Assembly (NCBI GenBank): GCA_035507575.1 | Contig: DATJNY010000006.1 | Location: 1,930-65,929, forward strand | Reading direction: 5' to 3' | Length of the DNA stretch: 64,000 nucleotides | Origin: Thermoplasmata archaeon | GTDB taxonomy: Archaea; Thermoplasmatota; Thermoplasmata; Lutacidiplasmatales; UBA184 | Shown: positions 1-64,000 of the stretch, piece after piece | Layout: every line of letters begins with the position of its first letter | How positions within the stretch are numbered: the stretch's first letter is position 1 | Notes under the pieces: model-generated | Told to the model about the DNA's origin: nothing | Seen by the model: the letters and a program-made list of their open reading frames with translations, nothing else | Databases searched by the model: none | Position numbers and translations under genes: made by a program

Positions 1-71
1 CTACCCCCAGCCGGTCCTCGGGGCGATCCAGTCCGCCGCCTACCACTTCGTGAGCCTGGGAGCGTGAGGGC

Positions 72-1172
72 ATGGAGCGCTACGACGTCGTCGTGGTCGG
101 CGCGGGTCCGGCGGGATCGGTCGCCGCGCGGGCCGCCGCCGAAGGGGGCGCGCGCACGCTCCTCGTGGATCACCGGCCCGAGCTCGGCCACCCCGTGCAG
201 TGCGGGGAGTTCGTCCCCGCCCCCGAGGAGCTCGCCGACCTGTTCGACGCGCCCGACCTGATCGGCCGTTCGTTCGACATCCCCGCCGGCACCGTCCTCC
301 GGGCGACGCGCTGGATGAGCTGCGTCGGGCCGTACGGTCGGCGGTTCCGTTTCCCGCTCGCGGGGTTCACCGTGTCGCGACGGGCGTTCGACAAGGCGCT
401 CGCCTACCGGGCGGAGGGGGCGGGCGCGGAGCTGCGGCACCCGGTCGGCGTGACGGGACTCCACGGCCGGGAGATCCGCCTCGCCGGGGGCGGCGCGGTC
501 GAAGCGCGGGTCGTGGTGGCCGCGGACGGGCCGCTCTCAACGATCGGCCACTCGGTGGGGTTCGTGCCCCGCCGCACGATGTTCCGGATGATCACCGCGA
601 CCACGGACGGGCCGCTTGACGACGAGATCGAGCTCCACTTCGGGTCCGGCGCCCCCGGCGGCTATGCGTGGCGGTTCCCGCGGGCCCACGACGCGAACGT
701 CGGGCTCGGGGTGACGCGGGTGCCTCCGGGGCGATCGCTCGACGCCCTCCTCCGGGAGTTCGCAGCGACCGAGGCGTGGGGTCCGACGCGGGAGCCGACC
801 CGCTGGTGGGTGCCGGTCGGCCCCCCGCCGGAGCAGCTCGTCCACGGGATCGCCCTGTTCGCCGGCGATGCCGCGAATCTCGTCATGGCGACGAACGGCG
901 GAGGGATCCCCACGGCGATGATGAGCGGCCGGCTCGCGGGCGAAGCCGCGGCGGCGCACGTACGGACGGGCGCCCCGCTCGCGGAGTACGACCGGGCCTG
1001 GAAGTCCGCCTTGTACGCCCCGCTGGCGCGCGGGGCCCGCATCCAGGCGTTCGGGGAGCGGTTCGTCGCCTACGACCCCCTCGTCGCGCTGGGCATGCGC
1101 TATATCGGGGCGTCGGGTCTCGACGCGATGATGCGGCTGCGGTGGCCCGCGCGTCTCGGAGGCGGCTCGTGA
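72..1172 (+). CDS. FAD-dependent geranylgeranyl reductase family protein (archaeal lipid saturation type)
   Basis: 366-aa ORF. It has an N-terminal FAD Rossmann motif (YDVVVVGAGPAGS...LLVD) plus GEFVP and FAGDAA motifs. The next gene is a polyprenyl synthase joined by a GTGA overlap. Confidence 0.8.
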   Translation: MERYDVVVVGAGPAGSVAARAAAEGGARTLLVDHRPELGHPVQCGEFVPAPEELADLFDAPDLIGRSFDIPAGTVLRATRWMSCVGPYGRRFRFPLAGFTVSRRAFDKALAYRAEGAGAELRHPVGVTGLHGREIRLAGGGAVEARVVVAADGPLSTIGHSVGFVPRRTMFRMITATTDGPLDDEIELHFGSGAPGGYAWRFPRAHDANVGLGVTRVPPGRSLDALLREFAATEAWGPTREPTRWWVPVGPPPEQLVHGIALFAGDAANLVMATNGGGIPTAMMSGRLAGEAAAAHVRTGAPLAEYDRAWKSALYAPLARGARIQAFGERFVAYDPLVALGMRYIGASGLDAMMRLRWPARLGGGS

Positions 1173-2227
1173 CGAGTCCTCCGAACGGCACCGATTCGCT
1201 GGAGCCGTCGCTCGAGGCCGTCGTCTCCGAGACGTTCGGGGCGGCCGCGCTCTCGGAGGTCCAGAGCCTCCTGCCCGTGCTCGTCCGCGACCTCTCCGAC
1301 ATCGACTGGCGGCTCCACCAGGTCCTCGGCTCCACGTACGCGCAGCTGACCGAGGCGGCCCGGTACGCCTGCTCGACCGGCGGGAAGCGGGTCCGCCCGC
1401 TCTTGATGGCGGTCGCGCACCGGTCGCTCGGGGCCGAGTCGACCCGGCCGATCCACTCCCTCGCGGCGGCGTTCCAGCTGATCCACACCGCGACCCTCGT
1501 CCACGACGACGTGATCGACCACGCCGAGACGCGCCGGGGTCGTCCGTCGATGCCCCGCGCGTTCGGGATCCCCCTCGCGATCGTCTCGGGCGACTACCTC
1601 TTCGTCCGGGCGTTCGAGCTCGCCGCGGAGTACCCCCGCTCGATCATCCTCAAGTGCGGCGAGGCGTGCGCGGACCTCGTCGAGGGGGAGGTCCTCCAGG
1701 AGTCGTCCCGGTTCGAGCTCTCGACCGGGCGGGAGCACTACTTCCGGATCGTGGAGCGGAAGACGGCGGCGATCATCGCCGCGGCGCTCTCCTCGGTCGC
1801 CGAGATCGCCGAGGTGACGCCGCCCGCGGCCGACGCGCTCACCGGCTATGGGAAGTCCCTCGGCGTCGCGTTCCAGATCCGCGACGACCTCCTCGACATC
1901 TACGGCGACGCCGACCTCCTCGGGAAGCCGCTCTTCACGGACTTCCGCGAGGGGAACCCGACCCTCGTCTCCCTAGAAGCGTTCGCGCGCCTCGACCCGA
2001 AGCGCCAGGCGGAGTTCGAGGGCCTGTTCCAGCTCCGCCACAAGCGGACGAAGCACCTGCTGCGCCTGAAGGAGCTCACCGACCTCACCGACGCCGGCGC
2101 GGAGGTCGCCGCGGAGGCGTCCCGTTGGGCGGACCGGGCCGTCCGGGCCCTCGAACCGATCCCGTTCGGGCCGTACCGCCACCTCCTCGAACTGCTCGCG
2201 CGCGGGGCGGCCGACCGCCGCTTCTAG
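1169..2227 (+). CDS. Polyprenyl (geranylgeranyl) diphosphate synthase
   Basis: Both Asp-rich motifs are present (LVHDDVIDH and FQIRDDLLD). An in-frame GTG at 1169 overlaps the upstream TGA. The earlier part of track ORF 668..2227 is an Arg-rich shadow of the reductase gene. Confidence 0.8.
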   Translation: MTSPPNGTDSLEPSLEAVVSETFGAAALSEVQSLLPVLVRDLSDIDWRLHQVLGSTYAQLTEAARYACSTGGKRVRPLLMAVAHRSLGAESTRPIHSLAAAFQLIHTATLVHDDVIDHAETRRGRPSMPRAFGIPLAIVSGDYLFVRAFELAAEYPRSIILKCGEACADLVEGEVLQESSRFELSTGREHYFRIVERKTAAIIAAALSSVAEIAEVTPPAADALTGYGKSLGVAFQIRDDLLDIYGDADLLGKPLFTDFREGNPTLVSLEAFARLDPKRQAEFEGLFQLRHKRTKHLLRLKELTDLTDAGAEVAAEASRWADRAVRALEPIPFGPYRHLLELLARGAADRRF

Positions 2228-2290
2228 CCCGGCGGCTCGAACGCAAGCTACAAATTCTGCCGGCAGGCTCGAACGGGCACCGGGGCCCCC

Positions 2291-2743
2291 ATGAGCTCGA
2301 GTTCGTCCTCCGCATCCTCGGCGGACGGCGCCGTCACGTTCGACCGGTTGCCGCCCCGCTGGGAGCCGACGCCGGTGATCCCGCAACGCCCGCTCGGCGT
2401 CGCGGTCCTCGCGGTGCTGATCGCGCTCTTCGCACTCGTGCTCCTGCTCGCCGGGGTCTTCTTCCTGCTCGCGAGCTACTTCGGGCCGTTCGTGCCGTCG
2501 TCGCTCGAGGTGATCCCGTCGCTGGACGTCTGGGGTGCGGCGATCGTCGCGATCCTCGGGGCCGCCCTGCTCGGGGTCGCGACGGCGCTCTGGAACCAGG
2601 AGACGTGGGCGCTCTGGACGACGATCGTCCTCGTCTTCGCGACGACGACGTACCTGTTCTTCACCGAGTCGATCACCGTCCTCCTCCTGATCTTCATCGT
2701 GCTGTTCGTCTACCTTATCTCGGTGCGCCGATACTTCTACTGA
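2291..2743 (+). CDS. Hypothetical integral membrane protein
   Basis: 150 aa with a poly-Ser N-terminus followed by about four hydrophobic helices (for example [26 protein letters not shown]). No family recognised. Confidence 0.5.
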
Positions 2744-3564
2744 TGCGCCTCCTGCTCGCGCAGCTCGCGCCCCGGCCGGGCGATGTCGGGGCGAACGTCG
2801 AGCGGATCCGGTCGGCGGTCTCCGTCGCTCCGGTCGACCTCGCCATCTTCCCCGAACTGTTCCTCTCGGGCTACCGCGTCGGGGACCGGATCCATCGGCT
2901 CGCGCTCCGCGAGGGGGACGCGCCGACCTCCGCCCTCCGGGCGATCGCGCGCGAGTCCCGCGCGACGCTCGTCGTCGGGGCGCCGCTCGTCTCGCCCGAG
3001 CGCGCCGGCGAGGTCCAGAACGCCGTCCTCGCCGTTCGGCCGGACGGCGAGATCTACGTCCAGGTGAAGCGGTACCTGCCGACGTTCGGCCCGTTCGAGG
3101 AGGGACAGCACTACACGCCGACCGACGAGAGCCATCCCGTCCCGGTGCAGGCCCGCTCCGTCGGGCTCGAGATCTGCTACGACACGTTCTTCCCCGAGGT
3201 CTCCCGGGCCCTCGCGCTGGAGGGCGCGGAGCTCCTCGTCGTCGTCTCCGCGTCGCCCACCACGAGCGGCCCGCTCTTCGCGCGCCTGCTGCCCGCGCGG
3301 GCGATCGAGAACGGCTGCCCGGTGGTCTACGTGAACCGGGTCGGGGTCGAGGACGGCGTCGTGTTCGGCGGCGGGTCGGGGGCATGGGACTCTCGCGGGG
3401 AACCGATCGCGACGACGGCGCTCTCGGCGAGCGGTCTCGCTCCCGAGGAGGCGCTCCTCACGCTCGAGATCGACGTCGTCGACGCGGCCCGGTGGCGTCC
3501 GTTCCGCCCGGTCCTGCGCGACGTGGCGACCCGACCGGGCGGGCGTCCCCCGGCGGCCGGCTAA
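2743..3564 (+). CDS. Carbon-nitrogen hydrolase (nitrilase superfamily)
   Basis: The ATG at 2743 forms a TGATG junction with the upstream stop. Glu-Lys-Cys triad contexts are present ([26 protein letters not shown]). The upstream part of track ORF 1654..3564 is low-complexity. Confidence 0.75.
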
Positions 3565-4337
3565 CGGATCCCCAGCAGCACGCGATTCTCGAGGATCTGC
3601 CAGACGACGTCCGTGGTGCGGAAACCGGCGGCCCGCAACCGCCGCACGTGCTGGGCGAGCGTCACTTCGCGCTCCTTCGGGTGCCCCGCCTCGCGCCGAT
3701 CGTGCTCGGCGAACGCGTCCGCGAGCGCGGGGTCCTTGCGCGCATCGACCCACCACTCCCGCCACGCCTGCCACTCCTTCGCCCGTCGGATCTGCCGCCG
3801 CCGAAGGAAGATCCGCACCGTGCCGGCGCCGATCCGCCGGAGGTCCCGCTGAGCCGGCTCCCAGGGAAGGTAGTCTCCGTTCAGGAACACCCCGCGCGGC
3901 CGGATCGCCCGACCGAGGTCGGAGTAGAGCCGCGAGAGCTGCGCGGGCGTGAGCCAGTGGAGGGCCGTGGTGCTCACGGCCGCATCGAACCGGCGCGAGG
4001 GAAGCGCGGACCTCCAGCCCGGCGCCCCGAGCTTCGCGTCGACCCAGGTGAGCCGGCCGCCGAAGGTGCCGAGCGCGCCCTGACCGATCCGGCGGACGAC
4101 GGGATCGTAGTCGACGGCGAACGACCGGGCCGCCGGAAACCGACGCAGGATCCGGGCGCTGAACGAGCCCGGACCCGCCCCGAGGTCGAGCACGGTGAAT
4201 CGGCGGCCGAGCTGGGCCTCGAGCACGTCCATCATCGTGGTGAACCGCGCCTCGCGCGTCGGGTTGAACGACTCCTGCTGCCGGTCCCAGCGATCGAGCC
4301 AGCGGGTCCAGTGCGCGCGCCCGGGTTCGTGCGGCAT
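3561..4337 (-). CDS. Class I SAM-dependent methyltransferase
   Basis: Motif I ([11 protein letters not shown]) and a later [10 protein letters not shown] are present. The ATG at 4337 lies about 27 nt downstream of a CCTTATTC box. Its stop overlaps the convergent stop (CTAA at 3561..3564). Confidence 0.7.
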
Positions 4338-4360
4338 CGTGCGCCCACGCGGACCGGACG

Positions 4361-4368
4361 GAATAAGG
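4361..4368 (-). promoter_or_regulatory. Putative TATA-like box (CCTTATTC on the minus strand) for the leaderless methyltransferase transcript
   Basis: An AT-rich box in a GC-rich spacer, centred about 27 nt upstream of the ATG at 4337. Confidence 0.4.
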
Positions 4369-4428
4369 CCGTCGCACCCGGGTCCGGCCGCCCGGCCCCC
4401 GAGCGCATCGCTCAACTCGAACGAGGGC

Positions 4429-4435
4429 CTTATAG
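4429..4435 (+). promoter_or_regulatory. Putative TATA box (CTTATAG) for the leaderless top6B transcript
   Basis: Centred 29 nt upstream of the GTG at 4461. It shares a GGCCTTAT core with the divergent box at 4361..4368. Confidence 0.45.
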
Positions 4436-4460
4436 CGGCGGCCGCGCCCCCCTCCGCTCG

Positions 4461-6479
4461 GTGACCCCGCCTCCCACCATCGCGCAACAGCTGGCGGCGA
4501 AGCAGCGCGAGATCTCCGTCGCGGAGTTCTTCGAGCGGAACCGCCAGATCCTCGGGTTCGACAACCCGCAACGCGCCCTCCTCACGACGGTCAAGGAGGG
4601 CGTCGACAACAGCCTCGACGCGGCCGAGGAGGCTCGCGTCCTCCCCGAGGTCCAGGTCGAGATCTCGAAGGAGTCCGAGGAGCGCGTCCGCGTCGCGATC
4701 ACCGACAATGGCCCGGGCATCCTCCGCAAGGAGATCCCGAACGTCTTCGCGCGACTACTCTACGGATCGCGGTTCCACTCGAACCGCCAGGCGCGGGGCC
4801 AGCAGGGGATCGGCATCTCGGCGGCGGTACTGTACGCCAACCTGACGACGGCCCGACCCGCCCACATCACGTCGAAAGTCGAAGAGGAGGAGGCGGCCCA
4901 CGTCCTCGACCTCGTCATCGACACCCAGAAGAACCAGCCGCGGGTCGTGAACGAGGACGTCGCCCTGTGGGATCGGGAGCATGGGACGCGGGTCGAGCTC
5001 GTCCTGAAGGCTCGGTACATCCGCGGCCGGCAGTCCCCCTACGAATACCTGCGCGGTACCGCGATCGTCAACCCCCATGCGCGCATCGTCCTCGTGGAAC
5101 CCGACGGGACCCGGGTCACCTTCGAGCGCGCGGCGCAGGAGCTGCCCGTCCTCGCGAAGGAGACCCTCCCCCATCCGTACGGCCTCGAGCTCGGCGAGCT
5201 CGGCTACTTGCTGAAGGCGACCCGACGGCCCAATCTCGGTGAGTTCCTCTCCAAGGATCTCGCCGGGGTCGCCCCGCGGGGGGCCCGCGAGATCTTCGAG
5301 AAGTCCGGGCTCCGGCCGACGCGTCCGCCGGCGTCGATCCAGGGCGTGGAGCAGGAGAAGTTGCTCGCCGCCCTTCACGAAGTGCCGCTCGTCGCGCCGT
5401 CCGGCGAGTGCCTCTCCCCGATCGGGGCGGTCCTGATCAAGCGGGGGCTACGGAACGTGCTCGGCGAACTGCGGCCCGAGTTCTACGCGCCGCCGGTGAG
5501 CCGACCCCCGAAGGTCCGCGGCGGATTCCCGTTCATGGTCGAGATCGGGCTCGTCTACGGTGGGGGCCTCCCCCCCGACCAGCCGGTCCAGATCCTCCGG
5601 TTCGCGAACCGCGTGCCGCTCCTGTTCCAGCAAGGGGCGTGCGCGATCACCAACGCGATCTCGAACCTGGACTGGCGGCGGTACGGCCTCGAGCAGAAGG
5701 GCGGCTCGGGACTCCCGTCCGGCCCGGCGGTGATCCTGGTGCACGTCGCCTCGACGAAGATCCCGTTCACGAGCGAGGCGAAGGAAGCCGTCGCAGAGGA
5801 CCCGGAGATCGACAAGGAGCTGACGCTCGCCCTCCAGGCGGCGGCCCGGCACCTGCGGGCCCACATCTCCCGGATGAGCCGCCGGAATTTCGCGAGCGAC
5901 AAGTTCGCGATCATCCAGCGGATCCTTCCGAAACTCGCCGAGAAGACGAGCGATCTCGTCGGAAAGCCCGCCCCGGATCTGACCCCGGTCATCACGCGCA
6001 TCATGGACGTCGTGAACGTCGAGACGCGCCTCACGAGCGAGGGGGGCGAGGTCCGGATGCCGGTCGAGGTGACGAACTACACCCCGCGGCCCCGGGTGCT
6101 CGAGCTGTTCGTGGAGATCCCGCCCGACGAATTCGCGGTCGCGACCTTCGCGCCCGCGCCCGAGGGCACGGAACCGGGCCTCGGCCGGGCGTGGTGGACC
6201 CTCCCGAAGCTCGCCCCGAACGAGCGGGCGCAGATCGAGGTCAAGTTCCCGCCGAAGACCGACGTGGATCAGAGCGACCTGGACTGGTACGTGGCGGGGA
6301 TCGACGAGGCCCACGTGCTCGGGGCCGATCCGCTGCCCGGGGACTGGGACGTGCGGCTGCCCCGGACGATCGTCGAAGCGGCCGAAGCCGCCGCGGCCGA
6401 GTCGACCGCGTCGCCGGACGAAGAGGAGGTGGATTACGATGCCGCCGAGTCGGGCGCGCCCGCGAGCGACGAAGAGTGA
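4461..6479 (+). CDS. top6B: DNA topoisomerase VI subunit B
   Basis: GHKL ATPase motifs are present ([27 protein letters not shown]), followed by a transducer region. There is a C-terminal extension of about 140 aa ending in an acidic tail. GTG start at 4461. Confidence 0.9.
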
Positions 6480-7581
6480 CGACGACGATCTGCCCAAGAT
6501 CCGCGCCGACGCCCTCCAGCCGACGCTCGACCTGGCGGAGCAGATCTACCGGCAGCTCTCGAACGGCGAGATCCCCCGGATGCGCCTGCCGCTGCGCACG
6601 AAGCAGAACCTGGCGTTCCAGACCCGGGACGGGGTCTGGCGTCTCGGCAAGGCGATGGGGACGCGGAGCGCGCGAAAGCTCGACGGCGCGTTGATGCTGC
6701 TCCGGACGTTCTATCTCGTCGATTTCATCAACGAGATGTCCCGCGACAAGAAGACGTCGACCCTGCGGGAACTCTACTACATCAGCGAGGCGTGGGAGGA
6801 CGCGAAGTTCCACAGCGAGGACGAGTCGAACCTCCTCATCGAGGACCTCGAGGTGATGTGCGAGCGCCTGCGCGAGGACTTCCGGCTGCATCCCGAGGAG
6901 AACGGCGCCTCGGTGATCGGCGACCTCACGATCAAGGAGAAGAACCGTAAGGGCGCGGTAAAGAAGATCAACTGCAAGGACGACGTCGGCGACGGCGGCT
7001 ACTCCCTCCCGTTCAATGTCGAGAAGGAGAAGATCGAGTTCGTGGGAACGAGCGCGAAGTTCGTGATCGCGATCGAGTGCGGCGGCATGGTCGATCGGCT
7101 CGCCGAGAACAACTTCGACGAGGACCAGGACGCCATCCTGCTGCATCTGAAGGGCCAACCGGCCCGCTCCACGAGACGCTTCCTCCGGCGGATCACGGAA
7201 GAGCTGAAACTCCCGGTCGTCGTGTTCACCGACGGCGACCCCTGGTCGTTCCGGATCTTCGCCAGCGTGGCGTACGGCGCCATCAAGACCGCGCACCTCT
7301 CGAGCTACCTCGCGACGCCCTCGGCGGAATTCCTCGGCGTGACGGCCTCGGACATCGAGAACTACGATCTGCCGTCCGACAAGCTCTCCGAGCAGGACGT
7401 CCGGGCGCTGCAGGCCGAGCTCACCGACCCCCGGTTCGGGACCGCGGATTGGCGCGCGGAGATCGAGCTCATGCTCAAGAACGGGAAGAAGGCCGAGCAG
7501 CAGTCGCTCGCGAAGTACGGCCTCAACTACGTGACCGAGCACTACCTGCCGGAGAAGCTGACCGAGATGGGGGTCCTGTAG
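6439..7581 (+). CDS. top6A: DNA topoisomerase VI subunit A (Spo11 family)
   Basis: Toprim Glu ([10 protein letters not shown]) and DxD ([10 protein letters not shown]) are present. A GGAGGTG Shine-Dalgarno-like element lies about 7 nt upstream. It overlaps the top6B end by 41 nt. Confidence 0.9.
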
Positions 7582-7713
7582 ACCCCCGAAGACGAGTTCG
7601 TGGACGCGCGCTCGACGGCGCCGGTGACGGCGGTTCGGTCTCTCGGGCCGGACGTCGTGGCGCGGAGCGTGACGTAGCGAGGCGGGCGGCCGTGACCCGG
7701 GCCGACGATAAGT

Positions 7714-7719
7714 CTTAAC
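7714..7719 (+). promoter_or_regulatory. Putative TATA-like box (CTTAAC) upstream of the aquaporin gene
   Basis: About 27 nt upstream of the ATG at 7744. Confidence 0.35.
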
Positions 7720-7743
7720 GGGCGGAATCGTTTCCTCGTCCGG

Positions 7744-8490
7744 ATGGGAACGTCGCTCGGCCAGCGATTCCTCGCCGAGTTCGTCGGCACGTACGTCCTG
7801 GTCCTCTCAATCGCGGGCGGGGTGGTCTTCTCCGACCACGGACCGATCACGGACCCCCTTGGGGTCGACCTCGTCGCCTCCCTCGCCCTCGGATTCGGGG
7901 TGCTCGGCGCCGCGTACGCGTTCGGCGACCTATCGGGGGCGTACTTCAACCCGGCGATCACGATCGGCGGATGGCTCGCGGGACGCCTGCCGGGACGGGA
8001 CGTCGTCCCGTACATCGTCGCGCAGGTGCTGGGGGGGATCACCGCGGCGGGCGTGGTGGCCGGTGTCGCCTACGGGAACCCGGCGGTGTTCGCGACCGCC
8101 CAGCACACCGCGATCGCCTCTCAAGGCTACGCCGGCAACGGCTCCCCGTACACCGTCGCGCTCGGCTCGGTGTTTCTCCTCGAGGTCGGACTGACGTTCG
8201 TCCTCGTCTTCGTCGCCCTCTTCGCGACGCGGTCCGAGGGGTCGACGAAGAATCTCGCACCGGTCGGGATCGCCCTGACGCTCGCGATGACCAACCTGAT
8301 CGCGATTCCGATCGACGGCGCGTCCGTCAACCCCGCGCGCAGCTTCGCCCCCGCACTCGTCGCGGCCGCCTGGCCCGGCAGCACGTGGGCGATCCAGCAG
8401 GACTGGGTGTTCTGGGTCGCCCCCATCCTCGGCGCGATCCTCGCGGCCCTGCTCGAGCGAGCGTTGCGGCCGACGCCCGGATCCCACTAG
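7744..8490 (+). CDS. Aquaporin / MIP family channel
   Basis: Two NPA boxes (YFNPAITIGG and SVNPARSFAP) and six hydrophobic segments. Confidence 0.9.
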   Translation: MGTSLGQRFLAEFVGTYVLVLSIAGGVVFSDHGPITDPLGVDLVASLALGFGVLGAAYAFGDLSGAYFNPAITIGGWLAGRLPGRDVVPYIVAQVLGGITAAGVVAGVAYGNPAVFATAQHTAIASQGYAGNGSPYTVALGSVFLLEVGLTFVLVFVALFATRSEGSTKNLAPVGIALTLAMTNLIAIPIDGASVNPARSFAPALVAAAWPGSTWAIQQDWVFWVAPILGAILAALLERALRPTPGSH

Positions 8491-8518
8491 CCGCCCGCGA
8501 ACGCGCGACCGCCCGCGC

Positions 8519-10984
<2,466 letters not shown>

Positions 10985-11401
10985 TCACGTTAACCCGACG
11001 GCCGCGTAGGTATCGGCGTTCAACCACCGGCCCGCCAACTCGGTCGGGGCGTAGACGAACGAGCCCGACGGCCCCCGCTCTCGCCGAAACGGAATCCCCT
11101 GCTCGTCAAACTCGGCCCGCTCGGCCCCGACCTCGACGACCTGCTCGGTCAGTCGCACCGGCACGGTGGTTCCGTCGCGGGCGAGCAGCAGCACGTCGTT
11201 CGGTTCATCGAGGACCACCCAGGCGACCGGCACGAGCAGGTGCAGGTGAATGAGCTTCGGGCGGAATCGACTCTCGGTCTCCGTCTCGGTGCGCGAGAAG
11301 AGCGCGACGTCCTCGTCGCCCACGCGCGCCATGCGCTGGAACTGGAACGAGCGCTGCCGGAACTCGAGCACGTTCACCTCGAGGTCGCCGGAGGTGAGCA
11401 C
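10985..11401 (-). CDS. Hypothetical protein
   Basis: 138-aa ORF with G/C-rich third positions. The GTG at 11401 lies 28 nt downstream of an ACTTATG box (11426..11432). An alternative ATG is at 11332. No family recognised. Confidence 0.4.
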   Translation of the reverse strand: MLTSGDLEVNVLEFRQRSFQFQRMARVGDEDVALFSRTETETESRFRPKLIHLHLLVPVAWVVLDEPNDVLLLARDGTTVPVRLTEQVVEVGAERAEFDEQGIPFRRERGPSGSFVYAPTELAGRWLNADTYAAVGLT

Positions 11402-11474
11402 GGGCCGCCGGACCCGGTGCGACTACATAAGTCGGCCTCGGTGAGGCGTTCCTCGCCGACCGGTCGCAAGCCAG

Positions 11475-11483
11475 CCTTATAAA
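11475..11483 (+). promoter_or_regulatory. Putative TATA box (CCTTATAAA) upstream of the eL41 gene
   Basis: About 43 nt upstream of the ATG at 11522. It is divergent from the box serving the 11401 gene. Confidence 0.4.
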
Positions 11484-11521
11484 CCGACGACCCTACCCGC
11501 GCCCGTTCGGGATCCATCGGG

Positions 11522-11629
11522 ATGAAACGTTCTTCGCGGGTTTGGAAGAAGCGCGGCCACATGCGCTGGAAGTGGCGCAAGAAGCGGATGCGCCGCCGCA
11601 TGCGCGCGCAGAAGATGCGGAAGCAGTAG
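11522..11629 (+). CDS. rpl41e: Ribosomal protein eL41 (too short for the ORF track)
   Basis: It translates to MKRSSRVWKKRGHMRWKWRKKRMRRRMRAQKMRKQ. The core MRWKWRKKRMRR matches eukaryotic/archaeal L41 (yeast [18 protein letters not shown]). A shorter form would start at the ATG at 11561. Confidence 0.6.
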   Translation: MKRSSRVWKKRGHMRWKWRKKRMRRRMRAQKMRKQ

Positions 11630-11695
11630 GCCGCCCGAGCGGCGCGGCATGGCGTGAAGGCGGGCGTACGCTACCGAGTGACGGGGTCGGTAGGG

Positions 11696-12727
11696 ATGGC
11701 GACACCGACGAACCATCAATGGCGGCTCCGCGAGCGACCGGTCGGCCCGACCGGGCCGAGCCATTTCACGTGGGCGGAGTCCCCGATCCCGCACGCGGGA
11801 GACGGGCAGTTCGTCGTCCGGAACGAGTGGATCTCCCTCGATCCCCACACGGCGTACGATCTCCGGACTTCCGAGGTGTCGCGCGGGTCGATCGCCCTCG
11901 GAGCGGTCGTTCCCTCGCTCGCGGTCGGTCGGATCGTCGAGAGCCGGCGTCCCGGCTTCGCCGTGGGGGACCGGGTCCTGGGCGTCTTCGGCTGGGAAGA
12001 GTACACGCTCACGGACGGGCAGGGAGCGTTCCCGACCACGAAACTCGCCGACGCAATCCCCGCTCCGCTCGCGTTGGGGGCCCTCGGTCTCACGGGGTTG
12101 ACCGCCTACTTCGGTACGCTCGAGGTCGGTCAGATCCGTCGGGGCGAGACCCTCCTCGTCTCGGGCGCGGCGGGAGCGGTCGGGTCTGTCGCCGCGCAGA
12201 TCGGGCGGATCGAAGGACTTCGCGTGGTCGCCGTGGCCGGGGGACCGGAGAAGTGCGCCTGGTTGCGCGCGGAGGCTCGGATCCCCGAGGTCATCGACTA
12301 CCGCAACGAGGATCTCGCCGCGCGGGTCGCGGAGCTCTGCCCGAAGGGGGTCGACGTCGTCTTCGACAACGTCGGCGGCCCGTTCCTCGACGTCGGGCTC
12401 GCGCGGCTGCGTCGCCGGGGCCGCGTCGTGCTGTGTGGCGCGATCTCCCGGTACGAGGCGGAGACCCCGCCGCCGGGACCGAAGAACTACGCGAACCTCA
12501 TCCTGCGTCACGGGCGGATGGAGGGCTTCCTCGTCACGGATTACGTCGATCGGTTCCCGGAGGCCCAGCGCGCGCTGTCGGGTTGGTTGCGCGCGGGGGA
12601 GATCCGGACCAAGGAGGACGTCGTGGTCGGCCTCGCCGAGACCCCGCGTGCGTTCGCGCGGCTCTTCCGCGGCGAGAATTTCGGCAAGCAGCTGGTGCGG
12701 CTCGATCCCGGCGCGTCGGACCGTTAG
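11696..12727 (+). CDS. NADP-dependent oxidoreductase, medium-chain dehydrogenase/reductase family (YncB/PTGR-like)
   Basis: Nucleotide motif LLVSGAAGAVGSVAAQ and typical MDR length. Start at the ATG at 11696 (the track start at 11654 is also possible). Confidence 0.8.
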   Translation: MATPTNHQWRLRERPVGPTGPSHFTWAESPIPHAGDGQFVVRNEWISLDPHTAYDLRTSEVSRGSIALGAVVPSLAVGRIVESRRPGFAVGDRVLGVFGWEEYTLTDGQGAFPTTKLADAIPAPLALGALGLTGLTAYFGTLEVGQIRRGETLLVSGAAGAVGSVAAQIGRIEGLRVVAVAGGPEKCAWLRAEARIPEVIDYRNEDLAARVAELCPKGVDVVFDNVGGPFLDVGLARLRRRGRVVLCGAISRYEAETPPPGPKNYANLILRHGRMEGFLVTDYVDRFPEAQRALSGWLRAGEIRTKEDVVVGLAETPRAFARLFRGENFGKQLVRLDPGASDR

Positions 12728-12734
12728 GCTCCGC

Positions 12735-12950
12735 TCACCAGCCGAGACGATCGAGCTTGCGGGCGGCCTTGGTCTGCTTCTTCCACTCGCGGTAGTGGTC
12801 GCGGCAGAGCGGCGCTCGTCGGCCCTTCTCGGGGAGCTGCGGGAACGCCTTGCGCGCCTCGGCGAGCGACAAGCGACGCGCGGCAAGGGCCCCGCAACCG
12901 GGGACGGCGCACGGCTCCTCGCCTTCCGGCGCGTCGTCGGCGGGGCTCAT
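12735..12950 (-). CDS. Small Cys/His-containing basic protein, function unknown
   Basis: 71 aa (PCAVPGCG...LCRDHYREWKK). Its ATG overlaps the sucD stop (ATGA at 12947..12950). Confidence 0.4.
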   Translation of the reverse strand: MSPADDAPEGEEPCAVPGCGALAARRLSLAEARKAFPQLPEKGRRAPLCRDHYREWKKQTKAARKLDRLGW

Positions 12951-13831
12951 CGCCGGGCCTGCCGGGCGACGATCTCCGCGACCAGGTCGGGAATCTCGTA
13001 CGGGAACCGGGCGACCTTCGCGCCGGCGGCCGAAAGGGCCGCGAGCTTCGTCTCGGCGGTGCCCTTGCCCCGGGAGATGATCGCCCCGGCGTGGCCCATC
13101 CGCTTGCCGGGCGGCGCGCTCCGGCCCGCGATGTAGGCGACGACCGGCTTCGTCACGTGATGGCGGATGTACTCGGCTCCGTCCTCCTCGGCGGTGCCGC
13201 CGATCTCCCCCACGAGGACGATGACGTCGGTCCCCGGGTCGGCCTGGAAAAGCGGCAGGGCGTCGACGAACGACGTGCCGACGACCGGATCCCCGCCGAG
13301 GCCGATGCAGGCGGATTGCCCGAGCCCGTGCTCTTTGATGCCGTTGACGATCTCGTAGGTCAGGGTCCCGCTCCGGGAGATGACCCCCACGCGACCGGGG
13401 TGGAACACCACATTCGGGATGATCCCGATCTTCGCGAGCCCCGGCGCCGCGATCCCCGGACAGTTCGGTCCGATGATCCGGCCGCCCTTCGACCGCGAGT
13501 AGTGGTACATCACGAGCATGTCGTGGAACGGGATGTGCTCGGTGACGACGACCGAGAGGAGGATTCCCGCGTCGACCGCCTCGACGAGAGCGTCCTTCGC
13601 GTACGGGGCCGGCACGAAGATGCAGGACGAGTTCGCCCGCGTCTTCGCCACCGCTTCCTTCACGGTGTCGAACACCGGGACGCCCTCGACCTCGGTACCC
13701 GCCTTCCCCGGCGTCACGCCCGCGACGACGTTCGTCCCGAACGCCTTCATCTGCCGCGTGTGGACCGTCCCCTGATGCCCGGTGATCCCCTGGACGAGCA
13801 CTCGGGTGTTCGCGTCGACGAGGACCGTCAT
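12947..13831 (-). CDS. sucD: Succinyl-CoA synthetase (ADP-forming) alpha subunit
   Basis: CoA-binding motif VQGITGHQGT and phosphohistidine loop MGHAGAIISRGKGTAE. The ATG at 13831 overlaps the sucC stop. Confidence 0.9.
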   Translation of the reverse strand: MTVLVDANTRVLVQGITGHQGTVHTRQMKAFGTNVVAGVTPGKAGTEVEGVPVFDTVKEAVAKTRANSSCIFVPAPYAKDALVEAVDAGILLSVVVTEHIPFHDMLVMYHYSRSKGGRIIGPNCPGIAAPGLAKIGIIPNVVFHPGRVGVISRSGTLTYEIVNGIKEHGLGQSACIGLGGDPVVGTSFVDALPLFQADPGTDVIVLVGEIGGTAEEDGAEYIRHHVTKPVVAYIAGRSAPPGKRMGHAGAIISRGKGTAETKLAALSAAGAKVARFPYEIPDLVAEIVARQARR

Positions 13832-14961
13832 GCCGACCCTCCCGCGGCGGCGACGACCGCCTGGGCGGACTCCTTGAGGGTCGGGATCGAGGTGATCCCG
13901 GCCGCGCGAAGGATCTCGATCCCTTCCTTCTCGTTGTTTCCGCGGATCCGCGCGACGAGCGGGAACTTCTCCTCCGCCGGCACCTGCTTCATCGCCTCGA
14001 CGAGTCCGTTGGCGACCGTGTCGCATCGCGTGACCCCGCCGAAGATGTTCAGGAACACCGCCCTCGGCTTCGCACGCGCCATCAGGAGGAACGCCTCGGT
14101 CACCTTCTTCGGGTCATCGGTGCCGCCCAGGTCCAGGAAGACGCCGGGGTTCCCGCCGAATTCCTTCAGCACGTCGAGCGTCGCCATCGTGAGCCCCGCG
14201 CCGTTCGCGATGACGCCGATATTCCCGTCGAGCTGGACGAACGCGATGCCCTTCTCCCTCGCCACCTCCTCGAGCGGCGTCCGATCGTCCTGGATGTCGT
14301 CGTACTCGGGATGACGGAAGGCCGCGTCGTCCTCGATGATCACCTTCGCGTCGAGCGCGACGAGCCCTTCCCCGACCACGGCGAGGGGATTGATCTCGAC
14401 GAGCTCCGCATCCTCCCGGTTGAAGAGGGTCCACAACGCGTCGAGGAGGCGATCGAGCGACTTCGCGACCGGACCCGCGACCCCCAGCACCTTCCCGATC
14501 TGTCGCTTCTCGTACGCCGCCAGCCCGGGGAACGGGTGGACCGGCGTGCGTTCGATCGCGGCGTCGTCGACCGTCTCGATCTCCATGCCCCCCTGCGCGC
14601 TCGCGATCACGATCGGGAGCCGGAGGCTCCGATCGAGCGTCACGGAAAGGTACAATTCGCGGCCGATCGGCAGTTTCTCCTCGAGAAGGACTTCCTTGAC
14701 CTTCTCCCCTTTGAACTCGAGCGCCAGGATCGCCTCGGCCGCCGCCCGGGCCTCCTCGGGAGTGTTGGCGAACCGAACCGCGCCGCCCTTCCCGCGACCG
14801 CCCGAGAGCACCTGCGCCTTGATCACGCACGGCAGCGGGACCGCCCCGCTCGCGACGAGCTTCTCGGCTTCGCTGCCCGATCGCGCGACCTGACCCCGCG
14901 GGAGCGGCACGCCGTACTTTCGGAACAGTTCCTTGCCTCGCCACTCGGCAAGCTTGACCAT
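13828..14961 (-). CDS. sucC: Succinyl-CoA synthetase beta subunit
   Basis: ATP-grasp N-terminus (MVKLAEWRGKELFRKYGVP), 377 aa, directly coupled to sucD. Confidence 0.9.
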   Translation of the reverse strand: MVKLAEWRGKELFRKYGVPLPRGQVARSGSEAEKLVASGAVPLPCVIKAQVLSGGRGKGGAVRFANTPEEARAAAEAILALEFKGEKVKEVLLEEKLPIGRELYLSVTLDRSLRLPIVIASAQGGMEIETVDDAAIERTPVHPFPGLAAYEKRQIGKVLGVAGPVAKSLDRLLDALWTLFNREDAELVEINPLAVVGEGLVALDAKVIIEDDAAFRHPEYDDIQDDRTPLEEVAREKGIAFVQLDGNIGVIANGAGLTMATLDVLKEFGGNPGVFLDLGGTDDPKKVTEAFLLMARAKPRAVFLNIFGGVTRCDTVANGLVEAMKQVPAEEKFPLVARIRGNNEKEGIEILRAAGITSIPTLKESAQAVVAAAGGSA

Positions 14962-14991
14962 CGGAATCCCCGGCGCGCGGAGGCCGGCGGC

Positions 14992-14999
14992 ATATTAAG
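14992..14999 (-). promoter_or_regulatory. Putative TATA box (CTTAATAT on the minus strand) for sucCD
   Basis: About 35 nt upstream of the sucC ATG at 14961. Confidence 0.35.
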
Positions 15000-15032
15000 G
15001 GCGCCGGTCGCCGAAGGCGCGACGGGTCGCGG

Positions 15033-15812
15033 TTACGGCGGTCCCGGGTGCTTCCGGCCGGTGGATCTCGCGACGAGATTCGAGGCGAGGAGGAGCTCCA
15101 GGAGGCGCTCGTGCTTCTTCTCGTCCGACTCCATGCTCTCCCAGAGGATCTGCATCATCCCTCCGAGCTCGGGTCCCAGATCGATCTCGCTCGTCGCTTC
15201 CGCTTCGTGCTCCCGACGGATGAGGTGTTCGACGTCGTCGCGGGTGATACCGGTCGGCGCGCTCGAGGCGACCCCTCGATCCAGATAGGAGCCCAGCGAG
15301 GCGGCGATCTCGGCGTGGCGGAGACTGTCCGACGCGATCTGTCGGAAGAGCGCCCGCGTGAGCTCGTCCTTGGAGCGCTGGGCGAGCCGCATGCACTCGG
15401 TCACGGCGTTTTGTTCCCCCGCGATCCGGTCCCGCAACCAGCTCGGGATCTTGCGCTGGAGCTCGGGGCTCAGCGTCTTCCCTCCCTTCGTCGCCCGCCC
15501 GCGGGCCGGCGGCGCGACCCGTTCCCCGAGCGCGATCGACGCTTCGAGGATCACGCGGACCCCAGGGCTGCCCTCCTGGATCCGCTGGGCCGCCGTGTGC
15601 GCGATCCGGCGGGCCTCCTCGTCGCGCAGGTAGGTCGAGAGCGTCGGACCGAGCCGCTTCCCCGACAGGTACTGCGATACGGACGAGGGCACGATCCCGA
15701 GATGGATCGCGGTCTGGCGCTCCGAGAGGCCGAACGTTTCGACCAGCTCGCGCGCGACGAGCGCCTGCATCACCTGGACCCAGACGACCGGGGACGGCGC
15801 GGATTCGGCCAT
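15033..15812 (-). CDS. Putative transcriptional regulator: N-terminal HTH fused to an acidic/His-rich helical (ferritin-like?) domain
   Basis: The HTH region is GLSERQTAIHLGIVPSSVSQYLSGKR. The C-terminal helices carry SLRHAE, REHEAE and ESDEKKHE motifs. It lies 4 nt downstream of the ZIP transporter gene. Confidence 0.5.
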   Translation of the reverse strand: MAESAPSPVVWVQVMQALVARELVETFGLSERQTAIHLGIVPSSVSQYLSGKRLGPTLSTYLRDEEARRIAHTAAQRIQEGSPGVRVILEASIALGERVAPPARGRATKGGKTLSPELQRKIPSWLRDRIAGEQNAVTECMRLAQRSKDELTRALFRQIASDSLRHAEIAASLGSYLDRGVASSAPTGITRDDVEHLIRREHEAEATSEIDLGPELGGMMQILWESMESDEKKHERLLELLLASNLVARSTGRKHPGPP

Positions 15813-15816
15813 CGCG

Positions 15817-16629
15817 TTAGATGGCGTTCACTGCGAATCCCAGCAAAAAGCCGACCATCACGCCGACGTAGACGAGCTGGTTCCGCCGGATCGACAGCTC
15901 TCGCGACTCGAGCGGGCGGAACGCGACGCGCAGCATCGGCAGGATCACGTAGGCGATCGCTCCGATCGCGAGCGCGTCGAAGATGCAGATGAACAGGTCG
16001 TTGCTCCAATAGTACCCGATCGCGCCGCCCAATAGCGTCGGGAGTCCGCCGACGAGGAACAAGCCGACCATCAGCCCGACGTTCCGCCGGGCGTTCGTCC
16101 CCAGGAACGGGGAAGCGATCGGGAATCCCTCCGTGACATTCTGCAGGAAGAAGCCGAGGAACACCACGGCGAGGATCCCGAGCGCGCCCGCGGTCCAATT
16201 CACGCCGAACACGAGCCCCTCGGTGAGGTTCTGGAGCCCGATCCCGAGGGCGATGATCAGCGCGGTGTTGCGCGGTCCGGACTCGCCGACCGGGGCCGCG
16301 GCGCTCGCGACCGGGTCCCCGGCCGCCACGCCGCGGGGCGCGCGGTTCGGCAGGTTGTCGACGGCGTAGAGCCCGAGGAACGCGACCAGGAACGCGATGC
16401 CGAACGCGATCGAGTACCCCGCGTCGGCCACGTACCCGTTCGGGTACAGGATCGGGGCGACGTCGGAGAAGACATCCGCGAGCAGAAAGACCAGGATTCC
16501 GATCGCGGCGGCGTTCAATCCCGTCGCCCAACGCCCTTGGGCCCGCTTGCTATAGACGATCGGCAGCGACAGAAAGATCGATAGTCCCATCGCGCTGGTC
16601 AACGCCATGAAGAGCAGGAAGTCGCTCAT
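15817..16629 (-). CDS. ZIP family metal cation transporter
   Basis: 270 aa and polytopic. Two QNxTEG motifs (QNLTEG and QNVTEG) occupy the positions of the ZIP HNxPEG signatures. Confidence 0.7.
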   Translation of the reverse strand: MSDFLLFMALTSAMGLSIFLSLPIVYSKRAQGRWATGLNAAAIGILVFLLADVFSDVAPILYPNGYVADAGYSIAFGIAFLVAFLGLYAVDNLPNRAPRGVAAGDPVASAAAPVGESGPRNTALIIALGIGLQNLTEGLVFGVNWTAGALGILAVVFLGFFLQNVTEGFPIASPFLGTNARRNVGLMVGLFLVGGLPTLLGGAIGYYWSNDLFICIFDALAIGAIAYVILPMLRVAFRPLESRELSIRRNQLVYVGVMVGFLLGFAVNAI

Positions 16630-16660
16630 CGGTTCTCCGCTGCCACTGACGCGTGGCGCG

Positions 16661-16667
16661 ATTTAAG
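16661..16667 (-). promoter_or_regulatory. Putative TATA box (CTTAAAT on the minus strand) for the ZIP/regulator operon
   Basis: About 35 nt upstream of the ATG at 16629, next to the most AT-rich stretch of the window (16681..16720). Confidence 0.35.
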
Positions 16668-16793
16668 CGCTTTGCCAGTGAACGTGCTACAAACAAATTT
16701 CACTACGTGAATATACACGCCCGCGGATGCTGGAACTCGAATTCCTCTCGAGCGACGCAGTGAGATCGGCCAAGACCCCGGGCCGCTCGGTCT

Positions 16794-18104
16794 CTATCGG
16801 CGGCGGCGCCCCCGGGGCGAGCGCGCCTTGCGGTGAGGGCGGGGTGACCGAGCTGTGACATCGGTATCGGATTTCTGCGACGGGAGCATTCCGCCGATTT
16901 CGTCGAGCAACCGCCCTGCGACGTCCGATTTCGTCCCACGGTTCCAGTGAGCCTTGCCCACGGGAGGGATGATCAGCGCATCCGTGGTCGGCGCGCCCAT
17001 CGTAGCGACGTCGTTCGCGACGACCCAGTTCGCGCCCGTTTCCCGCGCGAGCTCGCGGCCTGCGCTCTCGAGCGCAGCATCGCCCTCTCCCGCGAGCAGC
17101 TTGAACGCGACGATCTGCGTCGGGGCCGGCGCCAGCGAGCGAAGCTCGGGGAGGAACTTGGGGGCCCGTTCGAGGGAGACCGAGAGCGACGTCTGATCTG
17201 CGCTTCGGATCTTCCCCGGCCGCTTCTCGACCGTAAAGTCCGATAAGGCCGCGGGGACGAGGACGGCGGCCGACGCCGCGAGCTCCGAACGTCGCTTGCG
17301 CGACAAGGCGAGGAGGTCGCGAACCGATTGCCAGGATGCGGTTGGCAGGAAGGGCGGGACGGGAACGCGGAGCGCGCCCGACCAGAGTTGGACGTCGGCG
17401 CCCCGGTAATGCGCCTGAGTCGCGAGCGCAACACCAAACGCTCCGGAGCTTTCGTTCGTCAAGGAGCGGACCGAGTCGAGCGGCTCTCGAGCCGCCCCGG
17501 CGATCACGATGACCCGCCGACCGCGCCACGGTCCGTCGGCGATCCGGTGCAGCACGGCCGCGGCGACGTCCTCGGGCGAGGCGATCTTCTCCTCTCCCTC
17601 GGTCGACGCACCGGCGATGATCCCGACCCCCCAGCCCTGGAGCCGCTCGAGACTCTCGCGAACGGCCGGATTGAGCCCCATGTGAGCGTGCATCGCCGGC
17701 GCGATCAGCATCGGCACGCCGCCCCCAAGGGCCACCGACGCGCACGAGGTGACCGGCGTGTCGTCGATCCCGTGCGCAATTTTCGAGATCGTGTTGGCGG
17801 TGGCCGGCGCGATCAGGTACAGGTCGGCCCGACCCTCCCCCGGACCGAGCAGCGTCACGTGCTCCACGTTCCCGGTCAGCTGAAGCACGACCGGATGCCC
17901 GGTCGCGAACTCGAGGGCCTCCGCCGTGACGATCCGGGTCGCCTCGGAGCTCATGACCGCCTGGACGTCGGCACCGTGGCGGATCAGTTCCCGGATGATC
18001 TTCGGGGTCTCCACGGCCGCGATCGACCCGGAAACTCCGACGAGGACGCGCTTCCCGGCGAGGAGTTGGGTCGTCCGCCCCCGGATAATGTGACTTGGAT
18101 GCAT
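16794..18104 (-). CDS. coaBC: Bifunctional phosphopantothenoylcysteine decarboxylase / phosphopantothenate-cysteine ligase
   Basis: An N-terminal flavoprotein domain (VGVSGSIAAVETP, APATANTI, PAMHAHM) is followed by a C-terminal CoaB-like domain. 436 aa. Confidence 0.85.
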   Translation of the reverse strand: MHPSHIIRGRTTQLLAGKRVLVGVSGSIAAVETPKIIRELIRHGADVQAVMSSEATRIVTAEALEFATGHPVVLQLTGNVEHVTLLGPGEGRADLYLIAPATANTISKIAHGIDDTPVTSCASVALGGGVPMLIAPAMHAHMGLNPAVRESLERLQGWGVGIIAGASTEGEEKIASPEDVAAAVLHRIADGPWRGRRVIVIAGAAREPLDSVRSLTNESSGAFGVALATQAHYRGADVQLWSGALRVPVPPFLPTASWQSVRDLLALSRKRRSELAASAAVLVPAALSDFTVEKRPGKIRSADQTSLSVSLERAPKFLPELRSLAPAPTQIVAFKLLAGEGDAALESAGRELARETGANWVVANDVATMGAPTTDALIIPPVGKAHWNRGTKSDVAGRLLDEIGGMLPSQKSDTDVTARSPRPHRKARSPRGRRRR

Positions 18105-18208
18105 GGGTCGAAGCGCTCGCGCCCGTCGGTCCGAAGGTCGGGGGGCGCCTATTAGCCCCGCGGCGAGCGACTCCGCGGCTTAAAGAGTCCGGACCGCTCG
18201 CGACGCCG

Positions 18209-19066
18209 ATGGCCGACCAGGTCGGGGAGAAATCCGCGAAGGAGCCGCCTCTCCTGGAGCAACCGCTCCCCATGGTCGCCTCGACCAGCCAATTCGCCGA
18301 GATCTTGCACGGGGTCGGCGGACCGAAGCCGACGGTCGCGCCAAAGGAGGTCGAGCGCGGCGTGGTCGTCTTCGACCTGGACGGGACGCTGCTCGACGAC
18401 CTCGGGTTGATCTGCGACGTCGCGGCCGACGTAATGTTCAAGGCGTTTGGGACCCCGCCGGACGAGGCCCGGATCCACTATCTCGCGACGACCGGCATGC
18501 CGTTCGAGGCCCAGCTCGCGCAACTGTACCCCTCCGCCCCGGCCGACCTAAGGGCCTCCACCGCCCGCACGTTCCATCAACGCAAGGTCACGGAAGCGTA
18601 TGCGAAGGTCAAGCCGTTCCCGGAGGTCCCGAAGCTCCTGAAGCGCCTCGACCGCGAGCGGTGGACGCTCGACGTCTCGACCGGAGCCGAGACCGAGATG
18701 GCGGAGCTCCTGCTCGAGCGGGAGGGTCTTCGCTACTGGTTCGAAGATGTCCTGGGTTCCGCGGAGGGCACGAAGCGGGAGCACCTCACCGAATACCGTC
18801 GACGGTACCCGAAGGCCCGGATGTTCTTGGTGGGCGACTCCCGTTTCGACATGGAGGCCGCCCAATCCGTCGAGGGTGTGGCGCCGATCGGAAGGGCCTC
18901 CTCCCTGAAGGGCTGGGCACTCACTCCGCTCGACCTCGAGCAGTGGGGGGCGAAGTGGGCGGACTATTCCCTCTCCGGTCTTCCCGAGGCCCTCGCGCGC
19001 TTGGAATCGGCCGCGACGAAGCGATCGGCGAAGCGTCGCCCGGCGGCCCGGCGAGGGCGAAAGTAG
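18209..19066 (+). CDS. HAD superfamily hydrolase
   Basis: Motif I is VVVFDLDGTLLDD and motif IV is LVGDSRFDMEAA. The ATG at 18209 avoids overlap with the coaBC start. Confidence 0.6.
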   Translation: MADQVGEKSAKEPPLLEQPLPMVASTSQFAEILHGVGGPKPTVAPKEVERGVVVFDLDGTLLDDLGLICDVAADVMFKAFGTPPDEARIHYLATTGMPFEAQLAQLYPSAPADLRASTARTFHQRKVTEAYAKVKPFPEVPKLLKRLDRERWTLDVSTGAETEMAELLLEREGLRYWFEDVLGSAEGTKREHLTEYRRRYPKARMFLVGDSRFDMEAAQSVEGVAPIGRASSLKGWALTPLDLEQWGAKWADYSLSGLPEALARLESAATKRSAKRRPAARRGRK

Positions 19067-19329
19067 GGCCGGGACCGAGAGTCTCAAGGCGCGGGGGTCT
19101 GCCCCGCTCCCCTTTGAACCCGGGTCGAGGGATCCACAGTCCCCCAGGATAGGCCAAGCTACCCCATCCCGGCCACGAGTCGAGGAGGCCGGCCCCGGGA
19201 GAAAAGGTTTCGCTCGATTCCCCGAGCGGAGCTCGCCCGGCAGCAGCCCCGGCGGTATCCCGGGCCCTCGTTCCGCCCGAGGAAATCGTAAAGACCCATC
19301 CCACCACGCAGGAGCGAGGGAGCAACATC

Positions 19330-19695
19330 ATGACCGCGGATGGGGATCGACGCTTGGGGCTCATCTTCGGCGTGGTCTCCGCGGTCTTGCTCGTCGTCGA
19401 CGCGGTGCTCCGGTTCCTCGTCGGGATCATCTTCTTCGCGACGGGCCGGGAGATCGCGGCGCTCGGCTCGGCGAACAGCGCCGTCATCTTCCTCGTGCTG
19501 GGACTCGTGATCGGCTTCTTCGCTTTCCTCGGGCGGAGTCGAGGGCCCGACCGAAGCCTCGCTGCCGGGGTGATTCTGATCGTCCTCGCTTTGGTCGGGT
19601 GGCTCGCGCTGGGCTTCGGCGGGAGCCTTCTCGCGATCCTCGCCGCCGTCTTCGCCCTGGTCGCGGGGATTCTGTTTCTCGTCGCGGGTCGCTGA
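19330..19695 (+). CDS. Hypothetical membrane protein
   Basis: 121 aa with four hydrophobic helices. No family recognised. Confidence 0.45.
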   Translation: MTADGDRRLGLIFGVVSAVLLVVDAVLRFLVGIIFFATGREIAALGSANSAVIFLVLGLVIGFFAFLGRSRGPDRSLAAGVILIVLALVGWLALGFGGSLLAILAAVFALVAGILFLVAGR

Positions 19696-19763
19696 CGCGA
19701 CCGATTAGAGCTCTTAGGAAGGCGGGAAAGGGTTACTCGAAAGAGCGCAGGTTCGGAGCCGCC

Positions 19764-20315
19764 CTAGGTTCCGGACACTGTGATCACGATGTTAGTATAC
19801 GCGATCGGAAGGTTACCAGAACCCGAAGGACCAGCGTCCAGAAACACGTTCAACTGGCCCGAGAATGCTGGGTCCATCGGCGTGGTGTCCGAAATCGAGA
19901 AAGCCGCGACGCCCGGGCTCGCGCCCCCTGTCGTCGTGATGTAGAACGTGTCCAGTTGGCCAAGTCCCGTCGAGGGAACGCCCATCCACGTAATCTCCTC
20001 GAAGAAGTCATTCGGGTTGGTAGTGCACGCCGCGGTGCCTGGCTCGTAAACGCTCACGTTCGACGTAGCCGCACTCCATGTGGTGCCCGTCCCGCAACTC
20101 ACGCCCGTCGATTCGACGAGGGTCAGAGTCAGCGAGGTCACCTTATCGCTCGCAAAAATCGTATCGCCGGGAACGCTCACCGAACCCGCATTCTGATTCG
20201 TTGGGGCAACGGTAATCCCGCTCAGCGAGGCAGCCACGACGTACCCGCCGGCCATCACCAGGATCGTGAGGATTGTCGCAGCGTAGATCGTTCGGCGTCG
20301 TACTTGTGTTACCAT
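19764..20315 (-). CDS. Small secreted or anchored Thr/Ser/Gly-rich protein, unknown family
   Basis: 183 aa from the ATG at 20315 (MVTQVRRRTIYAATILTILVMAGGYVVAAS is a signal/anchor). The rest is beta-rich with two Cys. It has a GAGGCGGAG Shine-Dalgarno-like element and visibly lower GC than its neighbours. Confidence 0.5.
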   Translation of the reverse strand: MVTQVRRRTIYAATILTILVMAGGYVVAASLSGITVAPTNQNAGSVSVPGDTIFASDKVTSLTLTLVESTGVSCGTGTTWSAATSNVSVYEPGTAACTTNPNDFFEEITWMGVPSTGLGQLDTFYITTTGGASPGVAAFSISDTTPMDPAFSGQLNVFLDAGPSGSGNLPIAYTNIVITVSGT

Positions 20316-20352
20316 TTCTCCGCCTCGAGGGTAAAAGTGAACATGCGAAGAC

Positions 20353-20368
20353 TGCGTATTTATACGCA
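20353..20368 (-). promoter_or_regulatory. Palindromic TATA element TGCGTATTTATACGCA
   Basis: A 7-bp inverted repeat (TGCGTAT / ATACGCA) flanks and includes a TATAAATA box about 45 nt upstream of the ATG at 20315. Confidence 0.45.
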
Positions 20369-20472
20369 TTGACTCGCTTTAGCCGCGAGGCGAATCGAGC
20401 TCACGGGCCAACAAGTACAATTGGGACAAGCGCGCAGTCATGGCTTAGGAGCCCTCTCGGTCCCCAGACTCG

Positions 20473-21027
20473 ATGAGCACTCGAACAACCTCGCGCTCGA
20501 ACGTTCCCCCGTCAGCTGGTCAGAGCCCCGCCCACGGCGCGCTTCCCTTAATCGGCCTGACCGGGCTCCTCCTTGCGGCCGCGCTCGCGCTGTTCGCGCT
20601 CGCTCCCGCGTGGGGCCCGAACCACCTTCCTCTCTACGAACTGCTCTTGGGTCTGGCCATCGTTGCGGCCATCGGATCTACGGTTTCGTGGTTCTACGGG
20701 TCCGACGAAGCCGAGTCTCCCCCCACTCAAAGTCGCCCGAGGCCGCCGCCGGCTCAGGAGTTGGGCCGGCCAGCCCCCGAGGTTAGGTCGATCGGGCCAG
20801 GGCCAGACCGTTCGACGTCGCAGCCCCGAGCAGTGGCCGGCGCGAAACCGTGGGACGAGGATCCTCTTCCACCGGCGGTCGCGCACGGACCCCGGCCGGT
20901 GCTCACCACTCCCGATGACCCTGGCGAGATCGGACGGGCCCTCGAAGAGATCGCCGAGATCCAGCGGCAGCTCGTGACCCGGTCGCGGACCGATGGGCCC
21001 GCGCCCGAGAGCCCGGCGCGGAGTTAA
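20473..21027 (+). CDS. Hypothetical membrane protein with a Pro-rich linker
   Basis: 184 aa with two hydrophobic helices, a long Pro/Ser-rich segment, and a C-terminal amphipathic helix (EIGRALEEIAEIQRQL). Confidence 0.35.
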   Translation: MSTRTTSRSNVPPSAGQSPAHGALPLIGLTGLLLAAALALFALAPAWGPNHLPLYELLLGLAIVAAIGSTVSWFYGSDEAESPPTQSRPRPPPAQELGRPAPEVRSIGPGPDRSTSQPRAVAGAKPWDEDPLPPAVAHGPRPVLTTPDDPGEIGRALEEIAEIQRQLVTRSRTDGPAPESPARS

Positions 21028-21052
21028 GACCCGGCCGAGTGCTGCGGCCCCC

Positions 21053-21589
21053 ATGGATCCTGTACCGCTCGCCAGCGTCGATGCGACGGCGCTGCGCTGG
21101 CTGCGGCGCCGAGAGTCTCCGCTGGAGTTCGATCTGCTGGCCGGGGATCGACTCGTCGGCTCGATGACGTGGGGGAGCAAGTCCGGAACGCTCGCCACGT
21201 TCGCGACCGCCTCCACCACCTGGACGTTGAAACGTGGGGGCTTCCTGAATCCCCACATCACGGTCCGCGCGGCCGGTAGCACGGCCACTGCCGCTCGGCT
21301 AAGCGTTCACCTCAACTATCATCGGATCGAGGTCACCGGCGCGGGTGCCTATCGGTTCCACCGCGCCGGGGTCCTCGTCCCGGCCTGGAAGGTCACGGAA
21401 GAAGGCGGTAGCGAGGTCCTCCACGTCGAGCCGGTCCGCGAGGGGCGAAAGCTCACCGCGGGAGCGGTGCTGGCGAGCGAGGCCGCCACGCGGAAGCCCG
21501 CGTTCCCGCTGCTCGTGGGGACCAGCTGGTACTTCATCGTGCTCGCGTGGTTCGAGGACGAGACCCTCGCCGCCCTCGAGCCGGCCTGA
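21053..21589 (+). CDS. Hypothetical protein, beta-rich with a C-terminal hydrophobic helix
   Basis: 178 aa from the ATG at 21053, ending with FPLLVGTSWYFIVLAWF. No family recognised. Confidence 0.35.
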   Translation: MDPVPLASVDATALRWLRRRESPLEFDLLAGDRLVGSMTWGSKSGTLATFATASTTWTLKRGGFLNPHITVRAAGSTATAARLSVHLNYHRIEVTGAGAYRFHRAGVLVPAWKVTEEGGSEVLHVEPVREGRKLTAGAVLASEAATRKPAFPLLVGTSWYFIVLAWFEDETLAALEPA

Positions 21590-21603
21590 GCGCCGCCCCG
21601 TCC

Positions 21604-21768
21604 CTATTGCGCGGAGGGACCGTCCCGGTTCACGGACTGCTTTTCGAGAGCGAGAAAGCAGGCCGAGCAGAGGTTGTGCATCCGCTCCCACCCCTCGGAG
21701 GGAGCGGAGGTGAAGCGCGAGATGACCTTCCCACAGGAGTCGCAGACGAGCTGGCCGTCCTTCAGCAT
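21604..21768 (-). CDS. Small zinc-ribbon-like protein (too short for the ORF track)
   Basis: It translates to MLKDGQLVCDSCGKVISRFTSAPSEGWERMHNLCSACFLALEKQSVNRDGPSAQ, with two CxxC pairs. Third codon positions show a strong G/C bias. Confidence 0.4.
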   Translation of the reverse strand: MLKDGQLVCDSCGKVISRFTSAPSEGWERMHNLCSACFLALEKQSVNRDGPSAQ

Positions 21769-21817
21769 CGAGCCCGCACGAGCAGGCGGGGGTACAAAAG
21801 GCGTGAGGCCCGCCGCG

Positions 21818-22885
21818 TTAACTCCCTGGGGGAAAGCCGAGCGCCTTCAGGAGCCGGGGGATCATCACGTCGTAGCGGGGCCCCTTGTCAAAGTGCCCAC
21901 CCTCGAATTCCTCGTGCTCCACCGGCGCCCCCTGCTTACGGATCGCTGCCGCCAGGATCCGGGCGCTGACATCGAGCCCGAACTCGTCGCGCGTTCCCCC
22001 GTCGACGTAGACGTACCGCAGGCGTCGCGCCGCTTCGGCGTACCGCGGGAGTTCCAGCATCCGGACCGGGTCCCAGGCGAGCCATCGGGACCAGACGTCG
22101 TCCCGCAACGCTCCGGTTTCGAGGTCGAACGGGAGCTCGAAACGTCCCGGCTCCGACTCGATCGGCGAATAGCAGGACGCGTAGGCCAGGATCGACATCG
22201 CCTGAGCGGCCGAGTTCTGCGGCGTGAACCGGCCGATCGGCCGGGCGAAGACCTTGCGGAGGAACGCCTCGGGACCACCGTCCTTGCGCAGCTCCCGGAA
22301 CGTCGCCGGAAAGTCGGTGGGATAGCAGTATTCGAAGTAGGCATCGCCCGCGTTTGACCCGATCGCGGGGAACATCTCGGGGTGGCGTAGGGCGAGGACG
22401 ACGGCCCCGTACCCGCCGCTCGAGGTCCCCAGGATCGCGGTCGGTCCGGTCCCATAGTTTTGCTGGACCCAGGGGACGATCTCCTCCACGACGTAGTCCT
22501 CGTACCGGCCGGTGGCCGTGGAGTTCAGGTACTGGCTGCCCCCGAGGCTCGTGATGCAGTCCGGAGCGACCATCACCGCTTCCGCGGCACGGCCCGATCG
22601 AATCAGCCGGTCGAGCCGGGCGACGATCGTCTCATCCATGAAACGGGCAGGTTCGAGCTGCGTCCAACCGCAGCCGGAGTAGCCGCTCAAGAGCACAAGC
22701 AACGGGCGTCCGCGCGTGGTGCCCGACGGCGGCACGTAGACCGGCAGGGACCGTTTCGACGGATCCCCCCACGGGTTGCCTTGGAGTGCCCGGCTTTCGT
22801 GCTGGTGAGGCTCCACCTTCCCGTGGAGCGGCCCCGGGTAGACCTCGTCGGATCGGAGCTCGACCGGAACCCGCCAAGAGGGCAT
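21818..22885 (-). CDS. Alpha/beta-hydrolase esterase (putative esterase / enterochelin-esterase-like)
   Basis: Nucleophile elbow GTSSGG, LLSGYSG and a downstream GSNAGD motif. 355 aa. Confidence 0.7.
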   Translation of the reverse strand: MPSWRVPVELRSDEVYPGPLHGKVEPHQHESRALQGNPWGDPSKRSLPVYVPPSGTTRGRPLLVLLSGYSGCGWTQLEPARFMDETIVARLDRLIRSGRAAEAVMVAPDCITSLGGSQYLNSTATGRYEDYVVEEIVPWVQQNYGTGPTAILGTSSGGYGAVVLALRHPEMFPAIGSNAGDAYFEYCYPTDFPATFRELRKDGGPEAFLRKVFARPIGRFTPQNSAAQAMSILAYASCYSPIESEPGRFELPFDLETGALRDDVWSRWLAWDPVRMLELPRYAEAARRLRYVYVDGGTRDEFGLDVSARILAAAIRKQGAPVEHEEFEGGHFDKGPRYDVMIPRLLKALGFPPGS

Positions 22886-22984
22886 TCTGACCGCCGGGGA
22901 CCCAGTGCGACGAGGCTCAATAGTGCACGGTGACCCGCGGGAAGGCGCGAACTTTAGTGGCCGGAGGGCCTCGTACCGCGTCGC

Positions 22985-23329
22985 ATGGAGCGCGTCGGCG
23001 AAGCGGCGTTCGACGGGAATCGGCTGCGCCGTTCCGGAACATGGGTCGTCGGATTCCTCGCGGATTGGTGCCCCTACTGTCGTTCGTTCGCCCCCGCGCT
23101 CGAAGCGATGGAGCGCGCAGGTGGGCGGAACGTCCTCTGGGCCGAAGTGAACGACGAGGAAAGCCCGCTCTGGGATCGATTCGAGATCCGCGTCGTCCCG
23201 ACGCTCTTGGTCTTCCGCGACGGCGCCGAGGTGTTTCGACGCGATGGGCGCTTCGCCCGAGGCCTCAACGCCAAGGACGTCACCGCCGTCGAGGCGTTCC
23301 TCGGGCCGGCCTCACCACCGCCGACCTAG
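22985..23329 (+). CDS. Thioredoxin-fold protein
   Basis: WCPYC active-site motif and a VPTLLVF cis-Pro loop. A CTTTAG box lies about 30 nt upstream. Confidence 0.75.
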   Translation: MERVGEAAFDGNRLRRSGTWVVGFLADWCPYCRSFAPALEAMERAGGRNVLWAEVNDEESPLWDRFEIRVVPTLLVFRDGAEVFRRDGRFARGLNAKDVTAVEAFLGPASPPPT

Positions 23330-23384
23330 ACAGCTCCGGGCACCGGCGCGGCATCGCTTTAGCCCCCTCCGGCTCGGACGGTCG

Positions 23385-24212
23385 ATGCCGTCGACGGCCG
23401 GGACGCATACCGACGCGAAGCCCGTCGCCCTGATCACCGGCGGCGGGACCGGAATCGGCCGCGCGATCGGGGCGGCACTCGCCCAGGATGGGTACAACCT
23501 CGCCATCGCGAGCCGTTCGGCGGACCATCTCTCGGCAGGGGCCGGAGAGTTGCGCGGCAAGGGGGCCCGGGTCCTCGAGGTCCCAACCGACGTGCGCGTC
23601 CCCGACCAGGTCGACCGACTTCTGGATGCGGTTCGAAAGGAGTACGGGCGGCTCGACGTGCTGGTCAACAATGCCGCCGGCAACTTTCTCGCCCCGGCGG
23701 AGAAGATCACCCCGAACGGGTGGCGAGCGGTCGTCGGCATCGTCCTCGACGGCACGTTCTTCTGTTCTCGGGCGGCGCTTCCCCTCCTGCGCCAGTCCCC
23801 GGCGCCGTCGATCGTGAACATCATCGCGTCGTACGCTTGGATGGCGGGACCGGGCACGGCGCATTCGGCCGCGGCAAAGGCCGGCGTGCTGGCCCTGACC
23901 CGGACGCTCGCCGTGGAGTGGGCTCGATACGGCGTCCGGGTGAACGCGGTCGCCCCGGGTCCGGTGCGGACGGAGGGGACCGACCGCCAGCTCTGGGTGT
24001 CGGAGACGGTGGTGGACGCGGTGCAGCACGGAGTGCCCATGGGCCGCTTCGGGACGCCCGAGGAGATCGCAGAGAGCGTCCGGTTCCTGGCGAGTCCACG
24101 GGCGAGCTACATCACCGGTCAGGTGATCGCGGTCGACGGCGGCCAGTGGCTCGGGAAGGGCGTGATGGACCTCCTCACGGCCGCGTTCGGGACCGACGGT
24201 CCCGGTCAATGA
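23385..24212 (+). CDS. Short-chain dehydrogenase/reductase, 2,4-dienoyl-CoA / enoyl-CoA reductase-like
   Basis: TGGGTGIGRA, NNAAG and AHSAAAKAGVLALTRTLAVEWA motifs (DECR/PECR-type). ATG at 23385. Confidence 0.8.
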   Translation: MPSTAGTHTDAKPVALITGGGTGIGRAIGAALAQDGYNLAIASRSADHLSAGAGELRGKGARVLEVPTDVRVPDQVDRLLDAVRKEYGRLDVLVNNAAGNFLAPAEKITPNGWRAVVGIVLDGTFFCSRAALPLLRQSPAPSIVNIIASYAWMAGPGTAHSAAAKAGVLALTRTLAVEWARYGVRVNAVAPGPVRTEGTDRQLWVSETVVDAVQHGVPMGRFGTPEEIAESVRFLASPRASYITGQVIAVDGGQWLGKGVMDLLTAAFGTDGPGQ

Positions 24213-24236
24213 CGGTCCGGGGGGCCCGTCGCCCCG

Positions 24237-25115
24237 TCAGCTGACCGGCACGTTGCGTTCCAACAGGAACGTGGACAGGAGCCCCACGTACTGGTGGGGC
24301 CGGGAGAGTTGCGGAGTGTGCCCGACGTCCGGGATCTCGATTACGTGGCTGTTGCGCATTCGATCGCCGAGGGCGCGGAGGATCCGGTGGAGGAATGGGG
24401 GACTCAGGCCGCCCACCGTCAGCAAGGTCGGCACCATCAGCTCGTGCAGAAGTTCAGGATCTGGCCCGTACGCCTCGGGATCCCGGAACTCCTCGACCCA
24501 TCGATCGATCGTGCGGCCGAACGTCGCCCGGGCCGCGGGCGGCAGCCGCTCCCACGCCCCCGGCTCGGTCGCGAACGCGTCGACGAGTTCCCGGGCCGCA
24601 CCGTCCCGGTCGCCGTCCGCGACGCGCTGCTGGATCCGACGCGCCCCCTCGAGCAGCGCTTCCCCTTCGGGCGCGGTCGAGGCTTCGGCGAGCAGCAGCC
24701 CGGCGAACGGGGGCTCGTGGAGCGCGAGGCTGCGCACCATCTCCGGTCGCTCATGGGCCAGGCGCAGCGCGACCGCCCCACCGTAGGAGTGCGCGACCAC
24801 GTGCGCCGGGTAGAGGTTCAAGGACTCGAGCAGGCCCGCGAGGTCGGACGCGTCGTCCCGGACCGGCCGCGGGCGCGGAGCGAAGGCGCTCTCCCCGTGC
24901 CCCCGCCGGTCGTACGTCACGACTTCGAGCGCGTGGGCCAACCCCGGGACGACGAGGTCCCAGGAGTGACGGTCGACCAGGGATCCGTGGATCAATACGG
25001 TCGGGTCGCCCCCGGTCCCGTGTACCTCGTACGCGAGGTCGATCCCCGCCACCGACCGGATCGGCAAATCTCGCTCCCGACCCCGCTCCCACCCGCGCGT
25101 TCGTATTAGTTCCAA
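24237..25115 (-). CDS. Alpha/beta hydrolase
   Basis: HGSLVDRHSW oxyanion region, AHSYGG nucleophile elbow, and a C-terminal GHTPQ histidine. Confidence 0.8.
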   Translation of the reverse strand: MELIRTRGWERGRERDLPIRSVAGIDLAYEVHGTGGDPTVLIHGSLVDRHSWDLVVPGLAHALEVVTYDRRGHGESAFAPRPRPVRDDASDLAGLLESLNLYPAHVVAHSYGGAVALRLAHERPEMVRSLALHEPPFAGLLLAEASTAPEGEALLEGARRIQQRVADGDRDGAARELVDAFATEPGAWERLPPAARATFGRTIDRWVEEFRDPEAYGPDPELLHELMVPTLLTVGGLSPPFLHRILRALGDRMRNSHVIEIPDVGHTPQLSRPHQYVGLLSTFLLERNVPVS

Positions 25116-25164
25116 GGTCGCCCGCGGGAGCCGTTATGACGCGCGCGACCCTCCCCGAGGCGCC

Positions 25165-25485
25165 ATGAGCGCGATCTTCCAGCGCCCGCTCTGCGACATG
25201 GGCAAGGCGTACGACTTCTCGTTCCGATCGGTCCTCGGCGACCCCGAAGCGGGGTTCGGCGGGCCGTGCGACGACCGGCCCCGCAAGGTCGACCTGTACT
25301 CCGCCACCGCCGACCCCCGCGCGCCGGCGCCCGAGTGGCGGATCTTCGAACTCTGCCCCGAGCACGAGGACCAGCTGCGTCGAATCGATGCGTCGATGCA
25401 GGCGAAGGGGATCCCGAGCCGGTTCCGTTCCTCGGTGGTGCCGTCGACCGCGCCGGCCTCCGTCCCGTCCGGGGCGCGGCGATGA
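25165..25485 (+). CDS. Hypothetical protein
   Basis: 106-aa ORF whose stop overlaps the next ATG (ATGA at 25482..25485). No family recognised. Confidence 0.3.
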   Translation: MSAIFQRPLCDMGKAYDFSFRSVLGDPEAGFGGPCDDRPRKVDLYSATADPRAPAPEWRIFELCPEHEDQLRRIDASMQAKGIPSRFRSSVVPSTAPASVPSGARR

Positions 25486-26333
25486 ACCCGCTCCCGCTCG
25501 ACGGGATCGGCGCTCGGGTCGAGCTCCGCGACGGCCGGAAGATCCCGGTCGTCGGCTTGGGCGTCTTCCAGACGCCGCCGGGGGCGGTCACCCAGCAGGC
25601 GGTGCGATGGGCGCTCGAAGCGGGCTACCGCCACATCGACACCGCGGCGATGTACGGCAACGAGGTCGACGTCGGGACCGCCGTCCGGGAGAGCGGCGTC
25701 CCGCGCGAGGAGGTGTTCGTCACCACCAAGCTCTGGCACACGGAGCAGGGGTACGAGCCCGCGCTCCGGGCCGCCCGCCGCAGCGCCGAGGCGCTCGGGC
25801 TCGGCTACATCGACCTCTACCTGATCCACTGGCCCCGCGCTCCGACGCCCGAGGAGCGGCTCGGGAGCTGGAAGGCGTTCGAGGAGCTCCAGACCGAGGG
25901 GCTGGTCCGGTCGATCGGCGTCAGCAACTTCTCCCCTCGCCACCTCGAGCCGATCCTCGCCCGGGCCCGATCCCCGCCCGTGGTGAACCAGATCGAGTTC
26001 CACCCGTTCGTCTACGATCCCGAGATCCTCGCGTTCTGCGACCGACATAAGATCCGGGTCGAGGCGTACAGCCCTCTCACCCGCAACCGACGGCTCGACG
26101 ACCCGACGATCGCCGAGATCGCCCGGGCTCACGCGCGCTCACCGGCGCAGGTGATGATCCGCTGGGGGCTCCAGCACGGCGTCGTGGAGCTCCCGAAGTC
26201 GGTCCACCGCGAGCGGATCGAAGAGAACGCCCGGGTCTTCGACTTCGCGCTCTCCACGGACGAGATGGCCCGCCTCGACGCGCTCCGCGACCGGCGCCGC
26301 GTGACCCAGTGGGACCCGACCGAGATCCCCTGA
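25482..26333 (+). CDS. Aldo/keto reductase (2,5-diketo-D-gluconate reductase-like)
   Basis: GYRHIDTAAMYGNE, IDLYLIHWP and VNQIEFHP motifs. 283 aa. Confidence 0.9.
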   Translation: MNPLPLDGIGARVELRDGRKIPVVGLGVFQTPPGAVTQQAVRWALEAGYRHIDTAAMYGNEVDVGTAVRESGVPREEVFVTTKLWHTEQGYEPALRAARRSAEALGLGYIDLYLIHWPRAPTPEERLGSWKAFEELQTEGLVRSIGVSNFSPRHLEPILARARSPPVVNQIEFHPFVYDPEILAFCDRHKIRVEAYSPLTRNRRLDDPTIAEIARAHARSPAQVMIRWGLQHGVVELPKSVHRERIEENARVFDFALSTDEMARLDALRDRRRVTQWDPTEIP

Positions 26334-26377
26334 GGCCAGGGGCGACGGGCTCCCGCGCGCGCCGGTTTCTCGCCGGT

Positions 26378-26405
26378 GCCACCGGTGGCGGCGCACCATT
26401 TTATA
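26378..26405 (+). promoter_or_regulatory. Palindrome GCCACCGGTGGC (26378..26389) followed by a TTTTATA box (26399..26405) upstream of the ferredoxin gene
   Basis: The TATA box is centred 35 nt upstream of the ATG at 26437. A perfect 12-bp palindrome lies about 10 nt upstream of it. Confidence 0.35.
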
Positions 26406-26436
26406 CCCGCCTTCGGTCGGTAGTACAGGACGAGCC

Positions 26437-26715
26437 ATGGTCACCGTCGAAGTCGCTCACGAGAAGTGCACGGGATGCACCCACTGCCGCGACGTCTGCC
26501 CGGTCACCGTGTTCGAGATGCAGCCGCGCGAGAACTGGCCGGACGTCGTGGACGACCCGAATGTCGCCGCGAAGTTCCAGTTCCGGGCGGAGAAGTCCGC
26601 CGTGATCCACGGGCCGGACTGCATCATGTGCGAGGCGTGCCTGTTCGAGTGCGAGGGTGAGTGCATCACCATCGTCGACGACGAAGGCACCGTCCACCAG
26701 TCGACGTACAAGTAG
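26437..26715 (+). CDS. 4Fe-4S dicluster ferredoxin
   Basis: CTGCTHCRDVCP and CIMCEACLFEC cluster motifs. 92 aa. Confidence 0.8.
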   Translation: MVTVEVAHEKCTGCTHCRDVCPVTVFEMQPRENWPDVVDDPNVAAKFQFRAEKSAVIHGPDCIMCEACLFECEGECITIVDDEGTVHQSTYK

Positions 26716-26746
26716 ACCCGTTCGTCCCGTCGCGCGCGACGGGCTC

Positions 26747-27730
26747 CTAGACCGCGCCGTGGATCGGACGGTAGAACGCCGACTTCACGACCGGTGGCGC
26801 GCCGCTCGGAGGGAATTCGACGCGGACCGCGGAGGCCCGGCCGAACGCCGCGAATTCGAGGGAGTACCAGACGGCGACCCACGCGCCGGCGGCGTTCCGG
26901 AACGCCTCCCCGAAGTGGTACGTGGTGGCGAGGATGCTGCTCCGCTGGCGGGCGAGCCCGTACGACCAGTCGAGCGCCTCCGCCTCCGAGCCTGGAGCCC
27001 CCGTGTGGGGCGGCACGACGATCGGGGCGTCGACCTCGAACGGCCCCTCGACGATCCCGCGGCCGAGCGCGTAGCGGGCCCAGCGGGTCCGGACGCGCCC
27101 CTCCGAGGCCGTTTCCGCGAGCAGGACCCACTTGAGCGGGTTCTCGGTCGGCACGACGACCTGGTAGCCACCGGCCGGGGAGAGCCACCGCCCGACGTGG
27201 TAGCGGCCGGCGAGCCGCAACGCGAAGTACGCGACGAAGAACGCGACGAGCAGGTAGACGGTGAGGAGGTAGACCGCGAAGGCGACGTGGTTCCGCTCGA
27301 CGCCGAGGAGCAGGTAGAACGAGAGGACGGAGACGATGAGCGTGAAGAAGTTCACGGCGCGGTCCGCGTCGAGATGGAGCGGCTTCTCCGAGAACGGGAG
27401 GAGCGGCGGGACCGAGAAGTTCGTGAACCCGTCCTGGAGGATGTGGCACGCCCCGCCGACCATCATGACGAGGAAGTAGACGTACGGCGAGCCCGGGGCG
27501 AGGAGCGGCCCGACGATCGCCCCCGCGATCGCGACGACGGTGATGCCGAACACGGAGTGGGTGATGCCGTGGTGGCGCAGGATCGGGAACCGCTTCGCGA
27601 TCGGGAAGAAGAGCGCGTCGGCGTCGGGGAGCCCGCCCGCGAGCGCCCCCGCCGCGAGGTACGACGGCTGGAACCCGACGAGGCCGAAGGTGACGAGGTA
27701 GGCGACGAGGATGTGGGTGAAGAGATCCAC
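26747..27730 (-). CDS. Membrane-bound metal-dependent hydrolase (DUF457/YdjM-like)
   Basis: N-terminus MDLFTHILVAYL, plus GGLPDADALF and RHHGITHSVFG motifs. Several TM helices are followed by a soluble C-terminal region. Confidence 0.6.
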   Translation of the reverse strand: MDLFTHILVAYLVTFGLVGFQPSYLAAGALAGGLPDADALFFPIAKRFPILRHHGITHSVFGITVVAIAGAIVGPLLAPGSPYVYFLVMMVGGACHILQDGFTNFSVPPLLPFSEKPLHLDADRAVNFFTLIVSVLSFYLLLGVERNHVAFAVYLLTVYLLVAFFVAYFALRLAGRYHVGRWLSPAGGYQVVVPTENPLKWVLLAETASEGRVRTRWARYALGRGIVEGPFEVDAPIVVPPHTGAPGSEAEALDWSYGLARQRSSILATTYHFGEAFRNAAGAWVAVWYSLEFAAFGRASAVRVEFPPSGAPPVVKSAFYRPIHGAV

Positions 27731-27752
27731 GGCCGGGAGCGGGACCTCCCGG

Positions 27753-28019
27753 CTACAGGAGGCCTTCCTCCATCACCTCGACCGATTCGACCCCGGGGAT
27801 CTTCGCGAGGGCCTGCTCGGTCGAGTCGAGCACGCCGCCGGTGTCGCTCATGACGACGGAGACGAGCAGCGACTTGAGCCCGTAGGCGATGTCCTTGACC
27901 TGCATCCCGCGGATCGTGACGCCGGAGGGAACATTCGCGGTCACCGCCTTCGCGACGGCGGGCAGATCCGTCTCGACCCCGTGGGGCATCAGCCGGAACA
28001 GCACGGCGACCTGGCCCAT
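27753..28019 (-). CDS. ef1b: Translation elongation factor aEF-1 beta
   Basis: 88 aa from the ATG at 28019 (MGQVAVLFRLMP...IAYGLK...VESVEV), matching the typical archaeal EF-1beta length and pattern. Confidence 0.8.
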   Translation of the reverse strand: MGQVAVLFRLMPHGVETDLPAVAKAVTANVPSGVTIRGMQVKDIAYGLKSLLVSVVMSDTGGVLDSTEQALAKIPGVESVEVMEEGLL

Positions 28020-28030
28020 CTCGCGCCCCC

Positions 28031-28204
28031 TTACGGCCCTTCGAAGCCGCACTTCGGGCAGTGGTACGGCACGCTCTGATCGCGGCAGCGCGCGTCGCGC
28101 CCGATCGTCGCCTCGCCGCAGCTGGGACAGGGGAACTGCGTCGCCCCCTTTGCGGGGACGGCGCGGCCGCACGACGTGCAGCGGATCTCCGTCACGGATT
28201 GCAT
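28031..28204 (-). CDS. Zn-ribbon protein (COG2888-like, usually paired with aEF-1beta)
   Basis: 57 aa with three CxxC pairs plus a seventh Cys (CTSCG, CPSCG, ARC, CPKCG). It lies directly upstream of ef1b. Confidence 0.65.
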
Positions 28205-28217
28205 CGGACCGGCCCCC

Positions 28218-29048
28218 CTACTTGCGCGCCGGAGTGCGGCGGCGCGCGGCCACTCGGGTGACGAATATAAAGACCGCCCCGAAGAACGCGACGGCACCGG
28301 CGAGATACCAGAGCGTGTAGTTCGGCGGGGGACCCGGCACGTAGAACGTCGTGGAGTACGTCGTCCCGCCGCCCGCGAACGCGACGAGCCCGTGCTCGTT
28401 GACGAGCGAGACGGTGAAGGTGTGGTCGCCGCTCGAGAGCCCGAGCGTCGCGTACTGGAACGTCGCGACGTAGCTGGAGTGACCGGTGAGGGTCGGGACG
28501 CTGATCGAGCCGACCGGGGCGCCGTCGAGGTCGACGGTGAGCGAGAACGCGAGGATCGTCGAGCTCGTCGTCGAGAGGATCGTCATCGAGAGCGTGTACG
28601 GCTGCACCACGTTGACGGTGTAGGTGAGGTTGATCGACGCGTTCTCGCTCCCGTAGGTGGAGGTGATCTCGACGAGGATCGTGAGCGCCTCGGTGACGTT
28701 CCCGACGGTGAGCAGCGTCTGCTGGGGCGTCCCGTTCAGGATGCCGGACTCGGTCGGGGAGAGCGAGACCCCGGTCGTGTTGACGCCCGTGACGGACGCG
28801 TAGAACGTGATGTTCCCGACCTGGGTGCCGTTCGCCGCGATCGCCGGGCCGCCCGTTCCGTTGATGCCGAGGAACTTGTTCGCGTTGTAGGCGAGCACCT
28901 TCGGTCCGGTGATGTTCCCCGCGACCGGCGTCGTCGCGCTCGCGTCGGCGGTGATCCGGCCGGGCCCCAGATGCGAAGCGCCGACGGCCCCGGCGAGACC
29001 GGCGGTCACGAGGAGCGCCAGGATGGCGAGCGGGAGGAGGAGCCTCAC
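28218..29048 (-). CDS. Secreted, C-terminally anchored, sequon-rich protein (putative N-glycoprotein)
   Basis: The GTG at 29048 overlaps the aglB stop (GTGA). It has a signal peptide ([24 protein letters not shown]), at least nine N-x-S/T sequons, and a C-terminal TM helix plus basic tail ([17 protein letters not shown]). Confidence 0.55.
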
Positions 29049-32000
29049 CGGCGCACCCACCTCCGGCTCCGCCACCAGCGGTACGTGATCACGCCCAGCA
29101 CGAGGGCGATCGCCGGGACGAACGAGAGCAGCGGGATCACCCAGTCGGGAAGGCCCGACGGAGGCGACCCGATCGACGGACCGGTGACCGTGACCGGCGC
29201 CGTGCCGTTCGAGTTCCCCGTCGTGATCGAGGCGGTCGGCACGGCGATCGTCGTCGACGCCTGGTACGACCCGCTGTGGTTCACGACGGACGCCTGGACG
29301 GTCACGTGGCCAACGGGCGTGAAGATCGACGACGTCGCGGTGAGGTTCACGGAGTACGTCGAGTTGGTGAACGCCGCGATCGAGACCGTCGGGTTCGCGA
29401 GCGGTCCCGAGACGCTGCGGAAGCCGACCTGCCATCCGAGCACGGCGATCCGCGCCGCGTCGACGACGCTGAGCGTCACGGTCTCGGGCACGTTACCGGT
29501 GTTGGCGAGGTAGAACGGCACGAGGGCGTGGCTGATCCCGATCTGCGGCGGCGACGACGTGGTCGCCCCGACGCCGATCCCATAGAACGGAACGACCGTG
29601 ACGGTCGGGCTGATCGAGCCGATCGAGGTGCCGTTCGCGAGCTCGAAGCTGATGACGACCCCGGGATGGGTGGCGGCGGTGTTCGCCGGCACCTGGATGA
29701 CGACGTTGCCCGAGACGGACTTCCCGGCCGGACCCGGCTGGAGGGTGACGTTCGAGAACGAGTACGTGAATCCCCAGTAGGACGGGGACCCGACGGGAGT
29801 GACGGTGACCGGAACGTTCCCGGTGTTGCGGATCGTGAACGCGAACGACGCCGTGCCGGGGGACGTCACCGTCGCGCTGGTCGCCCCGACGATCGTCGCG
29901 TTCGTGCGGTACACGTACTGGTAGGTGAGGTCGAGCGTCACGCCGACGTTGCCGCTCACGACCTTCACCGTCGCGCTCGCGTTCGCGTCCGCGGGGAGGC
30001 CGTTCGGCAGGCCGTAGGAGGAGGCGTGGAGCGTGTACGTTCCGACCGGGAGCGCGACGAGCAGTCCCCCGGACGGGCTCACGTTCTGGTACTGGGCGAC
30101 GACGCCGAAGGCGTTCGTCACCGTGACGTTCGCCGGAGCGAGCAGCGACGCGCCGGACGGCGGGGCGATCGCGATCGACGCCGCCCAGGTCGGCGCGAGG
30201 AGGATCGAGACGGGCGCGGAGGCGGCCGCCGAGACCGTCACGCTCGCGAACCCGGCGAGCGGTTCGCTACCTCCCCCGCCGGCCGCGTAGAGGGAGTAGC
30301 GGCCCGGAAGCACCCGAAGCGCGAAGGAGCCGTTCGCCGAGGTCGTGACGGAGAGCGCCGGGGCGGTCGACGGCCCATAGATCCGGAGCGTGCCCGAGAT
30401 CAAGCCGGGGACCCCCGTGGCGGAGAGCGTGCCATTCAGCCAGACGAGCTCCGTCGAACCGACCACGGGGACCGAGCACGAGGCCCCGCTCGAGCCGAGC
30501 GTGCAACTCGCCCCCGGCTCCGAGACCCAGTCCTCGAAGTAGTTGCCGGTCGAGCTCGCGACCTCCTGACGGGCCGTGAGGGAGACGGCGTACGTCGCCG
30601 CGCCGGGCAGCGTCGCCGAGAACGTCCCGTTCTCGACGGGGACGAGCGCGGTCGCCCCGGACGGGGCCGTGAGCGTCGCGACCGCCGAGACGGAGACGAG
30701 TTCGCCATACGGGTCGTGCAGCGTGCCGGAGAGCGTGTAGCCGACGGTCGTGAGCGCCAGCGAGGGCGTCACCTTGCCCGTCGCGGAGATCGTCACCGGC
30801 ACGAGGACGCTGTACGCCGTGGAGCCCGAACGCGTCGTGGCGTACGCGGAGTAGCTCCCCGGTGGCGCGAAGAATCCCTTCGTGTAGGCGGTCCCGTTGA
30901 CCGTCGTGTGGAATCCGGCGCTCGAGAGCGTGACGTTCGTCGCCCCGAGGACCGCTCCCGTGAGGAGCGAGATCGTCCCGGTCGAGTTCGTCTGCGAGAC
31001 GAGGGTAAAGGAGGTGCTCGCGACGACCGCGCCGAACGCGATCGTGATCGAGCCCGGCGCCGTCGGACGGTACTGGAGCGAGCCGTTCCCCGTCCCGGCG
31101 AAGCCCGAGATCGAGTAGGTGCCCGGCGGGAGGCCCGTCGTCCAGCTCGGTCCTCCGATCAACGTGCGGTTCACCGCGGTCACGCTCTCGGCCGTGAGGT
31201 TGAGCGTGATCGAGGTGCCGGAGGGAACGCCGGTCACGGTGATCGTCGTGGGAACCGTGGTGAGCGAGAGTGGGAACTTCGACATCGCGGCGAGGCCGGT
31301 CGGGGAGATCCCGCACTCGGACGACGGAACGAACCCGACGAGGCCGGCCGAGACGCAGTACGCCGTGGCGGAGAGGGGCAACGCTTGAGGCACGTAGACC
31401 GCCGCGATGCCGCTCGAGTCCGCGAGCGCGGTGACCGACGGCCCCGCCGAACCGGCGGAGACGGTGACCCGGGCCCCGGCCGCGGCGAGCCCCGGAGTCG
31501 TCCCCGCGGTGGTGCCCACGAAGAACCGGGCGGCGACCGACGTGGACGGCACGAGATTGAGCGCCGTCGGATAGGCGAGCGCCACCGAACCGAGCGCCGC
31601 GTAGACGGTGCTGCCCGAGGCGTTCGAGCCCTGGAGCGCGAGGACGGAGTAACTGCCGGCCGGCAGGTAGAACGCGTACGCGCCCGAAGCGGCCCACGTC
31701 ACGACCGGATCACCGGCCGACGTGTACGCGAGGACGGCGGTCGGCGTCGAGGAGGACGCGCCCGAGGCCGTCGCCACGCTTCCGGAGAGGCGGATCGCCG
31801 GCGTCAGCGTGATCGCGGTGGCCGCGTTCGGGGTGAGGGAGGAGGCGGCGATCTCCCCCAAGCCGGCGTAGAGCGTCGCCCCCACGAACCCGAGCGCCGA
31901 GACGGAGTAGTTGCCGAGCGGGAGCGAAGCGGTGGCCACGCCGTTCGGGCCCGTGAGGACGGTGGTCCCGTTCACCGCGGCCGCCTGGAGCGACGCGATC

Positions 32001-35000
32001 GGCGAGACGGAGCTGTTCGAGTACGACGCGATCGGCGAGAACTGCACCGGAATGTTCGCGGCCGGCGCGCCGTTCGCGGCGAGCGTGACCGAGACCGTCG
32101 CGGTCGGAACGAGCGTCAGGTTCGTCGCGAACGTCGAGCTCGGGCCGCTGATCACCACCCGCACGCCGGCGGACCGCTCGGAGGTGCCGGGCAAGGTCGC
32201 CACGAGCGTGTAGTTGCCGGGCGGGAACCCGGAGAGGGTGAAGTTGCCGGTCGCGTTCGTCGTGTTCGTCTGGGAGAATCCGCCGGCGCTCGAGAGCGAG
32301 ACGACCGCCCCGTTCGCGAGGGAGCCCGAGCTCAAGTACACCTTCCCCGACACGCCTCCGGCCCCCAGCCCCGCCGTCGCGTTGGTCGGGACGGCCGGCG
32401 TCACCGTCAGGTCGGTCTCCGTGTAGTTGTAGCCGCCGAAGAGGACGTTGTAGTGGTAGATCCCCGGCGGAACGTTCGTGAGCGAGAACGCTCCGCTCGC
32501 GTCGGTCGTCACGGTGATCTTGGAGAGGTTGGTCGATCCCCACAGCACGACCTTCGCGTTCGAGAGGAGCGGATCCGTGGAGACGTAGGCGGAGTTGTTC
32601 GCCGTGTTGTAGTAGACGAAGCCCGAGACGGAGCCCGCCGGGACCGTGATCAGCTCCTGGATGCTCGGGGCGTCGAACGAGAGGCCGAGCGCGTTCGAGA
32701 CGGTGATGTTCACCTGCTTGAGGAGGATGTTGCCCTGCTGGCTCAGCCCCTCGAACGTGCCGGTCGTCACGTTGATGCTGTCGTTCCCGGGGGGGAGGAC
32801 CAGCGAGAAGGCGCCGTCCGGGGCGGTGACCGCGGTCATGTGCGGGATGCCCCACTGGTCGAAGACGGTGACCCGCGCGCCGCCGACGGGCGCCCCGTTC
32901 GGCAGGCGGACGTCCCCGAAGACGGTCTGGCCGGGGTAGTACTGCAGCATCGACTCCCCGCCCTCGAAGTACATCGTCGCCGAGGTGTTGGCGACCCCGA
33001 CGCCGGCGGCCTGCTGCGCGAGCGCCTGCCACTGGTTCGTGGCGACGAAGCAGCTCGGGTCGGTCTTCGCCTGGGTCGCGTTGTCGCAGTAGTACGCCGT
33101 CTTGTAGACGACCTCGAAGTGCTGGAGCATCCAGCCGGGCTCGACCGGGTCGCTGATCAGCGATCCCTCGAGACCCGGGATCCCCGCCGACTCCCCGATG
33201 TCCGTCCCGTTGTACCCGAAGTACGTCCGGTAGATCATCGAGTTGTAGAACGGCGCGAAATAATTGATGTAGTAATTCACGGGAGTCACGTCGGCGGGGA
33301 CCGAGCCGAGCGGGTAGTAGTTCCCGTCGGAGCCCAGCACGGTGACGTTGAAGTACGTCGTGGGGACGCCGGCCGAGTCGATGATGCGGCCGGTCAGGTC
33401 GGCGGGCGCGTAGTAGATGCCCGTATCGGTGCCGCTGAACGGGATGAGCCGGCTGTCCGCCATGTCGTAGCGGACCGACCATCCCGTGTACGCCTGGACG
33501 TCGTCGTAGATCTTCGCGACGCCGCTCAGCGTCTGCGAGGTCGCGATGAAGTACGACACCGCCATGTACATCGCGTTCTGCGCGGTCAGCGTGTTCGGAT
33601 TGACGGGCAGGTAGCGGTCGGGATGCGCGACCACGAGGCCGACGTCGGAGCTCTGGTTCGCGAGGAGGTTGTGGAGCTGCGTGAGGTTGAGCCCGTCGCT
33701 CGAGAGGATCGTGTTCAGCCCCGCGGGTAGGTACGTCGCGCCGGATTTCGTCTGCTCGGCGGAGAGGAGGGTCGTCGTGAGGATCGCGATCGCGTTCGAC
33801 TCGTTCTGCGCCAAGAGGAACTGGCCGGCGGGGTCGATTCCGTTCTGGAAGTTGTCCGCGACGGACGGATGGTTGCCCTGATCGATCGCCTGGAAACCGT
33901 AGTCCCACCAGCTCACGAACGCCGGACGTTGGGAGACCGGTACGTTCGTATCCTGTTGGGCGAGCCAATTGTAGCCGGCGCTATCGTACTGGTTCGACGT
34001 GTCGATCGAGGTCCCCGCGGCACCGAAGTAGTTCCCGCTCGTCGATTGATTCCCTTTGAGGAACGACGGGAGGGTGTCGTAGACCTGCGACGAGAGCGCG
34101 GTCTTCGTGTTGCCCGGGATCCCCGCGTCGATCGACACCCAGACGTTGGGGAGCACGACGACGAGGACGACGAGGAGGACCAGCACGTGGCGAGGCTTGA
34201 ACGCCTTGCGGAAGGCGGCGGCCTGGCTGCGCCGATCGGAGAGCGAGGCGACGGTCCGCCGGAGTTCCGGGTAACTCCCGACGTCCAGCGCGCGCTTGAT
34301 CGCTTCCGCCGGCAGGAGCGCGAACGCGGGAGAACCGAGCAGGAAGAACTTCGCGGCCGAGATCGGCAGATAGATGGAGAGCACCGCGAAGACGAGGAAG
34401 ACGACGTGCCAGCGCTTGAAACGCCCCTTCGCGAGCGTGTAGATGAAGATCGCGAGGCCCGCGAACGCGAGGAAGAACGTGACCACCCCGTAGCCCACGA
34501 CGAGCTCGTCGATCGACGGCGCCTGGGCCTCGGCGACGGTCGAGTAGATCAGGGTCTTCGCGAAGTATCCCTGCCCCGTGACGATGTTGACGAAGTACGT
34601 CGGTTCGAAGACCGCGAGGAATGCGGCCGCGGCGACGACGAGGAGCCCCAGGGCGGGGATCGAGAAGACCCACGGTACGTCCCGCAACAGAAGGAACGGC
34701 AGCAGCAGGACGAGGACTCCGAAGAACAGCAGGAGCGGCAGGTCGAACCAGGTCGCGAACTGGTGTTGGACGAGGTAGTACGGGATCGCCATCGGGAACC
34801 CGACGAGCCCGACGATCCAGGTCACGACGTACAGCCCGAAGGAATCGACGTGGCGGATCCGCTCCGCGATCATCGCGATGAAGATCGAGACGCCGATCAC
34901 CGCGACGGCGTACGTGTACCCCTGCCAGGCGAGGGCGAGCGCCCCGAGGCAGACGCCGGTGAACACCGCCCATTTGACCGCCGTGCGTTCGGTCCGGAGG

Positions 35001-35641
35001 AACGCCCGTAACCCCGGAAGGTACTGGGACGGGTGGCGGTAGCTCTCGATCCACCGACGCGATCCGACCGCCTTGACGGTCCGGATGTAGGCGTAGATCG
35101 TGATCAGGATCACGAAGGTGTAGAACGAGAGATAGTTCGCGTAGCCGAAGATCGAGGAGTCGATGTTCGCGCTCAAGAACGGGAAGATCAACGCGGCGAT
35201 GAGACCCATGCGCTTCCCGCTGACCTCCCGGCCGATCAGGTAGACCGGGAACACGCCCAGCGCGGCCCAGAGCGGGGCCTGGAGATCGAGGAACCACGCC
35301 CCCGCCGCGACGGCGTTGCCCCCGAACGCCGGAGCGAAGACGATCCCGAGGACCGCGTTCATCCAGTCGAACAGCGGCTCCCGGGGATTGTACCCCCCGT
35401 AGGGATAGTGGAGCAGGGGATCGAAGACGAGATTCTGGTGGTTCAGGATGATGTACGTCGTGACGCGCGAGTGGTAGTAGGAGTCCGAGCCGCCCGCGTA
35501 GCTGAACAGCGGGCCGAACTGCTGGATGATCGGGTACGTCCAGATCGTTCGGATGGCGAACGCCATCCCGAACGCGGCGAGCAGAATGGCGACCGTCCAC
35601 CCGTGACGATGCCACCAACCCGTCTGAGTCGACTCCATCAC
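29045..35641 (-). CDS. aglB: Archaeal oligosaccharyltransferase AglB (STT3 family) with a C-terminal surface-domain extension of about 1300 aa
   Basis: It has a polytopic N-terminal core with GGSDSYYH and the WWDYG catalytic motif (33896..33910). From about residue 905 there are tandem beta-sandwich repeats, then CARDB/NEW3-like NTGNVP segments, and a C-terminal TM anchor (IPLLSFVPAIALVLGVITYRWW). Confidence 0.9.
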   Translation of the reverse strand: MMESTQTGWWHRHGWTVAILLAAFGMAFAIRTIWTYPIIQQFGPLFSYAGGSDSYYHSRVTTYIILNHQNLVFDPLLHYPYGGYNPREPLFDWMNAVLGIVFAPAFGGNAVAAGAWFLDLQAPLWAALGVFPVYLIGREVSGKRMGLIAALIFPFLSANIDSSIFGYANYLSFYTFVILITIYAYIRTVKAVGSRRWIESYRHPSQYLPGLRAFLRTERTAVKWAVFTGVCLGALALAWQGYTYAVAVIGVSIFIAMIAERIRHVDSFGLYVVTWIVGLVGFPMAIPYYLVQHQFATWFDLPLLLFFGVLVLLLPFLLLRDVPWVFSIPALGLLVVAAAAFLAVFEPTYFVNIVTGQGYFAKTLIYSTVAEAQAPSIDELVVGYGVVTFFLAFAGLAIFIYTLAKGRFKRWHVVFLVFAVLSIYLPISAAKFFLLGSPAFALLPAEAIKRALDVGSYPELRRTVASLSDRRSQAAAFRKAFKPRHVLVLLVVLVVVLPNVWVSIDAGIPGNTKTALSSQVYDTLPSFLKGNQSTSGNYFGAAGTSIDTSNQYDSAGYNWLAQQDTNVPVSQRPAFVSWWDYGFQAIDQGNHPSVADNFQNGIDPAGQFLLAQNESNAIAILTTTLLSAEQTKSGATYLPAGLNTILSSDGLNLTQLHNLLANQSSDVGLVVAHPDRYLPVNPNTLTAQNAMYMAVSYFIATSQTLSGVAKIYDDVQAYTGWSVRYDMADSRLIPFSGTDTGIYYAPADLTGRIIDSAGVPTTYFNVTVLGSDGNYYPLGSVPADVTPVNYYINYFAPFYNSMIYRTYFGYNGTDIGESAGIPGLEGSLISDPVEPGWMLQHFEVVYKTAYYCDNATQAKTDPSCFVATNQWQALAQQAAGVGVANTSATMYFEGGESMLQYYPGQTVFGDVRLPNGAPVGGARVTVFDQWGIPHMTAVTAPDGAFSLVLPPGNDSINVTTGTFEGLSQQGNILLKQVNITVSNALGLSFDAPSIQELITVPAGSVSGFVYYNTANNSAYVSTDPLLSNAKVVLWGSTNLSKITVTTDASGAFSLTNVPPGIYHYNVLFGGYNYTETDLTVTPAVPTNATAGLGAGGVSGKVYLSSGSLANGAVVSLSSAGGFSQTNTTNATGNFTLSGFPPGNYTLVATLPGTSERSAGVRVVISGPSSTFATNLTLVPTATVSVTLAANGAPAANIPVQFSPIASYSNSSVSPIASLQAAAVNGTTVLTGPNGVATASLPLGNYSVSALGFVGATLYAGLGEIAASSLTPNAATAITLTPAIRLSGSVATASGASSSTPTAVLAYTSAGDPVVTWAASGAYAFYLPAGSYSVLALQGSNASGSTVYAALGSVALAYPTALNLVPSTSVAARFFVGTTAGTTPGLAAAGARVTVSAGSAGPSVTALADSSGIAAVYVPQALPLSATAYCVSAGLVGFVPSSECGISPTGLAAMSKFPLSLTTVPTTITVTGVPSGTSITLNLTAESVTAVNRTLIGGPSWTTGLPPGTYSISGFAGTGNGSLQYRPTAPGSITIAFGAVVASTSFTLVSQTNSTGTISLLTGAVLGATNVTLSSAGFHTTVNGTAYTKGFFAPPGSYSAYATTRSGSTAYSVLVPVTISATGKVTPSLALTTVGYTLSGTLHDPYGELVSVSAVATLTAPSGATALVPVENGTFSATLPGAATYAVSLTARQEVASSTGNYFEDWVSEPGASCTLGSSGASCSVPVVGSTELVWLNGTLSATGVPGLISGTLRIYGPSTAPALSVTTSANGSFALRVLPGRYSLYAAGGGGSEPLAGFASVTVSAAASAPVSILLAPTWAASIAIAPPSGASLLAPANVTVTNAFGVVAQYQNVSPSGGLLVALPVGTYTLHASSYGLPNGLPADANASATVKVVSGNVGVTLDLTYQYVYRTNATIVGATSATVTSPGTASFAFTIRNTGNVPVTVTPVGSPSYWGFTYSFSNVTLQPGPAGKSVSGNVVIQVPANTAATHPGVVISFELANGTSIGSISPTVTVVPFYGIGVGATTSSPPQIGISHALVPFYLANTGNVPETVTLSVVDAARIAVLGWQVGFRSVSGPLANPTVSIAAFTNSTYSVNLTATSSIFTPVGHVTVQASVVNHSGSYQASTTIAVPTASITTGNSNGTAPVTVTGPSIGSPPSGLPDWVIPLLSFVPAIALVLGVITYRWWRSRRWVRR
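29150..32929 (-). repeat. Protein-level tandem repeats (carboxypeptidase-regulatory-like beta-sandwich units) within the aglB extension
   Basis: About ten recurrences of the pattern G-x-F-x-L-x(2-4)-P-[PA]-G-x-Y (for example DGAFSLVLPPGN, SGAFSLTNVPPGIYHY, TGNFTLSGFPPGNYTLVA, NGSFALRVLPGRYSLYAA, LLVALPVGTYTLHAS). Boundaries are approximate. Confidence 0.6.
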
Positions 35642-35684
35642 CGCGGCTCTCCCCGAACCGGCGGCGCGCGAGACCTGGGGGGTG

Positions 35685-35692
35685 TATAAATA
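35685..35692 (-). promoter_or_regulatory. TATA box (TATTTATA on the minus strand) upstream of aglB
   Basis: A strong AT-rich box 47-50 nt upstream of the GTG/ATG pair at 35641/35638, which implies aglB has its own promoter. Confidence 0.5.
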
Positions 35693-35769
35693 GGCTGCCC
35701 GTCCCCGGCGGTCCGGCCGTCAGAAATTCGACGTCGCGCGTCGCCCCGACGCATCGCGCGAGCGGCCGC

Positions 35770-36297
35770 TCAGTCGACCGCCCGGAAGCGGTAGAACCAC
35801 CGACCGTCGCCGAGCGCGTACGGCTCGACGCGCACGCGATCGCCCACGTGGAGCCCGGTCCACGCCCGACCTTCGATCCGCCCGAAGAGCCGGAGCGGCG
35901 AGCCGTCCAGGTCGACGAGCCCGACCGCGAACGGGACCTCCGCCTCGAGGCCGAGCGGGGCGCCGCCCAGGACGGCGCTGAACGCGTAGATCGTGCCCGT
36001 CTCGGGTAGGTCGGCCCAGTCGAGATCCTCGGTATGACACGTCGGGCAGGCGGTCCTCGGCGGCCAGTGCCACGCGTCGTCCTTCCGGCAGCGGGTGGTC
36101 GAGAGCCGACCCTCCCGGAGTCGGTCGTAGAACCGGGAGAGCCGCGTTTGGTCCGCGCCTTCGAGCGGGAAGAAGTCCAGGAGGAACGGTCGCTTCTCCT
36201 TCGGGCGGTCGGGAGCCGGGGCGGTTCGCGCTTCGTCCGACCCGGCGGGAGGGGGCCCGGACGGCGCGGTACGACGGGCGCGCACTTCGGCGCTCAC
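35770..36297 (-). CDS. DUF35 OB-fold / Zn-ribbon protein (thiolase partner), paralogue A
   Basis: The GTG at 36297 overlaps the thiolase stop (GTGA). It has an OB-fold C-terminus (GTIYAFSAV...VGLVDLDG...RVRVEP). The Zn ribbon is partly degenerate (RC...CPTCH), and there is an N-terminal extension of about 50 aa. Confidence 0.75.
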   Translation of the reverse strand: MSAEVRARRTAPSGPPPAGSDEARTAPAPDRPKEKRPFLLDFFPLEGADQTRLSRFYDRLREGRLSTTRCRKDDAWHWPPRTACPTCHTEDLDWADLPETGTIYAFSAVLGGAPLGLEAEVPFAVGLVDLDGSPLRLFGRIEGRAWTGLHVGDRVRVEPYALGDGRWFYRFRAVD

Positions 36298-37478
36298 GAG
36301 GCGCGCCCTCCCTGGTAGACCATGACGGAGTGGACGTTCGCGCTCCCCGACAGGTTGTGGACGAGCGCCCACTCGGGGTCGGGGACCTGGCGCGCCGTCG
36401 GCACCTCCTTCGCGAACTGCCGGTAGACCTCCGCGGCCTGGGCGATCCCCGTCGCGCCGAGCGGATGGCCGCATCCGAGCAGCCCTCCGCGGGGATTCAC
36501 CACCAGGTCGCCGCCCAGGTCGCCGCGGCCGTCCGCGGCGAACGCCCCTCCTTCGCCCGGGGCGCAGAGACCGAGGGCCTCGTATTCGACGATCTCGGAG
36601 ATCGTGAAGCAGTCGTGGATCTCCGCGAAATCGACGTCGTGGATCGAGATATGCGCCCGACCGAGCGCTTCCCGGGCCGCATGGGTCAGTCCCGTCCACT
36701 GCGTGAGCGACCCCGCGTGGGCGAGGTTGTGGAAGTCCGAGTACTGCCCCGTACCCCGGACCCAGACGGGGGAGTCCGTGTATCGCCGGACGAGCTCCTC
36801 GCCGACGAGGACGACCGCCGCTGCGCCGTCCGTCATGGACGAGCAGTCGCCGAGCCGAAGCGGCGGAGCGACGACGGGGAGGCCGAGGAGCTTCTCGACG
36901 GAGAACTGCTTCGAATAGAACTGGGCGTGCGGGTTCGTGTTCGCGAACCGGTGATTCTTCGCCGAGACGGCGGCGAGTTGCTCGGGGGTGGTGCCGTATT
37001 CGAGCATGTGGCGTTGCGCGACCATCGCGAAGAACGGGGGCGCCGTCGCGCCATGCGGGCCGTCCCACGGCCGGTCCATGACGCATCCCATGGCGGTGTT
37101 CGCCTCGGGCATCGACGGGAGATTCATCTTTTCCACCCCGACCGCGACCGCGACGTCGGAGAGGCCGGAGGCGATCGACGCGTAGGCGGAGCGGATCGCG
37201 CTCTGCCCCGAGGCGCAGGCGAGTTCCGTCCGCTGGATCACCCGGTGCGGTCGCAGACCCATCTGCTCGGCCGCGAGCGGTGCGACGTGCGACTGGAACG
37301 CGAACCGCTCGGGTTCCGCGGCGCCGACGAACAGCGAGTCGACGTCCTCCGCCCGGAGCGCCGGCATCGCCCGGAACAGCGCGGCTCCGACCTCCTGCGC
37401 CATCTCGGGCCAGGTGGTGGGACGGACCCCAAATACGGTGGTCGCGGCGCCGACCAGGGCGACTCCCCGACCGCTCAT
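36294..37478 (-). CDS. Thiolase (SCP2/archaeal type), paralogue A, catalytic motifs intact
   Basis: ELACASG (Cys88, codon 37215..37217), EIHDCFTIS and [10 protein letters not shown] are all present. The ATG at 37478 overlaps the upstream stop (ATGA). Confidence 0.85.
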
Positions 37479-38608
37479 CGGGCCTCCTCGCGCAGGGCCC
37501 GGAGGACCAGGTCGCCCGCGCCGCTCGTCGTCACCGTGCCGCCCTGGTCGTAGGTTCGGGCCGCGCCGCTCTGGAGCACGGCCGCGAGCGCCCGTTCCAA
37601 CCGGTCCGCCGGCCCCGTGAGACGAGCGTCCTGGTGCTGCCCGCCGAGCCACCGGAGCATCTGCTCGAGCGCGAAGAACGTCGCGAACGGATTGACCTGA
37701 TTCTTGCCGGCGTACTTCGGGGCGCTACCGTGGACCGGCTCGAACATCCCGTGCCCGGCGCCGATGTTTCCCCCCGACGCGAAGCCCATCCCGCCCTGGA
37801 GCACCGCGGCGAGGTCCGTGATGATGTCCCCCATCATGTTCGTCGCGACGACGACGTTGTAGCGCTCGGGGTTCCGGACCAGCCACTGCGTGAACGCGTC
37901 GACGTACGCGTAGTCCCGTTCGATCTCGGGAAACTCCGTCGCGACCCGATCGAACGTCTCGCGGAAGAATCGGCATCCCTCCATCACGTTCGACTTGTCG
38001 ACACACGTGACGCGCCGCACCCCGTCGCCCGGGGCGCCACGCGCCCGGGCCCGCGCCAGCTCGAAAGCGTAACGGATCACCCGCTCCGCCCCCTTCCTCG
38101 TGATGATCCGCGTGTCGATCGCGACCTCGGTCTCGTCCGCGCGTCGCAGTCGTCCGCGCGCCGGCGTGTAGAGGTCCTCGGTGTTCTCCCGGACGATCAC
38201 CATGTCGACGTTCTTGGGCGACCAGACCTCCCGGTACTCTCCGCTGATCCGGTGCTGGACGCCGGGATACAACCGGCACGGCCGAACGTTCGCAAACAGG
38301 TCGAGCGACTCCCGGAGACCGAGCACGAGCGCCCGCCCCGCGATGTCCCCGTTGGGGAGCGTCGCGCCGGGCCATCCGACGGCCCCGAGCAGGATGGCGT
38401 CGGCGCGATGCGCCGCCGCCTGACCCTCGGGATCCCACTCGCGCCCCGATCGAAGGTAGTACTGGCCCCCTCCCGCGTACTCCGTCGCGTGCCAGGGCGC
38501 CGGTCCGGACTCAGCGAGGGCCGCGAGGACTCGCTGGCCCTCCCGGACGACCTCCGGGCCGGTCCCGTCGCCCGGGAACACCGCGATCTCGTAGCCCGCG
38601 TCCTTCAT
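37475..38608 (-). CDS. Beta-decarboxylating dehydrogenase (3-isopropylmalate / homoisocitrate / isocitrate dehydrogenase family)
   Basis: [22 protein letters not shown] and [12 protein letters not shown]...GFASGGNIG motifs. 377 aa. Confidence 0.85.
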
Positions 38609-39132
38609 GGAGCGGCGGGTGCGGCCGCCTTCCGCGCGGCGAGTTCCGCCCGCACCTTCTCCACGAGCCCCCCGGCGTCCAGGAGGCCGAGAAGATGGGG
38701 CGGCAGCGGGGGGAACGTCACGGAGGCTCCGGTGCGGACGTTGGTGATCCGCCCGGCGCGCATCTCGAGCCGGGCGGTGTCCCCCTTCTCGAAGATCGCC
38801 CGGACCCCGCGCGCCTCCACGGTCGGGATCCCGAGATTGATCGAGTTCCGGAAGAAGATCCGCGCGAAGGAGTCGGCGACGACCGCGCCGACCCCCGCCG
38901 CCTTCATCGCGGCGGGCGCGTGCTCGCGGCTCGACCCGCATCCGAAGTTCTCGTCGGCGATGATGATGTCTCCGGGTCGGGCGTTCGCCGCGAACTCGGG
39001 CAGGGCGATCTCGAATACGTGAAGCTTCAGCTGCTGCGGATCGATGATGGTCAGGTACTTTCCGCCGATGATCCCGTCGGTGTCGACGTCCTTGCCGAGC
39101 GTCCAGACGCGCCCTTCGATGACGTCCTGCAC
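38605..39132 (-). CDS. Aconitase-family isomerase small subunit (LeuD / homoaconitase small subunit type)
   Basis: [22 protein letters not shown] and [13 protein letters not shown] motifs. 175 aa. Confidence 0.85.
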
Positions 39133-39141
39133 GTGCGCCCC

Positions 39142-40425
39142 CTAGGCCAGCTCTCGGTGATCGATGATCTCGCCCCGGATCGCGGCCGCCACGGTCGCCG
39201 CCGGCGACATGAGGTAGATCCGCGCCTCCTTGGCGCCCATCCGGCCCGGGAAGTTTCGGTTCGAGGACGACGCGCAGACCTCCTCCGGAGCGAGGATCCC
39301 CATGTTCCCCCCGAAGCAGGCCGAGCAGCTTGAGTTCGTGAATACCGCCCCCGCCTCGGTGAACGTCTCTACGATCCCTTCCCGCAGACACTGCTCGTAG
39401 ATCGAGGTGGATGCGGGCGAGACGATGAATCGCACCCCCTTCGCGACCTGGTGGCCCTTCATCAGGGCGGCGCCCTCGCGGAGGTCCTCGATCCGCGCGT
39501 TGGTGCACGAACCGAGGAACACCTGATCGACCTTGATGTGCTCCCGCGCCACCTCCGGCAACGGCCGCACGTTGTCCGGCGAGTACGGGCAGGCGACCAT
39601 CGGCGGCATGCCGTCGAGGTCGATGTCGACCACGCGCTCGTACTCGGCATCCGAATCGGCGTGCAAGGGATGCATCGCGTGCTTGGCGACCGGGGCGAGA
39701 TAGTCGAACGTCTTCTGATCCGGCTCGACCATCCCGCACTTCGCCCCCATCTCGGTGGTCATGTTGCAGATCGTGAACCGCTCGGGCATCGACAGGGCGC
39801 GGATCGCCGGGCCCGTGAACTCGACGGCCTTGTAGGTCGCGCCCGTCGTCTTGATCTCGCCGAGCACGCGGAGCACGAGGTCCTTCGCCGTCACGCCGGG
39901 GGCGAGCGAGCCGCGTACGCGGATCTGGATCGTCGGAGGTACCTTGAGCCAGAGTTGCCCGAGCGCGAGGACGGCGGCCATCTCGGTCGGGCCGACGCCG
40001 GCGGCGACCGCGCCCATGGCGCCGAGCATGTTCGTGTGGGAGTCGGTCCCGACCGCGAGGTCCCCCGGCACCACCCAGCCGTTCTCGGCGAGGATCTGGT
40101 GGCAGATGCCGTGACGACCGACGTCGTAGAAGTGGGGGAGGCCGGTCTCGGCCGCAAACTTTCGAAGGATGCGATGGAGGACCGCCGCTCCCTCCGTCGA
40201 CGCCGGCACCCAGTGATCGATCGCGATCACGACGCGCTCGGGGTCCCAAACGCGCTCGGCCCCCATCTGGTGGAACGGCCCGACCGTCTGGGCGCCCTGT
40301 TCGTGCATCATCGCGAGATCGACAGTTCCTTCCACGATCTCTCCGGGCACGACCCGCTCCGCCCCCGACGCCCGAGCGAGGATCTTCTCGGCGAGCGTGA
40401 GGCCGTGGCCGTTCGAGCGCGTCAT
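39142..40425 (-). CDS. Aconitase-family isomerase large subunit (LeuC / homoaconitase large subunit type)
   Basis: VAIDHWVP, GTDSHT, GSCTNARIEDL and NSSCSACFGG motifs. 427 aa from the ATG at 40425. Confidence 0.9.
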   Translation of the reverse strand: MTRSNGHGLTLAEKILARASGAERVVPGEIVEGTVDLAMMHEQGAQTVGPFHQMGAERVWDPERVVIAIDHWVPASTEGAAVLHRILRKFAAETGLPHFYDVGRHGICHQILAENGWVVPGDLAVGTDSHTNMLGAMGAVAAGVGPTEMAAVLALGQLWLKVPPTIQIRVRGSLAPGVTAKDLVLRVLGEIKTTGATYKAVEFTGPAIRALSMPERFTICNMTTEMGAKCGMVEPDQKTFDYLAPVAKHAMHPLHADSDAEYERVVDIDLDGMPPMVACPYSPDNVRPLPEVAREHIKVDQVFLGSCTNARIEDLREGAALMKGHQVAKGVRFIVSPASTSIYEQCLREGIVETFTEAGAVFTNSSCSACFGGNMGILAPEEVCASSSNRNFPGRMGAKEARIYLMSPAATVAAAIRGEIIDHRELA

Positions 40426-41669
40426 GCCGCAGGCGCCCCGATGCCGATCGCCTCGACCATCGTCCAGAACTCGTCGTCGGAAAGTCCGGGACGCTCGAAA
40501 AGGTGTCGGTATTCCCGGAGGAATCGATGGAGGTCCGCTTTCGAGCGGGACTCCGTGCTGGTCTTGATGCGTTGCAGGAGCTCGAGCAGGAGCGGGTCCG
40601 GCGCCGCGAATCCCCGTTCCTTGAGCTTTTCGACGACGGCCGCCTTCCCGGTATGTTTTCCGAGGATCATCTGGCGGCGAGCGCCGACGGTCTCGGGTTG
40701 CAGCGGCTCGTAGGTGAGGGTGTTCGCGAGGATACCGTGGGTGTGGATCCCCGCTTCGTGGGAGAACGCGTTGTACCCCACGAGGGCCTTGTTGGCGGCG
40801 ACCGGGATGCCCGAAAGGTCCTCGACCAGTCGGGAGAGCTCGGTGAGCCGTTCGGTCCGGATCCCCGTTCGGATCCCGTAGAGCGCCTCGAGCTCCACGA
40901 CGACCTCCTCGAGCGAGGCGTTGCCGGCGCGCTCGCCCAGGCCGTTCACGCAGACGTGCGGCGCCCGAACTCCGCATTCGAGCGCGGTGAGGGTGTTGGC
41001 CGCGGCCAGTCCGAGATCGTCGTGGCAGTGGACGGAGAGGTCCTTCGGCTGCACTCGACGCTGGAACTCGCGCAAGTACCACCGGAACGTGAGCGGCGTC
41101 ATGATCCCGACCGTGTCCGCGACGACGAGGCGATCCGCGCCCGCGTCCTGGACCTCCCGATAGAGCCGTTCCACGAAATCGAACGGCGCCCGCACCGTGT
41201 CCTCGGTGACGAACGCCGTGTGGAGCCCCGCCTCCTTCGCCTGCCGGACCGTCTTCAGCGACGCGGCCAGCACCTCCTCCTGGCTCATCTTGAGCTTGTA
41301 CCGGAGGTGGACCTGGCTCGCGGCCACGAAGATCGCGATGTGGCTCGCGCCGCTGCGGATGACCGCGTCGACGTCGGCGGGAACCGTGCGCGCCGCGGCG
41401 AGGATCTTCGTCTTCAGTCCCGACGAGGCGAGCAACCGGACCGCGCGCGCCTCCTCCTCGGAGACGACGGGGATCCCCGCATTGACGACGGAGACGCCGA
41501 TGTCAGCGAGGATCGTCGCGACCTCGAGCTTCTCTTCTGGCGAGAAGTGCACGCCGGGCGTCTGCTCCCCGTCGCGCAGCGTCTCATCCCAGAAGACGAT
41601 CGGGTCCGGGATCTCCCGCTCCCGGGCCGTCTCGGTGTGGTAGTTCTCTACGAGGCGGGGCTCCGCCAT
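40422..41669 (-). CDS. 2-isopropylmalate / homocitrate / citramalate synthase family protein, short form without the LeuA regulatory domain
   Basis: DETLRDGEQ and HCHDDLGLAAANT motifs. At 415 aa it has no room for the LeuA-type C-terminal dimerisation/regulatory domain. Confidence 0.85.
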   Translation of the reverse strand: MAEPRLVENYHTETAREREIPDPIVFWDETLRDGEQTPGVHFSPEEKLEVATILADIGVSVVNAGIPVVSEEEARAVRLLASSGLKTKILAAARTVPADVDAVIRSGASHIAIFVAASQVHLRYKLKMSQEEVLAASLKTVRQAKEAGLHTAFVTEDTVRAPFDFVERLYREVQDAGADRLVVADTVGIMTPLTFRWYLREFQRRVQPKDLSVHCHDDLGLAAANTLTALECGVRAPHVCVNGLGERAGNASLEEVVVELEALYGIRTGIRTERLTELSRLVEDLSGIPVAANKALVGYNAFSHEAGIHTHGILANTLTYEPLQPETVGARRQMILGKHTGKAAVVEKLKERGFAAPDPLLLELLQRIKTSTESRSKADLHRFLREYRHLFERPGLSDDEFWTMVEAIGIGAPAA

Positions 41670-41827
41670 CGACCGCTTCTACCCGACGGCAGCGCTTAAC
41701 TCTTGGGCCGGCGCACCGTCCGGTCCCCGCCGGCCGGTCCGATTCCGGCGCGCGCCCGCCTGATGAGTTAAATACGCTCCGGTACTCGAACCGGATACAA
41801 GTCGACCTCGACCTGTTTCTGGAGACC

Positions 41828-43621
41828 ATGACGACTCCCGCTGCGCATACCACCCCGCTGGTCGCCGAGTCCGGCCCCGCGGGCGCTCACCCACCTGCCG
41901 AATTGACCGACCTCAGCGTGATGATCGGAGGGCAGGGTGGGGACGGGACGCTCACCGTCTCGGACCTCCTCGGCCGGTACTTCCGGAAGAACGGTCTCTA
42001 CGTCTACACCTCGCGCAATGTCCTCTCGCGCATCCGAGGGGGACACGCGGACGCCTCCGTTCGCGCCTCGCGGGACCCGGTCTCCGCCGTGAAACCCCAG
42101 GTCGACGTCCTGGTCGCCTTCGACAACGAGGCGGTCGAGATGGGTCGGGCGGAGATGGCCGGCCACGGCTACATCATCTACGACTCGACCGCGTTCCACG
42201 TCGACCTGCCGAACGCCTCCGGATTCCCGTTCGCGACGATGGTCGGCGGGCCGCTCGGCCAACCGATTTTCAAGAATACCGCGGCGTACGGCGCGCTCTC
42301 CGTCCTGCTCGGTTTCGACCCCGTCAAGACCCGGGAAGTGATCGAAGAGCGGTTCAAGCGGCGCGGGGGCGAAGCGCTCGAGAAGAACCTGAAGGCGCTC
42401 GAGATCGGGCGGAAGGCGGCGCTCGAAGCGCCCGGCGTGGCGGGCCGGTTCAGCGTCGCCGAGGGCGACGCCCACGATCTGATCCTGACCACGGGGAACC
42501 AGGCCGTCGCACTCGGCTTCGTCGTCGGCGGCGGGCGGTTCTTCGCGGGATATCCGATCACCCCGGCAACGGAGGTGATGGAGTACCTCCAGCGGTACCT
42601 CCCCGCCTTCGGCGGCATCGTGCGCCAGGCGGAGGACGAACTCGCCGCGGTCAACATGATCATCGGTGCGGCGTACGCGGGCACCCGGGTGATGACGAGC
42701 ACGAGCGGTCCGGGCCTCTCGTTGATGACGGAAGGCATCGGCCACGCCGGCACCGCCGAGATCCCGATCGTTGTCGCCGACTGCCAGCGGGTCGGCCCGA
42801 GCACCGGTCAGCCGACGCGCCACGAGCAGTCGGATCTCTCCCACCTCGCGAACCTCGGGCACGGGGAGTATCCCCGGTTCATCGTCGCGCCGTCGAATCC
42901 CGAGGACTGCTTCCAACTCACGATCGACGCCCTCAACCTCGCCGAAAAGTGGCGGGTGCCGGTGATCCTGCTGCTCGACCAGGCGCTCTGCCAGAACACC
43001 ACCACGAGCGCGCGATTCGACCTTTCGGGCGCCCGCGTCGATCGCGGCAAGCGCATCACCGCCACCGACACCGCGCAACTCACGGAGTACAAGGCCTACA
43101 AGTTCACGGACGACGGGATCAGCCCGTACGCGGCGCCCGGCACTCCGGGTCTCTGGGCCGAGATCACCGGCAACGAGCACGACGAGTGGGGCCACGTGTC
43201 GGTGAACGCGACGAACCGGGTGAAGATGATGAAGAAGCGAATGGGCAAGATGCAGGCGGCGCGGGACGAGTTGCCCGCGTCGCGCCTGTTCGGCGACCCC
43301 CGGGCGAAGATCGGTCTGATCGGCTACGGGAGCACGTCGGGCCCGATCCTCGAGACCCAGTCGATCCTCGCCGCGCGCGGTGTCCCGACCCGGTACCTCC
43401 AGGCGCGCACCGTTTACCCGGTCCCGGTGCACGAGCTCGACCCGTTCCTCCAGTCCGTCGACGTCGCGTACGTCATCGAGCACAACTACACGGGACAGTT
43501 CGCGCGACTCCTGCGGGAGCACCTTCCGTGGCACCACGCGAAGTTCCGCTCGATCCTCAAGTACGACGGCTACACGTTCCGCACGCCGCAGATCATCGGC
43601 GAGATCAAGGAGGCGGCGTAG
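41828..43621 (+). CDS. 2-oxoacid:ferredoxin oxidoreductase alpha subunit (fused gamma-alpha type)
   Basis: The N-terminal gamma-like domain has IGGQGGDG and the alpha domain has FAGYPITPATE. 597 aa. A GGAG Shine-Dalgarno-like element lies upstream, and a GAGTTAAATA box about 55 nt upstream. Confidence 0.85.
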   Translation: MTTPAAHTTPLVAESGPAGAHPPAELTDLSVMIGGQGGDGTLTVSDLLGRYFRKNGLYVYTSRNVLSRIRGGHADASVRASRDPVSAVKPQVDVLVAFDNEAVEMGRAEMAGHGYIIYDSTAFHVDLPNASGFPFATMVGGPLGQPIFKNTAAYGALSVLLGFDPVKTREVIEERFKRRGGEALEKNLKALEIGRKAALEAPGVAGRFSVAEGDAHDLILTTGNQAVALGFVVGGGRFFAGYPITPATEVMEYLQRYLPAFGGIVRQAEDELAAVNMIIGAAYAGTRVMTSTSGPGLSLMTEGIGHAGTAEIPIVVADCQRVGPSTGQPTRHEQSDLSHLANLGHGEYPRFIVAPSNPEDCFQLTIDALNLAEKWRVPVILLLDQALCQNTTTSARFDLSGARVDRGKRITATDTAQLTEYKAYKFTDDGISPYAAPGTPGLWAEITGNEHDEWGHVSVNATNRVKMMKKRMGKMQAARDELPASRLFGDPRAKIGLIGYGSTSGPILETQSILAARGVPTRYLQARTVYPVPVHELDPFLQSVDVAYVIEHNYTGQFARLLREHLPWHHAKFRSILKYDGYTFRTPQIIGEIKEAA

Positions 43622-43622
43622 G

Positions 43623-44489
43623 ATGGTGCAGTCGGCGAAACCCGTCGCCCCGATCTGGTGCCCCGGCTGCGGGGACTTCAGCCTGCTCGCGGCCGTGAAG
43701 AAGGCCGCCGCGAACCTGAAGATCCCGACGCACGACCTGGTCCTCGTCGGCGGGATCGGCTGTTCGGGGTCGATCCACAACTTCCTCGAGGTCAACGGGA
43801 TCCACGCGCTGCACGGTCGACTCCTCGCCCAGGCGGTCGGCGTGAAGCTCGCCAACCCGGATCTGACCGTGGTCGCCGCCGGGGGCGATGGCGACGGCTA
43901 CGCGATCGGGATGGGGCATTTCATGCACGCGTTCAAGAAGAACGCCTCGATCCTCTACATCGTGATGAACAACGAGACGTACGGGCTCACGAAGGGCCAG
44001 CCGTCCCCCACGAGCCAGATCGGCTTCGAGGGGAACGTCGAGGCCCCGTTCGACGCGATCCTGAGCGCGCTGTCGATCCCGGCGCCGAACTTCATCGCCC
44101 GCACGTTCTCCGGCGACCCGAAGACGATGACCGCGGTGCTGGAAGAGGCGATCCGGTTCAACCACGAGCGCCGCGGCTTCGCGTTCGTCGAGGATCTCTC
44201 GCCGTGCGTGACGTACAACGACACGTACAAGCTCTGGCGCGAGAAGGTCGTCGACGTCTCGAAGCTCCCCGGATACGACCCGACCGACCGCAAGACGATG
44301 TTCCGGCTCTACCTCGAGACGACCGAGAGCGGAAAGATCCCGATCGGCGTGATGCACCGTCCGAAGGAGACGGTCCGCGCAGGTCTCGAGACGAAGCTGC
44401 TCGGCGAAGCGAAGGGACCGGCGCGGTCCGAGATCGCCGTCGAGCCGAACCTCGCGGCGTACCAGAAGCTCCTCGCCGGGCTCGCGTAG
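43623..44489 (+). CDS. 2-oxoacid:ferredoxin oxidoreductase beta subunit (TPP-binding)
   Basis: WCPGCGDF, GIGCSG and GGDGDGYAIG motifs. The ATG at 43623 lies 2 nt after the alpha-subunit stop. Confidence 0.9.
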   Translation: MVQSAKPVAPIWCPGCGDFSLLAAVKKAAANLKIPTHDLVLVGGIGCSGSIHNFLEVNGIHALHGRLLAQAVGVKLANPDLTVVAAGGDGDGYAIGMGHFMHAFKKNASILYIVMNNETYGLTKGQPSPTSQIGFEGNVEAPFDAILSALSIPAPNFIARTFSGDPKTMTAVLEEAIRFNHERRGFAFVEDLSPCVTYNDTYKLWREKVVDVSKLPGYDPTDRKTMFRLYLETTESGKIPIGVMHRPKETVRAGLETKLLGEAKGPARSEIAVEPNLAAYQKLLAGLA

Positions 44490-44551
44490 CGCCCCACCGC
44501 CCCCCGGGGGCCTCATCAGCCCGACCGGCGTACCCGAGAGGGGGTGCGGCG

Positions 44552-45862
44552 ATCTGGGTCGGCATCGACGACACGGATAGCCCCCGCGGGGGCTGCACCA
44601 CCTGGGCGCTCACCGAGCTCATCGAGGAGGCCCGGGCGTTCGACCTCGATCTCCTCGGCGAGCCCCGTCTCGTCCGACTGAACCCGAACATCCCGTGGAA
44701 GACCCGGGGCAACGCGGCGCTGGCCGCGCGATTCGGCCTCGGCTCGGGACCGCGGCGCCGTCGGGGAGCGTTGCGGGGAAGCCCGGTCTGGTCGTACGCC
44801 CGCGGCCGCCCCGTCCCGGGGGACCGGATCGGGCCGTGGCTGGAGGCGAGTTGGCAGCGACTGCTTCGGGCCTCCCGCTCCGGAGAGCGGGGAACGGACC
44901 CCGCGCTCGTCGCGGTGGACCGGCGATTGCCGTCCGAACTCTACTGGCGCGCGGTGCGGGAGGTCGTTCCCGTCGCCGAGGCCCGGGCCGCGCTTCGCGC
45001 CGCGGGCGCGATCGTCCGCACCGAGGGTAGCGATCGGGGCCTCGTCGGCGCGAGCGCCGCGGTCGCCTGGCCGGGGCGTCGCAGTACGTGGGAGCTGATC
45101 GCCTACCGCGCGTCCGAGCGTTGGGGGCGCCCACGGGACGTCAGCGCCGCCAGCGTGCGGAAGGTCGCGGGGCGCGAACCGTCGCTGTTTCTCTGCGACG
45201 ACCCCCGGACCCGACGTCTCCTCGTCGCACCGCACACGCCGTGTCCAATCCTCTACGGTCTTCGGGGGACGAGCCCGGAGGGACCCCTGCGGGCCCGTCG
45301 CGGCGTGCGCTCCGAGCCGGTCGAGCGCTGGCTCCTCTTTCGCACCAACCAGGGAACCGGCGACCATCTCGCGCGTCGCCCGATCCGCGACATCCGACCG
45401 TTCATGGGCGCGATCGTCTCGGGGACGGTCCGCGCCGTCCCCAGCGTTCTGGAGGGCGGTCATGTCGCCTTCGAGCTCGAGGGAGCCGAGGGCGACGCGC
45501 TCCCCTGCGTCGCGTTCGAACCGACGAAGTTGCTCCCGCGCGTCGCGCGATCGCTCGCGCCCGGGGACCACCTCCAGGTCTGGGGCAGCCGGGCGAAAGG
45601 TCCCGCACTGCATCTCGAGGGGATCCGCCTCGTTCGCATCGCCCCCCGTTGGGGGCCGGTCCGGCCGCCGCGATGTCCGGGCTGCGATCGGCCGAGCCAC
45701 TCTCTCGGGCGGCAGCGGGGCTACCGCTGCCCCAGCTGCCGGCGTCGGTGGCCGCCCGAAGCGGCACGACGGGTGGCCCGACCCCCCGCGTACCCGCCGG
45801 GCGAATACCACCCCACCGCGTCCGCGCGGCGTCACCTCGCGCCCCGCGCACCCGAACTCTGA
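44552..45862 (+). CDS. tiaS: tRNA(Ile2) 2-agmatinylcytidine synthetase
   Basis: N-terminal signature WVGIDDTDSPRGGCTTW, RLNPNIPWKTRGN, and a C-terminal Zn ribbon (CPGC...CPSC). The start coordinate is provisional because no in-frame ATG/GTG/TTG precedes the conserved N-terminus (see findings). Confidence 0.7.
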   Translation: MWVGIDDTDSPRGGCTTWALTELIEEARAFDLDLLGEPRLVRLNPNIPWKTRGNAALAARFGLGSGPRRRRGALRGSPVWSYARGRPVPGDRIGPWLEASWQRLLRASRSGERGTDPALVAVDRRLPSELYWRAVREVVPVAEARAALRAAGAIVRTEGSDRGLVGASAAVAWPGRRSTWELIAYRASERWGRPRDVSAASVRKVAGREPSLFLCDDPRTRRLLVAPHTPCPILYGLRGTSPEGPLRARRGVRSEPVERWLLFRTNQGTGDHLARRPIRDIRPFMGAIVSGTVRAVPSVLEGGHVAFELEGAEGDALPCVAFEPTKLLPRVARSLAPGDHLQVWGSRAKGPALHLEGIRLVRIAPRWGPVRPPRCPGCDRPSHSLGRQRGYRCPSCRRRWPPEAARRVARPPAYPPGEYHPTASARRHLAPRAPEL

Positions 45863-45894
45863 GCGCCGGACGGCCTTCCGAACGCTTTTGAGCC

Positions 45895-47109
45895 GTGCGC
45901 CGGTACAACACATGGGCGCTCGACGACTTCCCCCGGCCCCCCGCGCCGGGTGGGGGTGCGAGCCCCCGGGTGGTGGAAGCGATGGCGACGTGCCCGGCCT
46001 GCGGCATCGAGGCGTCGCCGGCCAGCGGGGAGTGCCCCCGGTGCCATCTCTCGGCCGCCCTCTTCGATCCCGTCCGCGAGGCCGCGGGAGCCACCAACGA
46101 CTCGGACCCCACGTACCTCCGGACCATCGGCGAGCTGCTCGCCACGGTCGACCTCGCCTCGCCACCGGCCCCCGCGCCCCGGCGCGCGAAGAGTCTGCTC
46201 AGCCGACCCGAACCGGGCGCGGAGATGGGGGACGTCGCCCCGGCGCCGCTCCCGACGAGCCACCATCCTCGGCCGATGGACGCGGCGATCGACCTCCCCC
46301 CGACCCCCCGGAGCACGAGCGCCCTTCCCGAAATGCAACACCGGATCCAGGAGTACCTCTCGGTCGGCCGACGGGTCGGCCTCGATTTCACGGACTTCCA
46401 GGGCCGGGCGTCCGCGGCGTTGACGGCCGGCGACCTCGATTCGCTCGAGGTGCTCGCGCGGGAGATGTTCGTCCACCTCTCGAGCTCGATCGTCGAGGAA
46501 TACGAGTCGCTGCTCGCGCGACGCAACGAGCTCTCGCAGCTGTTGCCGACCGCGAGCGCCGACGTCGAGCTCACCGCGGTCCGGAAGGCGATCGGCGTCG
46601 GCGACCTCGCCGGCGCCGCGCGCCGGCTCGAGCATGTCCGGGACGAGCTGCAGAAGGTCGAGCAGCAGTGGGAGGTCGGCCGGATCCTGGTGACGGAGGG
46701 CGATCTGATGGTCAGCACGATCCGGGAGCTCGGCGGGGACCCGACGCCCGCGGTCGGCCCGCTCGAGGAAGGCCGGAAGCTGTTCGCGGACGGGCGACGC
46801 GCGGACTCGGAACGGGTGCTCGCCCGTGCCGCCGTGGCGCTGTGGACCCTGTTGCAGCCTCGCCTCCTGGCCGAATTGCGCCGCCTCAGCGACCGGTTGC
46901 TCGAAGCGCGGTCGGCCGGCGTCGACGTCGAGCCCGGTATCCGCGAGCTCCGGGGGATCTCCGCCGAGCTCCGGCAGCGGAACTTCGTGGGGACGATCGT
47001 CGCGTACCGCCGGCTGCGGGCCTTCGCCGAACGGGTCGCCGCACCCGGCCCCGAGGGACCGTCGCCCGTCGAGGCGGTCGCGGCCCTCCGTTCGCCTCCG
47101 CCCGCATAG
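45895..47109 (+). CDS. Hypothetical protein: N-terminal zinc ribbon, Pro-rich linker, long alpha-helical C-terminal domain
   Basis: CPACG...CPRCH near the N-terminus is followed by about 240 aa of heptad-like helical sequence. The start is either the GTG at 45895 or the ATG at 45982. Confidence 0.4.
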   Translation: MRRYNTWALDDFPRPPAPGGGASPRVVEAMATCPACGIEASPASGECPRCHLSAALFDPVREAAGATNDSDPTYLRTIGELLATVDLASPPAPAPRRAKSLLSRPEPGAEMGDVAPAPLPTSHHPRPMDAAIDLPPTPRSTSALPEMQHRIQEYLSVGRRVGLDFTDFQGRASAALTAGDLDSLEVLAREMFVHLSSSIVEEYESLLARRNELSQLLPTASADVELTAVRKAIGVGDLAGAARRLEHVRDELQKVEQQWEVGRILVTEGDLMVSTIRELGGDPTPAVGPLEEGRKLFADGRRADSERVLARAAVALWTLLQPRLLAELRRLSDRLLEARSAGVDVEPGIRELRGISAELRQRNFVGTIVAYRRLRAFAERVAAPGPEGPSPVEAVAALRSPPPA

Positions 47110-47140
47110 TCTATAGCGCGGAGCGCTCGTCCGACTCGCC

Positions 47141-48439
47141 ATGCCCCCCGGCGTGCTGCGCGGATTCCGCGACTATCCCCCGCCCGAGGCCGGGGCCCGT
47201 TCGGAGCTCCGCCGCCGGATGCGCGCCGCCGCCCGGCGCTCGGGGTACGTCGAGCTCGAGACCCCGTGCGTCGAGAGCTTCGAGCTCTACCAGGTGAAGA
47301 GCGGCGAGGGGATCGCCGCCGAGACGTGGCTGTTCCACGACAAGGGGGACCGTCCGGTCGCTCTCGTGCCCGAGACGACCCCGTCGCTGGCGCGCGTCTA
47401 CGTCGAGCGGGCGAAGTCGGAGCCGCTGCCCGTGAAGTGGTTCACCCTCTCGAAGATCTGGCGGTACGAGGAACCCCAGGCCGGGCGCACCCGCGAGTTC
47501 CTTCAGTTCAACCTCGACATCCTGGGCGTCCCGGGGGTCGAGGCCGAGGCGGACCTCCTCGCGACGGCCGCCCTCGTGCTCGACGAGGTCGGCGCCGAGG
47601 GGCTCTACGCCTTCCGGATCAACGACCGGGCCGTGGCCGCGGGCATCGGCCGGCGCTTCGGGGCGACGGATCCGGTCCGGTTCTTCCGGGCCGTCGACCG
47701 GTTCCTCAAGGTCCCCGCGAGCGAGTTCGAGGCGGATCTCGCCGCCGCCGGCGTCGGCCCGGATTCCGCGTCCGAGCTCACCGCGTTGATCCAGTCGGCG
47801 GGAGGGGGCGTGCCTCCGGCGCAGGTCGGGGCGTTCCTCGACGCGCTCGCGGGCCGGGGCCTCGACGACGCCGCGCGGGCGGGCGTCGAGCGGCTCAAGG
47901 CGCTCTTCGCGCTGCTCGTCGCCGCGGGCCTCTCGGACCGCGTCGTCTACGATCCCACGGTGGTCCGGGGCCTCGCCTACTACACCTCCACGGTCTTCGA
48001 GGCCTACGCGCGCGCCGGCGGCCGGTCCGTCTTCGGGGGCGGGCGGTACGACCACCTCATGGAGCTGTTCGACGGGCCGCCGACGCCCGCCGCCGGGCTC
48101 GCCATCGGCGACCAGACCCTCGAACTTCTGCTCAAGAACGCGGGGCGCTGGCCGGACGGCGAACCGCCGCTCCACACCTACGTCGTCGTCGTGCAGCCGT
48201 CCCACACGCCGAAGGCGATCGAACTCGTCCAGGAGCTGCGTCGCGCCGGCCTCTCCGCCGACTGCGATCTCCTCGCCCGCTCGATGTCGCGTCAGCTCAA
48301 GGAAGCGGCCCGTCGCCGGGCGAGCCGGGCCCTGATCCTCGGTCTGAAGGAGGCGGGGCCGGAGGCGGTCGTCGAGCGGAATCTCGAGAGTGGGGCGCAG
48401 CGGGTGGTCCCTCGGCACGAGCTGGCACGATCGGCGTGA
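47141..48439 (+). CDS. hisS: Histidine--tRNA ligase
   Basis: GFRDY, class II motifs (WRYEEPQAGRTREF, GGGRYD) and an anticodon-binding C-terminus. A TCTATAG box lies 28 nt upstream of the ATG. Confidence 0.9.
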   Translation: MPPGVLRGFRDYPPPEAGARSELRRRMRAAARRSGYVELETPCVESFELYQVKSGEGIAAETWLFHDKGDRPVALVPETTPSLARVYVERAKSEPLPVKWFTLSKIWRYEEPQAGRTREFLQFNLDILGVPGVEAEADLLATAALVLDEVGAEGLYAFRINDRAVAAGIGRRFGATDPVRFFRAVDRFLKVPASEFEADLAAAGVGPDSASELTALIQSAGGGVPPAQVGAFLDALAGRGLDDAARAGVERLKALFALLVAAGLSDRVVYDPTVVRGLAYYTSTVFEAYARAGGRSVFGGGRYDHLMELFDGPPTPAAGLAIGDQTLELLLKNAGRWPDGEPPLHTYVVVVQPSHTPKAIELVQELRRAGLSADCDLLARSMSRQLKEAARRRASRALILGLKEAGPEAVVERNLESGAQRVVPRHELARSA

Positions 48440-49181
48440 TCCCCTCGAACGTCGTGCCGTCCCAGAGCAGGATCCCGTCCGGGGACGTCGCGCCGTCGAC
48501 GTAGCCGTACCAGTAGACGACCGCTCCCTCGCCGAACAGCTCGGTGTACGGCCCGAGCTGGCGCTTCAGGTTCTTCCGGAGCTCGACGTCGTCGCCGAAG
48601 TTCGCCTTCGACTCGATCCAGGTGAGCTTCTGTCCGTAGAAGATGATCGGTTCGTCGAGGAGCGCGTCCGGCGTCTTCGCGTACTTGCCGCGAAGGTCCT
48701 TCTCCGTCCGGTAGCCGATCCCGTGCTTCTCCAGCCAACGCTGGAGCCGCTCCTCGCCCTTGCGCCCGCGCTCGCGCTGCAGCTCCATGCCTCGGGGCGA
48801 GTAGATCATGTCGGCCGCGAGGAGCTGCTCGACCTCGCGGCGCAGTCGCGCGTCGGGGGCGGTCTCGGGGTGGAGGAACGTCCCCCAGACCTTCTTGCGC
48901 GGGATGCCGAGCTCGCCGAGCATCTGCTGGCCGAGCAGGACCGGCGGGAACCGCAGCTCCCGGGCCATGTCGAGCATCGTCCGGCCCCGTTTCCACTGGC
49001 TGGCGAGGTGGGGCATCTGCCGCTTGACCGGATAGAAGCGGCGGGTCGCGTCCCGCGTCACGCGGTGCGTGTGGATGACGAAGAGGAGCTCCTCATCGAG
49101 ATGCTCCTGGTGCGCGACGCGATGGACATCCTCGTAGGTGACGAGGGTGTCCAGCAATCGCTGGTAGGTCGCTCGGTCCAT
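48297..49181 (-). CDS. PD-(D/E)XK nuclease-like protein with a TPD motif (CDIN1/C15orf41-like), tentative
   Basis: KTPDALLDEP...LTWIESKANFGD matches a D...ExK nuclease core. The N-terminal half is helical. A Pro-rich tail is encoded antisense to the hisS 3' end. Confidence 0.5.
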   Translation of the reverse strand: MDRATYQRLLDTLVTYEDVHRVAHQEHLDEELLFVIHTHRVTRDATRRFYPVKRQMPHLASQWKRGRTMLDMARELRFPPVLLGQQMLGELGIPRKKVWGTFLHPETAPDARLRREVEQLLAADMIYSPRGMELQRERGRKGEERLQRWLEKHGIGYRTEKDLRGKYAKTPDALLDEPIIFYGQKLTWIESKANFGDDVELRKNLKRQLGPYTELFGEGAVVYWYGYVDGATSPDGILLWDGTTFEGITPIVPARAEGPPAAPHSRDSARRPPPAPPPSDRGSGPGSPGDGPLP

Positions 49182-49255
49182 TGGGCGAAGTCCGTAAACG
49201 GCGGTCGCGGAGCGTTACTCGCGGATAAGGTTGCGCTGCGCCGGCGCGGGGCGTC

Positions 49256-50065
49256 TCACTCGCGCCAGTCGAGTCCGATGGTCCGGAAGCCGACCTTCGC
49301 GACCGGGGCGGCGCGCCGCTTGTGACGGCTCTTCGCGACACGCTCCGCCACTCCGCGGACCTGAGCGATCGGGAGACCGGTCCGCTCCGCGATCTCCTCC
49401 TCCGTGCGGAGGCGCTCGAGACCGTAGAGGATCCGGTCGATCGCCGAGTACGGCAGCCCGAGCTCGGCTTCGTCGGTCTGTCCTTCCCAGAGCCCCGCGG
49501 TCGGGGCGCGGGTCCGGATCGGGAGCGGCAGCCCGAGCTGCTCCGCGAGCGCGTTCACCTCGGTCTTGTACAGATCCCCGATCGGCAGCAGGTCGACGCC
49601 CCCGTCGCCGTACTTGGTGAAGTAGCCGAGCAGGAGCTCGGACTTGTTGCCCGTTCCCGCGACGAGGCGGCGGCGCTCCCGGGCGAGGGCGTACAGGACG
49701 ATCATGCGGAGACGGGCGACGAGGTTGCCGCGGGTCACGCGGTCCGTGACCTCGGGAAGGAGTTGATGGAGGGCGACGACCGCCGGCCCGAGCGGAACGG
49801 TGTGCGACGCGATGCCGAGCGACCGGGCGTACTCCTCCGTCTCGGTGAGGAGGTCCGGGGGGAATCCGGCGTCGGGGAGCAGCACGCCGAGGACCCGGTC
49901 GGCGCCGAGCGCGTCCCGGGCGAGCCGCGCGGTCAAGGCGCTGTCGACGCCGCCAGAGAGGCCGATCACGACGCCGGTGTTGCCGTCCGCGAGCGCGTGG
50001 GCCCGCAGGAACTGGTGGATCGTCGACTCGGCCTGCGGCGAGAGGCTCGGCGTGTCGGCGCTCAT
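49256..50065 (-). CDS. nadE: NH3-dependent NAD+ synthetase
   Basis: PP-loop GLSGGVDSALTA and GTGNKSELLLGYFTKYGDGG. The ATG at 50065 overlaps the upstream stop. Confidence 0.9.
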   Translation of the reverse strand: MSADTPSLSPQAESTIHQFLRAHALADGNTGVVIGLSGGVDSALTARLARDALGADRVLGVLLPDAGFPPDLLTETEEYARSLGIASHTVPLGPAVVALHQLLPEVTDRVTRGNLVARLRMIVLYALARERRRLVAGTGNKSELLLGYFTKYGDGGVDLLPIGDLYKTEVNALAEQLGLPLPIRTRAPTAGLWEGQTDEAELGLPYSAIDRILYGLERLRTEEEIAERTGLPIAQVRGVAERVAKSRHKRRAAPVAKVGFRTIGLDWRE

Positions 50066-51084
50066 GCCTCGACCCCGAGGGCCTCGAGATTCCGGGCGGC
50101 CGCCCACGTCGCCTTGCACTCGCAGTCGAGCTCGTCGAGCGGCCCGAACTCCTGGGCGAGCGACGCCTCCTCGATCGCGGCGAGCACGCGGGCGTCGCAC
50201 TCCCCGCAATTGTGGGGGCCGCGCGCGAGCCCACCGGCGGTCGGGAACGACACGAGCCGCGCGCTCCCCCGATCGCGAGCCCCGCGGGAGAGTGCCTCCA
50301 CGACCGACCAGAGCCACGGGGGCCGGTATCGGCCGCGATGGTAGAGCCACTCCACGACGGTGCCGTTCTGGATGTGCACGGGATTGACGGAGAGCGCGTC
50401 GAAGCGTCGGGCGGCGATCCCGATCGACCGGACCACGTCGTCCGCGGCTTCGGCCTCCGTCAGATAGGGCGGCTTGAGCAGGAGGTACGCCTTCGCGCGG
50501 GCCCCGGCCTCGCGCACGCGGTCGGCCGCGGAGAAGTACGCCTCGGGCGGCGCGTTCTTGTGCACGTATCGCGCGAGCACGAGCGGGTCGGCGGTCTCGA
50601 GACCGAGCGCCACCTCGAGCTCGCCGGCGAACGCCGCGCGGAGGGGGGCGAGGGTCTCGGCGGTCGCGAACTCGGGCAACGTTTCGAACAGCAGTCGGCG
50701 CGCCCGCCCCGAGAACGCGCGGACGAAGCGCTGGCGGCTCTCGGAGTCGACCTCGCGATCGTCGAGGAAGCTTCCCGACGTGTACACCTTGACGTACGGT
50801 TCGCCCCGGTACCGCGTGAGCACGCGATCGAACTGCTCCGCGAGCTCCTCGGGCGTCGCGGAACGGCCGAGGGTATCCTTCGCGTAGCCGCACATCGAGC
50901 AGCCCTTCGCGTCGGCCCAGTAACAGCCGCGCGTCTTCAGGATCACGACGAAGGCGGAGACCCGCTCGGTGCCGAGCGCTTCCGGCTCCACCCACTGGTT
51001 CACGTAGCGGCGGGCGGCGTCGGGCTCCGCCGGCGACGGCCGGCGGTCGTGCGCGACGGTCCGGGCGAGGGAAGGACCGCTCAC
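50062..51084 (-). CDS. Radical SAM protein, TIGR01210 / archaeosine RaSEA-like
   Basis: ILKTRGCYWADAKGCSMCGY cluster motif, about 340 aa. The GTG at 51084 overlaps the upstream stop. Confidence 0.55.
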   Translation of the reverse strand: MSGPSLARTVAHDRRPSPAEPDAARRYVNQWVEPEALGTERVSAFVVILKTRGCYWADAKGCSMCGYAKDTLGRSATPEELAEQFDRVLTRYRGEPYVKVYTSGSFLDDREVDSESRQRFVRAFSGRARRLLFETLPEFATAETLAPLRAAFAGELEVALGLETADPLVLARYVHKNAPPEAYFSAADRVREAGARAKAYLLLKPPYLTEAEAADDVVRSIGIAARRFDALSVNPVHIQNGTVVEWLYHRGRYRPPWLWSVVEALSRGARDRGSARLVSFPTAGGLARGPHNCGECDARVLAAIEEASLAQEFGPLDELDCECKATWAAARNLEALGVEA

Positions 51085-51782
51085 GTCTCCTCGACCTCCA
51101 GCTCCACGGGGTCCCCGTCCTTGAGTCCGAGCGCCTCGCGCAGGCAGTCCGCGGCGATGAATTCGACGACGTCCTGGTAGTGGGTCCGGTCCGGGTGGAT
51201 GAGGTGGCAGGTGTGCCCGTTCATCCGCGCCGGGAAGCAGGTCGCGCCGCCGAACGTCCGTCCGCTCGCCTGAAACCCGTCGATCCGGAGGCCGGAGCCC
51301 CCGCTCACGAGCTCGACCTTGCGGAGGGCGGCCCCGTCGACGCGTACGTTCAGCGTCCCGGGATACGGCGCGTAGCCGAGGCGTTCGGTGAACTGCACGA
51401 CGTACCCGGGTTGGCTGAGGTAGTAGCGGCCCTCCCCGAGCCCCGAGGCGACGCGCCCCGAGAAGGCGATCGTGGACGGCCCCTCGAAGATCCGGTGGTA
51501 CGTCCGATACTCGGCCCGGAGCAGCGCCATCGCGGCGGCCGTCAGGGCGACGCGCTGGCGTCGCTGGGCGAGCGAACGGGTCGCGAGCCCCTTCTTCTCG
51601 AGCGCGACGAGGTAGCGGTCGGCCGCCTGCTGGCTGACGCCGAGCCGTTCCCCGATCTCTCGGGACGTGACCACCACCGGCGAGCGATCCGCCCCGGCGA
51701 CGGCGAGGAGTTTCAGGACGGCGAGGGTATCCCCGAGCGGGCGGGGTCGGGCTGCCTCCGCGGGCGCCTTCTTCGCCGGCAC
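51081..51782 (-). CDS. HTH-fused CTP-dependent riboflavin kinase (RbkR-type regulator/kinase)
   Basis: An N-terminal winged-helix region (SREIGERLGVSQQAADRYLVALEKKGL) is followed by an archaeal riboflavin kinase domain (GLGEGRYYLS, PYPGTLNV). Confidence 0.75.
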   Translation of the reverse strand: MPAKKAPAEAARPRPLGDTLAVLKLLAVAGADRSPVVVTSREIGERLGVSQQAADRYLVALEKKGLATRSLAQRRQRVALTAAAMALLRAEYRTYHRIFEGPSTIAFSGRVASGLGEGRYYLSQPGYVVQFTERLGYAPYPGTLNVRVDGAALRKVELVSGGSGLRIDGFQASGRTFGGATCFPARMNGHTCHLIHPDRTHYQDVVEFIAADCLREALGLKDGDPVELEVEET

Positions 51783-51786
51783 GGGA

Positions 51787-52023
51787 TCACGCCGGCTTCG
51801 CGCCCTGCGGGGCGTGCAGCGACACGACGTTCGAGCCCCGCAGCACGACGCGCCCGAGATGCCGCGAAGCCTCCGCGGTGGTCTCGTCGGCGTCGTCGAG
51901 AACGAGGTTCATGTGCTCGTCCAGCGCGAGGAGCTTCCCCGAGAGCGAGCGCGAATCCTTCAGGAGCAGCGTGACCCGCTGCTGCAGCACGCGCTCGAGG
52001 AGCGGCGTCGGGGCGTCCACCAT
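51787..52023 (-). CDS. Sm-like (LSm) RNA-binding protein
   Basis: Sm1 (LKDSRSLSGKLLALDEHMNLVLDDA) and Sm2 (GRVVLRGSNVVSL) motifs. 78 aa. Confidence 0.8.
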   Translation of the reverse strand: MVDAPTPLLERVLQQRVTLLLKDSRSLSGKLLALDEHMNLVLDDADETTAEASRHLGRVVLRGSNVVSLHAPQGAKPA

Positions 52024-52109
52024 CGGCGGAACGACCGACCCCGGGAGATAGCGTTTGCCCGGTGGCCGGGCCGCTGAGGATAAAGGGGGACGGCCGCGTG
52101 GACCCGACC

Positions 52110-53240
52110 ATGACGGGTGCGCCGCACGTGTCGAAGGGCCTCGACGACGTCCTCGTGGGTCGGTCGTCGATCAGCTGGGTCGGGGGCGAGACCGGGGACC
52201 TCGTCTACCGGGGATTCGACGTCCGGGACATCGTCCCCGGGGTCCCGTACGAGTCGATCGTCCACCTGCTGCTGTTCGGCGAGCCCCCGTCGGCCGATCC
52301 GTCCCGGGAGGTCGGGCGCGAGCTCGCCGCCCGGCGCGACGTTCCGCCGTCGATCGAGCGGGTCGTCGACGCGCTCCCCGAGGGGATGCCGCCGCTCGAG
52401 GCGCTTCGCACCATCCTCTCGTCGCTCGGGACGGGAACGTACGGCTATCCCCCGACCCGGGAGCAGGGGTTCGACTTGATCGCCCGGACCCCCGTCCTGC
52501 TCGCCCGCTACGTGCGCCGCTCGCGCGGCGCGGCGCCAATCCCCCCGCGCGCCGACCTCGGTCACGCCGCGAACTACCTCTGGATGCTGTTCGGGGCGCC
52601 GCCCGAGGCACGGCACGTCGCAGCGCTCGAAGGGTACCTGGCGCTGCTCGCGGACCACGGGATGAACGCCTCCACCTTCGCGCTCCGCGTCGCGATCTCG
52701 ACCCAATCCGACCTCGTGAGCGGCATGACCGCCGCACTCGGGACCCTGAAGGGCCCCGTCCACGGCGGCGCGCCGAGCCGCGTCTCGGACATGCTGGATG
52801 CGATCGGATCGCCGGACCGCGCCGAGGCGTGGATCCAGGACCGGCTCGCCCGCAAGGAGGTGCTCTACGGGTTCGGCCACCGCGCCTACAAGACCGACGA
52901 CCCCCGCGGGCTCGTCCTCCACCGGATCGCGCGGGACGTCGCCGACCCGCATCGACTCGCGCTCGCCGAGGCGGTCGAGGCGACCGCGCTCGCCGCGCTC
53001 CGGCGCGAGAAGCCCGGTGCCCGGCTGTTCACGAACGTGGAGTACTACAGCGCGGTCGTGCTCGAGGGCGTCGGCCTCCCCCGCGACCTGTTCACGCCCA
53101 CGTTCGCCGTGGCCCGCACGGCGGGTTGGACGGCGCACGCGCTCGAGCAGGCGTCCGACAACCGCCTGATCCGGCCCGACGTCGAGTACGTCGGCCCGCC
53201 GAAGGGTCGGGCGTGGCCGCGGCCGCTGCCGGGGCGTTAG
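52110..53240 (+). CDS. Citrate synthase
   Basis: KGPVHGGA and GFGHRAYKTDDPR motifs. The ATG at 52110 lies 28 nt downstream of a GGATAAAGG box. Confidence 0.9.
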   Translation: MTGAPHVSKGLDDVLVGRSSISWVGGETGDLVYRGFDVRDIVPGVPYESIVHLLLFGEPPSADPSREVGRELAARRDVPPSIERVVDALPEGMPPLEALRTILSSLGTGTYGYPPTREQGFDLIARTPVLLARYVRRSRGAAPIPPRADLGHAANYLWMLFGAPPEARHVAALEGYLALLADHGMNASTFALRVAISTQSDLVSGMTAALGTLKGPVHGGAPSRVSDMLDAIGSPDRAEAWIQDRLARKEVLYGFGHRAYKTDDPRGLVLHRIARDVADPHRLALAEAVEATALAALRREKPGARLFTNVEYYSAVVLEGVGLPRDLFTPTFAVARTAGWTAHALEQASDNRLIRPDVEYVGPPKGRAWPRPLPGR

Positions 53241-53259
53241 CCCCCGCGACGCGCGTCGT

Positions 53260-55167
53260 CTAGGACGACCCGGTCTCTCCGCCGGTGTCCTTGTCGACGA
53301 CCTTGAAGTCGGCGTCCACCGGGCCCCCGGCGCCGGCATCGTGCTCCGGCGGCGGAGCGGCCGCGCCGTCCCCGGGGGGAGGAGCGCTCGAGGAGCCGCC
53401 GGGCGGCGGCGTCCCGCTCGCGTAGAGGCGCTTCGAGATCGCGTGCAGCGTCGTGGTGAGCTCGTCGGTCTTCGTACGGATCTCGCCGAGCGTGGCGTCC
53501 TTCTTCCCGAGCACGTTCCGCAGTTCCTTCACCTTCTCCTGCACCGCGCTGGACTCCGCCGCTTCGACCTTGTCCTTCGCCTCGGTGAGCAGCCGTTCGG
53601 CCTCGTAGGCGAGCGACTCGGCCTGGTTCTTCGCCTGGACGAGCTCGGCCCGGGCCTTGTCGGCGTCCGCGAACTGCTCGGCCTGCTGGACCATCTTGGC
53701 GACGTCCTCCTTCGAGAGCTTGTTCGAGGCAGCGATCGTGATCCCCTGCTTCCGGCCGGACGCGAGGTCCTTCGCCGAGACGTTGAGGATGCCGTTCGCG
53801 TCGATGTCGAAGCTCACCTCGACCTGCGGCACGCCGCGGGGCGCCGGCGGAATCCCGGTCAGGAGGAAGCTTCCGAGGGCGACGTTGTCCTCCGCCATCG
53901 GGCGCTCGCCCTGGGAGATCTGGATCTCGACCGTGGACTGGTTGTCCGAGGCGGTCGTGAACGTCTGGCTCTTGTGGGTCGGGATCGTCGTGTTCCGATC
54001 GATCAGCCGGGTGAACACCCCGCCCATCGTCTCGATGCCGAGCGAGAGCGGCGTCACATCGAGCAGGAGGACATCCTTGACCTCCCCCGCGAGCACACCG
54101 CCCTGGATCGCGGCGCCCATCGCGACGCACTCCATCGGATCGACGCCGCGCTCGATGGGCCGACCGATCGACGTTTCGAGGAACTTCTGGACGATCGGCA
54201 TACGCGTCGGCCCGCCGACGAGCACGATCCGACTGATGTCGTCCTTGGCGAGCTTGGCGTCCTTCAGCGCCTGCTCCACCGGGGCGCGGCACCGGTCGAC
54301 GATCGGCCGAACGAGCTCCTCGAGCTTCGCCCGGGTGAGGGTCAGCGCGAGGTGCTTCGGGCCCTCGTTCGTTGCCGTCAGGAACGGGAGGTTGATCTGG
54401 GTCTCGAGCGTCGAGGAGAGTTCGATCTTCGCCTTCTCGGCCGCATCACGAACCCGCTGCATCGCCATCTTGTCCTTGCGGATGTCGACGCCGGACTCCT
54501 TCTGGAACTCCGCGGCGACCCACTCGGTCGTCACCGCGTCCATGTCGGTGCCTCCGAGCTGGGTGTCGCCGCTCGTCGAGACGACCTCGAAGACGCCTTC
54601 CCCGAAGTCCATGATCGTCACGTCGAGCGTGCCGCCCCCGAGATCGAAGACGAGGATCTTCTGATTCTTGCCCGCCTTGTCGAGCCCGTAGGCGAGCGAC
54701 GCAGCGGTCGGTTCGTTGATGATCCGGACGACATCGAGGCCAGCGATCGCGCCGGCGTCCTTCGTCGCCTGGCGCTGGTTGTCGTTGAAGTAGGCGGGGA
54801 CGGTGATGACGGCCTTCTCGACCTTCTCCCCGAGGAACGCCTCGGCGTCCCGCTTGACCTTCTGGAGCAAGAACGCGGAGAGCTGCTGCGGAGTGTACTC
54901 CTTGCCGTGCAGTTTGTACTTGTAATCGGTGCCCATCTTCCGCTTGAACGCGGTGACCGTACCTTCCGGGTTCGAGATCGCTTGACGGCGGGCCGGCTCG
55001 CCCACGATCAGCTGGCCGTCCTTGGTGAACGCCACGTACGACGGGAACGCCTTCCCGCCGCCCGTCGTCGTCCCTTCGGCACTGGGGATGATGACGGGTC
55101 GCCCGCCTTCCAGCATCGCGGCCGCCGAGTTGCTCGTCCCGAGATCGATTCCGATAATTTTCGCCAT
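53260..55167 (-). CDS. dnaK: Molecular chaperone DnaK (Hsp70)
   Basis: [23 protein letters not shown] and VGGPTRMP motifs. 635 aa from the ATG at 55167. An AT-rich TTTTTATA element (55244..55251) lies upstream. Confidence 0.95.
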
Positions 55168-55340
55168 GTTGAGACCCCACGCACCCTCCCCGCCGACCCG
55201 GCGAGGAAAGCCCGAATTGTCGAGATAAGTGAGGAAACACTCGTATAAAAAGATGTCATATTTTCCCCCCGAGCGCCGCCCGAGAAGGGCGGGTCCGCCC
55301 GACATCGCGAGCTCGCCCGGCCTCGGCCCGAACCGGATCC

Positions 55341-56126
55341 ATGGGCGAGGCGTCTTGTTCGGGGCGGCGTTCCGCCGGACCGATCATTGTGAGGAACCGA
55401 TCAGAGCACTCGGCCCGCGCGAAGCCGACCGTCGTCCTGTGGGACATGGACGACACGATCTTCGACCACGCGCTCACCTCGCGCGCGGCGCTCGCTCTCG
55501 CCCGTCGCCGCTATCCGGCGCTCCGCGGGCCGACGCTCGACGAGCTCTGGCAGGAGTACGGTCGCCTCCTCGGCATCACCCATATCGAGGTGATGCTCGG
55601 ACGGCGGACCTCCCACGACGCCCGCATCGACCGCTTCCGCCGCCTCGCGGCGTGGGCGGGCCACCGGGTCTCCGCCGACGAGGCCCGCACGATGTCCACG
55701 GATTATCGGGACTGGTACCTCCGCGCCCGCCGGCCGGTGGCCGGAGCGCCGGAGGCCGTGCGCTACCTCCACCGCACGGCCCGGATCGGAGTGGTCACGA
55801 ACAACACCGTCGCGGAGCAGGTGGAGAAGATCGCGTTCTTGGGGCTGAAGGAGTCGATCGATGTCCTGGTCACCTCGGAGGAGGTCGGAGTGGGAAAGCC
55901 CGACCCGGAGATCTTCCGGGTCGCGCTCGAACGTACGGGCGCGAAGCCCCGCGACGCCGTCATGATCGGCGACTCGTGGGCGAGCGACATCGCCGGAGCC
56001 CGGGCCGCCGGGATCCGCGCCGTCTGGTTCAACCGATTCCGCCTTCCGGCACCCGCTGGGACTGACGTTGCCGAGCTCCGGTCGTTCCACTCGCCGGCGG
56101 GCGTGGCGCGACTCTTGACCGGGTAA
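55341..56126 (+). CDS. HAD-IA family hydrolase
   Basis: [13 protein letters not shown] (motif I), VVTNN, and KPDPEIF...[12 protein letters not shown] motifs. The start is uncertain. Confidence 0.7.
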
Positions 56127-56186
56127 CGGCTCTCGGCCGGGTTTGGGGCTCCGGCGCATTATATCGGCCCACCGGCTGGGCGGCCG

Positions 56187-57383
56187 ATGGCTCGCGCGCC
56201 CGAGGCGTGGATTCCCGCCGCGCGGAAGGTCTTGCCGGCGATGCGGGCTTGGCGGATGGCGTTCCACCAGGAGCCCGAGCTGTCGCTCCAGGAGACGAAG
56301 ACCCGCGAGAAGGTCATCGCGGCGCTGCGGAGCTTGGACATCCCGTTCCAGACCTACGACAACTTCCCCGGCGTCGTGGGGCTCATCGCCGGTGCGAGCG
56401 ATCGCCCCGTGGTCGCCCTGCGGGCCGACATGGACGGCCTCCCGGTGACCGAAGCGACCGGACTCCCGTACCATTCGCGCTTCGAAGGCCGGATGCATGC
56501 CTGCGGACACGACGTGCACATGGCGGCGTTGCTCGGCGCTGCGGCGATCCTGACTCGGGGCGGGCGGCGTCCGATCGGCCCCGTGAAACTGCTCTTCCAG
56601 CCGGCCGAAGAGGAGGGGCAGCGGGGCGGGGCGCTCCCGCTCATCGAGCGGGGCTGTCTCGAACGGCCGAAGGTCGACTACGTGGTCGGCCAGCACGTCG
56701 AGCCGAACGTACCGCTCGGGAGCGTCCGGTGGAAGTCCGGACCGTTCATGGCGGCGGCCGACTTCTTTCGCATCACGGTGATCGGGCGGGGCGGACACGC
56801 CGCCTCGCCGCACGAAGGCCCCGATGCGATCGTGGCGGCGAGCGAGATCGTGAACGGGCTCCAGGCCCTCGTCAGCCGAATCCGCGACCCGCTCGATCCC
56901 GTCGTGGTGAGCGTCGGCTCGATCCACGGGGGGACGCGGAACAACATCCTTCCCCCCGAGGTCGTCCTCGAGGGGACCGTCCGAACGTTCCGGGCCAGCA
57001 CCCGGGATCTGATCGACCGGGCGTTCCATCGTCGCGTGCGCGCGATCGCCTCGAGCCTCGGCGCCCGGGTCGAGATCGAGTACCGACGCGGGTACCCGAC
57101 GTTGATCAACTCGCCCGAAGTGACTCACGCCGTCGCCGACGCGCTCCGCATCGAGTTCGGCCGGGACCACTGCACGGAGGCCGAGAACCCCGTGATGGGT
57201 GCCGAGGACTTCGCGCGTTACCTGGAGCGGGTCCCCGGTACGTTCCTCCACCTCGGGGTCGGCGTTCCGAACCGGCCCGCCAGCCTTCACTCGGCGACGT
57301 TCGCTCCGGACGAACGGGCGCTCGTCTACGGCGCGGCCGCGTTGGCCGCCGCGGCGGACGCACTGCAGAGGGCCCCCCCGTGA
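56187..57383 (+). CDS. M20 family amidohydrolase (N-acyl-amino acid amidohydrolase / carboxypeptidase type)
   Basis: RADMDGLP, MHACGHDVH and FQPAEEEG motifs. 398 aa. Confidence 0.85.
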   Translation: MARAPEAWIPAARKVLPAMRAWRMAFHQEPELSLQETKTREKVIAALRSLDIPFQTYDNFPGVVGLIAGASDRPVVALRADMDGLPVTEATGLPYHSRFEGRMHACGHDVHMAALLGAAAILTRGGRRPIGPVKLLFQPAEEEGQRGGALPLIERGCLERPKVDYVVGQHVEPNVPLGSVRWKSGPFMAAADFFRITVIGRGGHAASPHEGPDAIVAASEIVNGLQALVSRIRDPLDPVVVSVGSIHGGTRNNILPPEVVLEGTVRTFRASTRDLIDRAFHRRVRAIASSLGARVEIEYRRGYPTLINSPEVTHAVADALRIEFGRDHCTEAENPVMGAEDFARYLERVPGTFLHLGVGVPNRPASLHSATFAPDERALVYGAAALAAAADALQRAPP

Positions 57384-58756
57384 ACCTCGACTCGCTGCGA
57401 GCGGACTTCCCCGCCCTGGAGGATCGGCCCGACCGGCCCGCGCCGGTGTATCTCGACTCGGCGTGCATGGCACTCGTTCCCCGCCCGGTCCTCCAAGCGA
57501 TGGAGGCGTACTACCGGGACTTCCCGGGCTGCGCCGGCCGGAGCCTCCACCGGTTCTCCGAAGAGGTCGGCCGTCGCTACGAAGCGTCGCGGTCCGCGTT
57601 CGCGCGATTTCTCGGACGTTCCGATCCCCGCGGCGTCGTCTTCGTCCGGAACGCGACCGAGGCGATCAACCTCGTCGGGCAGGGGCTCGATTGGAAGTCG
57701 GGGGATCGCGTGCTGGTCACCGACCGGGAACACAATTCGAACCTGATCGTCTGGCAACGGCTCGGGGTCGAACGGGGGATCCGACTGGAGACCCTCGCCC
57801 TTCCCGACGACGGGACGTTCGATGCCGAGGCCCTCGAAGCGGCGCTCGCGAGGGGCGTGCGCCTCGTGAGCTTCTTTCACACGTCGAACCTCGACGGGCG
57901 ATCGCTGCCGATCCGCGAGATCACGGAGCGCGCCCACGACCGAGGGGCGCTCGTCCTGTTCGACGGATGCCAGGCCGCGCCGCACCAGCGCGTCGAGCTC
58001 GACCGATGGGGGGTCGACTTCTACGCCGTGTCCGCCCACAAGATGCTCGGACCGACGGGGATCGGCATCCTTGCCGGTGCCCCGGGGCCGGTCGGGCAGC
58101 TGCGCCCGCTCCTCGTCGGGGGCGAGACGGTCGAGTGGAGCACGCTCACCGAGCACGCGCTCCGGCCCCCGCCGCATCGCTTCGAGGCCGGGCTCCAGAA
58201 TTACGCGGGCGTCATCGGCGCCCACGCGGCGCTCGACTATCTCGACCGCGTCGGCCTCGAGCAGATCGAGGCGCGCCAACGCGAGCTCAACGAGCACGTG
58301 ACCCGGGAACTGGCCGGGGAGCGCCGCCTCCGTCTCTTGGGCCCGACGTCCCCTCGGGAGCGGCCGAGCATCTTCGCCTTCGCGCTCGAGGGGATCGATC
58401 CCCACGACACCGCGGTGTTCCTCGACGAGGGGTACGACGTGATGGTCCGTTCGGGGATGCACTGCGTCCACTCCTTCTACGAGCGACGCGGCCTCCCCGG
58501 GAACGTGCGCGCCTCCTTCTACTTCTACAACCACCGGCCCGACGCGGACCGGCTCGTCCGCGGGATCCGGGAGCTCCTCGAACGGCTCGGACCCGGGCGC
58601 GTCAGCGGTACATCGGCTGCGAGCCCTGGGTCGGCGGCTCGCCCCGCCCGCGCTCGGCGGCGTGGCGCTGGATCGAAAGCAGCTGCTGCTCGATCCGCTC
58701 GGCCTCGGCGTAGAGCGGGACGGGGTCGAGCGGCGAGCGCAAGAGGATCTGGTTGA
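57380..58756 (+). CDS. Cysteine desulfurase-like class V aminotransferase
   Basis: The GTG at 57380 overlaps the upstream stop (GTGA). It has the PLP-Lys motif SAHKMLGPTG and the catalytic loop RSGMHCVHS. A C-terminal Arg/Ala-rich tail of about 55 aa is encoded antisense to the next gene. Confidence 0.85.
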   Translation: MNLDSLRADFPALEDRPDRPAPVYLDSACMALVPRPVLQAMEAYYRDFPGCAGRSLHRFSEEVGRRYEASRSAFARFLGRSDPRGVVFVRNATEAINLVGQGLDWKSGDRVLVTDREHNSNLIVWQRLGVERGIRLETLALPDDGTFDAEALEAALARGVRLVSFFHTSNLDGRSLPIREITERAHDRGALVLFDGCQAAPHQRVELDRWGVDFYAVSAHKMLGPTGIGILAGAPGPVGQLRPLLVGGETVEWSTLTEHALRPPPHRFEAGLQNYAGVIGAHAALDYLDRVGLEQIEARQRELNEHVTRELAGERRLRLLGPTSPRERPSIFAFALEGIDPHDTAVFLDEGYDVMVRSGMHCVHSFYERRGLPGNVRASFYFYNHRPDADRLVRGIRELLERLGPGRVSGTSAASPGSAARPARARRRGAGSKAAAARSARPRRRAGRGRAASARGSG

Positions 58757-59417
58757 TCGTCTCGATCACCTTCGCCGCCGCGCGCGCGTCCGGGTAATCC
58801 GACTGGGCCTCGGCGAGGAACGTCAGCACATCGAATCCGCGCCGGCGTCCCTCGTTGAGGAGGACCCCGGCAATGCCCGTGATGACGCCTTCGGCGAACG
58901 GCGTCATGTTCGGCTCGATGTAGAGCTCGCGGGCCTTCCGCGTGCTCGCCACCCCATAGACCTTGACGTCGTTGAGGCGCGGTCCGCGGCCGGTCTTGCC
59001 GCCGTGGGGGGCGGCTTCGACCACCAGGCCCTCGGGCGAGACGAGCAGGGAGCAGCGCTGCTCCTGGACCCAGTCGAGGATCGCCGTCGCGAGCGGGTGG
59101 ATCACGGTGGGCGCCGGGTGGAACTCGGAGACGAACGCCACGATCTTGTCGGCCCCCCGGCCCGCGCGGTCCGCGGGGGGACGGCCGGCGTAGATCCGGA
59201 CGGGGTGCTGCGGGTCGCCGTTGCGGATCAGGGAGACGGTGGGGAACGCCGGCGATTCGACGATCCCGATCTGCTGCATCTCGAGGGTGTCGATGAGATA
59301 GTTCGCCACGATCGAACTGACGAGGCCGACCGACGGAAAGCCGTCGATGACGATCGCGCCCTCGACGTCGACCCGTTTGATCTCGTAGATCCGGACTTGG
59401 TCCGGCGACATCGTCAT
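58602..59417 (-). CDS. PAC2 (proteasome assembly chaperone 2)-like family protein
   Basis: 271 aa from the ATG at 59417. IDGFPSVGLVSSIVANYLI is typical of the archaeal COG1938/PAC2 family. Confidence 0.6.
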   Translation of the reverse strand: MTMSPDQVRIYEIKRVDVEGAIVIDGFPSVGLVSSIVANYLIDTLEMQQIGIVESPAFPTVSLIRNGDPQHPVRIYAGRPPADRAGRGADKIVAFVSEFHPAPTVIHPLATAILDWVQEQRCSLLVSPEGLVVEAAPHGGKTGRGPRLNDVKVYGVASTRKARELYIEPNMTPFAEGVITGIAGVLLNEGRRRGFDVLTFLAEAQSDYPDARAAAKVIETINQILLRSPLDPVPLYAEAERIEQQLLSIQRHAAERGRGEPPTQGSQPMYR

Positions 59418-59419
59418 GT

Positions 59420-59779
59420 CTAGAGAGACCTCTCGACGATCTGGCCGAGCTCCTTCGAGACCAGGTCGACGAGGTTCTTCGTCAAAGCACGGCGGACGTC
59501 CGCCGGCAGGGCGTGGAGCCCCAGCCGCGCCGTCGCGGTCCCGACGCGCACCAGCGCGGCGTACTCGCTCGCCCGCGCCGCGAGAAGGTCCCGGACCGCT
59601 TCGCGCAGGTCCGCCTCGAGCTGCGGGTCTTCCTTCAGCGTCTTCTCGAGATGCCGTCGGATCTCGTCCTTGACGAGGTCGCGCGTGGCTTCGCGGACGA
59701 GTTCCTCGGGCCGCAAGAGGTCCCGGGTGCTCTTGACGAGCAGGTCGATCGGCTCGCCGGCCGATGAGCCTTCCGCCAT
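59420..59779 (-). CDS. Hypothetical small helical protein
   Basis: The ATG at 59779 lies 28 nt downstream of a CCTTAT box (59805..59810). About 119 aa with charged helices. It ends 2 nt before the PAC2-like gene. Confidence 0.35.
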   Translation of the reverse strand: MAEGSSAGEPIDLLVKSTRDLLRPEELVREATRDLVKDEIRRHLEKTLKEDPQLEADLREAVRDLLAARASEYAALVRVGTATARLGLHALPADVRRALTKNLVDLVSKELGQIVERSL

Positions 59780-59889
59780 CGGCCCGCGGAGTGGGGTCGC
59801 CCGCATAAGGGTTTGGTGGCCCGCGGCGCCGGCGCCCTCGCCCGGCGGACGACAACTCTTATCCTGCGGCCGCCCTCGGCGGCCGGCGT

Positions 59890-59990
59890 GGGCCGGTAGA
59901 TCAGCGGAAGATCGCTACCTTGGCAAGGTAGAGGTCGCGAGTTCAAAGGGGCGGGAGCCGGCTCCCGTCCGGAGAATCTCGCCCGGTCCA
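59890..59990 (+). tRNA. tRNA-Ala (anticodon GGC) with a 29-nt insertion in the T-loop (position 59/60)
   Basis: Hand-folded cloverleaf. The acceptor is GGGCCGG/CCGGTCC with a G3:U70 pair and A73. The D arm is GATC/GATC. The anticodon arm is CTACC-TTGGCAA-GGTAG (GGC at 59922..59924). The T stem is GCGAG/CTCGC, and its TTCAAA|T loop is split by 59948..59976. CCA is not encoded. A CTTATC box lies about 29 nt upstream. Confidence 0.75.
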
Positions 59991-60082
59991 CTTCTCCGAC
60001 CCCGAGGTCTTCGGCAGTTGTCGAGCGGACCCACCGACACGAAGGCTAGCGATTTATACCGCGCCCCGCCTGCCGCGCCTTC

Positions 60083-60760
60083 GTGGAAGCCGAGATCCGT
60101 GAGAAGATGGCGGGGGAGGTCGTCCTCTCTCCCCATCCCGGCCGAACCCTTCGAAAGTGGAGGGAGGACTTCGGGATCTCCCAACGGGACCTCGCGAAGC
60201 ATCTACAGACCGTCCCCTCGGTGATCAGCGACTACGAGTCGGAGCGGCGCGTCAGCCCCGGAGCGGGCTTCATCCGACGGTACGTCGACGCGCTCATCGC
60301 CGTGGATCAGGACCACGGCGGCAAGGTCGGCCAGCGTCTCGGCATGCACGCGCATTCCGACGGCATCCTGGGGATGCGGGAGTTCGCGGTCGCGATCCCG
60401 CTGAAGTCGTTCGCCGACCGGCTCGAGGCTCGCTCGGTCGGACGCGTCGACCTGCACCGGGACATCCATGGCTTCACGATCCTCGACGCGCCGCGCGCGA
60501 TCCTATCGATCGACGCCTCGCACTTCGTGGAAGTCTACGGATGGACGACCCAGCGGGCGCTCATCTTCTCCAACGTGAAGTACGGCCGCTCCCCGATGGT
60601 CGCGATCCGCGCCCACCCGCTCAAGCCCGCCGCGGTCGTCTTCGCCAACCCGGGTCGGGTCGACGCGCTCGCGATCCGTCTCTCCGAGGTTGAGAACATC
60701 CCCCTCCTGGTCACGAGCCTCTCCGCGCCGGCCGTACTGGAACGGCTCGAGGAGCTCTAG
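60083..60760 (+). CDS. HTH (XRE-like) transcriptional regulator with a C-terminal domain (COG1395-like)
   Basis: The HTH region is ISQRDLAKHLQTVPSVISDYESERR. The GTG at 60083 lies 28 nt downstream of a TTTATA box (60053..60058). An alternative ATG is at 60107. Confidence 0.6.
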   Translation: MEAEIREKMAGEVVLSPHPGRTLRKWREDFGISQRDLAKHLQTVPSVISDYESERRVSPGAGFIRRYVDALIAVDQDHGGKVGQRLGMHAHSDGILGMREFAVAIPLKSFADRLEARSVGRVDLHRDIHGFTILDAPRAILSIDASHFVEVYGWTTQRALIFSNVKYGRSPMVAIRAHPLKPAAVVFANPGRVDALAIRLSEVENIPLLVTSLSAPAVLERLEEL

Positions 60761-60778
60761 GCATACCGAGGAACCACA

Positions 60779-61831
60779 ATGGACGCAGGAATCGTCAGCT
60801 ACGGTGCGTACGTCCCGAGATATCGGATCACGCCGGCGGAGATCGGGCGAGTCTGGGGCGCCGACGGCGAAGGAATGGGCCAGGGGCTCAACGTGCATCG
60901 CAAGAGCGTGCCCGCCCCCGACGAGGACACGATCACGATCTCGACGGAAGCGCTTCGGACCGCCCTCATCCGCGGGGCGATCGACCCGCAGCAGATCGGG
61001 GCGATCTACGTCGGCTCGGAGTCCCACCCGTACGCGGTGAAGCCGACCGCCACGGTGGTCGCGCAAGCGGTCGGGTCGACACCGAACCTCACCGCCGCCG
61101 ACTTCGAGTTCGCCTGCAAAGCCGGCACCGCCGCGATCCAGACCTGCCTCGGCCTTGTCGGGGCGGGGATGGTGAAGTACGGCGTCGCGATCGGCAGCGA
61201 CACGAGCCAGGGCGCGCCGGGCGACGCGCTCGAATACTCCGCGAGCGCCGGAGGCGCCGCGTTCGTCATCGGCCGGGACCACGTCATCGCGCGGGTCGAG
61301 CAGACTCTCTCCTACACCACGGACACGCCCGACTTCTGGCGGCGCGAGGGCCAGCGGTATCCGAGCCACAGCGGGCGCTTCACCGGCGAGCCGGCGTACT
61401 TCCGTCACGAGACCGAGTGCGCCCGCCGCATCATGGAGGTCGCGGGCACCTCGCCCAAGGACTACCGCCACGTCGTCTTCCACCAGCCGAACGGCAAGTT
61501 CCCCCAGCGCGTAGGAAAGCAGCTCGGGTTCAACGAAGCGCAGATGCGCTACGGCCTCGTCACCCCGTACATCGGCAACACCTACTCGGGGGCCGCGCTG
61601 ATCGGCCTCGCGAACGTGCTCGACCACGCCGGGCCCGGCGAGCGGATCCTCATGGTCGGCTACGGCTCCGGCGCCGGATCCGACGCCTTCGACCTCACGA
61701 CCACCGAGGAGATCGCCCGGTTCGACCGCTCCTTCGGCCGCCCCGTCCAGACGTACCTCGACAACGGCGTCGAGCTCTCGTACGGGGTCTACGCGAAGTA
61801 CCGCGGGAAGATCCACATGGGAGGCAGCTGA
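60779..61831 (+). CDS. Hydroxymethylglutaryl-CoA synthase (archaeal type)
   Basis: The catalytic contexts are intact: GSESHPY (Glu), FEFACKAGT (Cys) and [10 protein letters not shown] (His). 350 aa. Confidence 0.9.
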
Positions 61832-61833
61832 CC

Positions 61834-63003
61834 GTGCGCGACGTCGCCGTGCTCGGCGTCGGCATGACGAAGTTCGGCGAGCTGTGGGACCGCTCGTTCC
61901 GGGAGATCGGGATCGAGGCGGGGCTCCAGGCGCTCGTCGATGCCCGACTCTCTTCGGGAGACCTCGGCGCGCTCTATCTCGGCAACATGGCCTCGGGCTC
62001 GCTGATCGACCAGGAGCACATCGGCCCGCTCATCCTCGACTACGCCGGTCTCGGATCCCGGCACCTCCCCGCGGTCCGGGTCGAGGGAGGCGGCGCCTCG
62101 GGCTCGCTCGCCCTGCACGCCGGCTATCTCGCCGTCGCGAGCGGGCAATACGACTTCGTGGTGGTCGGCGGCGCGGAGAAACTCACGGACGTCCCCGACG
62201 CGACGGGCAACCAGATCACCAGCGCCGCGGCCGACCATGAGTGGGAGGTCGTCTTCGGCGCGACCCTACCGGCGCTCTGGGCGTTGATCGCCCGCCGGCA
62301 CATGCACCAGTACGGCACCACGCGCGAGCAGCTCGCCCGCGTCGCGGTGCACGCGCACGAGATGGGGTCGAAGAACCCCAACGCGCACTATCGCAACAAG
62401 GTCACCCTCGAGCAGGTGCTCGGGGCCGGCCCGGTCGCCGAGCCGCTCGGCGTGTTCGATTGCGCCCCGCTCTCCGACGGGGCGGCGGCGGTCGTGCTCG
62501 GCCCCCTGGACGTCGCGAAGGAGCACACCGACCGACCGGTGCGGATCCTCGCGAGCGAGGTCGCGTCCGACACGATGGCCGTGCAGCACCGCCGGGACGT
62601 GACCACGCTCGACTCCACCGTCATCGCCGCCCGTCGCGCCTTCGAGCGCGCGCGGCGAGCGCCGGCGGACGTCGACGTCGCGGAGATCAACGACGCCTAC
62701 ACGATCAGCGCCCTGCTCGCGCTCGAGGACCTCGGGTTCTCCGAAAAGGGCCGCGGCGGCTTCGACTTCGCGACCGGTCGATATGGGCCCGGCGGCGAGG
62801 TGGCGATCAACATGTCCGGCGGCCTGAAGGCCCAGGGACGGCCGTTCGGCGCGGTCGGCGTGGCCCAGATCGTCGAACTCGTCCGCCAGCTCCGGGGCGA
62901 GGCGAAGGACCGCCAGGTGGCGGACGCCTCGATCGGACTCGCCCACGACGTCGGGGGGACCGGCGCGACGAGCGTGGTCACCCTCCTGGAGCGGACGAAC
63001 TGA
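61834..63003 (+). CDS. Thiolase-fold protein, paralogue B, catalytic fingerprints degenerate (possible pseudoenzyme)
   Basis: The GTG at 61834 is 3 nt after the HMGCS stop, with full-length thiolase similarity. However, it reads VEGGGASGS (Gly87 in place of Cys), EINDAYTIS (in place of HDCF) and QGRPFGAVG (in place of GHP). Confidence 0.85.
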   Translation: MRDVAVLGVGMTKFGELWDRSFREIGIEAGLQALVDARLSSGDLGALYLGNMASGSLIDQEHIGPLILDYAGLGSRHLPAVRVEGGGASGSLALHAGYLAVASGQYDFVVVGGAEKLTDVPDATGNQITSAAADHEWEVVFGATLPALWALIARRHMHQYGTTREQLARVAVHAHEMGSKNPNAHYRNKVTLEQVLGAGPVAEPLGVFDCAPLSDGAAAVVLGPLDVAKEHTDRPVRILASEVASDTMAVQHRRDVTTLDSTVIAARRAFERARRAPADVDVAEINDAYTISALLALEDLGFSEKGRGGFDFATGRYGPGGEVAINMSGGLKAQGRPFGAVGVAQIVELVRQLRGEAKDRQVADASIGLAHDVGGTGATSVVTLLERTN

Positions 63004-63012
63004 GGGGGGCCC

Positions 63013-63501
63013 ATGTCGATCGCACGTTTCTGGCGTGAGACCCCCCGGCGGTACAACCTCGGCGGATCGAAGTGCACGATGTGCGGGACCGTCTACTTCC
63101 CGCCCCGCTCGGTCTGCCCGACCTGCGCGCATCATCGCGAGTCGATCGGGAAGATGGTACCGTTCCAGCTCTCCGGCGACGGCGAGGTGTTCTCGTTCAC
63201 CATCGTCCACGAGCCGGCGGAAGGGTTCGAGATGCAGGTCCCGTACATCCTCGCCCTGGTCCGCACCGTCGAAGGACCCATCCTCACCGGCCAGGTCGTC
63301 GACCTGCTCCCCGACGAGGTCCGGATCGGGCTCAAGGTCCGGGCGACGTTCCGCAAGCTGCGGGAAGAGGGGAAGGCCGGCGTCATCCACTACGGGTACA
63401 AATTCGCCCCCGCCGACGACCTCCCTTCGCTCCCGCCCGGCGGCCCGAGGGCCGCGGCGGAGGCCTCGACTCGCGCCGAGGGCGACCGGGCACCGGCGTG
63501 A
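63013..63501 (+). CDS. DUF35 OB-fold / Zn-ribbon protein (thiolase/HMGCS scaffold), paralogue B
   Basis: A complete ribbon (CTMCG...CPTCAH) and an OB-fold (EVFSFTIVHE...ILALVRT). 162 aa. Confidence 0.85.
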   Translation: MSIARFWRETPRRYNLGGSKCTMCGTVYFPPRSVCPTCAHHRESIGKMVPFQLSGDGEVFSFTIVHEPAEGFEMQVPYILALVRTVEGPILTGQVVDLLPDEVRIGLKVRATFRKLREEGKAGVIHYGYKFAPADDLPSLPPGGPRAAAEASTRAEGDRAPA

Positions 63502-64000
63502 GCGCGCCCGAGCGACGGAACGGCGCCCCGCCTCCGCCCGACGAGGCGCCGCCGGGCGACGAGGAGTACGCGCGCACGTACGCCGCCGGCTACGAGGAGG
63601 GCGTCCGGAGCGGACTTCGCGAGGTCCTCCAGCACACGTCGCGCGGCCACACCGCTCAGGAGCTACGGATCCTCGTCGAGAGCCGGCTGGCCCGTCTCGA
63701 CGAGGAGGTCGAGGTGAAGCGTCGCAGCCTCCTCGGCCCACCGCGCCGTCCGGCGTGGAACTCGCTCCTGCGCGCGCCGCAACCCGCCCGCCCGTGGTCC
63801 CCACCGCTCGGCCCCGTCGCGACCGGAGCGATCCGGCTCGGGCCGGGCCGCAGCCTGCTCATCCGGGAGGAACGTCCCTCCCGCGCCGTCGAGATCCTCC
63901 GCGCGCACGTCCAGGAGTTCCCCCGGACTGTTCTCGTCTCGCTGCGACCTCCGGAGCTTCCGGCCCTCTCGAAAGAGCGCCGGGTCGACATCGTGCCGTC
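63498..64000 (+). CDS. Partial ORF running off the window end, possibly DUF835-like
   Basis: The GTG at 63498 overlaps the DUF35 stop (GTGA). The frame stays open to the window end with G/C-rich third positions. LLIREERPSRAVEIL...TVLVSLRPPELP resembles DUF835. It is absent from the track because no stop is seen. Confidence 0.35.
   Translation, partial: MSAPERRNGAPPPPDEAPPGDEEYARTYAAGYEEGVRSGLREVLQHTSRGHTAQELRILVESRLARLDEEVEVKRRSLLGPPRRPAWNSLLRAPQPARPWSPPLGPVATGAIRLGPGRSLLIREERPSRAVEILRAHVQEFPRTVLVSLRPPELPALSKERRVDIVP

Follow-up and report, generated by a model that had tools for sequence, protein, structure and literature searches.

Genetic organisation of the locus

The 64-kb window (the whole stretch of DNA that was analysed) was found to encode a giant form of AglB, the signature enzyme of N-glycosylation in archaea. 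The coding sequence lies at 29045..35638 on the minus strand, stop codon included, and specifies 2197 amino acids (aa) from its ATG. An alternative GTG start extends the ORF to 29045..35641(-) and to 2198 aa, the length given in the initial annotation; the ATG is one codon further in, at 35638, and the database protein P0001, also 2197 aa long, is identical to the giant AglB. The gene is 70% GC. In each 100-codon window over its full length, GC3 was 0.86-1.00 compared with 0.34-0.67 for positions 1 and 2, and codon-position GC was even across the junction between the core and the extension. The region 29045..35638(-) is a single unbroken coding frame. Long overlapping ORFs on both strands (e.g. 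29276..33730 on the plus strand) were dismissed as shadow frames, their GC peak falling at position 1.

A TATA box of its own had been ascribed to the gene, and TATTTATA was read directly at 35685..35692 (-), ~47 nt upstream of the ATG. It is conserved in related loci, 56 unique ones of which carry CTATTTATA at matching spacing. The segment between 35639 and 35675 (-) is likewise conserved and contains an initiator/leader element, GGTCTCGCGCGCCGCCGG, and behind it a small hairpin, rich in GC, extending as far as the start codon. The leader element was almost invariant in 30 aligned loci. Per-sequence folds placed a hairpin at the start codon in most loci; single-sequence folds showed no extra stability of this hairpin relative to shuffled sequence (mean z -0.3), and RNAalifold was uninformative on the leader as the variable hairpin was misaligned by MAFFT.

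Directly downstream of the giant AglB gene is a partner gene of 276 aa (28218..29048 (-)), the GTG start of which overlaps the AglB stop (GTGA). Its product starts with a signal peptide, which is followed by two beta domains carrying ~10 sequons and by a TM helix with a basic tail; it gave a weak CARDB match. A partner directly follows the giant AglB in 70 of 80 related loci. Homologous partners, also with a 4-nt overlap, were found in Thermoplasma volcanium (E=4e-13) and in the Methanomassiliicoccus luminyensis-type locus (E=3e-10); in the latter, the partner is followed by a thioredoxin gene that matched OST3_OST6 weakly. The partner is predicted to be a small CARDB-like type-I membrane glycoprotein that is conserved in three orders, and its gene to be co-transcribed with, and translationally coupled to, that of the giant AglB. 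There is also a weak hint (E=0.13) of a partner fused into the 2,700-aa giants. The partner gene, the NOMO-type repeats and the non-canonical EL2 described below are all absent from the initial annotation.

The other neighbours in the 64-kb window are housekeeping genes (among them thiolase, aEF-1beta, YdjM, Topo VI A, KatG and DnaK). Within the window there was no agl or glycosyltransferase cluster, no second STT3 and no paralogue of the extension.

The STT3 core and catalytic domain

Analysis of the N-terminal 505 aa (34124..35638 (-)) by Pfam, profile matching and hydropathy revealed an STT3-type membrane domain with ~13 hydrophobic helices. Pfam STT3 (PF02516) passed its cutoff of 24.5 bits with a score of 41.6. 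A search of the PDB with the single sequence returned only weak matches, so that a profile was needed; the clade profile matched the AfAglB-L structure 3WAJ over residues 3-596 (E=4e-47). The extracellular catalytic domain follows at aa 506-900 (32939..34123 (-)) and carries the clade motif HPxVADNFQxG. Its WWDYG motif (33896..33910 (-)) is at aa 577-581 in ATG numbering, or 578-582 in GTG numbering, where it had first been noticed, and was invariant in all relatives examined.

Alignment with AfAglB-L (PDB 3WAJ/5GMY/7E9S, 875 aa) showed that the two proteins share the 13-TM STT3 domain, the EL1 Asp, a TIXE-type Glu and WWDYG. In EL1, D52 (GGSDSYYH) aligned with D47 of AfAglB-L and is invariant in the family. 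In EL5, the Glu is that of TVAE at aa 367-370 (STVAEAQ); the close family shows no substitution of E370, and almost all clade relatives keep a Glu in this column. The terminal beta unit of AfAglB-L (~785-830) aligned with the first domain of the extension, R0. The giant AglB differs in having ~1,200 additional residues, which form ~12 further beta-sandwiches, a stalk, and an additional TM anchor with its cytoplasmic tail, and in its coupled partner gene. It also falls under the cutoff of NCBIfam TIGR04154, the archaeosortase A-associated STT3 subfamily (221.7 bits against 450).

A further difference lies in EL2, where the acidic xxD/DxD(H) motif is missing: the D161-H-H163 of AfAglB aligned with N168-Y-L170 (YANYL). 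The D-x-H/D-x-D motif has thus been replaced by N-Y-L in this lineage, in which EL2 reads ANYL (aa 167-170), whereas most giants have (A/S/G)DHD and the Thermoplasmatales have SDGRMH. Because the EL2 acidic residues are replaced, the protein is best described as an AglB homologue with a non-canonical active site and putative OST activity. For the DK/MI Ser/Thr pocket, no canonical DxxK/MxxI could be placed; D728-x-R730-L-x-P-F is a clade-conserved candidate. The AlphaFold2 model of the core (pLDDT 58) was too poor to locate the DK motif or to judge catalytic geometry and was left unused.

The loss of the EL2 metal-/substrate-binding motif (D161/H163 in AfAglB, ADHDA in most giants) from the query and its close relatives, together with the TIGR04154 score, could be taken to mean that the STT3 core of this lineage has lost OST activity and persists solely as the polytopic membrane anchor of a surface protein. 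However, D52, E370 and WWDYG do not vary, nor does the HPxVADNFQ block, and the core is the best-conserved part of the protein, with a mean identity among homologues of 0.79. N168-Y-L is itself almost invariant among the close relatives and therefore appears constrained, not decaying, and ANYL is accompanied by a new invariant Glu in EL1 (NPREP in place of NPRPP). The T. volcanium orthologue has likewise departed from DxD (SDGRMH), and N-glycosylated proteins are known from the sister species of T. volcanium. As the window also holds no other STT3, we regard a pseudo-enzyme as very improbable. The ANYL form of EL2 also raises the mechanistic question of which STT3-family residues are truly indispensable for catalysis.

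A NOMO-like string of beta-sandwich domains

The extension (aa 901-2134; 29237..32938 (-)) consists of ~13 predicted beta-sandwich domains, as delineated by Pfam, hhalign, AlphaFold2, Foldseek and comparison with NOMO2. R0 is also present in ordinary long AglBs. R1-R10 are transthyretin/CarboxypepD_reg(NOMO)-like, in line with the roughly ten carboxypeptidase-regulatory-like repeats of the initial annotation: Pfam CarboxypepD_reg gave 94.9 bits over the giant AglB and eight P-x-G-x-Y motifs were found. Three PF13620 domains passed the gathering cutoff (in GTG numbering, 906-969 at 44.6 bits, ~1025-1088 at 37.8 and ~1098-1168 at 49.7) and two further ones were sub-threshold; the rest are tied to them by hhalign, which connects the repeats with one another, and by fold only. 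The last two or three domains hold two NTGNVP(V/E)TV motifs, at 1939 and 2047 (GTG numbering). These motifs are where the initial annotation had them, but its label of CARDB/NEW3-like is weak, as the domains were below the Pfam cutoffs for NEW3 (14.9 vs 24.4 bits, E=0.03) and PKD (19.0 vs 23.5 bits, E=0.0014) and CARDB gave no match in the query. Charged residues make up 4-7% of the extension, as they do in the giants of acidophiles.

AlphaFold2 modelled the extension as an all-beta string with a mean pLDDT of 82 and a pTM of 0.45, the latter meaning that the model has no confident inter-domain packing. Foldseek retrieved only strings of Ig-like domains, including BaTIE, with TM-scores below ~0.15 relative to the query, which inform on domain type only. 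Profile comparison with NOMO2 matched the repeats at E=5e-16 to 6e-20, and Pfam NOMO1-like_2nd, NOMO_3rd and NOMO_5th gave weak or sub-threshold matches. By these profile matches, the repeats are related in sequence to eukaryotic NOMO (Nodal modulator, a BOS complex subunit; PDB 9C7V). Both have tandem transthyretin/Ig-like domains in a long luminal or extracellular bead string that ends in a single TM helix at the C-terminus and a short tail in the cytosol, and BaTIE is a structural neighbour of both. NOMO, in contrast, is a type-I protein of the ER that stands free, bears a signal peptide and ~12 Ig-like domains and partners Nicalin and TMEM147, whereas the array described here is fused to an archaeal STT3 and no BOS partners were identified; the relationship is one of resemblance, not of membership.

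Evolution has been faster in the extension than in the core (41-64% vs 69-85% identity), as might be expected if the chain were cleaved after the AglB C-terminal domain to release an ordinary AglB and a C-anchored surface glycoprotein of ~115 kDa before glycans, the fusion serving only co-translational, stoichiometric glycosylation. A 152-kDa mannose-rich membrane glycoprotein of Thermoplasma acidophilum, cited in PMC2952790, is in the right size range for the glycosylated extension. Against such a polyprotein, neither a linker nor a conserved cleavage motif is visible. R0, the domain at the junction and a homologue of the terminal beta unit in AfAglB-L, is well conserved (0.63) and runs straight into R1. 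Natural split genes for core and extension were not found among the protein clusters and genome loci compared. Processing of this kind seems unlikely.

Sequons, stalk and C-terminal anchor

The giant AglB contains 43 N-x-S/T sequons, none of them in residues 1-500. Residues 996-2150 hold 32, compared with 13.5 expected from composition, in agreement with the dozens claimed for the extension. Median enrichment across ~200 giants was 2.3-2.8 fold. Their positions are conserved: 21 of the 43 persist in 75% or more of the homologues, within domains that are only ~45-50% identical.

The domains are followed by a Ser/Pro/Gly/Thr-rich stalk (aa 2135-2160; 29159..29236 (-)), predicted to be disordered (model pLDDT <50), and by a second membrane anchor comprising a TM helix and a cytoplasmic basic tail (aa 2161-2197; 29048..29158 (-)). 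The helix has a hydropathy of 2.46 and is helical in the model. The C-terminal helix and short tail noted earlier are therefore present, and the predicted topology, with the STT3 C-terminus outside, a final TM helix and a basic tail, fits the suggestion that the protein is anchored at both ends. Nearly all giants terminate in a TM helix and basic tail. The query tail did not match the curated models of C-terminal sorting signals (PGF-CTERM and other archaeosortase models); the tails of some distant giants passed the Loki-CTERM or Heimdall-CTERM cutoffs, or came near that of PGF-CTERM. Archaeosortase-type signals mark surface proteins. C-anchored archaeal S-layer glycoproteins (PGF-CTERM/archaeosortase substrates) resemble the giant AglB in having a sequon-rich beta region, a Ser/Thr/Pro stalk, and a TM helix with basic tail. 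The giant differs from them in its unmatched tail, in an N-terminus that is a polytopic enzyme and not a cleaved signal peptide, and in that no lattice-forming or known S-layer domain was found in it.

Comparison of 118 homologues gave the C-terminal anchor a mean identity of 0.71, against 0.38-0.54 in the adjoining domains. The anchor is thus conserved as strongly as the catalytic domain (0.70), which hints at a specific interaction of the helix and tail and not at a passive anchor. This conservation is one of several observations suggesting that the chain, the C-terminal TM helix and the partner pack on STT3 and capture nascent secreted proteins or lipid-linked glycans, making up a multi-subunit OST and not a coat. 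The predicted coupling of a type-I partner, conserved in three orders, would fit such an assembly, as would the thioredoxin gene behind the partner in the M. luminyensis-type locus and the kinship of the repeats with NOMO, a translocon-associated ER protein. CarboxypepD_reg domains have a carbohydrate-binding-like fold, which would suit glycan capture. Eukaryotic OST type-I subunits (ribophorins, OST48/Wbp1) have luminal beta-rich domains and one C-terminal TM helix and sit alongside STT3; the small partner has the same layout, a resemblance that is architectural only, as neither sequence nor fold homology to ribophorins or OST48 was detected. However, the C-terminal helix has no motif common to the phylum beyond its hydrophobicity and basic tail, thirteen domains far exceed what a docking platform needs, and the model, with its pTM of 0.45, shows no confident packing between domains. 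We consider an accessory-subunit role possible, at perhaps half the weight given below to a surface element.

Distribution of the giant AglB

Characterised AglBs are 590-1,050 aa long and end after the catalytic domain. The contrast in size drawn by the initial annotation is upheld by one survey, with a range of 754-1054 aa, and by AfAglB-L. Searches for relatives of the giant AglB revealed >120 protein clusters of 2178-2211 aa with 54-100% identity and 99-100% coverage relative to the query. The ~2,200-aa form spans 46-100% identity when these clusters are taken together with 80 genome loci. These are the best 80 of 537 genome loci that carry a relative; all 80 are from Thermoplasmata MAGs, and their matches extend to residue ~2187-2198 wherever the contig permits. 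Giants of 2000-2775 aa continue down to 30-36% core identity, and there are also relatives of 1,100-1,250 aa with no more than two or three repeats. Colinear orthologues of 2,000-2,800 aa were found in cultured T. volcanium (TVG1271204, 2,076 aa), in Ferroplasma and Caldiplasma and in M. luminyensis, in addition to hundreds of MAGs, and BLASTP of the query against the T. volcanium protein was colinear through the extension.

The unusual length of the ORF would, taken alone, be compatible with a chimeric assembly or an overlooked stop or frameshift that united two genes. This explanation was ruled out, since the identical architecture occurs on many independent contigs (soils, peat, hot springs and isolate genomes) and codon-position GC is uniform over the junction; its probability is negligible. 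The core and repeats form a true fusion, as had been proposed: no stop or frameshift interrupts the frame, all close relatives are fused, and no relative was seen to carry the two parts as separate genes. Short relatives that could have passed for natural split genes were all contig-end fragments or, in one case, a gene that frameshifts have broken into three. One of the three pieces, P0121 (954 aa), shares a single 1.48-Mb contig with the others, and a 2,201-aa protein belongs to its cluster; P0171 carries a partial annotation, with a 2,152-aa protein in its cluster.

The giant AglB gene is real and its architecture is colinear and conserved throughout the Thermoplasmatota. The family was present in every Thermoplasmatota lineage sampled. 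The protein was initially presented as an exception; it is instead the normal AglB of a whole phylum, including the genome record of T. volcanium. The Thermoplasmatota include the classic wall-less Thermoplasma, the Methanomassiliicoccales of gut and rumen, and abundant soil lineages. As judged from sequence comparison, the giant two-anchor AglB is the standard form of this phylum and apparently undescribed: a literature search turned up no account of an AglB that is giant or fused, although one may have been mentioned before.

Proposed role of the extension

We propose that this protein of the order Lutacidiplasmatales/UBA184 exemplifies a Thermoplasmatota-type AglB in which an extracellular, self-glycosylated extension tethered at both ends acts as a surface-coat or glycocalyx scaffold and/or a spacer, a reading to which we would assign a probability of about 50%. 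The chain would comprise five parts in order: the 13-TM STT3 domain, the WWDYG domain, ~13 beta-sandwiches, the flexible stalk, and a 14th TM helix with basic tail. The extension would lie outside the cell, held at both ends, and would be glycosylated, probably by its own catalytic domain while emerging. Glycosylation by this very enzyme is an assumption, because the acidic EL2 motif is absent in the lineage. The product would be a glycan-covered rod or arch of ~35-50 nm contour, a built-in element of the cell surface that, with the small partner, could scaffold a coat or glycocalyx and/or act as a spacer around the enzyme.

The all-beta AlphaFold2 model, the multi-Ig strings retrieved by Foldseek and the NOMO2 profile matches are consistent with such a beads-on-a-string form, as is the precedent of NOMO1, which is described as a type-I luminal spacer with a 'beads on a string' form (PMC8327139). 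A spacer role for the archaeal array is only an analogy. A glycosylated surface element is suggested by the excess and conservation of sequons, the TM helices with basic tails, the archaeosortase-type tails of some giants, and the low charge. The S-layer-like array or glycocalyx builder put forward in the initial annotation is plausible, and the giant AglB is possessed by Thermoplasma and by Ferroplasma, which is also wall-less.

A bolder extrapolation from the surface-element reading, and a doubtful one, is that the OST forms a self-contained envelope module. Its NOMO-like chain would be a major surface glycoprotein in these largely wall-less archaea, and the attached enzyme would lay it down and glycosylate it in cis. 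The coupled CARDB-like protein would serve as a second subunit. The chain could then be the 152-kDa glycoprotein of Thermoplasma, possibly after processing. We know of no gene for that glycoprotein in T. acidophilum. If this were true, an STT3 joined to a NOMO-type array would parallel, in archaea, the way in which the glycosylation and translocon-accessory machineries associate in the eukaryotic ER.

Whichever role applies, the phylum has an AglB of more than twice the characterised size, apparently tethered at both ends, with a sequon-laden NOMO-like rod and a conserved partner. It suggests that the glycosylation machinery and the building of the cell surface are connected, a connection for which we found no discussion in the literature. 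Public databases annotate the family inconsistently ('carboxypeptidase regulatory-like', 'GT39' and 'peptide transporter'), which could now be put right.

Gene integrity and the AglB core

The longest ORF of the region (29045..35641, minus strand) was stop-free over 2198 codons counted from a GTG. An ATG was found one codon further on, at 35638, and the identical database protein (P0001) had 2197 residues. The G+C content of the window was ~70% throughout, and GC at the third codon position was 0.86-1.00 over the full length of the gene. Long ORFs overlapping it on either strand had their GC peak in position 1 and were dismissed as shadow frames. The giant AglB frame was thus a single coding sequence that runs from the core into the repeats, junction included, as the initial annotation had claimed.

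The STT3 membrane part (aa 1-505, ATG numbering) contained ~13 hydrophobic helices and matched Pfam STT3 above cutoff. A profile built from diverse relatives matched the crystallised AfAglB-L (3WAJ) with E=4e-47. D52 (GGSDSYYH) aligned to the catalytic D47 of AfAglB-L, TVAE (aa 367-370) aligned to the TIXE motif, and the expected WWDYG was located at aa 577-581. Profile comparison aligned the terminal beta unit of AfAglB-L with aa ~903-1000, the first repeat of the extension (R0), so that an ordinary long AglB equals roughly the first 1,000 residues of the giant. Characterised AglBs are indeed much shorter (754-1,054 aa, PMC5131992; 875 aa for AfAglB-L) than the 2197 aa found here.

The site in external loop 2 (EL2) reads D161-H-H163 in AfAglB-L and (A/S/G)DHD in most giants, whereas the query and its close relatives carried a nearly invariant N-Y-L (motif ANYL, aa 167-170; 35129..35140, minus strand) and so lacked the EL2 acidic motif, one of the defining features of canonical AglB. 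Thermoplasmatales had a third variant, SDGRMH. In the closest relatives of the query N-Y-L coincided with an invariant Glu in EL1 (NPREPLFDW, aa 84-92; NPRPP elsewhere), possibly a relocated carboxylate; the exceptions were two slightly more distant NYL-type proteins with NPRAP and one DHD-type protein with the Glu. Such a site might mark a pseudo-enzyme, but the other catalytic residues and the whole core were under strong purifying selection, which makes this very unlikely. We read N-Y-L as a remodelled active site, not a dead one, in an enzyme that is presumably active. A separate high-GC STT3 relative from a metagenome (P0258, 978 aa), perhaps a degenerate paralogue, kept WWDYG and had no EL1 Asp (GGGEAF), EL2 motif (ASPAP) or TIXE Glu (ATLTGAPD).

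Distribution across Thermoplasmatota

A search of 5.8 billion protein clusters gave 421 matches, the best 120 of which were 2135-2211 aa long with 54-100% identity and 97-100% query coverage. When each GTDB species was represented by a single genome, 537 loci encoded a relative. The best 80 of these all belonged to Thermoplasmata MAGs of soil and peat origin, among them Candidatus Lutacidiplasma silvani, for whose order the published GC content of 69% is consistent with the window. The survey of homologue lengths suggested in the initial annotation showed the size to persist: when HMMER was run exhaustively with only the core as query, relatives at only 30-36% identity were still 2,000-2,775 aa, and nearly all ended in a TM helix and basic tail. 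Giants were encoded by Thermoplasma volcanium GSS1 (TVG1271204, UniProt Q979C6; 2,076 aa), Ferroplasma sp. (2,056 aa), Caldiplasma sukawensis (2,093 aa) and Methanomassiliicoccus luminyensis (2,173 aa), and the T. volcanium protein aligned colinearly with the query, extension included.

Short matches were fragments or frameshifted copies where checked. The fusion is genuine, and neither of the refuting outcomes named in the initial annotation was seen: there was no stop or frameshift at the junction, and no close relative had core and repeats as separate genes. Full-length relatives of the same size in many genomes and clusters, and the single coding frame, reduce the probability of an assembly artefact to almost nothing. 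In the phylum Thermoplasmatota this core-extension protein is the usual form of AglB, and the window gene is an ordinary member of its family.

Public databases have contained members of this family ever since the T. volcanium genome, and their naming is inconsistent, with 'peptide transporter', 'glycosyltransferase family 39' and 'carboxypeptidase regulatory-like' all in use. Full-text literature searches turned up no account of an AglB that is giant, anchored twice and fused to NOMO-type repeats, nor of its partner. The taxonomic assignment was also doubtful for one member, attributed to [Eubacterium] cellulosolvens, and for one MAG, labelled 'bacterium', probably through contamination or mislabelling; the records with problems of name or taxonomy were those behind proteins P0171, P0290 and P0411 and locus L012.

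The extension

Past R0, the giant contained ~12 more beta-sandwich domains (R1-R12). Three domains, R0 included, passed the CarboxypepD_reg threshold, two more fell below it, and profile-profile comparison tied the remainder to these, which bears out the proposed tandem carboxypeptidase-regulatory-like repeats. The two NTGNVP domains had been labelled CARDB/NEW3; the motifs were present, but the NEW3/PKD likeness stayed below threshold. CARDB domains were seen inside the longest giants (2,500-2,800 aa; P0198, P0223, P0236 and relatives). In the AlphaFold2 model of residues 1000-2198 (GTG numbering; mean pLDDT 82) the chain formed an all-beta string, followed by a disordered stalk of ~30 residues and the terminal helix. 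Foldseek neighbours were exclusively strings of Ig-like domains (BaTIE, pilins, macroglobulin MG domains), and the repeats gave their best PDB sequence match to NOMO2, a BOS-complex protein of the ER (E=5e-16 to 6e-20), and are related to it in sequence.

The protein ended, as annotated, in a TM helix and basic tail, and the tail matched none of the curated C-terminal sorting-signal models. Among distant giants (P0201, P0241, P0187, P0178, P0207, P0214) some ended in PGFE/PGFG-type tails, not a plain anchor. P0201 and P0241 exceeded Loki-CTERM or Heimdall-CTERM cutoffs and P0201 and P0187 were near the PGF-CTERM cutoff, so that in these AglB itself would be an archaeosortase substrate.

Mean identity to the query over 118 homologues was 0.79 in the TM core, 0.70 in the catalytic domain, 0.63 in R0, 0.38-0.54 in R1-R12 and 0.71 in the C-terminal helix and tail; two cysteine pairs in the extension were invariant. 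The reported sequon richness held: of 43 N-x-S/T sequons none lay in residues 1-500, while residues 996-2150 had 32 against 13.5 expected from composition. The enrichment (2.3-2.8 fold) extended over ~200 giants, and 21 of the 43 were kept in at least 75% of the 118 homologues.

Proposed role

STT3 has its N-terminus inside and its catalytic domain outside, and the positive-inside rule governs the orientation of membrane anchors. Together these would place the extension outside the cell, tethered to the membrane at both ends. We give a probability of about one half to the reading that it is glycosylated in cis while emerging, forming a glycan-clad rod or arch that would act as a surface-coat scaffold or spacer. 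By analogy with NOMO1, at ~3 nm per bead (PMC8327139), the contour length of 13 beads would be roughly 40 nm. A substrate platform resembling an accessory subunit is a tentative alternative, and processing of the giant into two proteins appears improbable. The role is readily testable in cultured species.

Promoter and leader

The promoter claimed upstream of the gene was confirmed. The promoter and leader (35639..35692, minus strand) comprised CTATTTATA, then a near-invariant GGTCTCGCGCGCCGCCGG, then a small hairpin ending at the start codon. All three recurred in 56 distinct loci (among L001-L077) whose proteins were only 46-75% identical, and the region is far more conserved than expected of intergenic DNA. 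Hairpin stability at the start codon was not above that of shuffled sequence. In three loci (L039, L070, L077) both bases of a stem pair had changed, from G-C to A-U.

Partner gene and neighbourhood

No glycosyltransferase or agl cluster was found within the 64-kb window. The order thiolase, ~680 bp, AglB, 276-aa gene, aEF-1beta, YdjM was conserved in Lutacidiplasmatales. The ~570 bp that separate the thiolase gene from the AglB promoter (35720..36290, minus strand) held an ORF without a Pfam match, and related loci had a gap of like size.

The 276-aa gene (28218..29048, minus strand) has a GTG start overlapping the AglB stop (GTGA). The predicted product combined a signal peptide and beta-rich domains, which carried ~10 sequons, with a TM helix and a basic tail. 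Homologous genes with the same 4-nt overlap lay 3′ of the giant in T. volcanium (L081:12228-13007, E=4e-13) and on an M. luminyensis-type contig (L082:10519-11256, E=3e-10). The family comprises small type-I membrane glycoproteins (245-276 aa), translationally coupled to the giant through this overlap, with a weak CARDB match and a conserved 'PPNY' ahead of the TM helix. Seen in three lineages, Lutacidiplasmatales-like MAGs included, this coupling suggests that the two genes form a conserved unit, and the product is probably a physical partner of the giant. At the locus of at least one of the longest giants (L083) there was no separate partner gene downstream; the partner may have become fused into these proteins, although the similarity is weak (E=0.13). 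On the M. luminyensis-type contig, the next gene after the partner (L082:11437-11760) encoded a 107-aa thioredoxin with a weak Pfam OST3_OST6 match; OST3/OST6 are thioredoxin-like subunits of eukaryotic OST.

Follow-up and report, generated by a model that had tools for sequence, protein, structure and literature searches.

Leucine-type elongation genes and a thiolase/DUF35 pair form a conserved gene chain in Lutacidiplasmatales archaea

In an uncultured acid-soil archaeon from the order Lutacidiplasmatales (UBA184; GC ~70%), six genes form a tight chain on the minus strand, at 35770-41669 of the window, which is the 64,000-nucleotide stretch of DNA that we analysed. The first four genes are of the leuACDB type, and the last two encode a thiolase and a DUF35 protein. 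Their arrangement makes it very likely that all six are a single, translationally coupled operon unit. Our overall reading, to which we give a probability of roughly 40%, is that two acetyl-CoA condensation modules share one promoter and that the thiolase pair possibly provides acetoacetyl-CoA to an orphaned HMG-CoA synthase. The arrangement may matter, because the thiolase that usually starts membrane-lipid synthesis in archaea lacks its catalytic residues in this lineage. A preliminary description of this DNA knew of no pathway that couples the two chemistries, and we also found no paper that links DUF35/thiolase to isopropylmalate enzymes.

The six genes are packed into one putative transcription unit

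Read off the sequence, the junctions are, in order, ATGA, a 9-nt gap (GGGGCGCAC), ATGA, ATGA, and GTGA. These junctions and the gene positions agree with the preliminary description, as do the Pfam assignments of all six proteins. On five public contigs with an identical thiolase, gene calls made independently recover all six genes, and their boundaries are unchanged. The GC3 of the six frames is 0.89-0.91.

A putative promoter-like TATA/BRE element (AAGAGTTAAGC; 41694..41704, minus strand) ends about 25 nt upstream of the ATG of the first gene, which encodes the synthase. A two-subunit 2-oxoacid:ferredoxin oxidoreductase (OFOR; alpha and beta subunits at 41828..44489, plus strand) diverges from the same intergenic region. 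Its Pfam domains are POR, POR_N, TPP_enzyme_C, and PFO_beta_C, and the alpha subunit exceeds the TIGR03710 cut-off with 601 bits. Across 65 loci, the synthase/OFOR intergenic region has only two conserved AT-rich blocks, and the TATA/BRE element is one of them, a TTAA-type box (consensus AAAGGTTAAT) about 25-30 nt ahead of the synthase ATG. At the other end of the chain, the sole AT-rich patch between the stop codon of the DUF35 gene and the start of the next gene, AglB, is a TATA-like element of AglB (CCTATTTATACA; 35683..35694, minus strand), which marks the predicted 3' limit of the six-gene unit.

The interior of the chain is poor in such signals. The sole AT-rich octamer within it (40652-40659) is inside the synthase gene and is not conserved. 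Scans of the dehydrogenase-thiolase junction for promoter-like or terminator-like signals were negative; the preliminary description had singled out this junction as the place where a terminator or promoter would speak against a linked unit. The 300 nt upstream of the thiolase contain an AT-rich octamer in just 1 of 64 loci. The single terminator-like match in the 7.5 kb that we scanned is on the opposite strand and is not above shuffle expectation.

The chain is intact in every fetched locus of sufficient length; these loci come from about 80 species-representative genomes plus a relative with 67% identity. Synteny in relatives had been set beforehand as a test, and in all of the related genomes that we examined, the thiolase/DUF35 pair and the other four genes are linked. 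The best-conserved junction of the chain is the 4-nt overlap between the dehydrogenase (leuB) and the thiolase, present in 81/83 loci. OFOR is the divergent neighbor in almost every locus, that of the 67% lineage included. The flanks vary (there are inserts in L036, L056, and L086, the last being a Na/H exchanger at the DUF35/AglB boundary), and the six genes are never split apart. Because the chain is kept in every sufficiently long locus, and the overlap in nearly all of them, the arrangement does not seem to be mere chance. The conservation is weaker evidence than the count suggests, since the 80+ genomes all belong to one order (treated as a single family in PMC9287336) and the surrounding 20 kb or so is largely collinear. 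Together, the tight junctions, the preserved leuB-thiolase overlap, the signal-poor interior, the conserved upstream box, and the varying flanks suggest one unit of transcription and translation.

The first four genes resemble leucine biosynthesis genes

The first gene (40422..41669, minus strand, ATG start) encodes a short-form LeuA/CimA-type 2-oxoacid:acetyl-CoA synthase of 415 amino acids (Pfam HMGL-like and HCS_D2). The preliminary description had noticed that it lacks the regulatory domain of LeuA, and indeed Pfam finds no LeuA_dimer domain in it. Among NCBIfam models, PRK00915.1-2 (439 bits) and LEU1_arch (430 bits) fit it best, and it stays under the cut-off of each; in the PDB, SaHCS (6KTQ, the top match) and NmIPMS (3RMJ) score about equally. 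The residues that line its pocket are A/A/A/V/V/A, with neither Arg nor His to bind a distal carboxylate, and they are kept in 66 orthologues. Five positions differ from bacterial IPMS. The positions of L73, H97, and P169 of E. coli LeuA are all Ala, and the pocket is wholly hydrophobic; in this, it resembles LeuA pockets that were engineered to be larger so as to accept longer substrates.

The second gene (39142..40425, minus strand) overlaps the synthase stop (ATGA) and encodes a LeuC-type isomerase large subunit of 427 amino acids (Pfam Aconitase). It scores 438 bits against the large subunit of the IPM/citramalate isomerase of Methanocaldococcus jannaschii (4KP1) versus 352 bits against homoaconitase (4KP2). 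It is over NCBIfam subfamily cut-offs, and all three Fe-S ligand cysteines are present (C307, C367, and C370). Nine nucleotides past its stop, with a GTG start, is the LeuD-type small subunit (38605..39132, minus strand; 175 amino acids; Pfam Aconitase_C). LeuD scores 159 bits against the IPM/citramalate isomerase MJ1277 (3VBA) and 103 bits against the homoaconitase MJ1271 (2PKP). It contains the loop GGKYLTIID that had been proposed as its specificity loop: the key residues are YLTI here, YLVY in IPM isomerase, and YLRT in homoaconitase. YLT is found in 75/76 orthologues, and the next residue is Ile (67) or Val (9).

The fourth gene (37475..38608, minus strand) has an ATGA overlap with leuD and encodes an IPMDH-type beta-decarboxylating dehydrogenase of 377 amino acids (Pfam Iso_dh). 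In the PDB, it is matched best by a bacterial IPMDH (3U1H, 208 bits), followed by tartrate dehydrogenase (3FLK, 196 bits). The motifs with the catalytic Tyr, Lys, and Asp line up. Leu occupies the position of Arg85 of HICDH. Glu87 of IPMDH is not conserved, and this position varies within the clade (R/A/G/F).

None of the four proteins meets an equivalog cut-off in NCBIfam, and the synthase and the dehydrogenase meet no cut-off whatever. Still, we consider it quite probable that these genes encode elongation of the Leu/Ile type, because LeuC and LeuD are nearest to MJ0499/MJ1277, the dehydrogenase is nearest to IPMDHs, and the pockets are hydrophobic and conserved. The preliminary description had left the substrate open among pyruvate, 2-oxoisovalerate, 2-oxoglutarate, and oxaloacetate. 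The last two are unlikely, as the residues that would bind the distal carboxylate in HCS, HACN, and HICDH are replaced by Ala, Thr-Ile, and Leu, respectively. The first two fit with an isomerase that is nearest to the IPM/citramalate type of M. jannaschii.

A thiolase with intact motifs in the chain and one without them in the mevalonate trio

The fifth gene (36294..37478, minus strand; ATGA overlap with the dehydrogenase) encodes an SCP2-type ketothiolase of 394 amino acids (Pfam Thiolase_N/C_1). Its catalytic residues C88, H288-D-C-F, and H338 are found in 121/121 orthologues, and the CxS, HDCF, and GHP motifs, which are hallmarks of ACAT (PMC12960953), are intact. Its best match in the PDB is the archaeal thiolase 6ESQ_A (205 bits), and it is under every NCBIfam cut-off. 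The family is a single cluster at 50% identity and is confined to one lineage; the next relatives are 43-44% identical. We examined three contexts of the nearest thiolase/DUF35 pairs by distance, and these adjoin genes for ETF/acyl-CoA dehydrogenase, 3HCDH-ECH, or CoA-transferase. The sixth gene (35770..36297, minus strand; GTG start; GTGA overlap with the thiolase) encodes the DUF35 partner of 175 amino acids (Pfam zf-ChsH2 and OB_ChsH2_C). It has a variable N-terminus of 36 residues, a conserved core from near residue 37, and a zinc ribbon formed by C70, D73, C84, and C87. The thiolase pair is probably catalytically competent and anabolic, as its motifs are universally conserved and the DUF35-paired ketothiolase of Sulfolobus acidocaldarius is synthetic.

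The same window contains a canonical trio of HMG-CoA synthase, thiolase, and DUF35 (60779..63501, plus strand; 60779-61831, 61834-63003, and 63013-63501), 19 kb from the chain. This trio, with its putatively inactive thiolase, and the archaeal nature of the host had been overlooked in the preliminary description. The HMG-CoA synthase exceeds the cut-off of the NF003274 equivalog (505 bits) and keeps its E-C-H-N residues. The trio's thiolase scores 495 bits on PRK06064, yet it has Gly in place of the nucleophilic Cys, NDAY in place of HDCF, and GRP in place of GHP. This Cys is found in 0/120 orthologues of the trio thiolase, and the HDCF and GHP motifs are lost in all 120 as well. By these substitutions, the trio's thiolase probably survives purely as a scaffold and CoA-binding subunit, and this changes the likely meaning of the leu-linked pair. 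The two thiolases are just 36% identical; the leu-linked one did not arise by recent copying of its mevalonate counterpart.

In another lineage of Thermoplasmata with a Cys-less trio thiolase (L096), a classical thiolase directly adjoins the trio, which suggests that Cys-less lineages recruit a second thiolase. Cys-less trio thiolases are also found in Thermoplasmatota that lack the leu-linked thiolase family (L096 and L097), so the two are not strictly tied.

How might the two modules be related?

We propose that the conserved TATA-like element close to the start of the synthase gene would drive transcription of the chain, which would be translated as a coupled unit. Judging by homology and active-site residues, genes 1-4 would convert acetyl-CoA and 2-oxoisovalerate to 2-isopropylmalate, 3-isopropylmalate, and then 2-oxoisocaproate, and the isomerase and dehydrogenase may serve the conversion of pyruvate to 2-oxobutyrate as well. 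The thiolase, with DUF35 as a scaffold, would convert acetyl-CoA to a 3-oxoacyl-CoA or cleave the same. The modules would then be separate anabolic Claisen condensations that consume acetyl-CoA and were set under one promoter, and we lean towards the view that the thiolase pair is not the chemical successor of genes 1-4. Its most likely job would be to provide lipid synthesis with a short 3-oxoacyl-CoA, such as acetoacetyl-CoA.

Because the trio's thiolase is Cys-less in 120/120 cases while HMG-CoA synthase retains its active-site residues, HMG-CoA synthase seems to be orphaned. We tentatively suggest that the leu-linked pair feeds it, though this falls short of being our expectation: the leu-linked thiolase is nearest to pairs from acyl-CoA contexts, and its DUF35 protein looks far from the type that binds HMG-CoA synthase (against 6ESQ_E, the DUF35 of the mevalonate complex, it reaches 27 bits, versus 119 bits for the trio's DUF35). 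Also, other thiolases could supply acetoacetyl-CoA, as Lutacidiplasmatales are reported to have beta-oxidation genes including fadA and atoB (PMC9287336).

These same acyl-CoA contexts raise the possibility, which we rate at about one in four, that the thiolase is degradative (acting in beta-oxidation or in the breakdown of ketones or acetoacetate), has no tie to leucine, and was inserted behind leuB once in an ancestor of one family. Fatty-acid degradation is predicted for the order (PMC9287336), the family's restriction to one lineage fits a single event, and the collinearity of the surrounding ~20 kb means that the chain is not alone in being inherited intact. But the leuB overlap persists despite rearranged flanks, an anabolic operon is an odd site for a co-translated catabolic enzyme, DUF35-paired thiolase is synthetic in the one archaeon studied, and gene and domain annotation gave no beta-oxidation genes within 10 kb of the chain.

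Alternatively, the chain could be one pathway: OFOR would turn the elongated 2-oxoacid into an acyl-CoA (for example, 2-oxoisocaproate into isovaleryl-CoA), and the thiolase would add acetyl-CoA to give an iso-branched 3-oxoacyl-CoA, or isovaleryl-CoA would reach HMG-CoA and isoprenoids via a leucine shunt. OFOR's conserved position at the shared promoter region, the strength of the leuB-thiolase overlap, and an Ala-rich synthase pocket that resembles those enlarged for longer substrates are all consistent with this. Leucine and HMG-CoA are also linked independently of the chain: on a related high-GC contig (L098), the HMG-CoA synthase trio is joined to leucine-catabolic genes (acyl-CoA dehydrogenase, methylcrotonyl-CoA carboxylase subunits, and enoyl-CoA hydratase). 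However, we found no reductase, dehydratase, or carboxylase in or beside the operon that could use the thiolase's product, and OFOR is a generic two-subunit type that could be the central enzyme for pyruvate or 2-oxoglutarate. The enzymes coupled to the thiolase in known DUF35 complexes act downstream of it, not upstream, and a leucine shunt to HMG-CoA requires no thiolase and would render the intact HMG-CoA synthase redundant. We think a single pathway improbable, and that the chain merely co-regulates two distinct modules is no less likely. More improbable still is that genes 1-4 are a dedicated line from a larger hydrophobic 2-oxoacid to a specialised product, with the thiolase pair handling its CoA ester and the true leu genes elsewhere. 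The low scores against equivalogs, the five altered pocket positions, and a dehydrogenase that lacks Glu87 and is equally near to tartrate dehydrogenase and IPMDH would fit this idea. On the other side, both isomerase subunits are clearly related to a characterised IPM/citramalate isomerase, genes for tailoring, transport, or resistance are absent nearby, and the variability at Glu87 implies no fixed change in specificity. Also, a second complete leu set is less likely in genomes as small as those of this group (about 2.1 Mb; PMC9287336).

Comparison with known systems

Genes 1-4 belong to the same four families, in the usual order, as leuACDB operons and as the IPMS/CimA, IPM/citramalate isomerase (MJ0499/MJ1277), and IPMDH of M. 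jannaschii. The isomerase subunits (438 and 159 bits), the hydrophobic pockets, and the catalytic and Fe-S residues are shared. Unlike those systems, the synthase has no regulatory domain, and a thiolase and DUF35 are coupled to leuB. Coenzyme B synthesis in methanogens (AksA/AksDE/AksF) and lysine synthesis by the AAA route (HCS/HACN/HICDH) use the same superfamilies and the same +1-carbon logic, but His72 and Arg133 of TtHCS are both Ala here, the Arg in the homoaconitase loop is Thr, and Arg85 of HICDH is Leu.

The thiolase/HMG-CoA synthase/DUF35 complex of Methanothermococcus thermolithotrophicus (PDB 6ESQ) likewise has an SCP2-like thiolase with Cys/HDCF/GHP, followed by a DUF35 gene. The pair in the chain has no adjacent HMG-CoA synthase gene, and the true orthologue of that complex is the trio at 60779-63501. 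In the BbsAB benzoylsuccinyl-CoA thiolase and the Ltp2-ChsH2 steroid aldolase, a thiolase-fold subunit is also combined with a DUF35 protein or domain. The matches are weak (194 bits for BbsB, 35 bits for BbsA, and 29 bits for the DUF35 domain of ChsH2), and the pair is far below the BbsA and BbsB equivalog cut-offs (250 and 750). Ltp2-type aldolases are not known to have the catalytic cysteines, whereas the chain's thiolase keeps them, and its DUF35 protein is free-standing, with no hydratase fusion.

Another archaeal thiolase/DUF35 pair outside of the mevalonate pathway is Saci_1121/1120, from the fatty-acid-synthase complex of S. acidocaldarius. This ketothiolase is synthetic and forms a complex with the enzymes that follow it in the pathway, while the beta-oxidation thiolase is a separate protein, Saci_1114, with no DUF35 partner mentioned (bioRxiv 10.1101/2024.07.05.601840). 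The principle there is that the thiolase is docked by DUF35 onto the enzyme that follows, so that an unfavourable condensation is pulled forward (bioRxiv 10.1101/2024.07.05.601840). The Saci_1121/1120 cluster includes a reductase, a dehydratase, and an enoyl reductase, whereas the pair described here has leucine-type neighbors and no acyl-CoA-processing partner nearby.

A coupled chain of six genes

Because the window is about 70% GC, we used third-position GC to tell real genes from spurious open reading frames. Six genes on the minus strand form one chain: a synthase (40422-41669), the large (39142-40425) and small (38605-39132) subunits of an isomerase, which we call LeuC and LeuD, a dehydrogenase (LeuB; 37475-38608), a thiolase (36294-37478), and a DUF35 protein (35770-36297). 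Read in the sequence, the successive junctions run ATGA, a 9-nt gap, ATGA, ATGA, and GTGA, and the gene calls of five public contigs that encode an identical thiolase have identical boundaries. The preliminary description had listed the same six genes, families, and junctions, and the sequence, Pfam, NCBIfam, and the public gene calls show that it was right in every detail.

That description had also named a promoter or terminator mapped between the dehydrogenase and the thiolase as a refutation, and we found no promoter- or terminator-like signal there. As a crude stand-in for archaeal TATA boxes, we used AT-rich patches and octamers (a sigma-70 scan is irrelevant to archaea). AT-rich patches are found just 5' of the downstream gene AglB (35683-35694) and in the intergenic region between the synthase and a divergent two-subunit 2-oxoacid:ferredoxin oxidoreductase (OFOR; 41828..44489, plus strand). 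Across 65 loci, this intergenic region contains two AT-rich blocks that are conserved; one lies about 25-30 nt 5' of the synthase's ATG. Inside the chain, there is a single weak patch, which lies within the synthase gene and is not conserved. An AT-rich octamer is present in the 300 nt 5' of the thiolase in just 1 of 64 loci, and the sole terminator-like match in the region lies on the other strand and does not exceed the shuffled expectation. We thus detected no internal promoter or terminator 5' of the thiolase in the window or in 63 of 64 relatives.

The GC content of 70% might suggest a bacterial biosynthetic gene cluster, but we dropped this reading because the chain's neighbors are archaeal (AglB/STT3 directly downstream, TiaS, ribosomal protein aS21, and aEF-1beta) and all of the related records are from Thermoplasmata. 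The Lutacidiplasmatales are uncultured heterotrophs from acid soils, with genomes of about 2.1 Mb and about 69% GC; their predicted metabolism includes oxygen respiration and the degradation of peptides and fatty acids (PMC9287336). The operon is not discussed in that paper, and its supplement has no KEGG rows for leu genes.

The AglB/STT3 protein (29045-35641, minus strand) is a giant of 2198 amino acids with several carboxypeptidase-regulatory-like domains and its own TATA-like box. It is conserved in most of the relatives, but since it is just 41-74% identical across them, it evolves much faster than the operon. Two other conserved genes near the operon have no Pfam match: 28218-29081 (minus strand, 287 amino acids) and 45895-47109 (plus strand, 404 amino acids), which sits between TiaS and histidyl-tRNA synthetase. 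By eye, we also recognized topoisomerase VI-like, catalase-peroxidase-like, and succinyl-CoA synthetase-like genes in the translations. The whole 64-kb window contains no tRNA gene, and no Rfam family reaches the gathering threshold in it.

Conservation of the linkage

We scanned one genome per species for the thiolase and obtained 80 loci, nearly all of them from records named "Thermoplasmata archaeon" and including UBA184 and "Candidatus Lutacidiplasmatales". When the window's proteins were compared to all of these loci with tblastn, there was one gene order wherever the contig was long enough: the beta and alpha subunits of OFOR (divergent), then synthase-LeuC-LeuD-LeuB-thiolase-DUF35, and then, usually, AglB. 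The thiolases of these loci are 77 to 88% identical. The most divergent locus, P0121 (67%), has the identical chain with the same overlaps, and a Na/H exchanger lies between its DUF35 and AglB genes. Further loci have inserts in either the OFOR/synthase gap or the DUF35/AglB gap. Since these inserts leave the chain intact, the flanks are mobile and the six genes are never separated.

The overlaps are conserved as well. A 4-nt overlap joins leuB to the thiolase in 81 of 83 loci, the synthase to LeuC in 68 of 70, and LeuD to LeuB in 73 of 78. The thiolase and DUF35 genes overlap by 4 nt in 53/80 loci, and the other spacings range from -1 to +12, bar one outlier.

The preliminary description had suggested checking the synteny of the chain in relatives; in every locus that was long enough, the thiolase and DUF35 genes are linked to the leu genes. 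Chance juxtaposition is effectively excluded. Given this linkage and the results for promoters and terminators, the observation survives both of the tests that had been set for it, with one caveat: the genomes compared are all from one order (with a single family, according to PMC9287336), and they are largely collinear over about 20 kb surrounding the operon.

The first four genes resemble a leucine- or citramalate-type module

The synthase contains an HMGL-like domain (239 bits, Pfam), and when aligned with 3RMJ (N. meningitidis IPMS) and 6KTQ (S. acidocaldarius HCS), its translation carries ETLRDGEQ, HCHDD, and GERAGN, which correspond to the LRDGEQ, HxH, and GERAGN motifs of the DRE-TIM metallolyases. 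It scores equally against these two proteins. It is below the curated cut-offs for IPMS (439 bits, with a cut-off of 517, and 430 bits, with a cut-off of 485), and scores 182 bits against a citramalate synthase model with a cut-off of 450. The absence of LeuA's regulatory domain, as described previously, is borne out by Pfam and NCBIfam: Pfam finds HMGL-like and HCS_D2 but no LeuA_dimer, and the protein stops at residue 415. Short forms are known among archaeal relatives, with models that are 363-371 positions long.

In T. thermophilus HCS, the basic residues His72 and Arg133 hold the distal carboxylate of 2-oxoglutarate. In the alignment to 6KTQ, both positions are alanine in our synthase, and they are alanine or serine in 66/66 orthologs. 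E. coli LeuA's L73, H97, S139, N167, and P169 are replaced by A, A, V, V, and A, so the pocket is fully hydrophobic, and this is conserved in the 66 orthologs.

The large isomerase subunit is more similar to the M. jannaschii IPM/citramalate isomerase (438 bits to 4KP1) than to homoaconitase (352 bits), and so is the small subunit (159 bits to 3VBA and 103 bits to 2PKP). LeuC has the cysteine ligands of the Fe-S cluster (C307, C367, and C370). The specificity loop of LeuD is YLTI, as compared to YLVY in IPM isomerase and YLRT in homoaconitase, and contains no arginine; 75/76 orthologs have YLT, and the next residue is Ile (67) or Val (9). Thus, by their closest characterized relatives, their Fe-S cysteines, and the arginine-free loop, these subunits match archaeal LeuCD. 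They score above the subfamily cut-offs and below the equivalog cut-offs for LEU2 and leud. We also considered an AcnX-type phosphomevalonate dehydratase, but AcnX scored 23.7 bits, which is below its cut-off, as compared to 370 bits for Aconitase.

The dehydrogenase is closest to bacterial IPMDHs, but tartrate dehydrogenase scores nearly as high, and the best model gives 315 bits (cut-off 393). Its catalytic motifs (Tyr, Lys, and three Asp in the Iso_dh fold) align. It has Leu at the position of HICDH's Arg85 and Val/Leu at IPMDH's Leu90/Leu91. Glu87 of IPMDH is generally conserved among IPMDHs; the corresponding residue 92 is Arg in the window and is R, A, G, or F across 81 orthologs, with its hydrophobic neighbors fixed.

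Overall, none of the four proteins lacks its catalytic or Fe-S residues. Because none reaches an equivalog cut-off, we file them as a putative leucine/citramalate-type module, short of a proven LeuABCD. The preliminary description had left the substrate open among four 2-oxoacids. The pocket residues make readings based on 2-oxoglutarate or oxaloacetate unlikely. Specifically, we rejected the elongation of 2-oxoglutarate (by HCS/AksA, homoaconitase, and HICDH) on these residues and on the relative scores to the PDB entries. We also rejected a Re-citrate synthase/aconitase/IDH series, since the hydrophobic pockets have nothing to bind the carboxymethyl group and the window encodes a normal citrate synthase (52056-53240).

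A mevalonate complex with an apparently dead thiolase

The preliminary description had overlooked a second thiolase/DUF35 pair in the window. This pair is part of a canonical plus-strand trio with HMG-CoA synthase (HMGCS), an arrangement that resembles the complex of M. thermolithotrophicus (6ESQ). The original description of that complex reportedly treats it as the nearly universal way into membrane-lipid synthesis in archaea. The HMGCS (60779-61831) is above the cut-off for the archaeal equivalog (505 bits) and has the E-C-H-N residues. The trio's thiolase (61834-63003) is also above its cut-off (PRK06064, 495 bits), but its catalytic motifs are lost: the Cys is replaced by Gly, HDCF by NDAY, and GHP by GRP. 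The trio's DUF35 protein (63013-63501) scores 119 bits against 6ESQ_E.

Among the trio thiolase's orthologs that were listed (at least 80% identity), 0/120 have the nucleophilic Cys and 119 have Gly. Because this protein is as well conserved as the active thiolase, it is being maintained and is not decaying. It seems to be a pseudo-thiolase, conserved and kept in the complex. Trio thiolases without the Cys also occur in other Thermoplasmatota, with Ser in two related loci, L096 (3590-7559) and L097 (4959-7576). L096 also encodes a classical thiolase and a 3-hydroxyacyl-CoA dehydrogenase, which adjoin the trio divergently, as if the classical thiolase replaced the lost activity. Asp, Ser, and Gly are common at the Cys position among the closest cluster representatives. 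We did not find any description in the literature of dead thiolases in the HMGCS/thiolase/DUF35 complex, nor in Thermoplasmata's phylum, the Thermoplasmatota.

Another related locus is on a 65% GC contig (L098:3500-11931) and has an intact trio, with a thiolase that shares about 50% identity with the window's trio thiolase. The trio is joined with an acyl-CoA dehydrogenase upstream, and then with a carboxyltransferase, an enoyl-CoA hydratase, a biotin carboxylase, and a BCCP. The carboxylase genes are of the methylcrotonyl-CoA carboxylase type, and these would be leucine-catabolic steps that end at HMG-CoA. As judged from these predicted functions, L098 is an independent operon-level tie of leucine metabolism to HMG-CoA.

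The leu-linked thiolase/DUF35 pair

The thiolase of the six-gene chain is of the SCP2/archaeal type. CxS, HDxF, and GHx are hallmark motifs of ACAT (PMC12960953), and the nucleophile (Cys88), HDCF, and the GHP histidine (H338) are present in 121/121 orthologs among the matches listed. In an exhaustive search of 1.84 billion cluster representatives, we found one full-length representative at 50% clustering, and the next was at 43% identity. These next relatives come from organisms of low GC, among them a Bathyarchaeia genome, and are found beside ETF/acyl-CoA dehydrogenase genes, a 3HCDH-ECH fusion, or CoA-transferase and hydantoinase-type genes. In the contexts that we examined, leu genes were never beside them. 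Since the family is narrow and its next relatives are not linked to leu genes, the linkage is a single lineage-specific invention.

The chain's DUF35 protein has a variable N-terminus and a Cys-Asp-Cys-Cys ribbon, and scores 27 bits against 6ESQ_E, as compared to 119 bits for the trio's DUF35. The second cysteine of the zinc ribbon is Asp in 61/76 orthologs and Cys in 9. The first 36 residues are not conserved, which may reflect a different true start or a flexible linker. Neither the window nor those related loci that we fetched and that span the flanks have an HMGCS gene next to the leu-linked pair. The leu-linked pair is not a recent copy of the trio's pair, as shown by the identities (36% and 29%) and the distances.

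What does the thiolase pair do?

All six proteins are of known families, and both modules are of known kinds. Their conserved fusion by translational coupling is new, and so is the setting, a lineage whose standard mevalonate-entry thiolase is apparently a pseudo-enzyme; a full-text literature search found no description of the coupled operon or of the dead-thiolase setting. This order of abundant acid-soil archaea seems to keep a complex whose thiolase, by its residues, is unable to catalyze, and also keeps a separate and intact thiolase/DUF35 pair locked to a leucine operon.

In S. acidocaldarius, DUF35-paired ketothiolases work synthetically and dock the next enzymes of the pathway, which pulls the unfavorable condensation forward; one archaeon often has several such pairs (bioRxiv 10.1101/2024.07.05.601840). 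The leu-linked pair is intact and has no gene for a "next enzyme" alongside it, and HMGCS is intact and its partner thiolase is non-functional by sequence. These observations make two condensation modules the best reading, with a probability of roughly 40%: leucine-type elongation and 3-oxoacyl-CoA formation would be separate modules that consume acetyl-CoA and share one promoter, and the leu-linked pair would probably supply acetoacetyl-CoA to lipid synthesis. The dead thiolase would persist, with the trio's DUF35, as a scaffold, which would be explained by the finding that archaeal HMG-CoA synthase is inactive when expressed alone (PMC12960953). If the leu-linked pair does feed the orphaned HMGCS, then mevalonate entry is split, the trio's thiolase is a clear example from nature of a pseudo-enzyme kept as a scaffold, and the synthesis of leucine and that of lipids are co-regulated at the level of acetyl-CoA. 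Several observations go against this. The leu-linked pair is phylogenetically nearer to pairs from acyl-CoA contexts than to mevalonate pairs (the deep nodes of our neighbor-joining tree are weak, at 31-50%), its DUF35 is by sequence unlike the HMGCS-binding type, and other thiolases are reported in the Lutacidiplasmatales (PMC9287336).

The contexts of the more distant relatives would fit a catabolic thiolase that hitch-hikes with the leu genes, in which case the leu operon would be an ordinary one that carries an unusual passenger. We think this is unlikely, as the overlap is strictly retained while the flanks change. Alternatively, the six genes and OFOR could form an undescribed archaeal route from leucine-type 2-oxoisocaproate via isovaleryl-CoA to lipids, either by a thiolase/DUF35 condensation to iso-branched 3-oxoacyl-CoA or by a leucine shunt to HMG-CoA. 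A lineage with a dead mevalonate thiolase would thereby bypass or replace the unfavorable condensation to acetoacetyl-CoA, and amino-acid-type intermediates would reach lipids by a new route. OFOR is conserved as the divergent neighbor, and L098 offers a parallel, but there is no nearby gene for an enzyme that uses the thiolase's product, and we consider such a route to be improbable. We give even less credence to the idea that the first four genes are a specialized elongation line instead of leucine synthesis. Any functional link between the leucine-type and thiolase chemistries is an inference.

Comparison with BbsAB and Ltp2

Two known kinds of thiolase/DUF35 systems do not account for the leu-linked pair. 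As a BbsAB system it can be rejected, as both proteins are far below the equivalog cut-offs (194 bits versus 750 for BbsB, and 35 bits versus 250 for BbsA). In Ltp2-type aldolases, the catalytic cysteines are lost and the DUF35 domain is fused to a MaoC hydratase. In contrast, the leu-linked thiolase keeps its cysteines, and its DUF35 partner is a free-standing protein of 175 amino acids with no hydratase domain, so we rejected an Ltp2-type aldolase as well.

Follow-up and report, generated by a model that had tools for sequence, protein, structure and literature searches.

Positions 59890-59990 of a 64,000-nt stretch of DNA from a Thermoplasmata archaeon (i.e. the window) very probably constitute the single functional tRNA-Ala(GGC) gene of the genome, whose 29-nt intron lies between tRNA positions 59 and 60 in the T loop and would be spliced by an alpha'2-type splicing endonuclease (EndA) together with RtcB. 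This reading is based on the anatomy of the gene, on its conservation and covariation among relatives and on the presence of both enzymes in the genome.

The features of the gene are listed in Table 1. The acceptor stem (GGGCCGG/CCGGTCC, 59890-59896 and 59983-59989) includes G3:U70 and is followed by a discriminator A at 59990. The D arm reads GATC-AGCGGAA-GATC, the anticodon arm CTACC-TTGGCAA-GGTAG and the variable loop AGGTC. The T loop is split into TTCAAA (59942-59947) and a single T (59977) by the intervening 29 nt. A preliminary description of this locus, made from the sequence alone, had recognised a tRNA-Ala(GGC) with G3:U70 and A73 and had placed a 29-nt insert (59948-59976) at 59/60, with a junction that is ambiguous through a run of A residues. 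Both points were borne out by the sequence, the first also by deletion of the 29 nt, after which ARAGORN called a tRNA-Ala(ggc) and the T loop became UUCAAAU. Alanine identity was evident from G3:U70, found in 22/22 orthologues, from A73 and the GGC anticodon in the sequence and from the isotype assigned by ARAGORN. The spliced 72-nt product folded well below shuffled sequences (z -3.9). Neither ARAGORN with default settings nor the Rfam tRNA model at its gathering threshold returned a tRNA from the whole 64-kb window; at a loose threshold the Rfam model gave a partial match of 24.8 bits at the Ala gene, in which the T arm was skipped.

Table 1. Positions of the tRNA features in the 64,000-nt window (BHB, bulge-helix-bulge).
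Feature	Positions	Strand	Basis
tRNA-Ala(GGC) gene with intron, 101 nt, no CCA encoded	59890..59990	+	sequence reading and orthologues
5' exon (tRNA positions 1-59), 58 nt; anticodon GGC at 59922-59924	59890..59947	+	near-invariant in 22 orthologues
29-nt intron at 59/60, GGGGCGGGAGCCGGCTCCCGTCCGGAGAA	59948..59976	+	sequence reading, orthologues, ARAGORN after deletion
3' exon (positions 60-73), 14 nt: U60, 3' strand of T stem, 3' strand of acceptor stem with U70, A73	59977..59990	+	
5' strand of T stem, GCGAG (outer BHB helix h); pairs with CTCGC at 59978-59982	59937..59941	+	5 pairs, 100% paired
BHB central helix H, exon strand U54 U55 C56 A57; partner GGAG at 59971-59974	59942..59945	+	
5' bulge, A58 A59 and intron G; predicted 5' cut between 59947 and 59948	59946..59948	+	predicted from BHB geometry
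Inner hairpin h', 9 bp: GGGCGGGAG, loop CCGG, CTCCCGTCC; one G-U	59949..59970	+	
3' bulge, A A and U60; predicted 3' cut between 59976 and 59977	59975..59977	+	
TATA-like promoter box CTTATCC, centre ~28-30 nt upstream of tRNA position 1	59858..59864	+	
tRNA-His(GTG) gene, encoded G-1, C73; 32-nt 59/60 intron at 19081-19112	19067-19174	-	

The genome containing this window is 1.4 Mb in size, has a GC content of ~70% and is 84% complete. Its other Ala genes have CGC and TGC anticodons only. An intact second Ala(GGC) copy, named beforehand in the preliminary description as evidence for a disrupted gene, was not found in this 84%-complete genome. A further tRNA-Ala(ggc) with a long intron, called by ARAGORN on contig C41, was rejected as a false positive, having no Infernal match and the appearance of coding sequence. 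When introns of unlimited length were allowed in this 70% GC genome, ARAGORN reported tRNAs by the dozen, with introns that ranged from hundreds to thousands of bases; such calls are false positives and unfit for tRNA counts.

Downstream of the Ala gene and on the same strand (60083-60760 and 60779-63003) lie a gene for an HTH-type protein and then HMG-CoA synthase and a thiolase-like gene, which form the trio of the archaeal mevalonate pathway. In a relative (i.e. G016), the tRNA is followed in the same order by the HTH-type gene and the beginning of the HMG-CoA synthase gene.

Conservation of the interrupted gene was examined by a DNA search of 40 relatives, among them 24 species of the same genus. 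The full 101-nt gene was detected in 24/24 same-genus species, although in one of them it runs off a contig end and another (G018) gave a weak partial match only. Reading of 27 species genomes from six genera of the family revealed that the gene and its intron are kept in all, and hence in five genera besides its own. The exons are near-invariant across 22 aligned orthologues; the introns of these orthologues (28-34 nt in the 22 tabulated) differ widely in sequence apart from the BHB features. A (T/C)TTAT box starts ~28-38 nt upstream in 27 of the 28 listed orthologous loci despite the ~70% GC content, and in most cases a purine-rich stretch comes before it. In genomes outside the family, tRNA-Ala(GGC) has no intron except in one case, where an intron lies at 37/38. 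These data bear on the reading of the locus as a pseudogene, i.e. a tRNA-Ala broken up by a random insertion or by the scar of a mobile element, which would account for its being uncalled by standard finders. Such a pseudogene is scarcely conceivable as the only gene for a GCC/GCU decoder, GCC making up 70 of 1320 codons (~5%) in four genes counted, and is at odds with the near-invariant exons, the G3:U70 pair of all 22 species, the conserved promoter box and the constant position of the insert across six genera.

The exon-intron junctions of the Ala precursor exhibit the geometry of a BHB motif, with two 3-nt bulges on opposite strands and four helix positions between them, and this register fits 45/45 introns of the family. 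The central helix comprises the standard pairs U54-G, U55-A and C56-G, and A57 faces G (i.e. A x G). A strict central helix of four standard pairs is not present in the Ala gene and, because its fourth central position is A x G, the motif is a slightly relaxed form of hBHBh'. Both flanking helices were found, h being the 5-bp T stem and h' a covarying 9-bp intron hairpin. The predicted cuts were placed by the BHB rule, between the second and third bases of each 3-nt bulge. The preliminary description had proposed TTC/GAG pairing flanked by two 3-nt bulges, which holds, and a 5' bulge of AAA, which does not, as this bulge consists of A58, A59 and the intron G with A57 facing G in the central helix. 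Its inner hairpin of 6 bp proved to be 9 bp long and to contain one G-U pair. Its broader proposal of a BHB arrangement that serves, by prediction, as a substrate of the archaeal splicing endonuclease is supported by a geometry that is conserved and covaries across orthologues.

Free-energy folding recovered the T stem and the intron hairpin for the Ala gene and all 22 orthologues. The short central helix between the bulges was not recovered by minimum-free-energy folding of any of these sequences, which for the Ala gene prefers a UUC/GAA pairing with a 1-nt bulge; the case for the motif hence rests on comparison and not on energy. In the 22-species alignment, the pre-tRNA structure was paired in 98.3% of cells, as compared to 93.7% in shuffled controls and at most 55% in shifted registers. 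The three central pairs were 100% paired in the 22 orthologues, with alternation of U-A and U-G as the only variation, and four of the five outer hairpin pairs tested exhibited changes on both sides among the 22 species. Pairing was also counted for 45 introns from five genera. U54 was paired in 44/45, U55 in 45/45 and C56-G was found in 45/45 of these introns. Position 57 covaries with its partner, G57 facing C in 13 of 14 cases and A57 facing G in 25, U in five and C in one. The first base of the 3' bulge is A in 39/45 introns, and the last base of the intron is unrestricted.

Two other fates of the insert were weighed against these patterns. One is that EndA splices one base off (i.e. at 58/59 instead of 59/60) or in the UUC/GAA register, either of which would produce a 7-nt T loop and, because of the A run, the same mature Ala sequence. 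The A run leaves the junctions ambiguous, and the minimum-free-energy structure, with UUC paired to GAA and only U60 bulged, favours such a shift; it is nonetheless very unlikely, since the variable last intron base (C, T or G in orthologues and paralogues) would land at position 59, since the 3-4-3 geometry with 59/60 cuts fits all 45 introns and has a covarying fourth pair, and since UUC/GAA pairing is impossible in many orthologues (e.g. those with introns ending GGAAAC or GGGAAT). The other is retention of the 29 nt, giving a mature tRNA with an extra T-loop hairpin. The hairpin is stable and structurally conserved, which speaks for retention, but the resulting 36-nt T loop would destroy the T-loop/D-loop elbow needed by every elongator tRNA. 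Moreover, the conserved features are those of a splicing motif (i.e. bulge sizes, four-position spacing and G57-C covariation), while the hairpin varies freely in sequence and in length, and both EndA and RtcB are kept. Retention is, on these grounds, highly improbable, and removal of the intron at 59/60 is the reading adopted below.

We infer that 59/60 is the T-arm counterpart of the canonical 37/38 position, each separating base 6 from base 7 in a 7-nt loop on top of a 5-bp stem. The sequence UUCR, which forms the exon strand of the central helix, is near-universal in tRNA T loops, and one intron design can for this reason work in any tRNA.

The genome contains a single splicing endonuclease gene (G000:C64), encoding a 354-aa EndA with two PF01974 units and PF02778. 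Its best PDB matches were the EndA of M. kandleri, a fused protein, and the alpha'2 homodimer of A. fulgidus. By sequence, this EndA is of the two-unit alpha'2 type, without a separate alpha or beta subunit gene, and is predicted to form a dimer. Exactly one two-unit EndA gene, recognised as two adjacent matches in the same frame, was present in 39/40 family genomes drawn with a completeness filter of at least 90%. The close relatives of this EndA are found in soil and peat Thermoplasmata MAGs, including UBA184, UBA61, AcS1-67 and SubAcS13-64. EndA enzymes have a catalytic Tyr-His-Lys triad (PMC5829648), and the corresponding residues in the C-terminal unit (Y292, H300 and K331) show no variation across the class alignment and align with the catalytic residues of the M. 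jannaschii and M. kandleri enzymes. RtcB is encoded on contig C17.

A specific loop containing a lysine is inserted in the crenarchaeal and ARMAN enzymes and confers broad specificity (PMC3241643, PMC5829648). In a sequence alignment, this insertion was absent from the present EndA, YGSRVGDRLELSL aligning gap-free to A. fulgidus YGSEKGDLVTLSL; at the site of the loop, SRVGDR stands gap-free against EKGDL at the position of A. fulgidus E174-L178. The length of this site equals that in sister families without these introns. A lineage-specific change of EndA was considered and rejected, there being no insertion at the specific-loop site relative to either the sister families that lack these introns or A. 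fulgidus. A BHB intron placed in the D loop was hardly cut in vitro by the A. fulgidus alpha'2 EndA (PMC3241643). For the enzyme described here, we infer competence on 59/60 introns from necessity.

In the proposed pathway, transcription would start from the TATA-like box ~30 nt upstream and would yield a precursor with the 29-nt intron between T-loop positions 59 and 60. This precursor would fold into the 3-4-3 BHB structure, formed by the T stem, by U54-U55-C56 with the GAG at the 3' end of the intron (plus the A57-G apposition) and by the 9-bp hairpin. A dimer of the two-unit alpha'2-type EndA would then cut both bulges (i.e. between A59 and G and between A and U60). Ligation of the 58-nt and 14-nt exons by RtcB would produce a 72-nt tRNA with a UUCAAAU T loop, to which CCA would be added after splicing.

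A survey of the other tRNA genes and of the EndA type, suggested in the preliminary description, uncovered 12 further 59/60 introns beside the two-unit alpha'2-type EndA. Including the Ala gene, 13 of ~41 detectable tRNA genes in the genome contain a 59/60 intron. These 13 genes were identified in exact agreement by a stem-matching script and by a covariance model of 'T arm + intron'. A permissive version of the script produced 1754 matches, mostly spurious, and the tightened version was used. The covariance model gave 13 matches at E<=1 in the 1.4-Mb genome, all within tRNA genes and none outside. The Infernal tRNA model, applied to the whole genome, returned about ten more partial, low-scoring matches, all of which by eye have an insert after TTCRAA. 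After removal of the T-loop intron, ARAGORN gave a correct call for eleven genes (i.e. Ala-GGC, Arg-TCT, His-GTG, Gly-TCC, Ser-GGA, Ser-CGA, Ser-GCT, Gln-CTG, Glu-CTC, Asn-GTT and Asp-GTC). The remaining two were not resolved by ARAGORN because each has a second intron. One of these is Lys-TTT, for which ARAGORN reads the anticodon and misplaces the 5' end; the other, which adjoins tRNA-Gln, is probably Leu-TAG, as judged from its counterpart in G078.

The tRNA-His(GTG) gene of the same window (Table 1), whose central helix has the four pairs U-G, U-A, C-G and A-U, was missed by default finders too. A tRNA-Arg(TCT) gene with a 33-nt 59/60 intron (G000:C6:68524-68631, minus strand) lies ~6.6 kb downstream of the Ala gene and ~2.6 kb past the end of the window. 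Relatives have a second model match at a similar distance from the Ala gene (e.g. G021:C188, positions 6068 and 12747; G001:C5; G010:C1), and the Ala and Arg(TCT) pair of intron-containing genes looks syntenic. At G000:C29:68389-68614 (minus strand), tRNA-Gln(CTG) and its neighbour, probably Leu-TAG, both contain 59/60 introns, and the same adjacent pair is found in G078, a member of another genus.

The hairpin cores of the 13 introns exhibited no mutual similarity beyond that of shuffled sequences (best z of 2.1 among 78 pairs) and thus no trace of having been copied recently between genes. Recent transposition of introns in this genome was considered and found to be unsupported, core similarity not being above that of shuffles.

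The 'T arm + intron' model matched 24/24 genomes of the genus, 6-14 times each, and 144/144 genomes sampled from the family (seven genera), 3-14 times each. In the order's two other families, the model had no match at E<=1e-4. Ala-GGC and Asp-GTC are interrupted in all five genera examined. The same isoacceptors are interrupted in different genera, and most members of the smaller sets recur in the larger ones. This sharing of isoacceptor sets across genera points to introns that are old and vertically inherited, with some later gains or losses.

Further 59/60 introns were encountered outside the family. In a low-GC sister family of the same order (f2; G027, G025 and G029), Ala(GGC) is uninterrupted, and the AT-rich intron at 59/60 of tRNA-Ala(CGC), TGGTATTTTGAAATCTCAAACTACCTGAAAT, has a central helix in which all four positions are paired, A57-U included. 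In another family of the class, a tRNA gene (G033:C124) has a 59/60 intron that ends CGAGAC before the T and, upstream of it, what seems to be another intron; T-loop introns thus also occur sporadically elsewhere in the class.

Introns of this kind are already known from ARMAN-2 and the Crenarchaeota; it is their family-wide fixation beside an alpha'2 enzyme that departs from the statements of reviews. In ARMAN-2 (Ca. Micrarchaeum acidiphilum), a 59/60 intron occurs in pre-tRNA-Pro(GGG) with a strict hBHBh' motif and a second intron at 53/54, and in pre-tRNA-Cys(GCA) as a 13-nt relaxed hBH intron that is cut in vitro by epsilon2 EndA; an overlap between 59/60 and the major insertion sites in archaea that use (alpha-beta)2 enzymes has also been pointed out (PMC3239211). 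The introns described here have in common with those of ARMAN-2 their insertion point, a protein-spliced BHB-type design and a host lineage outside the Crenarchaeota with many interrupted tRNA genes. The enzymes differ, that of ARMAN-2 being a three-unit epsilon2 EndA with the specific loop and broad specificity whereas that found here is of the two-unit alpha'2 type and loop-less. The introns differ in that those described here are 29-38 nt in length, have a long GC hairpin and occupy a fixed set of ~13 isoacceptors throughout the family.

Among Crenarchaeota, and above all in Thermoproteales, introns occur at non-canonical positions (Marck & Grosjean 2003 and Sugahara et al. 2008, cited by PMC4090602 and PMC8450103), where they are cut by an (alpha-beta)2 EndA with a Crenarchaea-specific loop (PMC3241643). 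Some crenarchaeal introns fall into sequence families indicating recent transposition (Fujishima 2010, cited by PMC4090602). As in Crenarchaeota, BHB-type introns outside 37/38 affect many tRNA genes per genome and are hard for standard finders. Crenarchaeal introns are spread over many positions, are often of relaxed HBh' or hBH form and number up to three per gene; in contrast, one position dominates here, the 3-4-3 geometry is kept and the 13 introns are mutually dissimilar.

The canonical 37/38 hBHBh' introns of Euryarchaeota (A. fulgidus, H. volcanii and Thermoplasma) share the alpha'2 EndA type. They also share a 5-bp stem, loop bases 1-4 paired to the intron's 3' end and cuts that follow loop base 6 and precede loop base 7. 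The present motif differs from the canonical one in being located in the T arm, in having UUCR rather than anticodon-loop bases as the exon strand of the central helix and in the A x G fourth pair of the Ala gene. According to earlier descriptions, Korarchaeum cryptofilum stands alone among archaea in combining an alpha2-type endonuclease with non-canonical, multiple tRNA introns (PMC4033280, PMC3239211). A dimeric two-unit EndA type is likewise combined with non-canonical introns here; the korarchaeal enzyme is reported to have a specific loop, whereas no insertion is present at that place in the enzyme described here.

For Euryarchaeota, reviews state that species with alpha4 or alpha2 enzymes have introns in less than 10% of their tRNA genes and always at the canonical position (PMC4090602), and that those with alpha4 or alpha'2 endonucleases have few introns, all at 37/38 (PMC4090602, PMC4033280). 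The preliminary description had held introns outside 37/38 to be rare in most euryarchaea, which agrees with these reviews (PMC4090602) but fails for this lineage, in which they are the rule. The paper describing Lutacidiplasmatales relied on the archaeal mode of tRNAscan-SE and contains no discussion of introns (PMC9287336). In the literature searched on Lutacidiplasmatales, TMEG and Thermoplasmatota, no description of such introns was found, and a preprint on Asgard tRNA introns mentions neither the T loop nor Thermoplasmata.

These results have consequences for annotation and for the understanding of EndA specificity. Default tRNA finders miss both tRNA genes in the window and at least 13 of ~41 in the genome; a decoder of GCC, which is among the most used codons in this genome, would therefore be reported as absent, and tRNA-based counts of genome quality would be too low. 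A third of the tRNA genes of this family are interrupted at 59/60 alongside an alpha'2-type enzyme, contrary to reviews. Cleavage or non-cleavage of a T-arm BHB with an A-G apposition by a loop-less alpha'2 EndA would show whether it is position or motif that limits such enzymes. It is a plausible, though somewhat less than even, prospect that this Thermoplasmata family (144/144 genomes sampled, seven genera) keeps a fixed set of up to ~14 T-loop introns processed by an ordinary, loop-less alpha'2 EndA. If this is true, the family is an exception to the accepted coupling of endonuclease architecture with intron position. As the counterpart of 37/38 with a universal UUCR, 59/60 may be a position that any BHB-reading enzyme can service and at which any tRNA can host an intron of the same design. 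The introns may be retained because they split the segment from the T loop to the 3' end, which serves integrating elements as an attachment site.

Follow-up and report, generated by a model that had tools for sequence, protein, structure and literature searches.

A complex of thiolase, HMG-CoA synthase (HMGCS) and a DUF35 protein has been described as near-universal in archaea, where it drives the unfavourable first step of isoprenoid-lipid synthesis by channelling (PMC12960953). The 64-kb stretch of Thermoplasmata DNA analysed here, referred to as the window, contains the three genes in their canonical mevalonate-entry operon, but the thiolase (thiolase B) has lost its catalytic residues. 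This raises the questions of what such a protein does in the operon, and of where the acetoacetyl-CoA for HMGCS would come from.

The operon and the catalytic columns of its thiolase

The following features were located in the operon and directly upstream of it:

60083..60760, + strand: HTH (XRE-type) regulator, directly upstream of the operon (Pfam HTH_31, HTH_19, HTH_3)
60779..61831, + strand: HMG-CoA synthase, predicted to be catalytically intact (NCBIfam PRK04262, 537 bits; TIGR00748, 523 bits)
61834..63003, + strand: thiolase B, GTG at 61834 to TGA at 63003, 389 aa; predicted pseudo-thiolase, orthologue of the complex thiolase
62092..62094, + strand: Gly87 codon GGC, in the nucleophilic Cys column (Cys85 of 6ESQ_A)
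62689..62700, + strand: AAC GAC GCC TAC, coding for Asn286-Asp-Ala288-Tyr289, which replaces His-Asp-Cys-Phe
62839..62841, + strand: Arg336 codon CGG, replacing the GHP His
63013..63501, + strand: DUF35-B, zinc ribbon CTMC...CPTC and OB fold (Pfam zf-ChsH2, OB_ChsH2_C)

The genes are tightly packed. The GTG start of thiolase B lies 2 nt past the HMGCS stop with GGAGG upstream, and 9 nt separate thiolase B from DUF35-B. A homologue of the HTH regulator occupies the same position in a human-gut Methanomassiliicoccales locus (L104) and in a locus of the M. luminyensis type (L174). HMGCS matched 6ESQ_I with 481 bits, with the Glu, Cys, His and Asn contexts GSESHPY, FACKAG, FHQPNG and GNTYSG all kept. 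DUF35-B is a free-standing protein of 162 aa whose best match is the DUF35 protein of 6ESQ (6ESQ_E, 128 bits), and its CxxC...CxxC motif was kept in 77 of 78 orthologues. An initial annotation of the window, made from its letters, had described HMGCS as keeping its Glu/Cys/His contexts and DUF35-B as keeping the CxxC...CxxC ribbon; the alignments with 6ESQ confirmed both statements.

The Methanothermococcus complex thiolase (PDB 6ET9) and thiolase B are true orthologues. A phmmer comparison with 6ESQ_A of M. thermolithotrophicus covered residues 1-386 with 366 bits (E = 1.5e-108), and the Pfam domains Thiolase_N and Thiolase_C_1 were detected. In NCBIfam, the protein passed the cut-off of 420 for PRK06064 ('thiolase domain-containing protein') with 497.5 bits, and scored 497.4 bits against the equivalog NF053570 (AcCoTHIOL_METTL), below its cut-off of 600. 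When the AF2 model of thiolase B (pTM 0.86) was used in a Foldseek search, it matched 6ET9_C with a TM-score of 0.90 and 47% identity.

In the alignment of 6ESQ_A with B, rveaaCasgs is paired with rveggGasgs, aevHdCfai with aeiNdAyti, and aaGHalGatG with aqGRpfGavG. Misaligned catalytic columns were ruled out by the agreement of the phmmer comparison, the full-length NCBIfam matches and several MAFFT alignments. The central observation of the initial annotation, that B lacks the nucleophilic Cys, the His and Cys of HDCF and the His of GHP, was thereby borne out for all codons and residues: profile and pairwise alignment with 6ESQ_A place Gly, Asn, Ala and Arg in the catalytic columns.

Conservation and selection in the soil clade

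The nucleophilic Cys was absent from all of the 120 closest database homologues (80-100% identity) and from all 81 species-level orthologues; most of these proteins carry the JGI name 'acetyl-CoA C-acetyltransferase'. The reading frames of the orthologues in the 81 species are intact, with 388-390 aa, and the order HMGCS–thiolase–DUF35 is kept in the loci L001-L080 wherever the contig extends to the adjacent genes. We obtained a dN/dS of 0.21 for thiolase B (71 species), with values of 0.15 for HMGCS and 0.27 for DUF35. The initial annotation had considered that the substitutions might be errors of assembly, which is refuted by the Cys loss common to all 81 species orthologues. The protein collection also contains a protein 100% identical to thiolase B that is encoded on a JGI contig. 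That B is a pseudogene is likewise refuted by the orthologue survey, by the intact frames and by the dN/dS value. We found nothing to support the idea of an artefact or a dying gene, and its probability is negligible. With its indispensable residues gone, purifying selection acting on it, and both fold and genomic context conserved, thiolase B has the properties by which a pseudoenzyme is defined.

Within this clade, 125 of the 389 sites are invariant, among them E284, D287, G335, P337 and G339 near the catalytic positions. Column 87 holds Gly in 80 of the 81 species and Asp in one, column 336 Arg in 76 and Gln in five, and Tyr289 is present in 78. Column 286 is occupied by His (55 species), Asn (17), Asp (8) or Phe (1), so that the motif at the HDxF site reads H/N/D-D-A/G/S-Y across the clade. 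This position has changed at least 10 times on the tree, its entropy is above that of 82% of the sites, and constraint appears to be relaxed at the former catalytic His. The claim that all three fingerprints are lost is therefore correct for the B of the window and not for the clade as a whole, in which the HDxF His is still present in 55 of 81 species. Judged by these residues, fingerprint loss forms a spectrum, with the B of the window at its more decayed end.

Spread of the Cys loss in archaea

Sampling through HMGCS gave 67 archaeal-type operons, 21 of them with a Cys-less thiolase, including those of the Methanomassiliicoccales M. luminyensis and Ca. M. intestinalis. In a Heimdallarchaeaceae operon that was found separately, the thiolase is also Cys-less. 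A further Cys-less clade with Ser/Pro, near 4YZO, was set aside; the single context fetched for it was bacterial (Anaerolineales) and lacked HMGCS. The Cys was lost at least twice independently. Whether the origin was single or multiple is only partly resolved by these sequences: one common Thermoplasmata Cys-less clade received a neighbour-joining bootstrap of 20%, and the Asp-bearing operon thiolase L121 is nested inside a Cys clade with 96-97%. As far as the alignments reach, a large share of the class Thermoplasmata, with the cultured gut methanogen Methanomassiliicoccus as one example, has lost the Cys of the thiolase subunit, and the loss recurs independently elsewhere. The suggestion in the initial annotation that the first step is organised differently in this lineage was thus right in spirit and too narrow in scope, as the state is not specific to one metagenome-assembled genome. 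Our literature searches found no published description of Cys-less archaeal operon thiolases.

In the Cys-bearing operon thiolases, 122 columns are at least 90% conserved, 98 of which remain conserved in the Cys-less ones. Only eight conserved columns are lost, namely C87, C288, F289 and H336 of the catalytic motifs as well as A132, F145, Y149 and S211. The residues found instead vary: Gly, Ser, Ala, Asp or Asn in the nucleophile column, and Arg, Asp, Asn, Gln, Tyr, Phe or His in the GHP column. The alignment of Cys-less with Cys-bearing operon thiolases revealed no convergently gained residue across lineages. Phe is repeatedly changed to Tyr in HDxF, in many of the Cys-less lineages. The HDxF His is conserved across most Cys-less lineages other than the clade of B, which hints that their pocket may still bind a thioester.

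None of the Cys-less operons examined has lost the E-C-H-N tetrad of HMGCS, which is also invariant in an alignment that includes five such operons. Of the conserved HMGCS columns, 117 of 129 are kept in Cys-less operons and few, such as Glu41, lose their conservation. By column comparison, no compensating change could be detected in the HMGCS or DUF35 proteins of these operons.

A second, intact thiolase

Thiolase-fold proteins in the window are limited to HMGCS, thiolase B and a paralogue, thiolase A, which is encoded together with a second DUF35 protein:

35770..36300, - strand: DUF35-A (Pfam zf-ChsH2, OB_ChsH2_C), translationally coupled to thiolase A by a GTGA overlap
36294..37478, - strand: thiolase A, SCP2-type, Cys88, EIHDCFTIS and GHP motifs intact in the sequence
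37215..37217, - strand: Cys88 codon TGC of thiolase A, nucleophilic Cys present

The coordinates and residues of this paralogue, which the initial annotation had placed 25 kb from B and described as having intact C, HDCF and GHP motifs, were confirmed. A and B have the same length and align almost without gaps, with 36% identity. The match of A to 6ESQ_A reached only 205 bits, which makes it the more distant paralogue. Of the 120 homologues closest to A, 117 matched all three motifs; in the remaining three the pattern for the Cys region was unmatched, and no substitution was shown in any of them. DUF35-A lacks the first CxxC.

The pairing of thiolase A with DUF35-A is conserved in six further loci (L090, L092, L093, L176-L178). 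On one 1.84-Mb contig of a related genome, the orthologues of A and B lie 89 kb apart. Co-occurrence of A and B outside the window is direct in only this one genome, and indirect in five more. The operon of thiolase A contains leucine or homocitrate-type chain-elongation genes and no lipid genes. Among all the fetched loci, only L082/L083 have a further thiolase in their flanks, a classical one that occurs with a 3-hydroxyacyl-CoA dehydrogenase; at L082, which represents another Cys-less lineage, the pair is divergent and adjoins HMGCS.

Probable role of the Cys-less subunit

We consider it probable that thiolase B is a pseudoenzyme which serves HMGCS as a structural and CoA-site subunit, while acetoacetyl-CoA is supplied by another thiolase. 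Lacking the nucleophile that forms the acetyl-enzyme, the HDCF Cys, the GHP His and, in this organism, also the HDxF His, B would be unable to perform thiolase chemistry. It would stay in the HMGCS/thiolase/DUF35 complex as a non-catalytic subunit, and its body would, together with DUF35, help to form the CoA-binding site used by HMGCS. [quoted passage not shown] In the archaeal complex, the exchange H284A in the HDxF motif abolishes HMG-CoA formation (PMC12960953). The bacterial complexes PhlABC and MucABC set a precedent for keeping a dead subunit (PMC12960953). The conserved operon and the purifying selection suggest that the three proteins still assemble, and HMGCS presumably relies on B for CoA binding. 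A separate intact thiolase would make the acetoacetyl-CoA, which would reach the complex either through solution or by docking. Paralogue A, with its own DUF35-A, is the leading candidate for such a supplier in this organism.

The initial annotation had listed a scaffold with acetoacetyl-CoA made elsewhere as one of its options. This option is unproven, yet it fits best, because B is under purifying selection, the columns lost include those of the catalytic motifs, no replacement residue is shared and A co-occurs with B. The near fixation of Gly87, Arg336 and Tyr289 in the soil clade, and an operon of A that is not related to lipids, complicate the scaffold view.

Instead of simply filling the pocket, the near-fixed residues (80, 76 and 78 of 81 species, respectively) may have taken on a new function in catalysis or in binding a ligand. 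B might then decarboxylate malonyl-CoA, present acetoacetyl-CoA or sense acyl-CoA in the old pocket, which we regard as possible but rather unlikely. One form of such a role would be a decarboxylation of the KSQ or TbSLP kind that feeds an acetyl-CoA enolate or an acetoacetyl unit to HMGCS. The recurrent Tyr in HDxF would agree with a new role, as would the His and the surrounding loops that most Cys-less lineages conserve at this site. TbSLP, whose structures 5AB6 and 5AB7 were among the fold matches, is Cys-less, binds acetoacetyl-CoA and malonyl-CoA, and is a weak malonyl-CoA decarboxylase (PMC12329534). However, the independent Cys-less lineages show no convergent gain, the varied residues in the nucleophile and GHP columns resemble drift more than a shared new mechanism, and the HDxF His itself drifts within the clade of B. 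KSQ-type decarboxylases have Gln at the position of the active-site Cys and keep both catalytic His. B has neither feature, and Gly87, Asn286 and Arg336 separate it from the KSQ and CLF proteins. Broader still is the idea, which we hold to be improbable, that in Thermoplasmata, Methanomassiliicoccus included, and some other archaea the Cys-less subunit is part of a different mevalonate entry instead of a passive scaffold. The subunit might bind malonyl-CoA or decarboxylate it, or else hold acetoacetyl-CoA, and HMGCS would obtain its C4 substrate in a thermodynamically favourable way without a thiolase; in that case, the first step of membrane-lipid synthesis in archaea would exist in two or more forms that differ in mechanism.

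Two other proposals would keep thiolase chemistry inside the complex. B could be the inactive half of an A:B heteromer in the manner of KS-CLF, which would tether the chemistry of A to HMGCS and DUF35-B and preserve channelling. The two proteins co-occur here and on the 1.84-Mb contig, and both are SCP2-type proteins of equal length that align almost gap-free. Nevertheless, we think there is little chance of such a pairing, as the identity is low, A has its own coupled DUF35-A and a separate conserved operon, and other Cys-less lineages have a different neighbour (the classical thiolase at L082) or none in the flanks. It is even more doubtful, to the point of being very improbable, that B is still an acetoacetyl-CoA thiolase with another nucleophile or a non-covalent Claisen mechanism. 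Its fold is intact and it has one invariant Cys, Cys210 in the motif FDCAP, but homologues with normal catalysis conserve this Cys just as well (MHCSP in 6ESQ_A, GDCSS in A), and it was rejected as a substitute nucleophile for this reason. Furthermore, the base and oxyanion residues of HDCF (His and Cys) and GHP (His) are all missing here, and the catalytic His drifts in the clade. Having weighed these possibilities, we retain the reading of B as a pseudoenzyme subunit of HMGCS.

Implications

If much of the class has an inactive thiolase subunit, the channelling model fails there, and the source of acetoacetyl-CoA becomes a testable question. The part affected includes a cultured human-gut methanogen lineage as well as abundant soil archaea. 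Metabolic reconstructions that score the gene as 'acetyl-CoA C-acetyltransferase' would in this case mis-assign the step. An inactive B would also be a natural pseudoenzyme kept for architecture, mirroring PhlABC and MucABC, and be useful for understanding and engineering assemblies that form C-C bonds.

Comparison with known systems

The closest known system is the Methanothermococcus complex (Vögeli 2018, cited in PMC12960953 and PMC6392133), with the same three genes in the same order. The scores against its subunits are 481 bits for HMGCS, 366 for the thiolase and 128 for DUF35, and the TM-score of the thiolase is 0.90. It differs in the thiolase, whose catalytic residues are gone in the window while those of HMGCS and the zinc ribbon of DUF35 are kept. 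Without an equivalent of Cys85, the His and Cys of HDCF and the His of GHP, B would make no acetoacetyl-CoA, and the published channelling of the endergonic step could therefore not operate.

The steroid side-chain aldolases of the Ltp2-ChsH2(DUF35) and Sal-Shy(DUF35) complexes (6OK1, 9MYR; PMC12329534) resemble B: they have an SCP2-thiolase fold, their nucleophilic Cys is absent (Gly in Sal), and they work with a DUF35 partner. Foldseek matched B to Ltp2 and Sal with TM-scores of 0.82-0.85 and an identity of only 24-28%. These aldolases require the Tyr that opens the motif YD[HC][FY] (PMC12329534), realised as YDHF or YDCY, whereas B has Asn there and its clade mainly His, Asn or Asp. The DUF35 that partners them is a C-terminal domain within a MaoC hydratase (ChsH2, Shy); DUF35-B, in contrast, is free-standing and orthologous to the DUF35 of 6ESQ, and the gene list of the window contains no MaoC gene adjoining thiolase B. 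An aldolase of the Ltp2 type, which the initial annotation had offered as a further option, was rejected for lack of both the defining Tyr and the hydratase-DUF35 partner. The trypanosomatid TbSLP (5AB4-5AB7) is, like B, a Cys-less protein of SCP2-thiolase fold with an uncertain function. It differs in its YDCF motif, in having no HMGCS or DUF35 partners and in its eukaryotic origin, and is 26-27% identical to B.

The bacterial complexes PhlABC (PpATase) and MucABC (SmaATase), which represent Friedel-Crafts acyltransferases, and the ACAT/HMGS-DUF35 complex of P. fluorescens (PMC12960953; PMC6392133) are tripartite, share the ancestry of the archaeal complex and likewise retain one dead thiolase-fold subunit. 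In PhlABC and MucABC it is the HMGS-like subunit that is dead but kept, and the active subunit alone is insufficient (PMC12960953). The bacterial complexes are thus a mirror image of the one in the window: E-C-H-N is missing from their HMGS-like subunit and the Cys is present in the ACAT-like one, whereas here HMGCS keeps E, C, H and N and the thiolase is without its Cys. Moreover, the bacterial complexes have left primary metabolism, whereas that of the window is encoded in the canonical archaeal mevalonate-entry operon.

Catalytic residues and operon context of thiolase B

In the window (G+C content 69.8%), three tightly packed genes lie head to tail on the plus strand at 60779..63501. They and the codons of the catalytic columns are listed here.

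60779..61831, plus strand: HMG-CoA synthase (HMGCS), first gene of the trio
61834..63003, plus strand: thiolase-fold gene B, GTG start 2 nt past the HMGCS stop, GGAGG upstream
63013..63501, plus strand: DUF35-B, third gene of the trio
62092..62094, plus strand: GGC, Gly87 in the nucleophile column of B
62689..62700, plus strand: Asn-Asp-Ala-Tyr in the HDCF column block of B
62839..62841, plus strand: CGG, Arg336 in the GHP His column of B
37215..37217, within gene A on the minus strand: TGC, Cys88, nucleophile of the paralogue A

The initial annotation had described B as a thiolase devoid of its catalytic residues, and every codon it named was right when checked against the window sequence. 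The column assignment holds independently of the A/B alignment. A phmmer search with B against all PDB sequences matched the thiolase of the solved Methanothermococcus thermolithotrophicus complex (6ESQ_A/6ET9) across residues 1-386 (E = 1.5e-108), placing rveggGasgs opposite rveaaCasgs in the nucleophile region, aeiNdAyti opposite aevHdCfai in the HDCF region and aqGRpfGavG opposite aaGHalGatG in the GHP region. A profile-HMM check agreed: B scored 497 bits with the NCBIfam subfamily model PRK06064 (cut-off 420), whereas its 497 bits with the equivalog model derived from the Methanothermococcus enzyme stay below that model's cut-off of 600. The AlphaFold2 model of B (pTM 0.86, mean pLDDT 79) fits 6ET9_C at a TM-score of 0.90 with 47% identity. 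Its pLDDT drops below 50 in residues 53-72 and 116-143 (about 61990..62049 and 62179..62262) and is confident elsewhere; the low values may reflect the shallow 50-sequence alignment, or the loops may be ordered only within the complex. Both neighbours are intact, as had been noted. HMGCS reaches 481 bits against 6ESQ_I, with the Glu, Cys, His and Asn contexts of its catalytic tetrad preserved, and DUF35-B (128 bits against 6ESQ_E) keeps the complete CTMC...CPTC ribbon.

An XRE-type HTH regulator whose C-terminal domain (~150 aa) is conserved lies ahead of the HMGCS operon in the window (60083..60760), in the human-gut locus L104 (2755..3483) and in L174 (4249..4932). Its shared position in soil Thermoplasmata and Methanomassiliicoccales suggests that it is conserved as a regulator dedicated to this operon. 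A polyprenyl synthase gene (620..2224, plus strand) lies ~58 kb away. The window also encodes a KatG-type peroxidase (8522..10984), succinyl-CoA ligase subunits (12950..14994), CoaBC (16797..18179) and a 2-oxoacid:ferredoxin oxidoreductase (41486..44486). No tRNA gene was detected anywhere in the 64 kb.

Conservation of the substituted protein

The substitutions are not an assembly error, since a protein 100% identical to B (P0001) is present on a JGI contig and all 120 closest homologues (80-100% identity) also lack the Cys. Scanning species-representative genomes gave 80 loci in soil and peat MAGs that carry the label Thermoplasmata; their B proteins show 71-90% identity and, where the contig reaches, HMGCS, B and DUF35 keep the same order and spacing. 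Among the 81 B orthologues, with reading frames of 388-390 aa, column 87 is Gly in 80 and Asp in 1, column 336 is Arg in 76 and Gln in 5, and the HDxF Phe column 289 is Tyr in 78. The former catalytic His, position 286, is His in 55, Asn in 17, Asp in 8 and Phe in 1; it has changed at least 10 times on the tree, and its entropy exceeds that of 82% of sites. Mutation of the same His in an archaeal complex (H284A) abolished HMG-CoA formation (PMC12960953). The residues neighbouring position 286 (E284, D287, G335, P337 and G339) are invariant. Across 71 species dN/dS (Nei-Gojobori) is 0.21 for B, 0.15 for HMGCS and 0.27 for DUF35-B. Constraint thus acts on the protein but not on the catalytic machinery.

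Cys-less operon thiolases in other archaea

The Cys-less state extends well beyond the window, to operons of other Thermoplasmata, Methanomassiliicoccales and Heimdallarchaeaceae. The Cys is absent from 45 of the 137 full-length top matches to B (cluster representatives at 50% identity), and gene contexts identify many of these representatives as operon thiolases, for example:

L082/L083, Thermoplasmata: Ser in the nucleophile column; classical Cys-bearing thiolase and 3-hydroxyacyl-CoA dehydrogenase divergently upstream of HMGCS
L084/L085, Thermoplasmatota: Ser
L086/L087, Thermoplasmata: Ala
L088 3956..6571, Heimdallarchaeaceae MAG: Asn, GHP His replaced by Asp; HMGCS-thiolase-DUF35 operon
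L089 781..7540: Asp; within a compact lipid-gene cluster

The L088 DUF35 gave no zinc-ribbon match with Pfam. The L089 gene order is digeranylgeranylglycerophospholipid reductase (geranylgeranyl reductase), PcrB (GGGP synthase family), an Fe-ADH-family gene that we take to be a candidate glycerol-1-phosphate dehydrogenase, HMGCS, thiolase, DUF35 and polyprenyl synthase. Even an operon plainly dedicated to membrane lipids thus retains a Cys-less thiolase. In L082, the classical type-II thiolase (2642..3811, minus strand; motifs VCGSG, NEAY, GHPLG and CLGGG) and the dehydrogenase (1783..2628, minus strand) adjoin HMGCS and may stand in locally for the activity that the operon thiolase has lost.

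For a sample independent of the thiolase, metagenome contigs were scanned using an alignment of HMGCS sequences with the Methanothermococcus enzyme at its head. In 67 loci a near-full-length thiolase lay directly downstream of HMGCS; 46 had the Cys, 45 of them with CHCFH in the catalytic columns, and 21 (31%, in a sample ranked by similarity to one HMGCS and thus no estimate for all archaea) were Cys-less (Gly 12, Ser 5, Ala 2, Asp 2). The recurrent G-H-N-F-D type is that of the Methanomassiliicoccales. All 120 homologues of the L104 thiolase (74-93% identity) lack the Cys (Gly 119, Asp 1); among them are Ca. Methanomassiliicoccus intestinalis and M. luminyensis, a cultured species, whose sequence lies in an HTH-HMGCS-thiolase-DUF35 locus. 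When the catalytic columns are masked, a neighbour-joining tree puts most of the Cys-less sequences from Thermoplasmata together, with a bootstrap of only 20%, and one operon thiolase with Asp, L121, falls within a Cys clade (96-97% bootstrap), so that the Cys was lost at least twice independently, and probably more often.

Cys-less SCP2-type thiolase-like proteins are also common beyond the mevalonate operon, as Sulfolobus tokodaii ST0096 (PDB 4YZO, 'thiolase-like protein'; Ser in the nucleophile column, RVDNTSGSGG) and a separate Ser/Pro-bearing clade among the representatives illustrate. In the one context fetched for this clade (L175, bacterial, Anaerolineales), no HMGCS neighbour was found.

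Paralogue A and its gene string

A had been called intact, and it is: Cys88 was confirmed, and the C/HDCF/GHP pattern was matched in 117 of its 120 closest homologues, the Cys region of the other three being unmatched and a substitution seen in none. It is the more distant paralogue (205 bits against 6ESQ_A; 36% identity to B). The two co-occur, their orthologues lying 89 kb apart on one 1.84-Mb contig, and in five further A/B cluster pairs the longest contigs are of identical size. A belongs to a conserved, tightly coupled string (35770..41474, minus strand; also in L090, L092, L093 and L176-L178) that puts a thiolase/DUF35 pair alongside 2-oxoacid chain-elongation genes:

about 40434..41474, minus strand: IPMS/homocitrate-synthase-like (HMGL-like + HCS_D2)
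39142..40440, minus strand: aconitase large subunit
38605..39132, minus strand: aconitase small subunit
37475..38620, minus strand: Iso_dh, stop overlapping the A start (ATGA)
36294..37478, minus strand: thiolase A, stop overlapping the DUF35-A start (GTGA)
35770..36300, minus strand: DUF35-A, last gene

DUF35-A has an N-terminal extension of ~50 aa and lacks a complete CxxC...CxxC ribbon; it reads C-R-K-D...W-H-W...C-P-T-C-H, whereas DUF35-B has the canonical four Cys. By analogy with the CtShy DUF35 (PMC12329534), this may be a Cys3His-type site. Directly downstream, and likewise in the related MAGs L090, L092 and L176, a 2198-aa protein (29045..35641, minus strand) combines an N-terminal STT3/AglB oligosaccharyltransferase domain with a very long Ser/Thr/Ala/Gly-rich region carrying CarboxypepD_reg-like repeats.

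Possible roles of the Cys-less thiolase

The comparison was of 23 operon thiolases with the Cys and 20 without it, both sets non-redundant. Of 122 columns at least 90% conserved in the former, 98 stay at least 80% conserved in the latter and only 8 drop below 50%: the catalytic-motif columns C87, C288, F289 and H336, and A132, F145, Y149 and S211, the last adjoining the conserved DC(S/A)P motif. No residue was gained convergently among the Cys-less thiolases. In the partner HMGCS, 117 of 129 conserved columns persist, as do all four catalytic residues, and no common residue gain was found in the partners of Cys-less thiolases. Judged from the alignments, this looks like a clean active-site knockout in a protein whose structure and surfaces would still be needed, and the pattern argues against one shared new chemistry. 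At HMGCS position 41, Glu occurs in at least 90% of operons whose thiolase has the Cys but in only 11% of those whose thiolase lacks it (Arg in the window, codon 60899..60901); positions 18, 23, 294 and 332 behave alike. These differences may be co-variation at the thiolase-HMGCS interface or the shared CoA site.

The thiolase reaction requires an acetyl-Cys intermediate (thiolase-superfamily knowledge restated in PMC12960953), which is impossible in B without the nucleophilic Cys. Residual activity through Cys210 is unlikely, as this residue is equally conserved in active enzymes. An Ltp2/Sal-type aldolase, an earlier suggestion, was rejected: B lacks the Tyr in the first position of the motif that defines these enzymes, and DUF35-B is not itself the domain of a hydratase. 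A new function in the old pocket is possible; Gly87, Arg336 and Tyr289 are nearly fixed in the soil clade, the Phe-to-Tyr change recurs elsewhere among Cys-less thiolases, most other Cys-less lineages retain the HDxF His, and binding of acetoacetyl-CoA and malonyl-CoA persists in Cys-less SCP2-like proteins, TbSLP among them. A heteromer of A and B would be conceivable but lacks support.

The reading that needs the fewest assumptions is an architectural B with an external source of acetoacetyl-CoA. B would be kept as a structural subunit that also contributes to the CoA site for HMGCS, and another thiolase, with A and DUF35-A the candidate in this organism, would supply the acetoacetyl-CoA; in one other Cys-less lineage a classical thiolase adjoins the operon (L082). 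Free thiolases suffice in bacteria and eukaryotes, so loss of channelling is viable. In the solved complex, CoA sits at an interface made of residues from all three proteins (PMC6392133), and in related bacterial complexes the active subunit alone is insufficient (PMC12960953). The scaffold role initially proposed thus fits best; that the complex assembles, that HMGCS needs B and that A is the supplier is what we infer.

Comparison with known systems

Full-text literature searches returned no description of Cys-less archaeal operon thiolases, and a 2026 paper still presents the archaeal complexes as carrying out both Claisen condensations without exception (PMC12960953). NCBI names the Cys-less proteins 'thiolase domain-containing protein', JGI mostly 'acetyl-CoA C-acetyltransferase'. 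The loss touches a large part of an archaeal class, a cultured methanogen among its members, and is directly testable. The closest system is the Methanothermococcus complex, to which the window operon is orthologous, but with a dead thiolase. For the retention of a dead subunit the nearest precedent is found in bacteria, in the PhlABC/MucABC/Pf family, where it is the HMGS-like partner that is dead and the ACAT-like one alive; the window operon is its mirror image and, in contrast to that family, sits in primary metabolism.
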